A DNA stretch of 25,023 nt from a virus (taxonomy: Duplodnaviria > Heunggongvirae > Uroviricota > Caudoviricetes). A program made the position numbers and the translations under genes. The first letter of the stretch is position 1. Every line of letters starts with the position of its first letter. This document shows, piece after piece, positions 1 through 25,023 of the stretch. The notes under the pieces were generated by a model. The model saw only the letters and a program-made list of their open reading frames with translations. It was not told the origin of the DNA and made no database searches. The stretch lies in IMG/VR virus record IMGVR_UViG_3300035698_032497, one strand, 5' to 3'.

Positions 1-1
1 C

Positions 2-349
2 GAAGACCCCGAAGACGACGACGCCTACACCCCAGCCAAGGGCCGCGGCAGGCGCAAGTCTGGTCATGGCAAGGACGCTGAGTTCGTCCGCTACAAGGAT
101 CGTGCTCCGAGGACCCCGCTCAAGTTCCTGCGCAAGGACACCCAGCGTCGCATCGTCAATCTGCAGCAGCGCCACAAGCGCTTGATCGGTCGAGGCGACA
201 TCGTCAAGGCTGCCAAGACCTTGGCCGAGATCGGGGTCCTGCAGGACGTTCAGCATCGAGCTGTGGCTCAGGCCGAGCGGGCGATGTCTTCTGGGTCCTA
301 TGTTCACTCCAAGGCTCCAAGCTATCGGACACCCTGGCAGAAGGCCTAA
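2..349 (+). CDS. Partial (5'-truncated) hypothetical protein, basic C-terminal part
   Basis: Frame is open from position 2 (EDPEDDDAYTPAKGRGRRKSGHG...PWQKA) to TAA at 347-349, with GC3-rich codons like the downstream genes. Not in the ORF track because the start lies outside the window. Confidence 0.75.
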   Translation, partial: EDPEDDDAYTPAKGRGRRKSGHGKDAEFVRYKDRAPRTPLKFLRKDTQRRIVNLQQRHKRLIGRGDIVKAAKTLAEIGVLQDVQHRAVAQAERAMSSGSYVHSKAPSYRTPWQKA

Positions 350-453
350 CGGCGCGGTCATCGAGTTCATCTTCATCGATTTGGTTCAACAGAAAGGCAC
401 GGTGACGACGGCGATCCCATCGCGGTCGGCACCTGCCAGCAGGAGTGGGTCTC

Positions 454-1890
454 ATGGCTGACGACACAATCGAGCTCGAGGGCTGGACGCTCGATGAGCT
501 GATGAGTGAACGTGGGCCTGTCGATACGCTCGGGCCGCTCGTCGATGACGAGGAGATCGATTGGATCGGTGAGGACGACGAAGGTGACGACGTCATGGAC
601 GACGAAGACGACGAGGAAGAGTCCGAGCTGTTCGGTGAGATCGAGCAGGCGCTGCTCGAGGACGACGAGGATCCGATCTTCGGCGTCGTCTCGTTCGGGC
701 GCGTCGCCATGGCCAACCGTGTTCGTGACGCCAAGCAGGGAGCGCTCACCAAGAACGAGGGCTACAACGAGGGCTACCGCAGGGGAGTCATCGACGCTCT
801 ACAGTATGCTGGCGTGAGCGAGCGTCAGGCCGAAGAGGCCTACTCTGGCCTGTTCACCGCGATCGGAAAAGGCATCTTCGCACTGGGCAAGCACGTCGTC
901 GTGCCGGCCCTGTCTGGCGCCTCTGGTCTCGGGCAGGACGCCAACGTCAGCGATCTGGCGTATAGGGCCGGGTCTGGTGTACGTGAAGGGGTATCTGGAG
1001 ATGAGGATCTCGACGATCCGATCCTGGGTGACGGCATGCAGGCGCCCCCGGTGTACGTCGCAGACGACCTCGGTGCCCACGAGGGCGCTCTCGCCGCTTC
1101 GGCAGAGCTCGGAGCCGACCTGGACAACTTCGATGGCCTGAAGGGTACGAGCAGGTTCTCTGCCGCGGTCAGAGAGGACTACGGCTTCATTGGCCGTCAG
1201 CCGTGGTCGCAGGCCAAGAGGGCCGCTGACAGGGCGCTATCGGCCGGGCGCGAGGCTCTGGTGAAGAGCCCTGCTGGAGACTCGGTGTCGATGGTCCGAG
1301 ACCCTGGAGCGAACCCGGTCGTATACGGAAGTGGAAGGGTCGTGGACGAGATCCACGGGGCTCTGTGCGCTGTCCCATGTCCTTCGTGCAGTCATGTCCA
1401 GTACGGAGCAATGGCGAAGGGCGCCGGCAAGAGCTGCCTGGTCTGCGACGGATATGGAGCGATCCTCGTCCCAGAGGGAGACCTCCCTGAGTACAAGGGG
1501 TGTGTGGCCTACGGTGCGGTTTTCATCCCACTGCTCATCTCAGCCGCTACTTCCGCTGCTGGGTCTGGTGCCAAGAAGGCTGGACTCTTCCCGGACGCGT
1601 CGAAGAGGTTCAGTGAGTGGAAAACCGAGAAGACAGAGGATCTACAGGGGTGGGTCGCCGAACGTCGTGATGGTGATGACACCAGCGAGGCCATCTTCGG
1701 TCTTCAGCGCTCGTGTCTTGTTGGCGCTATGGTGCCAGAGTCCAAGCTGGACGCGATCCTCGAGTCGACGGAGGCCAGCGAGCTCGAGTCTTTCGCTGAG
1801 CTCGTCGATGTGGCCGACACGCTGGACGACGAAGTCGAAGATGACTACGATGATCTCGAAGATCTCGAAGATCTCGAAGGACAGGAGTAG
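454..1890 (+). CDS. Acidic hypothetical protein with a CxxC...CxxCxGxG zinc-finger-like motif and amphipathic/hydrophobic segments; putative virion protein
   Basis: ATG 454 follows AGGAG at 441-445. D/E-rich termini; CPSC-x15-CLVCDGYG; segments GLFTAIGKGIFALGK and GAVFIPLLISAATSAAG; 9 FG/YG dipeptides. Confidence 0.8.
   Translation: MADDTIELEGWTLDELMSERGPVDTLGPLVDDEEIDWIGEDDEGDDVMDDEDDEEESELFGEIEQALLEDDEDPIFGVVSFGRVAMANRVRDAKQGALTKNEGYNEGYRRGVIDALQYAGVSERQAEEAYSGLFTAIGKGIFALGKHVVVPALSGASGLGQDANVSDLAYRAGSGVREGVSGDEDLDDPILGDGMQAPPVYVADDLGAHEGALAASAELGADLDNFDGLKGTSRFSAAVREDYGFIGRQPWSQAKRAADRALSAGREALVKSPAGDSVSMVRDPGANPVVYGSGRVVDEIHGALCAVPCPSCSHVQYGAMAKGAGKSCLVCDGYGAILVPEGDLPEYKGCVAYGAVFIPLLISAATSAAGSGAKKAGLFPDASKRFSEWKTEKTEDLQGWVAERRDGDDTSEAIFGLQRSCLVGAMVPESKLDAILESTEASELESFAELVDVADTLDDEVEDDYDDLEDLEDLEGQE
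1852..1878 (+). repeat. 3 x 9-bp tandem repeat GATCTCGAA (DLE x3) in the C-terminal coding region
   Basis: Read directly at 1852-1860, 1861-1869 and 1870-1878. Confidence 0.9.
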
Positions 1891-1893
1891 ACA

Positions 1894-3048
1894 ATGAGTG
1901 GTGACATCTACGGACGTGGTCCCGGTCCAGGTTCCAAGCGCAGCTCCGTTCGAAGGAGTGTCGCGAGCCGTGGTAGGGTCATGGGTGGAGGAAGCTCGAA
2001 AGCCAAGCAGATCATGAAGCAGCGCCGGGCCAAGCAGCAGAAGCAGCAGCAGAAGCAGCAGCAGTCTCAGATCCCCATGTCCATGATGGAAGAGGCGTTC
2101 GATACCGGAGGCGGATCTGGATACGAGGACCTCTCCTCGGGTTACGACACTGGCTACGAAGAGGAAGGGATCATGCCTGGTGCGGGTCTCGACATCGACG
2201 CCTTGGCCGAGCAGATCTCGGAACAGGTGGTCGAGGAAGGCATCTTCGCCGGTCTCGATGTCTTTGGTGACGACTCGGACCTCGAGGACGACACCGAGGA
2301 CTTCGGAAACATCGTGCCAAAGGGTCAGCCAATGATGCCTTCGAGAATCTCCCGCAGGATGGTCAGCAGCATCGCCCGCAAGCGTGCGATGCTGGCCGAC
2401 GAGCAGTCGGATAACGAGCCCTCCACCAAGGAAAAGAAGTTGTCCAGGATCGACGACGAGATCCAGAGGATCCTCGACGAAGAAACCGGCGAGATGCAGC
2501 GCTATATGCTGCTCGAGGCCACCAAGAGGCGTGACTCGATCGCCTACGGCTCCATCCACTCCACCGTCCCTGTCTACGCTCCTCGTAGTCACGACAATGA
2601 GCTCGATCGCTACGGTCGTCTGCGTCCTGTCGCTTCCGCTCCCAACAAGTTCGACGCCTGGTCCTCCACCACCTTCGTCGATGGTTTTCTCGACGAGGTC
2701 ATCCATCAGATGAACCGGACCCCGGTGACCAGGGTGGATGCTGACAGGCTCAAGGCCCGGGCGAATCTGGCCAAGCAGGCCATGCAGACCAACGAGCGGT
2801 TCTTGCACTCCATCGGCGCTGCGGACAGGAAGCCTCTGATGCCTGTGGTGTCCACCAGATACGGCTCCATGGCTGCAACCGTCCCCGTCTACGCTCCCCG
2901 CTACCACGACGCTGACATCGAGCGCTACGGCGACGACTCCAAGCCCCCTGGCACCTTCACCGAGTCTCTGAAGATGGGCGCTGGCCTCGGCCTGGGCGTC
3001 ATCGCGGTGGTGGCTGGAGTCGGCCTGGCGGCCAAGGCCCTCAGCTAG
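1894..3048 (+). CDS. Hypothetical tail-anchored membrane protein with basic N-terminus, poly-Q tract, acidic region and an internal 24-aa duplication
   Basis: AGGAG upstream of ATG. KQQKQQQKQQQ tract; YGSxxxTVPVYAPRxHDxxxxRYG occurs twice; C-terminal hydrophobic GAGLGLGVIAVVAGVGLAAKALS. Confidence 0.85.
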   Translation: MSGDIYGRGPGPGSKRSSVRRSVASRGRVMGGGSSKAKQIMKQRRAKQQKQQQKQQQSQIPMSMMEEAFDTGGGSGYEDLSSGYDTGYEEEGIMPGAGLDIDALAEQISEQVVEEGIFAGLDVFGDDSDLEDDTEDFGNIVPKGQPMMPSRISRRMVSSIARKRAMLADEQSDNEPSTKEKKLSRIDDEIQRILDEETGEMQRYMLLEATKRRDSIAYGSIHSTVPVYAPRSHDNELDRYGRLRPVASAPNKFDAWSSTTFVDGFLDEVIHQMNRTPVTRVDADRLKARANLAKQAMQTNERFLHSIGAADRKPLMPVVSTRYGSMAATVPVYAPRYHDADIERYGDDSKPPGTFTESLKMGAGLGLGVIAVVAGVGLAAKALS

Positions 3049-3186
3049 CCGATCGTTCCGATCTGTCCTTCGTCCTTTTCTCTCTCACCTCTGCTTCCCT
3101 TTCCCCGAACCTCGTGATACGCTGCAAAGCGAAACGGCTCAGAAAGAGCCAAGCCAGCTACACGTACGAAAGACAGGAGATCCGAT

Positions 3187-4527
3187 ATGGAGCTGCAAGA
3201 CAACATCCTCACGGCAGAGGAGCTGTACGCAGCCCTCAACAGCCCCGTTCTCGCCGCTGAGGAGGCTTACGGTCTGCATCAGACCGATGAGATCTTCGGC
3301 TACACGGCCCAGGACTCCATCCTGGACGCCGAGGAGGAGTACGGTGATCTGGGCTCCGACAGCCTCGAGGACGAGGAGGAGTACGCTGACGAGGACGATG
3401 ACGAGGACGACGACGAGGACGACTCCGAGGACTACGACGAGGATCCCGAAGGCTACGAGCTGGACGAGGACGACGAGGAGCTGGACGAGATCGAAGCCGA
3501 CGCCTTCGGCACGATTCCCGCGGCCGCCTACCGTCCCTACCGCGACCGCTATGGTCAGGCCGTTCCGGCGGTGGCTCAGTCCTATGTCGAGGCTGGCACC
3601 CACGGTGACCCCCAGGCCGACATCAGGGTCAACGAGCGCGCCGTGGCCGACAAGGTCAAGGCCCTGTACCTGCCTGGCTGGATTCAGCCCGATGTCCTGG
3701 GCTTCACCGTCGAGTCCGAGATCGTCGACATCGTCAGGAAGCTGATCGGCGTGCCGGGGTTCGAGGGCTGGTCCGGCCTCGACGAGTCGGCCAAGCGCGG
3801 CATGGTCAACTCGGCGATGAAGCGGTCGCTGGGTCCCGAGTACGACGAGATCTACGACGCGCTCTCCACCGCCCTCAACGAGGTCGTCTCGGAAGTGGCG
3901 TCGAAGCCGGGATTCTGGGACAAGCTGCTCAGTGCGGTGACGACAGGCGCTTCCAACGCCGACGAGATCGCCATGGGCATCGTCCATGACGCGTGGGATA
4001 CCTTCTTGGGCATGAACATGTTCTCCGCCGAGCAGGCTGTCAACAGCATGGCCGTGTTCTACTTCCTCCGCGCCAAGCTCGGGGCCGCCATCGATGTCGT
4101 TGGCGAGTTCGCGGCCAAGGTGGTGGACGTCGAAGAGGGCGACATCCCGGACCGGATCTTCGAGTGGCTGTCGCCTACGGTCAACAAGTACATCCGCACC
4201 CTGCAGGACAAGGGTTCCGACTACGTGCGCTCCTTCGTGGACGCCGTGTCTGCCTTCGTCGACCCGTACGATGGCTGGATCGATGCGATCGACGCGTCGT
4301 GGGCCGAGCACCTCTTCGTCGTCGAGGGCGCCTTCACCCAGGCACCCGCTCCCGCCTCCGATGTCGGCCCTGGCGCTGGCCCCATGGTCAGCCCGCCCCA
4401 GACAGATGGCTACACCGAGGACGTGGTTGCTCCCGCCGCAGCCGGCTGGAAGCTGCCCACCGTTCCGACCATCATCGGCGTGGGCGCCGCTGCCATGACC
4501 GTTGCCGCCCTGCTCAAGGGTCGGTAG
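3187..4527 (+). CDS. Hypothetical tail-anchored protein: acidic N-terminal ~100 aa, helical core, Pro/Ala linker, C-terminal TM helix; probably highly expressed
   Basis: CAGGAGA SD upstream of ATG. Strongly C/G-ending codons; ends IIGVGAAAMTVAALLKGR. Confidence 0.85.
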   Translation: MELQDNILTAEELYAALNSPVLAAEEAYGLHQTDEIFGYTAQDSILDAEEEYGDLGSDSLEDEEEYADEDDDEDDDEDDSEDYDEDPEGYELDEDDEELDEIEADAFGTIPAAAYRPYRDRYGQAVPAVAQSYVEAGTHGDPQADIRVNERAVADKVKALYLPGWIQPDVLGFTVESEIVDIVRKLIGVPGFEGWSGLDESAKRGMVNSAMKRSLGPEYDEIYDALSTALNEVVSEVASKPGFWDKLLSAVTTGASNADEIAMGIVHDAWDTFLGMNMFSAEQAVNSMAVFYFLRAKLGAAIDVVGEFAAKVVDVEEGDIPDRIFEWLSPTVNKYIRTLQDKGSDYVRSFVDAVSAFVDPYDGWIDAIDASWAEHLFVVEGAFTQAPAPASDVGPGAGPMVSPPQTDGYTEDVVAPAAAGWKLPTVPTIIGVGAAAMTVAALLKGR

Positions 4528-4551
4528 AGGGTCTCTGGACACGGAGAAGAA

Positions 4552-4845
4552 ATGAGCGCTCAGCGGCCGGCACCTCGGAATCGTGGGCTGCCGGCCGAGG
4601 GCACTTCCCGGAGCCGGGAGGAGCATCTGCGCAGGCTCACTGCCCGTGAGGCCGTTGAGGTCCTCGCTCATCAGCTCGAAGTCGAGCGTGGTGAGCGAGC
4701 TCGTGTCCAGACAGGAGAGCTCATCATGACGGCCGCTTTTCTCGGCGCCGTCTTCGGTGGCAGCTATGCTGTCGTTAGACACTTCAAGATGAAAGACCTA
4801 CGAAAGATTCCGTCGGTGGCCAAGAATGGTCGTCGCAGGAGGTGA
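4552..4845 (+). CDS. Small hypothetical membrane protein with basic tail
   Basis: GGAG upstream of ATG. Hydrophobic LIMTAAFLGAVFGGSYAVV followed by K/R-rich C-terminus; its stop lies within the SD region of the next gene. Confidence 0.7.
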   Translation: MSAQRPAPRNRGLPAEGTSRSREEHLRRLTAREAVEVLAHQLEVERGERARVQTGELIMTAAFLGAVFGGSYAVVRHFKMKDLRKIPSVAKNGRRRR

Positions 4846-4847
4846 GC

Positions 4848-5174
4848 ATGGCAAGGAACAAGGGCCGCTGCGGCTGTGACGACGAGTTCGAGGGCATGGC
4901 CCCGTTCGGAAAGGACGAGGACTTTGGTTCCCTGTACCGCTCACGCCCCTACGGGCTGGTCCCCAACATGGACTCGACCGAACAGCGCATCATGGACGCT
5001 CGCTCTGGAAGCACCGGCTGGCGCGGCACCAAGCCCAGCTTCGGCTCCGAGGGCTATGGTGACGACAGCGTGCAGGTCGGCGTCGGCCACGAAGGCCTGT
5101 GGTTCAAGGGCGATAGCGTCACCGCGGTCGCTCTGGCCGGCATCGGACTGGCCGCTGTCATCTTCTCCAGGTAG
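4848..5174 (+). CDS. Small tail-anchored hypothetical protein rich in FG/YG motifs
   Basis: Strong AGGAGGTG SD (4837-4844) before ATG 4848. Five FG/YG in ~108 aa; C-terminal VTAVALAGIGLAAVIFSR. Confidence 0.8.
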   Translation: MARNKGRCGCDDEFEGMAPFGKDEDFGSLYRSRPYGLVPNMDSTEQRIMDARSGSTGWRGTKPSFGSEGYGDDSVQVGVGHEGLWFKGDSVTAVALAGIGLAAVIFSR

Positions 5175-5242
5175 GATAAGCATGGGGCCGATTTCCACGA
5201 TCGTCCCGGTGCGCTTACCTTGGAAGGACAGGAGGCTTCGGT

Positions 5243-6262
5243 ATGAGCAACGATCGCTGGCAGCCCTACCCGTCCAAGACCAAGGGCCCACGCAGCCCGC
5301 AGGTTCAGCGCGACTTCACCAGCACCGACCAGCTCGCGCTCCGGCAGAGCGGTCAGGTGATGGATCACAACGAAGATCTCGCTCAGCAGTACCGCCAGGT
5401 CGAACGCCGTATCATTGACCCGTACGCTGCCCGTGCAGCGGAAGAGTCGATGAAGGCGGCCAGGTACAGGACGGTGCACGCAGGCATGCAGGTTGGCCCG
5501 GAGAGGGTCGCCTATCCAGCTCCGAGCGTCGCGGGCTGGAGGACGACCCAGATGGGAACGGTCGGCATGGCCGCTGGTTACGAACAGCAGCCATGGGACG
5601 CCAGGCATCAGGCTGGGTTCCTGGAGACCGGCTCGAGAGCTCCGGGGTTCTCCAACGAGCTCGACCGGGCAGAGAAGAACCGCTGGCAGTCTGGGATCCT
5701 GGGGCTCAACCTGGCCACAGAGGCGATGACTCTGCATCCGTCCGCTGAGAGGCCATACCTCAGCATGAGGGGCTCCCCGAACGTGGGCAACACGGAGCTG
5801 GTGGTTCGGCTCACAGCGGGCTCTCCCGGCGGCGCCGAGACTCAGCGGACCTTCTTTCTTGGCGGTGGGTTCACGGCGTCCTTCCTGCTGGATGGTTACC
5901 AGACCGTCCGTGTCGAGATCCTCTCCAAGACGAACCTGACCGACGTGCTGCAGTGGGCCTGGGAGGTGACCGGGCTGCAGGCTGGAGACCAGCAGCTGTA
6001 CCTCGCACAGACCTATGTGACAGGAGGTGTGAACACGACCTTCAACGTACCAGAGGGTGCCTACGAGGTCTCATGGAGCCAGTCTCCAACCAGTGACGTC
6101 GGAGTGAACGGTGTTCATTGGGTGAACCCGTTGATCGGTATCGACATGGTCGCTCCGCTGCTCATGCTTCCGTGGATTCGTTGGACGGTGCAGGGCTCTC
6201 AGTTCATCATCGACAACGCTGTCCCGGACATGGTCGCCATGTGGTACATCAGGCCCATCTAG
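5243..6262 (+). CDS. Paralogue 1 of a tandem triplet: conserved Q/R/A/G-rich N-half plus beta-rich C-half; putative virion vertex/surface protein
   Basis: GGAGG SD at 5231. Aligns by eye over its whole length with 6272-7360 and 7360-8316 (DPYAARAAEE, QPWDAR, RAEKNRWQSG, FFLGGGFT, VPEGA, terminal WxxRP[IL]). Confidence 0.85.
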   Translation: MSNDRWQPYPSKTKGPRSPQVQRDFTSTDQLALRQSGQVMDHNEDLAQQYRQVERRIIDPYAARAAEESMKAARYRTVHAGMQVGPERVAYPAPSVAGWRTTQMGTVGMAAGYEQQPWDARHQAGFLETGSRAPGFSNELDRAEKNRWQSGILGLNLATEAMTLHPSAERPYLSMRGSPNVGNTELVVRLTAGSPGGAETQRTFFLGGGFTASFLLDGYQTVRVEILSKTNLTDVLQWAWEVTGLQAGDQQLYLAQTYVTGGVNTTFNVPEGAYEVSWSQSPTSDVGVNGVHWVNPLIGIDMVAPLLMLPWIRWTVQGSQFIIDNAVPDMVAMWYIRPI

Positions 6263-6271
6263 GAGTGCATC

Positions 6272-7360
6272 ATGGGATACATGGACAGGTACTCCGGAAC
6301 GTCGTCTCCGAGCCCGAGACGGGGCACGAAGAACAGACAGAGCGGAGCGCAGCGTCAGTCCAGAGATGGTCCAGCAACGCTCGTCGGGCAGACCCAGGCC
6401 CAGGGCCAGCAGGCCGGGCGGGGGCCCGTTGTTCGTCGTTCATTCAACAGCCAGGCCCAGCTGGCGCTTCGGTCCAGCGGCCAGGTGATGGACGCCAGCG
6501 AAGACCAGTACACCGAATACAGGCAGGTTGGTCGCCGGCTCGTCGACCCCTATGCGGCCAGGGCCGCCGAAGAGTCGATGGCCGCGGCTCGGTACAGGAC
6601 CGTACATGCAGGAATGGACGTTGGTCCGGCCACTACGTATCCGGCCCCGAACATGCGCGGCTGGCGTTCGACCCAGATGGGCACTTATGGTCGCCTCACT
6701 GGCTACGATAGTCAGCCATGGGATGCTCGCCTGCAGGCCGGCTTCATGGACACAGGGTCCAGAGGCCCGGGCTTTACCGATGAGTTGAACAGGGCCGAGA
6801 AGAACCGCTGGCAGTCCGGGCAGCTCCAGCAGGGCTCGATGACCCTGTACCCGACCCCTGAGCGCCCGTACCTGATGATTCGGTGTCCGTCTCTCGCAGC
6901 CAACGGCTCGAGCTCCATCAGTGTTCGGCTGACGGCTGGCTCTCGGGGCGGGGCCGAGATGAGTCGCACCTTCTTCCTCGGTGGTGGCTTCACGTCATCG
7001 TTTCTGCTCGACGGCTACCAAAGCGTGAAGGTCGAGCTGCTGCAGGTGCAGAACCCTGGGGTCGACAGGATCGAGTGGGCCTGGGAGGTCTCCGGCGTCC
7101 AGGCAGGTGACCAGAGCCTTTACCTCCCTCAGCGGCTTGTTCCGAACGGAGCCCTTACGACCTATGACGTCCCTGAGGGAGCGTTCGAGGTTGTCTGGGC
7201 CGCGAACCCGCTACAGCTGTCGTGGTTCAATCCAGCCAACGGTGCGAACTTCCCTGCGCTTCCTTTGGTCGGCGCCTTCATTACTTTTCCGGTGATGGGT
7301 TCGCAGTTCGAGCTCAGCAACAACGCTATTGATCTCATATGGAGGCTTCGTCCTCTCTAA
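6272..7360 (+). CDS. Paralogue 2 of the tandem triplet, with an extra ~50-aa low-complexity N-terminal extension
   Basis: AGGAG upstream of ATG; same conserved blocks as paralogues 1 and 3. Confidence 0.85.
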   Translation: MGYMDRYSGTSSPSPRRGTKNRQSGAQRQSRDGPATLVGQTQAQGQQAGRGPVVRRSFNSQAQLALRSSGQVMDASEDQYTEYRQVGRRLVDPYAARAAEESMAAARYRTVHAGMDVGPATTYPAPNMRGWRSTQMGTYGRLTGYDSQPWDARLQAGFMDTGSRGPGFTDELNRAEKNRWQSGQLQQGSMTLYPTPERPYLMIRCPSLAANGSSSISVRLTAGSRGGAEMSRTFFLGGGFTSSFLLDGYQSVKVELLQVQNPGVDRIEWAWEVSGVQAGDQSLYLPQRLVPNGALTTYDVPEGAFEVVWAANPLQLSWFNPANGANFPALPLVGAFITFPVMGSQFELSNNAIDLIWRLRPL

Positions 7361-8316
7361 TGGCCTCGAAGCAGCGATACCCTGTGGCCCGTCGTTCGTA
7401 CACCAGTGCGGACCAGCTCTCCCTGCGGGCCAGTGGCCAGGAGATGGACGCCAGCGAGGATCTGGCTCAGCAGTATCGCCAGGTCGGACGCAGGCTTGTC
7501 GATCCTTACGCCGCGAGAGCAGCAGAAGAGGCGATGAGAGCGGCCCGCCAAAGAACACTGCATGCGGGAGTTCAGGTAGGTCCCGATACACCCTATCCGG
7601 CACCGAACATGCGTGGCTGGCGTTCGACGCAGATGGGGACCTATGGTCGGCTGACCGGCTACGACAGGCAGCCGTGGGACGCCAGGCTTCAGGCTGGGTA
7701 CATTGACGCAGGGGCTCGTGGCCCAGGCTTCGCCGACGAGCTGGACCGGGCCGAGAAGAATCGCTGGCAGTCCGGACGTCTCCAGCAGGGATCGATGACA
7801 CTACATCCGTCTCCAGATCGCCCGTATCTGATGCTCCGCTGTCCGGACACCTCTGGGAACGGAACGAGCTCGATCCACGTCAGGCTCGAGGCCGGAATGA
7901 TGGGGGGCGCCTCGTCGACCCGCGAGTTCTTCCTCGGTGGCGGTTTCACCGCGTCTTTTCTGCTGGACGGGTACGCTACCGTGCGTATCGAGATCGTGCA
8001 GACGCAGAACCCCGGCGTTGATCGCCTCGAGTGGGCCTGGGAGATCTCCGGCGTGCAGGCGGGAGACCAGAGCCTGTACTTCCCACAGCGGCTGATCCTG
8101 GGTCCAGGCGTGTGGTTCTCGATCCCCGAGGGAGCGTTCGAGGTGCTGTGGAGCGGTCCGCTCGCCAACATCACGTGGTCGAACCCGAACATCCCAGCCT
8201 GGGTCGTTGCCAAGGCCGCTCCTCCGCAGTTCGTCAGCTTGCCGATCATCGGCAGTCGAATCAACTTCGCGGGCGGGGTGAATACCCCTGTTCTGTGGCG
8301 TCTTCGCCCGATCTAA
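7360..8316 (+). CDS. Paralogue 3 of the tandem triplet
   Basis: ATG 7360 overlaps the TAA of paralogue 2 (TAATG); GGAGG at 7341; same conserved blocks. Confidence 0.85.
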   Translation: MASKQRYPVARRSYTSADQLSLRASGQEMDASEDLAQQYRQVGRRLVDPYAARAAEEAMRAARQRTLHAGVQVGPDTPYPAPNMRGWRSTQMGTYGRLTGYDRQPWDARLQAGYIDAGARGPGFADELDRAEKNRWQSGRLQQGSMTLHPSPDRPYLMLRCPDTSGNGTSSIHVRLEAGMMGGASSTREFFLGGGFTASFLLDGYATVRIEIVQTQNPGVDRLEWAWEISGVQAGDQSLYFPQRLILGPGVWFSIPEGAFEVLWSGPLANITWSNPNIPAWVVAKAAPPQFVSLPIIGSRINFAGGVNTPVLWRLRPI

Positions 8317-8337
8317 CCGGCCCGCTCTCGCGGCCGA

Positions 8338-8979
8338 CTACGGTTTCATCATCCCGCCGGGGGGAGCTTCCTGTGGTCTCCCAGTCATCTTCTCCATGAT
8401 CTTGCGCTGCTCGTCGATCGATGTCCGTTCGGCGGTGCTCGGTCCGATCGCTCGTCCGCCAGCACCTGGCATGCCTCTTTTGACCCCGTGCTTTTCCGCG
8501 TTGGCGAGCTTTGTTTTCAGCTTGTCCATGGCCGAGGCTGCGTCCAGTCCGTGCCCGATCGGCTTGCCGATCTGCTGTGGTGCTGCACCAGCCGGCTGTG
8601 ACGAAGGCGTGGCCGGCTCTTGGGCGGCGCTGATCTCGATGTCCAGATCGAGCTCCCACAGGTTCGGGTCGTCGAGATCGAACTCATCTTCCTCTTTGAC
8701 CTCTCCGTCGAGCTGAAGATCGAGGTCGCCGATGAGACGGTCGGCCATGGGGGCGGCGATGCTGGCGACGGCGGCAGGTGCGTGTGCGGGGGCTGAGCTG
8801 TCGGTCCCCTGTACAGCGTCCACGAGGGCCTGGATGGTTTCGGCCATCTGGTACTCCTCGTGCGGGAGGCCGGCGTCGCTCAGGACGGCTCGGATGCCTA
8901 CGAGAACGCTATTCAGCTTCACGTTCTGCATGTCTGTGTTTCGGGCCTTTCTTTTCCTAAGTCTATCTCTGCTTCCCAT
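8338..8979 (-). CDS. Hypothetical protein with basic N-terminus and Ala/Pro-rich linkers
   Basis: 213-aa ORF, GGAAGG upstream on the - strand, convergent with the + strand structural operon; no family recognised. Confidence 0.7.
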   Translation of the reverse strand: MGSRDRLRKRKARNTDMQNVKLNSVLVGIRAVLSDAGLPHEEYQMAETIQALVDAVQGTDSSAPAHAPAAVASIAAPMADRLIGDLDLQLDGEVKEEDEFDLDDPNLWELDLDIEISAAQEPATPSSQPAGAAPQQIGKPIGHGLDAASAMDKLKTKLANAEKHGVKRGMPGAGGRAIGPSTAERTSIDEQRKIMEKMTGRPQEAPPGGMMKP

Positions 8980-9048
8980 GCCGCCCTTCCTGGTAGAGGA
9001 TACTTGGTGTTATACTCATACCCTGTTTTGGTTTCGTACGCGAGTTCG

Positions 9049-9507
9049 ATGGAGGTCACCTTGAGTCTAACCACGGATGATCGAGACGCGAGGCTGCGTA
9101 GGTTCACGAGCCTCGTTCGCAGGATCGGTTCAGGCTGCTCGACCCCTGAGTTCAGGGAGGCGTCAGAGCGGGTCGCCGAGGCGTTGGTCAAGGACAGGAC
9201 GCCTGTGCGCGAAGATCTCGCTATGGTGACGATCCTGCTACTGGACTACATCTCGAAGCACGAGGCCTGGAAGTGGGAAGGGCCCGCCAAGAAGAAGACT
9301 GTCAAGGACGCCGGGAAGGATGACTCAGCGGCGTCGAGGCCGCGTGGAGCTTTCTCCGACGAGACGGTTGACGGATCCGAGGATCTGCCACAGATGGACA
9401 GGGACAAGATCAAACGAATGCGTGAGGTGCTCGGGCTCTCTGGCGGGCGTATCGTCGTCGGTCCGGGTGGTCGGAGAGTCCTTGTGCCTGGAAGCGGGAG
9501 ATGGTGA
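9049..9507 (+). CDS. Hypothetical protein (start ATG 9049 or TTG 9061)
   Basis: GGAGG at 9051-9055 favours TTG 9061. Divergent from the 8979 gene across an AT-richer spacer containing TGTTATACT. Confidence 0.65.
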   Translation: MEVTLSLTTDDRDARLRRFTSLVRRIGSGCSTPEFREASERVAEALVKDRTPVREDLAMVTILLLDYISKHEAWKWEGPAKKKTVKDAGKDDSAASRPRGAFSDETVDGSEDLPQMDRDKIKRMREVLGLSGGRIVVGPGGRRVLVPGSGRW

Positions 9508-9764
9508 TGCATAGCAAGATCGGAAAGAGCGTGATTGACTGGATGAGGGAGGCGACCGAGGAGGAGATCGTCGAGGCCATGATGGTGGTCGGGCCAGCCA
9601 AGGCTGTCCGTGTCGTAGCACTGCTGACCAGCAGGCTCGGCCCAGAGGCAGCCATGCAGGTGAGAGACGCGATCGATCAGACCAGGGCTGACCCTGTCGA
9701 TGCATTCGCCAGGGTGGCCTTGGCCGGTGTCGGTGTCTTGTCGAGAAAAAGGCGAGGACGCTAG
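9507..9764 (+). CDS. Small helical hypothetical protein
   Basis: TGATG stop/start overlap with the upstream gene; GGGAG SD at 9496-9500. Confidence 0.65.
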   Translation: MHSKIGKSVIDWMREATEEEIVEAMMVVGPAKAVRVVALLTSRLGPEAAMQVRDAIDQTRADPVDAFARVALAGVGVLSRKRRGR

Positions 9765-10051
9765 TTGTCGGGAGAGTCCCTCTTGCCCCACCTGACGACC
9801 TCGATCACCTTGACCTCATCGAGGCCGAGGGCCGTGACGATGTCGTTGAGCTGCTCGAGGTTGATGGGGCGCGTCTTTGCTTCCCAGGCCGCCCACGTCT
9901 GACGGGAGACGTCGCACAGATCTGCCGCTTTCTGCTGGCTGATCCCGACCTTCCCGTCATGGACGAAGGTTTCCCTGAGGTTGCGCAAGACGCTGTCTTG
10001 CTGCTGGGTGTCTTTCTCTGTCGTGAGAACTTCGCTCTGTACGCTGGTCAC
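9761..10051 (-). CDS. XRE/Cro-CI family helix-turn-helix transcriptional regulator
   Basis: LRNLRE...ISQQKAADLCDVSRQTWAAWEAKTRPINLEQLNDIVTALG fits the HTH_3 pattern; GGAGGTG SD before GTG 10051. Confidence 0.88.
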   Translation of the reverse strand: MTSVQSEVLTTEKDTQQQDSVLRNLRETFVHDGKVGISQQKAADLCDVSRQTWAAWEAKTRPINLEQLNDIVTALGLDEVKVIEVVRWGKRDSPDN

Positions 10052-10071
10052 GATAATCACCTCCTTCCATG

Positions 10072-10100
10072 AGTTTAAGTCGTTCTACTCGGGGTAGCAA
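10072..10100 (-). promoter_or_regulatory. Putative sigma70 promoter for the XRE gene (TTGCTA-17-TAAACT)
   Basis: On the - strand, -35 at 10100-10095, 17-nt spacer, -10 at 10077-10072. Confidence 0.55.
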
Positions 10101-10110
10101 GTCTATGTCG

Positions 10111-10139
10111 TTTACGTTATGAGTGCGCTCGGCTACAAC
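10111..10139 (+). promoter_or_regulatory. Putative sigma70 promoter for the RdgC-like operon (TTTACG-17-TACAAC)
   Basis: -35 at 10111-10116, 17-nt spacer, -10 at 10134-10139; back-to-back with the XRE promoter. Confidence 0.45.
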
Positions 10140-10163
10140 GACGCCATCAGTGGAGATGAAGTC

Positions 10164-11135
10164 ATGTTTTCAGGCAAGCTCACCGGAAGGTTCTCGTCCA
10201 TCGACCGACAGATCGGACCCATCGACGAGCTGGCGTCGAGGGCGTCTCGTGCAGCGTGGTCCACGGATGGGCCCATCCAGAAGCTGCGGCGCGGGTGGTG
10301 TCGCTCTATTCCTCCGTACGACGGCGGTCTCGACCTCGAGACCTCTGAGCTCGGCTATGCCGATAACGGGACGGGCCTGTTCCGTCTTTGGATTCGCCAG
10401 GACGAGCGCACTGTAGGAAGGAGGGCTGTTCAGGCGATGGCGTCGGTGTTGGCGTCTCGGGACGGCAAGCGGGACGATGGCATGACGCGCCAAGAAAAGC
10501 AGGTCTACATGGTCGCGGCCAGAGAACAGCTGATGCAGCGGGCTGTGCCCAGGACCAAGATTGTCGAGTGCTTGCTGTGCCGGGACCCAGGGTGGGTGTG
10601 GATCGGGGATCGGTCTGGTCACGAGACGTGGGCGAGACGGCTCCTGTACCCTGTCTGTGGGTCAGTGACGCCTGACCCGGTGTGCTGGGCTCACGGTTCG
10701 TCTCCCGGGTGGGAGGTGCTCTCCAGGTCCTGCCTGAACGGGTGTATCCAGCGTGATAGTGACGAGCTGTCCATCGGTGATGGCGTGACCCTGATGGATG
10801 TGCGCATCAAGGGGAGCCAGGTGAGGTGCTCGGCCCAGGGCGGCGGAGACGCTGAGCACACGGCGTGGGTGCGCCGGACGATCCGGAGCATCCTGGACGA
10901 CCCTTCGGCGGCGACGACCAGGTTGACTCTGAAGGTCGTCCATGGTGGAGAGAGCACCGAGGTAACGCTCGACGAAGATGGGCTCGTCCAGGCTGACCCT
11001 CCGATGTCGAAGAACGGGCTGATCAAGGACAGGCTCGAGCGGCGGTTCAGGGACGCGAGGTTCGCTGCGTCGATAGCTGGCGATGCCATGAGGCGGATCC
11101 ATGCTGGGCTGGCGAGCTCGTCTGTCGGTGGGTAG
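10164..11135 (+). CDS. rdgC: RdgC-like recombination-associated DNA-binding protein
   Basis: GW...FRLWIRQDERTV...MTRQEKQVYMVAAREQLMQRAVPRTKIVECLL...GWVWIG follows the RdgC pattern (GW...ARKEEKILP...[23 protein letters not shown]); length typical; GGAG SD before ATG 10164. Confidence 0.7.
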   Translation: MFSGKLTGRFSSIDRQIGPIDELASRASRAAWSTDGPIQKLRRGWCRSIPPYDGGLDLETSELGYADNGTGLFRLWIRQDERTVGRRAVQAMASVLASRDGKRDDGMTRQEKQVYMVAAREQLMQRAVPRTKIVECLLCRDPGWVWIGDRSGHETWARRLLYPVCGSVTPDPVCWAHGSSPGWEVLSRSCLNGCIQRDSDELSIGDGVTLMDVRIKGSQVRCSAQGGGDAEHTAWVRRTIRSILDDPSAATTRLTLKVVHGGESTEVTLDEDGLVQADPPMSKNGLIKDRLERRFRDARFAASIAGDAMRRIHAGLASSSVGG

Positions 11136-11161
11136 ACTGTTTGTCGTGCTCGGAGTACCCG

Positions 11162-11629
11162 ATGTCGGTAGCAGATCATAGCTGGCCACGCTGGCAGAAC
11201 GACAACCCGATGTTCAACCTGCGAGAGGTGGCGCCAGGGCTGTGGATCGGAGCGTACAAGTCTCCACGTACGCCACCGTCTGGGTGCGATCTCTGGGGCG
11301 GTATCGCCGACTTCTATGGGACCTCCCGGACGTGGGACGCGGGGGTCGTTCTGAAGAGAGGGTTCGAGGACGGGTGGCCGTTTCCTGATGGCACCCTCGA
11401 TGATGTCGAGGATCTTCTTTGGCGCGCGAGGGCTGTTGGCAGGCCGGTGCTGCTCCACTGCGCGGCCGGCGCTTCTCGGTCCGTCTCGGCTGCGTACGCG
11501 ATGCTGAGGGTGGTCTATGGGCTCTCCCATGAAGAAGCGCTGCGTCGGGCCAAGGAAGACGAAGACTCGGAGTATCCCGTCAAGGAGACGCTCAGGTCTG
11601 CCATGAAGTGGGTGGCCGAGCACTCGTGA
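11162..11629 (+). CDS. Dual-specificity / tyrosine-type (CX5R) phosphatase
   Basis: VLLHCAAGASRSVSAAYAML active-site loop, upstream acid loop FEDG, N-terminal EVAPGLWIG typical of DSPc; GGAG SD before ATG 11162. Confidence 0.92.
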   Translation: MSVADHSWPRWQNDNPMFNLREVAPGLWIGAYKSPRTPPSGCDLWGGIADFYGTSRTWDAGVVLKRGFEDGWPFPDGTLDDVEDLLWRARAVGRPVLLHCAAGASRSVSAAYAMLRVVYGLSHEEALRRAKEDEDSEYPVKETLRSAMKWVAEHS

Positions 11630-11637
11630 TGTCGGTA

Positions 11638-11710
11638 TCTGCCGCCGCCTGAGCTCTTGTCTGCCGCCGCCTGAGCCACACCGGCCATCTCTGTCTGCCG
11701 CCGCCTGAGC
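11638..11710. repeat. Three exact 17-bp direct repeats TCTGCCGCCGCCTGAGC between convergent genes
   Basis: Copies at 11638-11654, 11660-11676 and 11694-11710, with 5- and 17-nt spacers. Confidence 0.92.
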
Positions 11711-11721
11711 CTCGCCTGTCG

Positions 11722-12327
11722 TTAGAACGGGACGTCCAGGGCGGCTTCTCCCTTGACGAGAATCCTCCTGAGCGTGAGCTGGAGGTCTTCCGGCATCCCT
11801 TCGATGGGGCTCATCGGCTCTGGCATCTCCGATGCTCTGATGGCAAGGACGTCGTCGAGCCACCTCGGTGGGATGATCGACGGGATGCCCTCATCGTAGT
11901 CGTCGGGGTTCTCGTACCTTTCCCATGTGTCGATGGCGCGCTGCCAGTCGACCAAGGCCTTGTAGGCGTTCGCCAGGATCTCGGCGCGCTCGATGATGGG
12001 CTCTCTCTGAACCAGGATGCGCCCGGATGGGAGCTCGATGACCTTGCAGAAGATCGATAGGGTGGTGCGCCTCATGGCTCTACCGTATGGCGTAGGGAAG
12101 ATCTCGCAGACTTTCCCCGGCGGAACATGGAGGCATTCTTGGTGAGAGCAGGTGACGTATCCTGGGTACAGGAGCCTTCCGAACGGCGCCGCATCCTTTC
12201 CGCAGGAGACGCATCGTGGCCTGGACTTGAAGGCCACCGGCTTGCCAGAGATCGGCAGCGCATGGATCTTGTCCACAACGGATAGCGGATTGACGCCTGG
12301 AAACTCTGGTCTGTCCATCCCTGTCAT
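11722..12327 (-). CDS. Hypothetical protein with Zn-ribbon-like Cys motif and C-terminal ...DVPF tip
   Basis: CVSC...CSHQEC; 201-aa ORF (true start may be ATG 12318); terminal LDVPF. Confidence 0.75.
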   Translation of the reverse strand: MTGMDRPEFPGVNPLSVVDKIHALPISGKPVAFKSRPRCVSCGKDAAPFGRLLYPGYVTCSHQECLHVPPGKVCEIFPTPYGRAMRRTTLSIFCKVIELPSGRILVQREPIIERAEILANAYKALVDWQRAIDTWERYENPDDYDEGIPSIIPPRWLDDVLAIRASEMPEPMSPIEGMPEDLQLTLRRILVKGEAALDVPF

Positions 12328-12416
12328 TTCCTCGTTTGTTCGTTATACACCTTATCACTTTTGGGCTTGACCGCAACACTCATGGTGATACTCTGCCTGT
12401 GCACGTTGAGGAAGTT

Positions 12417-13400
12417 ATGTCACAGCAAGTTCTCACCTTCCCCTCTCAGGGGAGCGTATCACGGCGGCTCGTCCCAGGCATGGGAGCGATGGTGGACTAC
12501 GAGTCCATGGCCATCACTCCTTGCACGCTGGACGTTATCGGATCTTGTCTGAAGCGACTCTCTCGTTACGGTGTTCATGTTGGGCCATCGGCCAGGTCTT
12601 CGAGCTGCAGTATTCTGACGCACTCCATGTACACGGGGGAGCTGTCCAAGAGGATCGCCGAGCCCTACATGAACGATCTTGGGCTCCCTGCTGGGTCCCT
12701 GGTCGCCGGGATGGCAGGAGCCACGCACGACGTCGGTAAGATCTTCGGAGGTTCGCTTCCGGCCATGGTCCCCGAAGGCGTCAGGCGTGGAATGGATGAG
12801 TACCAGGGTCAGTGCCGCAGCGCGGTGTTGGCCATGCTCGGATACCCCGCCATTTTCTGTGAGCTCATTGGGCCGCTGGTCGAGCTCTGCTCCCTGCTGT
12901 GTATCAAGTGGGAGATGGAGGCCATCGGATCTATCGAGGCGTTCCATTACGGGAGCTGGTGTAGCCGAGTGGAAGCGTTGGCGGCGGCGTGTCCGGTCGT
13001 ATCGGGATGGAACCGTGCGGGCCTGTCGGTCATAGCGGACTCGGTGTTCTCGGATCTCGGCAAGAAGGGCGATCCATGTTCGATCGATGTAGTGAAGGTG
13101 CCCTCGAGATGGAGGTCGCTCGCGGCTCCCGAGATCGTCATTGGGTTCCCTTTCTCCTCCGGTGACGGGGGCTCTTGCGCTATCTTCTCGGCCTGGGATC
13201 GGGCTGAGATCCCGACGGGCGCGTGGGGAGGACTGGATCACAGGGTTTTCTGTACGTGGCTCGCTTCCATTTCTCCTGGAAATCCGTTCGGGCTGTACGA
13301 TCTGCTCGACGCCAAGAGCGACGGCATGGCTCGTAGTTGGCACGTCCTGTCCGATGGAACCCCGACCAGGGCACACAACGTTTCCAGGAGCTCGTCATGA
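12417..13400 (+). CDS. HD-domain protein, YfdR/YfbR-like (5'-deoxynucleotidase-type), apparently degenerate
   Basis: LKRLSRYGVH...SILTHS...AGATHDVGK...LP matches the R-(F/Y)-x-x-H...S-x-x-x-HS...HD layout of YfdR-like proteins; GAGGA SD before ATG 12417. Confidence 0.65.
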   Translation: MSQQVLTFPSQGSVSRRLVPGMGAMVDYESMAITPCTLDVIGSCLKRLSRYGVHVGPSARSSSCSILTHSMYTGELSKRIAEPYMNDLGLPAGSLVAGMAGATHDVGKIFGGSLPAMVPEGVRRGMDEYQGQCRSAVLAMLGYPAIFCELIGPLVELCSLLCIKWEMEAIGSIEAFHYGSWCSRVEALAAACPVVSGWNRAGLSVIADSVFSDLGKKGDPCSIDVVKVPSRWRSLAAPEIVIGFPFSSGDGGSCAIFSAWDRAEIPTGAWGGLDHRVFCTWLASISPGNPFGLYDLLDAKSDGMARSWHVLSDGTPTRAHNVSRSSS

Positions 13401-14197
13401 TCCACGTTCTGATTGAGGGATTCGGGGCTTCTGGCTTCGGTTGGCAGATCGCAGCGATCGGCTCGAGTGAGATGGTCGTGACCGTATGCAGCCCTGGGGA
13501 TGAGCTCCACCCATCCGATATCTTGATCGTAGGGCCCGATTCGTCGCGCTCTCCTCATGAGTCAGCGTCGACATGCGGGGCGAGAATCCTGCTGCAGGTC
13601 GACGAGCTGGGGTCGGATGGTCATCCTGGCGGTATCGGACGGTCGAAGCTGGCGAAGCGCTGGAGTGTTCCATTGGACGCGGAGGGTTTTGGATCCATCG
13701 TCGTTCACCAGTACATGGTCACGTGTCACTCCGTTCAGGCGCTGCATCCTCCGCGGCGAACGCATGGTCCGGGAGCCCCTCTGAGCGAGTCTGGCTTGGT
13801 CAAGATGTGGGACGAGGAGTTGTTCCGTGGAGTCGGGGTCGAGATCGATCAGCGTGTTCCGGAGTACTCCAGGGAGATCAAGCTGGCCATGGAGGGGCGT
13901 CGTCCGCTCCCAATCCTTCCCGGGGTAGCCTTCTGCCTCCCACGGTCGGTGGCTGTGTTCCCGGTCGAGTCCGGTGGGGAGACGCTGAAGGTGTCCGGCC
14001 TACTGTGCCATTCGATGACCAGTGCCCTCGGCTTTGTCTTGATCACGGTCCCGGAGCTGGTCTCCATGATGGGGTACGCCCCCGAGAACGCCGAGTCGCT
14101 CGATTGGAAGCAGATCCGAGCTCTCACTCCCATCCCATTCGCGAGAAGTCTCCTGAGCTGGTGCCTCGAGTCCGCCAGGAAGCTTCCAGAGAAGTAG
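13397..14197 (+). CDS. Hypothetical protein with N-terminal Rossmann-like GxGxxG motif
   Basis: ATGA overlap with the HD gene; GGAG SD; begins HVLIEGFGASG. Confidence 0.65.
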   Translation: MIHVLIEGFGASGFGWQIAAIGSSEMVVTVCSPGDELHPSDILIVGPDSSRSPHESASTCGARILLQVDELGSDGHPGGIGRSKLAKRWSVPLDAEGFGSIVVHQYMVTCHSVQALHPPRRTHGPGAPLSESGLVKMWDEELFRGVGVEIDQRVPEYSREIKLAMEGRRPLPILPGVAFCLPRSVAVFPVESGGETLKVSGLLCHSMTSALGFVLITVPELVSMMGYAPENAESLDWKQIRALTPIPFARSLLSWCLESARKLPEK

Positions 14198-14301
14198 AAA
14201 AACAACGATTTCCAGGGCTTCGTCCTGGATTACCCCGCCGGGCTCACACCTGGCATTTCCAGAGGGCCAAAAGCCCTCAATCCAACAGAGAGAGAAACAC
14301 C

Positions 14302-15234
14302 ATGAGCGACGACATCAGCAAGAACGCAGTGCCCGAGCGCATCGATGACGGTCTGGACTTCCTGGAAGCGGAGGTCCTGGTCGAGGATCGCGCCTTCGGC
14401 TCGGTCTACCCCGTGCTGCAGTGGGTCAACGGCAAGGCCAGCCAGAAGAAGGCGGGCGACGTCAGCTTCACCGGCGGCTTCTTCATCAGCGCCGAGCAGG
14501 GCATCGAGATCCCGGGCTTCGCCCCGCACACGCTGATCACCAACGACGGCACCGAGGTCGAGGGCTTCTCCTCTCGTGATGTCGATCTGTCCGTGGTCCG
14601 CATCCGCAAGTCCTGGAGCGTCACCCCCAAGGAGGGCGGCGGCTTGTCCCAGCGCTACGGCTACGACGAGTTCGAGGATGCCCAGGCTTCCGGCGATCCC
14701 CGCGGCAGCACCCACATCCTGGTCTGCGTCAACGGCATGAAGGAGCCCCTGATGCTCGCCACCTCCGGCTACACTGCTCGGGCGCTGGCCGCGGCTGGCC
14801 AGGGTCGCGACCGTGGCATCATCCCCCGCTACTCCGGCAAGGTCATCACCGCGGCCAACCGCCTGGCCAAGCGCGGTGGGCGCAGCACCCAGTACCCCCT
14901 GTGCGCCTTCTCGCTGAAGGTCGGTCCCAAGCGCGACGAGAAGGGCATCCCCCTCTTCGACGAAGTCGGCACCAAGCAGAAGTCCCCCGTGACCCTGCCT
15001 GTGTGGCTCGACGAGCCCAAGGCCGTGGACACCGACTACCTCAAGGTCTCCTACGTGGGCAACGAGATGTTCGCCGCCTACCAGGCCATCCACCAGGAAG
15101 CCGACGAGTGGGTCTCCAGCTGGGACTCCGAGGCCCTCTCCGCCCTGCGCAACCGCGGCAAGAAGGCCGAGGTCGCCCAGCCCGTGGTCGAAGGTGAGAG
15201 TGCACTGCCCGGCGCCGAGGCGATGCCCTTCTAG
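14302..15234 (+). CDS. Probable phage single-stranded DNA-binding protein (310 aa), highly expressed
   Basis: True start at ATG 14302 (the upstream extension in the ORF track is shadow of the 13397 gene). Extreme C/G-ending codons, aromatic/beta-rich core, flexible tail ending EAMPF like SSB C-terminal tips; followed by a terminator. The CDS is secure; the function is inferred. Confidence 0.55.
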   Translation: MSDDISKNAVPERIDDGLDFLEAEVLVEDRAFGSVYPVLQWVNGKASQKKAGDVSFTGGFFISAEQGIEIPGFAPHTLITNDGTEVEGFSSRDVDLSVVRIRKSWSVTPKEGGGLSQRYGYDEFEDAQASGDPRGSTHILVCVNGMKEPLMLATSGYTARALAAAGQGRDRGIIPRYSGKVITAANRLAKRGGRSTQYPLCAFSLKVGPKRDEKGIPLFDEVGTKQKSPVTLPVWLDEPKAVDTDYLKVSYVGNEMFAAYQAIHQEADEWVSSWDSEALSALRNRGKKAEVAQPVVEGESALPGAEAMPF

Positions 15235-15278
15235 TCGAGGCACCTTCGAGGTCATCGACAGCGACAGCGAGTCAGCGC

Positions 15279-15320
15279 GCCCCCCTTCCGCCGAGTGCGG
15301 GAGGGGGGCTTCGGTGTTTG
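15279..15320 (+). terminator. Rho-independent terminator-like hairpin
   Basis: GCCCCCCTTCCGC-cgagt-GCGGGAGGGGGGC, a 13-bp stem with one G-U, followed by TTCGGTGTTTG. Confidence 0.75.
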
Positions 15321-15332
15321 TGGGACAGTAGC

Positions 15333-15361
15333 TTGCCACCGCTGGTAGCATGTGTTACTGT
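15333..15361 (+). promoter_or_regulatory. Putative sigma70 promoter TTGCCA-17-TACTGT with extended -10 TG
   Basis: Read directly; lies just after the terminator and 27 nt before ATG 15388. Confidence 0.55.
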
Positions 15362-15387
15362 CTTTTCAACCACAGAAGGAGTGCGAC

Positions 15388-17766
15388 ATGGCCAGACCGA
15401 ACCGGAAAAATGGACTACTGAAGGTTCTTCTCGTTGGCGGTGAGCCCGGGCGCGTCGAGCGTCAGTTCAAGGGGCCGTACCGTGAGCTGGGGATGGAGAT
15501 CGTCGAACACTGGTCGTACGACCAGGTGTCTGCGGATCGGCTACCTATCGCCTGCGAGGCGGTGGTCGTTCTCGCCAGCTTGACGAATCACCTGATCGAC
15601 AGCGTCGTGGTCAAGCTGGCGAAGAGAGCTGGCATCCCGTTCGTGCGCGTCAGCCACAAGCTTTCCAAGGCCAAGCCGATGTTCGAGAGCGTTGGCTTTG
15701 TGATTAAGGGGGTTTCGGTCTCCATCAACGCGGCCGACGAGAAGGATGAAAACGATCTCAAGACCCACATTCTCATGGCCATGATCCGTGGTGGGGAGGA
15801 GACCGGGGATGTGATGGACTTCAAGCGCGTCCGAGAGTGGCTGCGCGAGGCCGATGGGGTCGACATCGATCCGATGCTGGTCACCGCGCAGGTCTGGGAC
15901 GAGGTCTTCGGTGCAGACGGGAACATGGCTCTGGTGAGTGAGGCCATGGGGCGTCACCAGCCGAAGCGGTTGGTCGAAGGGGAAGAGCTCGACGGGTGGA
16001 TCGATCTGTGCATCTCCAGCATCGAGCTCGCTTCGGTCGATGTCGACACCGTCGTCGAGCAGGTCTCGGAGGTCATGGTCAACGAGGAGTTGCCACCTGC
16101 TGATGATCTGCGTCGTCGCGTCGAGGCTCGGATCGTTTACGCTCTCGAGAGCGACAAGACCGACTTCGAGAAGGTGCATTCTGGCCTGAAGAGCAGGATC
16201 CCGGCGTTCGAGATCGCGGTGGAGTGGATCGTTTCCAAGGACATCAGCGCGCTTCGTAGGCTGGCGTCGACCGTGATCATGGTAGATGGCTTCTCCGGGC
16301 GGGGGAAGAGCAAGCCGCGGGTATCCAAGGAGCTCGGCAAGTCGTTGACGAACGATCTCACGTCTCTGATCGACTCGAACGCGCAGGCCTTCTTCGTCGC
16401 CTGCATGCTGTCGTTGCCAGAAGGCACTTCGTGTTCGGTCAACACCATCCATCGTCTGTGCCTCGATCTCACAAAGAAGAGGATCAACTACTACAAGCAG
16501 CGTGGGATTATGACCCTGTTCTCATCCAAGGTGAGAGAGAAGGGCGAGAAGACGGTCAGGCCAGGTGACGGCTTTGTTCCTCTCTTCCTCGGTGCGTTGC
16601 CCATGGACATGCCCGGGCACGGAGAACTCGAGCGTCATCGCGCCGTGCTCGAAGGCGCGGCCAGCAAGAAGTTGCTCTCTCCGTCTCGTGTGTCTTCTGC
16701 GCCGGCTGCTGCGCCGTCTGCTGCTCCGGCCGCTGCGCCGTCTGCTGTTCTGGCCTCGGCGGTGTTCATGAACAAGCCAGTCTCTGGATACTCGGCTGGC
16801 AATCAGCGTGTCATTGTTGCTGGGGCGGAGTTCGTCGAGCAGTGCAGGATGAGCGGTGCCTGGCCGGACTTGGATATCCCTCATGGATCCGTCGGCGCTG
16901 TTCAGCAGTGGATCACCGATGCGTCCATGGCCGGCGGTGGACAGGCTCCGTCGTCCGCGGTCAAGGTAGCGCTGTCCGTGTTCAAAGGAAAGCCCAGGGA
17001 CTACGTGCTGTCGATGCTGAGGTTGATTCCGGACGGGCACCGCTTCTCGATCAACCTGCTCATGAAGAGCTATGGCCTGGTCTACGGAAAGAAGACCAAC
17101 ACGGTAGTCATGCACTCCATCATGGAGCCGTATGGCAGAGAGATGGAGGAGCGTGGAGTCGTGGCGCTCACCATAGAGGAAGCATCGAGTGAGGCTGCCA
17201 AGCTGGTTGGCCAGGAGCCCTTGGCCAGTGTGAGCGAGAGCAAGACCGCCAAGGTGTTCGATCCGCCTGTTGGTCCTATGCCTTCCGCCGGTTTGGTCGT
17301 GGACAAGGCCATGATCCGCTCGATGATCTCCGGCATGCTCGGAGATGTCGTTCAGAGCGCTGTTGACGCGACTGTCGGGCGAATCGAGTCTCGGCTTGCA
17401 GCGGTGGAGCAGCTGGTCGTGTCCCTTGGCGGTGGAGAGACTGCTCCGGATCCTGTCGATGTCGACGCCATTGCCGCGACCGTCGAGGGCCGTGTCCTCG
17501 AGAACCTTGGTCAAGCCCTGGAAAGGATCGAGCAGGATGCGGCTCCGTCCATCAGGGCCGTCAAGACTCTCCAGTCACTCTCCGGTGAGCAGAGTGCTGT
17601 TGTCGGTCAACTGCGGGCACAGATGTCGAGCATGCGCGAGGAGCTCGAGCTGGTCTCTGCGGAGGTCTCCACCCTGGCGGCGGCCCCGTCCACGAAGGTT
17701 GGAGGCATTACGCTGGACATGCTGATGGAGAGGTTCGAGGTACGGATGGTGAGGCGCAAGGAGTAA
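15388..17766 (+). CDS. Large multidomain hypothetical protein: N-terminal DUF2325-like domain, internally duplicated helical domain, C-terminal coiled coil
   Basis: AAGGAG SD before ATG 15388. KVLLVGG...HWSY...AVVVLASLTNHLIDSVVVKLAKRAGIPFVRVS resembles DUF2325; two similar internal blocks; heptad-like LRAQMSSMREELELVSAEVSTL. Confidence 0.75.
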   Translation: MARPNRKNGLLKVLLVGGEPGRVERQFKGPYRELGMEIVEHWSYDQVSADRLPIACEAVVVLASLTNHLIDSVVVKLAKRAGIPFVRVSHKLSKAKPMFESVGFVIKGVSVSINAADEKDENDLKTHILMAMIRGGEETGDVMDFKRVREWLREADGVDIDPMLVTAQVWDEVFGADGNMALVSEAMGRHQPKRLVEGEELDGWIDLCISSIELASVDVDTVVEQVSEVMVNEELPPADDLRRRVEARIVYALESDKTDFEKVHSGLKSRIPAFEIAVEWIVSKDISALRRLASTVIMVDGFSGRGKSKPRVSKELGKSLTNDLTSLIDSNAQAFFVACMLSLPEGTSCSVNTIHRLCLDLTKKRINYYKQRGIMTLFSSKVREKGEKTVRPGDGFVPLFLGALPMDMPGHGELERHRAVLEGAASKKLLSPSRVSSAPAAAPSAAPAAAPSAVLASAVFMNKPVSGYSAGNQRVIVAGAEFVEQCRMSGAWPDLDIPHGSVGAVQQWITDASMAGGGQAPSSAVKVALSVFKGKPRDYVLSMLRLIPDGHRFSINLLMKSYGLVYGKKTNTVVMHSIMEPYGREMEERGVVALTIEEASSEAAKLVGQEPLASVSESKTAKVFDPPVGPMPSAGLVVDKAMIRSMISGMLGDVVQSAVDATVGRIESRLAAVEQLVVSLGGGETAPDPVDVDAIAATVEGRVLENLGQALERIEQDAAPSIRAVKTLQSLSGEQSAVVGQLRAQMSSMREELELVSAEVSTLAAAPSTKVGGITLDMLMERFEVRMVRRKE

Positions 17767-17848
17767 CGAACGGCGAGCATCGATCGTCGAGATCGTTCTC
17801 GGCGATCGGCGCCTGCTTGTCGGCTCTCATCGTGCTATTCTCGGAGCC

Positions 17849-18346
17849 ATGGACATCGAGCGCGCATTCAGGATCCTTGGACTCGGACTCGAGGCATCGC
17901 TGGTTCAGGCCAAGCGAAGTTTTCGTTTGCTATCCAGGAAGTATCACCCAGACAGGACCGGGACAGACGCCACCTCGAGGAAGTACAAGCTGGTCGTGGA
18001 CGCTTATCGGGCTGTTCAGGACTTTATCGAGAACGGGGCGCCCCCAGATGAGGACGATGAGATCGAGCTCGGATCAGCCCTCAACGTGGTTGAACTGCTT
18101 ATCGGAGGAGAAGCTGTTCCTCTCGACTCCATCAGATCTCTGATCATCCAACTATCCCAATACGACAATGATTCTGGGATCACGTTCGTTCTGACGTTCG
18201 TGGAGCCATGGGAAAAGGGGGTCGGGAGAGTGGTGATGGTCGTTGAGATGGACGGTGAGTACGCCCGGTTCTCGGCCCTTGTGCTGGGGATCTCGAGCGA
18301 CGGGAGAGGGGCCGTGAGCCAGCTCGAGCTCGAGCCGGTTTTCTGA
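17849..18346 (+). CDS. J-domain (DnaJ N-terminal) protein, class C
   Basis: AFRILGL...AKRSFRLLSRKYHPDRTG...KYKLVVDAYRAV with intact HPD; GGAG SD. Confidence 0.9.
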   Translation: MDIERAFRILGLGLEASLVQAKRSFRLLSRKYHPDRTGTDATSRKYKLVVDAYRAVQDFIENGAPPDEDDEIELGSALNVVELLIGGEAVPLDSIRSLIIQLSQYDNDSGITFVLTFVEPWEKGVGRVVMVVEMDGEYARFSALVLGISSDGRGAVSQLELEPVF

Positions 18347-18352
18347 GCTGGG

Positions 18353-18382
18353 TTGACACGCGGAAGACTACGCTGGTACCAT
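18353..18382 (+). promoter_or_regulatory. Near-consensus sigma70 promoter TTGACA-18-TACCAT with TGn extension
   Basis: TTGACA at 18353-18358, TG at 18374-18375, TACCAT at 18377-18382. Confidence 0.65.
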
Positions 18383-18388
18383 CATGAA

Positions 18389-18470
18389 GGTACGACAGAG
18401 TTCGTCGCTCACCCATCGTCCCTTCCCGAGGCCCTCCTCGTCGTCAAGACCGGAGGGCTTCGCTTCGTTT
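18389..18470 (+). ncRNA. Candidate ~80-nt small RNA
   Basis: Lies between the promoter above and a terminator-like hairpin; no translatable + strand ORF with an RBS. Confidence 0.35.
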
Positions 18471-18471
18471 G
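18429..18471 (+). terminator. Terminator-like hairpin GCCCTCC...GGAGGGC plus TTCGCTTCGTTT
   Basis: Stem 18431-18437 pairs with 18452-18458; T-rich tail only on the + strand. Confidence 0.6.
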
Positions 18472-18489
18472 ATGCCTGAATCGGGCAGT

Positions 18490-21400
18490 CTACTTCCAGA
18501 AGATCGTCGGTCTGGCTGTTTCGTTCACCTGGCTCCATTTGGCCGGGTAGACGAGCAGCCACCCGGCACAGTTTCCGTCCGGAGAGTGTCTGAAGGCGTT
18601 CAGGTACGGGGTGCTCTCGACGGAGATCTTCATAACGAACGGTGACGGGCTCCACATCGCGGCGTCTTGCAGGGTCGCGGCCCCCCACAGTACGGTGAGG
18701 TTTCCGATGTAATCGCCGCCCTTCTCTATCTCGAGGCGTCTTCTGATGTACGATCTCTGCCTGTTGTCGAGGCCCTCGAGCCACTCCTCGATCTCTCCTC
18801 TGACCGTAGAGAGCTGATGGTCGCTCGAGATCCCGCAGACCTTACGCAAGGTCGCTGACTCTTCGTTTTCGGCGTGATCGCCGAAGACGGATTGGAATCC
18901 GATGTCGGGAGCGTTGTACCTTCCTCTGCTCCCAACGAGACTGACATACAGGCTGTACGGCACCGACTTGCTCTTGAGGATCGTGGACCCCAGCGGCTTG
19001 TGCGTGTTGTCGTTGTTGCCGCTTTCGTACATGATGGGCGGTTGCGTGAGCCACGTGAGGGCCTTGTCGATTCCTGACTCCATGAGGAACTTTTTGGCCC
19101 TGTCGAGCTCGAGGCATTCTTCGAGCGCGTTTCTCACACCCATCCACCCCTGGTTCGTGATGTTTTGCGAGAGCTTATCGAGAGCTTTTGCCGCTCTGCT
19201 GTCCTGTGTTCCGATTTGCTGGGCTGCGAACGAGATCCCGGTGGCGTACTGACCGATCTTTTTTTCGATTTTGTCTACGTAGTCCCTGCTCGGATTTTCC
19301 CAGCTGCCATCGTGGTACGTAGCGGATGACCACCTGCGGCTGGGATCGATCCCGCTGAGAGAGAAGGCGTACCGGATCTCGATCGATGGAATCTCGGGGT
19401 AGATGAACTCGTCGTAGTAGGATCTGATGCCTGAGTTCGTCCACGATGAGCTCTGGCGCGTGGCGTTGCTACACAGGGAGACGATCTTTTCGTAGGTGTC
19501 TTTTCGCTTCTTACCGTCGACGAGCTTGGCGATGAGCCAGGTCGCTTTTCCTTCTCGGTCTTCCGCGATCACCTTGGCCCTTCTCGCCCGGGTCGAGACG
19601 ACCGCGGTCATCAGCTCGATTCCGTCCATGTCCCCCTCGTCTGGCGTCTCGGCGCTCTCGCAGGCCTGGATTCCGAGCGGTGTCGCGAGCGCCATGAGGC
19701 TTCTGTTGTCAATCCTGTCTGTGAAGCGCAGCAGGTACTTGACCAGGCTCCATGGTCCGCAGTTGTCCTGGGACATGAGCCCTCTCTCGACCTCCTCGTT
19801 TGGGCCATTGATGACCTCGAACGAGTATTCCAGGATGTCGAAGCCCTTGTTGATGACGCCGTGGTACTCGTGCCTGCCATACCTCCTCCACTCCGGATCC
19901 AGTGACGTGGTGCCGGTGCCGGGCCGTGAGCAGTTCTTCAGGATTTTCCAGGTCTGCTCGGTGTGCCCCGATCGGGTGACTCCGGTCAATGTCGTCGTGG
20001 ACGGGGCCTTGTCGATGTCTTGCGCGTAGAACAAGGCTACCCGGTGATCACAGCATGCGGCTGCTCTGCCATCTTCCGTGTCGGTGCCGAGGATCCACAT
20101 GTCGTACAGGTAGGCGGTGTACGGGTCCTGTAGGCAGGCCAGGCGCGTGGAGGGGTGGGGGCCCTTATCGATCTTGGCAGCGTAGAGGAAGCTGTAGGCC
20201 ATCCTCTCTGGGCCGTCGAGAGATGTGACAGCCGTTCTGGTGTCGTCTGATGGGCCACCGTCGATGTCTGCAGCCCATGTCAGGATCGTGTTTCCGGTTT
20301 TGCCACGTAGGCCGTCGATGATGATCTTTCTGATCTGGGCCGACGTCGACGCTCCTGGGACATCTTCCCCGTATCTGATAGTGTCTGACGCGTAGGCGAG
20401 GGACCCTCTGGCGGTGACCTCGTGTGGACCATGATCGACGAGCCTGGCGTAGTTGACAGCATCGGATCCGTGGCTGGAGGCTATCTCTCTGGTCGCCGTG
20501 CCGGGGCCGTAGTTTCTGGCGATTTCGACCGCTGTACCGGCGCTTGGGCTGATGACGCGACGGAAGCCAGGAAAGAACGACGGTGTGAGGGCGTGGAGCC
20601 AGCCGGGGATGAACAGGCTGCCGTGGACGCCGGTAGAGTCCATGCTCTTGGCGACGAGTTTCAGCAGCGGCGATACCTGTGGGATGATCGAGGGGTGGAC
20701 GATGAGTCCATCGATCCCGAGGATCGATTTGACACCGATCGATCTCACGTAGCCGCCTCGTCCTATGTACTTGATGACGGCGACCGGGGTCATGAGCGGG
20801 TCGAGCATGATCGTGAACGGCATGCTCTTGAGGCTCGAGTATCTCTCTGGGTGGTGCTCGAGATCGCGGATCGTCTCATCGATCTTTCTTTCGTCTTCCG
20901 CTGCTCGTCTCCATGTTTGACCATCGAGCTGGCCGGAGAAGAATATGCGGAGCTGTTCTGGGATCGGTTGGTCCTCTTTGGCCCTGTAGGTCAGCCCGAG
21001 GTATTGGCCCGGCAAAATAGCGGCGTGTGTGAGGCGATAGTCACGTGTTCCCGTGATCTCGTCTTCGAGCGGGGTCAAGCCACAGGCATCGCTTTCCGAG
21101 ATCGTGGCGGGTGCTGGAAGTATGCCGATCCCCGGGCGCCATGCCGGAGGTATGGGAACCGTAGGGGCGCTCGGGGGAAGCAGGTCTATCTGCGGGCCAC
21201 TCTCTGTGTCTTCTTCTGGCGCGAAAACGAACGGAAGACCCCATGTGAAGGAACGGTGGTTGTACTGTGCCCCGAGGGTCGTTTTGACGTCATCTATGTC
21301 CCGTTGGTCTTCTTTTCTCGGCTGGAGCAGCATTGTCAGGCAGCCGGTGCTGGTGTCATCGAGGCTCGCGTCTGGATGGTCCTCGAGGTATTGCGCTGCC

Positions 21401-21678
21401 AGGGGCAGATACGGGAATCTCGGGATGGTGAGGCAGTGTGGCCATCTCGGATCGTTTCCGGCCTCGACGATCTTTCTGATCATCCATTCGACAGCACCCG
21501 TGAACTCAGCTGGGATCGGGTGCTCTTCGTTGATCCCCTGAGAGCCGAGTGTCCAGGCGACCTTCTTGCGAAGGGCCCTGATGTCGTCCCTTCTGACACC
21601 GAGGATCAGCGCTGCCTCGTCGACGCTGGTCGAGCTCCATGGAGAGAGGATGTCGATCATGGGGTGCGTGCTCGTCAT
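18490..21678 (-). CDS. Large (1062 aa) protein with ~25-aa helical repeats; paralogue of the upstream gene
   Basis: ATG 21678 overlaps the upstream TGA (ATGA). Repeats such as YAAKIDKGPHPSTRLACLQDP; C-terminal domain shared with the 21675-25022 protein. Confidence 0.85.
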   Translation of the reverse strand: MTSTHPMIDILSPWSSTSVDEAALILGVRRDDIRALRKKVAWTLGSQGINEEHPIPAEFTGAVEWMIRKIVEAGNDPRWPHCLTIPRFPYLPLAAQYLEDHPDASLDDTSTGCLTMLLQPRKEDQRDIDDVKTTLGAQYNHRSFTWGLPFVFAPEEDTESGPQIDLLPPSAPTVPIPPAWRPGIGILPAPATISESDACGLTPLEDEITGTRDYRLTHAAILPGQYLGLTYRAKEDQPIPEQLRIFFSGQLDGQTWRRAAEDERKIDETIRDLEHHPERYSSLKSMPFTIMLDPLMTPVAVIKYIGRGGYVRSIGVKSILGIDGLIVHPSIIPQVSPLLKLVAKSMDSTGVHGSLFIPGWLHALTPSFFPGFRRVISPSAGTAVEIARNYGPGTATREIASSHGSDAVNYARLVDHGPHEVTARGSLAYASDTIRYGEDVPGASTSAQIRKIIIDGLRGKTGNTILTWAADIDGGPSDDTRTAVTSLDGPERMAYSFLYAAKIDKGPHPSTRLACLQDPYTAYLYDMWILGTDTEDGRAAACCDHRVALFYAQDIDKAPSTTTLTGVTRSGHTEQTWKILKNCSRPGTGTTSLDPEWRRYGRHEYHGVINKGFDILEYSFEVINGPNEEVERGLMSQDNCGPWSLVKYLLRFTDRIDNRSLMALATPLGIQACESAETPDEGDMDGIELMTAVVSTRARRAKVIAEDREGKATWLIAKLVDGKKRKDTYEKIVSLCSNATRQSSSWTNSGIRSYYDEFIYPEIPSIEIRYAFSLSGIDPSRRWSSATYHDGSWENPSRDYVDKIEKKIGQYATGISFAAQQIGTQDSRAAKALDKLSQNITNQGWMGVRNALEECLELDRAKKFLMESGIDKALTWLTQPPIMYESGNNDNTHKPLGSTILKSKSVPYSLYVSLVGSRGRYNAPDIGFQSVFGDHAENEESATLRKVCGISSDHQLSTVRGEIEEWLEGLDNRQRSYIRRRLEIEKGGDYIGNLTVLWGAATLQDAAMWSPSPFVMKISVESTPYLNAFRHSPDGNCAGWLLVYPAKWSQVNETARPTIFWK

Positions 21679-24600
21679 TCCGTTTCCATGCTCGACTTCA
21701 GGATTGCCGACGTGCTCATGATTCGCTGGATAGCGGTGAGCGGTATCTGTGGACCATTGGTCTGTATGGACGGGTAGATGACGGCCCATCCTGATGCCCG
21801 TCTCCCGAGCGGAGCCGGGATGATGGTCAAGGCAGCTGTGTGGTCGATACGGATCCTCACTTGGAAGCGAGACCCGGCGTATACGACGGCGGAGTCGATG
21901 GGGGTGCTGCCTACCCAGAGCACCGAGATTTTATCGAGGCTGGGATCTTCACGCGCCGTGTTCTCGAGCCTTCTGTCGACATGCGATCTGACTCTGCCCG
22001 GGAGCGATCGGTACCACTGCAGGACCATCTCGTGGGTCACGCTACCATGTACGCCGAGTCCTTCTCGGATTGATTTTTCGAGGCTCGGGACCCCGACGTT
22101 TTCTCCCCTGACGACACCGAGCGCCCCGATATACCCGAAGTTCGGGCAAGAATCGTCAGCGAGACTCATGGACGACTTCAGTGGGGCACACTTCGACCCG
22201 GGCTCTCGGTACGTCCACAGTCCGAGATCGTCAGCGAGCATCCACTCCAGGTGGGTATGCCCTCTCCTGACCAACGATCGTACGAGATCTCTCTCTTCTT
22301 GTGAGTGGATCCCGTTGAAGTTGCTGCCGTGGTATCTTCCGTGCCCGAGAAGCTCTTCGACTTTCTTCGTGGCTTGGTTCTCTGATGTTTGCTTGGACAT
22401 GTCCAGCGCGAGCGCGGATCTGGACATCTCGAGGCACGCCTGTCCGGCCGCACTGGTCAGGCGGCTCGGGGTGGTGTCATTGTTGTCTGCGTCAACTGTC
22501 CATGACGATGGACAGAACAGGTCTTCGATGGCGCCCGGTTTCTCGCACAGTGAGGCGATCTTGGCACGAAGTCTTGGCGTGAAGCTGGCCGGAGAGACCC
22601 CGAAGTGGCGGACGTATCTGGCGAGGTCCTTGGAGTTTCCAGCGACGCCCTCGAGCGTGTCGGCCATTGGGCGGCCGTCGATGTGCTTGGCGACGATGAT
22701 GGCGTTCTTGGAAGAGCTCTTGATGAGCATCTTCCTTGTTTTGCCACTGATGGCGGCCCTGAGCTTTGGGATGCCGTCTTCGGCGCCGAAGAGCTGAAGC
22801 ATTTCGATTAGATGCTCGAACATCTTCGGGATCGACAGCGAAACACCGATCACGAACTCCGCGCTGATGGGCTCTTCTCTTCGGACGGTGCGGTACCTCA
22901 ACAGAGCACCGAGGTCGTGTGTGATTGCCGTCATCTGGGTTTTCAGAACGTTGTCAGCGCAGTCTCGGATCGCGTACGTGGTCCACTGTGAGCGAAGATC
23001 GGACCTTAGGAAGAGAAGGTACAGCGCCGCGATCCAGGGACTCTGCCACATCCTGTGCGCGTTATCGAATGGGTTGCTGCAGTAGCCGGACTCGATCCTG
23101 CGGGCAGCGAGCCTGCTGGGGTCGCCGACGGTGCTGCTGAGCTCTCGAGTCCTGTATCGATCGTCCGAGAAATCTGGTAGCTGTGGCGCGTCGATCACGG
23201 CTCTGACATCTTCGATGGTGAGCTCTGGTTCTGGGATGATCGGCTCGATGACCATCTGCCACATCGCCCTGGTGGGAGAGCCCCTGTAGGTGGATTCGCG
23301 GAGGATTCCGACCATGTCTGGTGGGACACACTGCTCACTCGTGATTCCCGGGGACCACTCTGCGGGTCTCCGGTCTCTCGGGGGGTAGACGAGCTTCAGG
23401 GCGTACAGCAGGGCCATGTTCGGGTCGGGTAGCACCGCGGTCATGGTGTCGCGGTGGTATCTCTCGTCGATTCTCAGGGCATAGCGGAGTGCGTAGACGG
23501 GGTCTGTGCAGCAGGCCTTCCTGGTGTCTTCCCTTGGTCCACGGTCCACGTTCAGCGCCCATGTGTACGCCCCGCTGGCTCCTGACTTTATAGCTATGTC
23601 CCTGTAAATGGACAGGTCGGTGTTCGGGAACGATCTGGTGTAGTTCAGGAAGGTGGTGTTATCCGTGAACGATGCTGCCAGCGTTTGTGGCGTTGGGCCC
23701 TTGTCGACCGATGTGGCGTATCTGTAGGCTGTCGACGGACTGGAGCAGGCCGCGTTCCTGGTCTGTTCTGTCGGTCCTTTGTCGACCTCCACGGCATAAC
23801 GAACAGCGCAGAGAGGATCTGTGCAAGCTCCGTCTCTGGTGACGGTGTGGGGAGCCTTGTCGACATTCGTTGCGTACAGGATGGCGAAGGCCGGGTCTCT
23901 CGACGCCGTCTCTCTCAGCGTCTCTCCACCGCCATTCACCATCGCCCACCGGTACGACAGCTCTGGTGATGTCAGGACCGTCTGTACGAAGAACTCGCTG
24001 CTCTTGTCGATACCTTGGATAGCACTCTCGAACGAGTAGTTTTCCGGGTACGAGAACCTCTCGCAGCGGCCGATGACCTGGACAGCGTAGTTGACCCAGG
24101 TGGGATGCATTCCGAAGTTCTTTGGGCCCTTCGACTGGCAGCACCTCATCCATGATCTGTCAGGACCGAGCGCGATCTCGAAGGTGCAGACGCTGTATCC
24201 AGAGACGTCTCTCAGGCTGTAGTAGGCGTGCGAACGCGCTTTCATGTTTCTGAGATGGTCGTTGATGTGGGCGTCCTGCCCGATGCAGTGGTCCATCATC
24301 TTGCTCTCGTCACGGAGCTGGTTCTCGGTCTCCAGCTCCACGAGCTTCATTCCGTTTTCCCAGCTGTGGACGATGGGGCCGTGGGAGGGTCTCCAGGAGT
24401 CATCCTCGAGCTTGACGATCCTCTTGTGCCATTCGTCCCAGGTGCTCATGTTCCTGTTTTTGTCTACTGACGTCTCCTTGAAGATGCTTGCCTGAGAGAT
24501 GTCCTCGAAGCTCTCGGGCCCCATGTCGGATCCGTCTGCCAGTCTCTGTATGAGCACTGGAGAGGGCCATGGAGCGGTATCTCCGAGTGTTGTCCTGGCC

Positions 24601-25022
24601 TTGATCCAGAGGATCGCTCTCTCGTACGTCTTCCTGGTCTCGGGGTCATCGGGCTCGAGCCCTGCCACGGAGAACGCCTCGGTCATCTCTCGCACGGTGG
24701 TCGTAGACCACATCAATGCAGCTGACGCAACACTCTCGAGGCTCTCTTTGATCAGCGGGCTACCCGTGGCAGTCGACCACCTGGCGACGGACTCGAGGGG
24801 CGGCCAGTCGCTCGGACGGAGCCCTTGATTCAGGCTCACCGCACGACCGAGCCAGATCATGATCGGAAGAATCCAGGTGTCCCTCTCGAGGACAACGTCC
24901 TGGTCTTTCAGTATCCGTTTCAGCAGCTTCACTGTCTCGGATCCGTACTGTTTCTCGATCCCCGCTATTCTGCCGCCTTCTTTCTTCTTGGACAGCTTCA
25001 GGCGGTTCCGAAGCTGCTGCAC
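21675..25022 (-). CDS. Large (>1100 aa, 5'-truncated) protein with PcfJ-like domain, ~25-aa helical repeats and shared C-terminal domain
   Basis: KLVELETENQLRDESKMMDHCIG...YYSLRD...CTFEI...QSKGPKN matches the PcfJ-like pattern. Repeats YAxxVDKGPxxxTRxAACxDP; the frame runs off the window edge. Confidence 0.85.
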   Translation of the reverse strand: MQQLRNRLKLSKKKEGGRIAGIEKQYGSETVKLLKRILKDQDVVLERDTWILPIMIWLGRAVSLNQGLRPSDWPPLESVARWSTATGSPLIKESLESVASAALMWSTTTVREMTEAFSVAGLEPDDPETRKTYERAILWIKARTTLGDTAPWPSPVLIQRLADGSDMGPESFEDISQASIFKETSVDKNRNMSTWDEWHKRIVKLEDDSWRPSHGPIVHSWENGMKLVELETENQLRDESKMMDHCIGQDAHINDHLRNMKARSHAYYSLRDVSGYSVCTFEIALGPDRSWMRCCQSKGPKNFGMHPTWVNYAVQVIGRCERFSYPENYSFESAIQGIDKSSEFFVQTVLTSPELSYRWAMVNGGGETLRETASRDPAFAILYATNVDKAPHTVTRDGACTDPLCAVRYAVEVDKGPTEQTRNAACSSPSTAYRYATSVDKGPTPQTLAASFTDNTTFLNYTRSFPNTDLSIYRDIAIKSGASGAYTWALNVDRGPREDTRKACCTDPVYALRYALRIDERYHRDTMTAVLPDPNMALLYALKLVYPPRDRRPAEWSPGITSEQCVPPDMVGILRESTYRGSPTRAMWQMVIEPIIPEPELTIEDVRAVIDAPQLPDFSDDRYRTRELSSTVGDPSRLAARRIESGYCSNPFDNAHRMWQSPWIAALYLLFLRSDLRSQWTTYAIRDCADNVLKTQMTAITHDLGALLRYRTVRREEPISAEFVIGVSLSIPKMFEHLIEMLQLFGAEDGIPKLRAAISGKTRKMLIKSSSKNAIIVAKHIDGRPMADTLEGVAGNSKDLARYVRHFGVSPASFTPRLRAKIASLCEKPGAIEDLFCPSSWTVDADNNDTTPSRLTSAAGQACLEMSRSALALDMSKQTSENQATKKVEELLGHGRYHGSNFNGIHSQEERDLVRSLVRRGHTHLEWMLADDLGLWTYREPGSKCAPLKSSMSLADDSCPNFGYIGALGVVRGENVGVPSLEKSIREGLGVHGSVTHEMVLQWYRSLPGRVRSHVDRRLENTAREDPSLDKISVLWVGSTPIDSAVVYAGSRFQVRIRIDHTAALTIIPAPLGRRASGWAVIYPSIQTNGPQIPLTAIQRIMSTSAILKSSMETE

Positions 25023-25023
25023 G

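Follow-up and report, generated by a model that had tools for sequence, protein, structure and literature searches.

Three related genes stand side by side between positions 5,243 and 8,316 of the window analysed here, a stretch of 25,023 nucleotides of viral DNA, and the question is what their products build and whether the three are equivalent. The carrier, an uncultured microbial virus of very large size from a salt lake, is represented by a 385-kb contig. A preliminary description, made from the sequence alone, took the genes for tandem paralogues that share a conserved N-terminal module and end in progressively diverging small jelly-roll-like domains, as in vertex, penton or turret proteins of non-tailed viruses.

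The proposed tandem arrangement was confirmed. Three co-oriented open reading frames (Table 1) encode proteins that are 55–65% identical to one another and contain all motifs quoted in the preliminary description. An AGGAGG is located upstream of copy 1. For copy 3, a start at 7339 is probably too early, since the favoured ATG at 7360 overlaps the stop codon of copy 2. Only copy 2 carries an additional R/Q/G/S-rich N-terminal extension of ~45 aa, a comparable one being present in the single-copy relative P0007. The same trio of genes was found in four assemblies (two from ENA, one each from Logan and JGI), and a single contig of run X2, which may be the sample of origin, covers copies 1 and 2 together with the beginning of copy 3; the gene triplication is therefore real and no assembly artefact. 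No sigma70 promoter was identified in the region 4400–9200, and terminator-like matches there fall mostly within genes.

Table 1. Features of the region, in window positions (N-module, shared N-terminal module; D1 and D2, first and second domain of the C-terminal half)
Feature	Coordinates	Strand	Description
Upstream genes of the same run	445..5174	+	Acidic, [YF]G-rich; several with a C-terminal hydrophobic helix
Copy 1	5243..6262	+	339 aa; N-module ~5306-5689, D1 ~5690-5974, D2 ~5996-6259
Copy 2	6272..7360	+	362 aa; N-module ~6431-6814, D1 ~6815-7096, D2 ~7118-7357
Copy 3	7360..8316	+	318 aa; start overlaps copy 2 stop (TAATG)
N-module of copy 3	7387..7770	+	Residues 10-137; partly helical, without a confidently predicted monomer fold
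D1 of copy 3	7771..8052	+	Residues 138-231; 8-strand jelly-roll-like sandwich, pLDDT 94-97
D2 of copy 3	8074..8313	+	Residues 239-318; smaller beta-sandwich, pLDDT 81-97
Convergent gene closing the structural run	8338..8979	-	213 aa; minus-strand gene at the same place in L005, L008, L012-L014, L040

The proteins belong to a family of ~70 relatives, of which ~25 are short and lack the N-module. Searches of Pfam and PHROGs with the three copies and 70 family members gave no match; with a 70-sequence profile, no PDB chain scored better than E 0.026 and no sequence homology to STIV A223 was detected. The ESM Atlas returned no usable match by features and, by shape, a non-specific best TM of 0.50–0.51. 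No relatives were retrieved from IMG/VR (scanned with the family and with a candidate capsid protein described below), from GTDB (scanned with the capsid candidate) or from GenBank phages (by tblastn), and accordingly no host or isolate is assigned. A search for longer fused forms of the protein found none, which is weak evidence, and literature searches found no description of this protein family or virus lineage.

Modelling of the C-terminal half bore out the expected tandem of small jelly-roll-like domains, as two 8-strand sandwiches were predicted (pLDDT 91.5, pTM 0.84). Profile comparison revealed no similarity between D1 and D2, nor between either of them and the capsid candidate. The invariants of D2 are PEGA, a W, a G and the C-terminal WxxRP, while its outer surface is variable. 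The best viral fold match of D1 is YomS (Z 8.2, rmsd 2.8, 85 aligned of 112), followed by the STIV A223 C-domain (Z 7.3, rmsd 2.5, 80 of 85 residues aligned), PR772 chain 6q5u_O (Z 6.6, rmsd 2.8, 83 aligned) and SH1 chain 6qt9_Y (Z 6.2, rmsd 3.0, 78 aligned); in the first model, D2 matched 6q5u_O as well (Z 6.7, rmsd 3.0, 83 aligned). The suggested likeness to vertex proteins thus holds in so far as viral vertex-type chains are among the matches, but the matches of these models are non-specific (Z 6–8) and tie with non-viral proteins. Since the best Z scores of 8.2–8.4 are tied with domains of complement C5, TPP II and thiamin pyrophosphokinase, the fold says nothing on function. The fold matches listed include neither the Sputnik penton nor PRD1 P31 itself; no enzyme and no known family fits. 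Because the A223 chains align over 80–82 residues, corresponding to one domain only, the modelled two-domain geometry may differ from that of A223, or a different hinge position may be responsible. Across both domains, a moderate fit to a viral chain was obtained only with the phiCjT23 major capsid protein (Z 6.8–7.0, rmsd about 6 Å, TM 0.39).

Judged from sequence, the gene context is that of a virion-type operon. The order of the [YF]G-rich upstream genes, whose products are candidate membrane-side partners, is kept in the related elements L005 and L008. In others (L011, L015, L033, L037/38 and L039), the gene lies in one block with a candidate capsid gene, a transglutaminase-like gene and a RadA-like ATPase. 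The candidate capsid protein (264 aa) is 87% identical between orthologues, making its gene the most conserved of those compared, and 85–96% of its Atlas neighbours are viral; it has no match in PDB or PHROG and, judged by its length, would be unlike a double jelly roll. On the basis of this candidate, the carrier would be a jumbo tailless prokaryotic virus, perhaps of the Singelaviria-like kind with a single-jelly-roll major capsid protein. A second penton-base candidate of 406 aa, with homologues of 134–138 aa in small elements, is encoded directly behind the capsid candidate, and the element holds further spike or fibre candidates.

This context also bears on the possibility that the proteins form a non-capsid pentamer like XepA/YomS, acting as a lysis-cassette or exported protein, or are part of a tailed jumbo phage, which we regard as highly unlikely. 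It would agree with YomS being the best viral fold match, with the presence of two such domains in XepA, which is missing from mature particles (PMC6834076), and with M23 peptidase genes near two short relatives; tail genes may also be present in the 385-kb contig. However, an overlay of the two-domain geometry of XepA gives an rmsd of 21.7, and instead of adjoining lysins, the gene occurs together with the capsid candidate, a fibre-like gene and genes of membrane-anchored proteins. Moreover, no terminase, portal or HK97 protein was found among the Pfam matches or the 25 of 37 PHROG families listed for 48 neighbouring proteins.

We analysed how the copies differ along their length. Between paralogues, identity amounts to 69–79% in the N-module, 59–70% in D1 and 31–38% in D2; the N-modules of copies 2 and 3, estimated by eye as three-quarters identical, share 101 of 128 residues (79%). 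Divergence is clearly not uniform (chi-square p 1e-5 to 1e-9), yet the copies show no gradient: the change occurs in one step at D2, the difference being significant between D1 and D2 (p 0.005 to 7e-6) and not between the N-module and D1 (p 0.11–0.16). The C-terminus, W-x-x-R-P-[IL], is near-invariant in 44 full-length members, in line with its description as fixed. The higher identity of the N-module is restricted to the paralogues, since D1 identity equals or exceeds that of the N-module in orthologue pairs; in 36 distant family members, mean identities are 27.5% (N-module), 38.7% (D1) and 32.2% (D2), the N-module being the least conserved part across the whole family. As synonymous sites are near saturation in every pair (pS about 0.5–0.7), dN/dS could not be computed. 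Four runs contained three variants in all, one for each module type, and no population hypervariability of D2 was seen across them.

Each copy has its own orthologue in L005: copy 1 at 8966-9991 (D1 88%, D2 63%), copy 2 as P0003 (D1 80%, D2 58%) and copy 3 at 11086-12048 (D1 74%, D2 41%). The upper part of this 41–63% range for D2 falls inside the span of 43–87% given for neighbouring genes. Eight related elements (L008, L012, L013, L015, L033, L037/38, L039 and L040) have a single gene copy. The multi-copy proteins form one clade adjoining the single-copy P0007, with a support of 90 that comes from a quick tree and not from a careful maximum-likelihood tree. Within-genome duplication was rejected by D1 (AU p 5e-9) and by D2 (AU p 1.5e-4), while N-module trees do not distinguish an orthologous from a within-genome grouping (AU p 0.64 vs 0.09); synonymous sites of the N-module, examined for gene conversion, are no closer than elsewhere. 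The triplication is limited to one small clade in which 1:1 orthologues are retained, and the paralogous copies look stably kept and specialised, not freely interchangeable.

A five-chain model of four copy-3 and one copy-2 C-terminal halves gave an ipSAE of 0.80, the best of three controls reaching 0.08; of solved pairs, 58 of 80 attain the ipSAE mark, as against 2 of 110 mismatched pairs, counts that apply only roughly here. The runs agree in at least 83% of contacts, the partner pLDDT is at least 74, and the copy-2 partner contacts two neighbours via complementary faces. The model represents one five-chain stoichiometry, and close cousins pass such a test regardless; it suggests, and does not prove, mixed or specialised corner subunits. 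The earlier idea of hetero-oligomeric or interchangeable spikes is retained only in part, as the mixed model passes its controls, but 1:1 orthology and the apparent specialisation of the copies speak against interchange. According to residue lists rather than coordinates, the predicted packing suggests a tilted or head-to-tail arrangement and not upright pentons.

In this model, D1 of one subunit contacts D2 of its neighbour, as it would in double-jelly-roll trimers. Such contacts would also be expected of a second or minor capsid protein, namely a small double-jelly-roll capsomer or a decoration or cement protein located on the faces of the capsid, triplicated like giant-virus major capsid variants. 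We consider such a role quite improbable. Among PDB entries, Foldseek ranks the phiCjT23 major capsid protein first across both domains (E 2e-4), sphaerolipoviruses have two capsid proteins, one of them two-barrelled (PMC6414509), and the capsid-candidate genes themselves are triplicated in L037. However, the best TM stays below 0.5 with an rmsd of 6–9 Å, and a side-by-side V1/V2 arrangement with the FG-loop helices present in phiCjT23 (PMC9719478) is absent from the model, no helix lying inside either domain. In addition, D1-D1 and D2-D2 contacts are predicted, and the proteins are less conserved than the capsid candidate, which is encoded 11 kb away.

Most of the top invariant residues fall in the predicted interface. 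The predicted interface of D2 is more conserved than the remainder (0.51 vs 0.35, p 0.005, 45 full-length members; p 0.09 with the short relatives added), and its non-interface surface is the most variable. This surface bears on the proposal that the copies are spike subunits able to replace one another and carrying, as their distal domain, a variable receptor-binding tip that broadens the host range. D2 is the most divergent paralogue module (31–45%), in copy 3 it is poorly retained even between orthologues, mixing is predicted to be possible, and the distal jelly rolls of STIV C381 bind pili (PMC10551542). Nevertheless, the values for copies 1 and 2 are ordinary for the genome pair, 1:1 orthology is kept, and other spike or fibre candidates are present. 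As the D2 invariants coincide with predicted contacts and the orthologue divergence is ordinary, a free hypervariable tip is unsupported, and the proposal as a whole appears unlikely.

The N-module is predicted with a pLDDT mostly below 50, and the first full-length model (12 sequences) left it unfolded. No transmembrane segment was found in the three whole proteins, the maximum 19-residue hydropathy being 1.2–1.6. Its profile detected no other carrier among the genes of the window and of related loci. The suggestion of a shared targeting tag is not supported, since the module is absent from any other gene searched, varies most family-wide and is missing in the short relatives.

At a probability of roughly 55%, we favour the reading that the three genes, sub-functionalised since their triplication, encode a vertex collar or penton-turret subunit in a tailless virus lineage not described so far. 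It draws, among other evidence, on the recurrence of pentameric phage and virus jelly rolls among the tied fold matches, and is weakened, among other points, by the second penton-base candidate behind the capsid candidate. The analysis shows the paralogy, the fold model, the range of the family, the copy numbers and the 1:1 orthology; we infer the virion location, the five-fold symmetry and closure, the type and fold of the capsid and the function of the arm, while the subunit contacts and the mixing of copies are model predictions. The three proteins would belong to a complex that forms rings at the five-fold vertices, either the penton base or a collar or turret layer above it, of a very large tailless virus of prokaryotes with a jelly-roll capsid. 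Each subunit would consist of two small jelly rolls, with D1 and the invariant face of D2 locking onto neighbouring subunits and the outer face of D2 free to vary, probably docking other spike parts. The N-module would act as an arm, becoming folded during assembly and connecting the ring with partners unique to the larger members of the lineage. An ancestor would have triplicated the normally single gene, each copy taking a fixed role either within mixed rings or in separate rings at different vertices. A more specific version, which we regard as rather doubtful, is a 385-kb tailless single-jelly-roll prokaryotic virus whose vertex is an ordered hetero-pentamer of the three paralogues, forming a tilted collar unlike solved pentons and an asymmetric docking platform, in a lineage that includes small integrase-bearing elements.

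Known vertices offer partial parallels to the favoured vertex subunit. STIV A223 is a two-jelly-roll penton with an N-terminal anchor and a pentameric vertex role (PMC10551542); A223 and C381 likewise have tandem small jelly rolls per chain behind an N-terminal arm. However, A223 shares no sequence similarity with our proteins, its arm consists of short beta-strands whereas the arm here is ~130 aa long and partly helical, and STIV has one gene in place of three paralogues. In PR772/PRD1, three P5 and two P31 form one five-fold ring (PMC6750898) from paralogous jelly-roll domains, of which chain 6q5u_O matches both D1 and D2, but P31 is single-domain and P5 bears a collagen stalk and a trimeric knob; all three copies here have the same two-domain build and end after D2 without collagen repeat or stalk. 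The PBCV-1 penton paralogues P1 and P1v1 serve different vertices, sharing a conserved base and differing in their outer parts (PMC9617893), and such retained paralogues offer an alternative to mixed rings. PBCV-1 is, in contrast, a eukaryotic giant virus whose variants are ~10% identical with loop insertions as outer domains, and its penton gave no match in our searches. VP9 of SH1, HCIV-1 and HHIV-2 is a jelly-roll penton whose inward N-terminal helical arm meets membrane proteins, and in HHIV-2 a multi-jelly-roll pentamer, VP16, lies across the penton (PMC6441041, PMC6414509). The SH1 chain resembles D1, but VP9 is a single jelly roll without sequence link, and the contig here measures 385 kb. 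YomS, a pentamer (PMC6834076), and XepA of Bacillus prophages are also small pentamer-forming jelly rolls, but they occur in lytic cassettes of tailed prophages, and the domain spacing of XepA is different.

The proteins define an unannotated structural family of ~70 members that marks an uncultured virus lineage with contigs of about 10 kb to 385 kb. If the vertex reading is true, close relatives with one-gene and three-gene vertices would provide a natural comparison, and the reason for penton gene duplication, mixed rings or special vertices, would become testable.

The three open reading frames of the trio share 55–65% identity and can be aligned end to end except for the first 10–55 residues, and every sequence motif quoted in the preliminary description was found in them. 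A 385,225-base ENA contig matches the window at 16,259 of 16,262 shared bases, the trio was found in four assemblies from salt-lake metagenomes, and three further runs match its region at ≥99% identity. Searches retrieved some 45 relatives of full length, alongside about 25 shorter proteins (170–284 aa) that consist of the two beta domains only. No match to this family was obtained in Pfam, PHROG, the PDB or GenBank phages. The triplication is genuine, and the two-jelly-roll structural family to which the trio belongs is undescribed.

A model of the C-terminal half (copy 3, residues 119–318; 70 sequences; pLDDT 91.5) shows two all-beta sandwiches, D1 with about 95 and D2 with about 80 residues, joined by a short conserved linker, bearing out the small beta-sandwich domains proposed earlier. 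Structural matches were tied at Z 6–8.4 and comprised viral folds (YomS, Z 8.2; STIV A223 C-domain, Z 7.3; PR772 chain O, Z 6.6 for D1 and, using the first model, 6.7 for D2; SH1 chain Y, Z 6.2) as well as non-viral sandwiches. We therefore call the modelled fold jelly-roll-like and leave the function unassigned by it, since fold alone gives no function. YomS would suit a XepA-like or tailed-phage part, but the neighbours scanned contained no terminase, portal or HK97 families, and we regard this as improbable. The phiCjT23 capsid protein aligns across both domains, as for a second capsid or decoration protein; however, the fit is loose (rmsd about 6 Å, TM 0.39), and this role appears unlikely.

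The N-module was predicted without a confident monomer fold. Since its profile gave no convincing match in the short relatives (best E 0.048) and none in other genes of the window and loci, we consider it an add-on of one subfamily; a shared targeting tag, as once suggested, is at odds with its confinement to these proteins. Identity among the window's copies is 69–79% in the N-module, 59–70% in D1 and 31–38% in D2. Of the progressive divergence described before, the drop from D1 to D2 is significant, while the difference between N-module and D1 is not. Across 36 distant members the supposedly conserved N-module even has the lowest identity (27.5%, versus 38.7% for D1 and 32.2% for D2).

A second virus (L005–L007) carries the same triplet, identically ordered, and L014, from a third virus, has at least two copies, while a single copy is present in the available DNA of L008, L012, L013, L015, L033, L037/38, L039 and L040. 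In a quick tree, the multi-copy proteins form one clade next to the single-copy relative P0007 (support 90 and 98). Positional orthologues are closer than paralogues in D1 (74–88% versus 54–72% identity) and, for the most part, in D2 (63, 58 and 41% versus 31–45%). AU tests rejected within-genome duplication for D1 and D2, and favoured neither topology decisively for the N-module. Synonymous sites approach saturation, so retention of all three copies is of long standing.

Spike subunits with D2 as a fast-changing receptor-binding tip had been envisaged, and the D2 of copy 3 is indeed the most labile. However, D2 orthologue identity lies inside the 43–87% range of neighbouring genes (copy 3 just under), and four runs contained only three population variants, one each in N-module, D1 and D2 (E54G, R225P and A284D at window 5403, 6945 and 8210; all non-synonymous). 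Together with the predicted contacts of the fixed D2 residues described below, this makes a receptor tip rather doubtful; specialised, fixed copies fit the identities and few variants better. At 5403 and 6945, the window's residue differs from that of the other copies.

A model of five C-halves, four from copy 3 and one from copy 2, scored 0.80 compared with 0.08 for the best control, with contact agreement between runs of ≥83% and partner pLDDT of ≥74. Of 80 solved pairs 58 attained this level, as did 2 of 110 mismatched ones; these figures apply only roughly here, and close cousins pass the test too. The copy-2 partner contacts two neighbours via complementary faces, which is consistent with a ring, although closure and five-fold symmetry stay unproved by the model. 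The D1 motif FFLGGGF is predicted to pack against the neighbour's D2 at PEGA and the G180 region. Because conservation within D2 is higher at interface positions than elsewhere (0.51 versus 0.35, p 0.005; full-length members), we read its fixed residues as predicted ring contacts; the variable part would be the outer face. Residue lists only, with strand order from secondary structure, suggest a tilted packing in which each D1 sets its base loops against the top loops and sheet face of the next.

The trio ends a long plus-strand gene run, preceded on the contig by a small helical gene, a 264-aa protein, a 406-aa protein, a transglutaminase-like gene and acidic proteins, several with a C-terminal hydrophobic helix. 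The 264-aa protein has a beta-rich C-part, the highest conservation among the genes compared (87% identity), 63 relatives and virus-dominated Atlas neighbours; of the proteins considered it is the strongest candidate for the major capsid protein, of single-jelly-roll type. A RadA/Sms-like ATPase and a partner gene lie head to head with it at almost every locus, and an FtsK/A32 packaging ATPase was not seen in the vicinity. The block with this candidate and one short two-domain gene recurs on contigs of 11–35 kb, of which one has an integrase. The 406-aa family is a candidate rival penton base or C381-like turret. The transglutaminase-like domain, a candidate protease for the operon's [YF]G motifs, is encoded on its own in small elements; in large ones it is fused with long acidic tails. 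Behind the structural run lies a conserved block made up of the 213-aa gene, a small HTH gene, a recombination-associated exonuclease-like gene (PHROG 724, E 1e-4) and a dual-specificity phosphatase, in similar order in L005, L008 and L012.

On a 35-kb contig (L037, also L038), the capsid candidate occurs three times in tandem plus a fourth and the two-jelly-roll gene once, a mirror image of the window virus. Capsid-candidate homologues in L015 and L039 carry N-terminal extensions of ~250 aa, as if separate acidic proteins had been joined to the capsid gene; YG motifs and acidic residues abound in that of L015.

Coordinates of the trio and associated genes
Feature	Location	Strand	Remark
Copy 1	window 5243-6262	+	
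Copy 2	window 6272-7360	+	
Copy 3	window 7360-8316	+	
Block behind structural run	window 8338-11629	minus (first gene)	first gene 213 aa
264-aa protein	L011:5490-6284		same contig, upstream of window; unannotated
406-aa protein	L011:6444-7664		two beta domains homologous to each other (HHalign 98.5%), plus a third
Its single-domain homologues	L015:7210-7614; L039:7126-7542		behind capsid candidate, small elements
Transglutaminase-like domain	L001:1243-3426; L015:8359-8781		DCEDLA motif; Pfam E 5e-4 for one member
RadA/Sms-like ATPase and partner	L011:2263-4605	minus	
Capsid-candidate copies	L037:7094-9584 and 18056-19456		
Extended capsid-candidate homologues	L015:5678-7159; L039:5531-7066		

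The trio most likely (at a probability of roughly 0.55) forms a vertex ring in a tailless jelly-roll virus, serving as penton base or as a collar on top of it. The N-termini of A223 and VP9 reach inner membrane proteins (PMC10551542, PMC6441041), and by analogy the N-module may act as an assembly arm. Triplication with a conserved interface would permit paralogues mixed within one ring, as in the mixed vertex rings of PR772 (PMC6750898), or divided between vertex types, as in the separate types of PBCV-1 (PMC9617893); the data favour neither. In its working the trio would resemble known vertex proteins rather than being a proven member of any such family. Penton paralogy already has precedents, while the two-jelly-roll family itself is undescribed, and if the 264-aa protein is a single-jelly-roll capsid protein, the 385-kb element would be a jumbo tailless virus.
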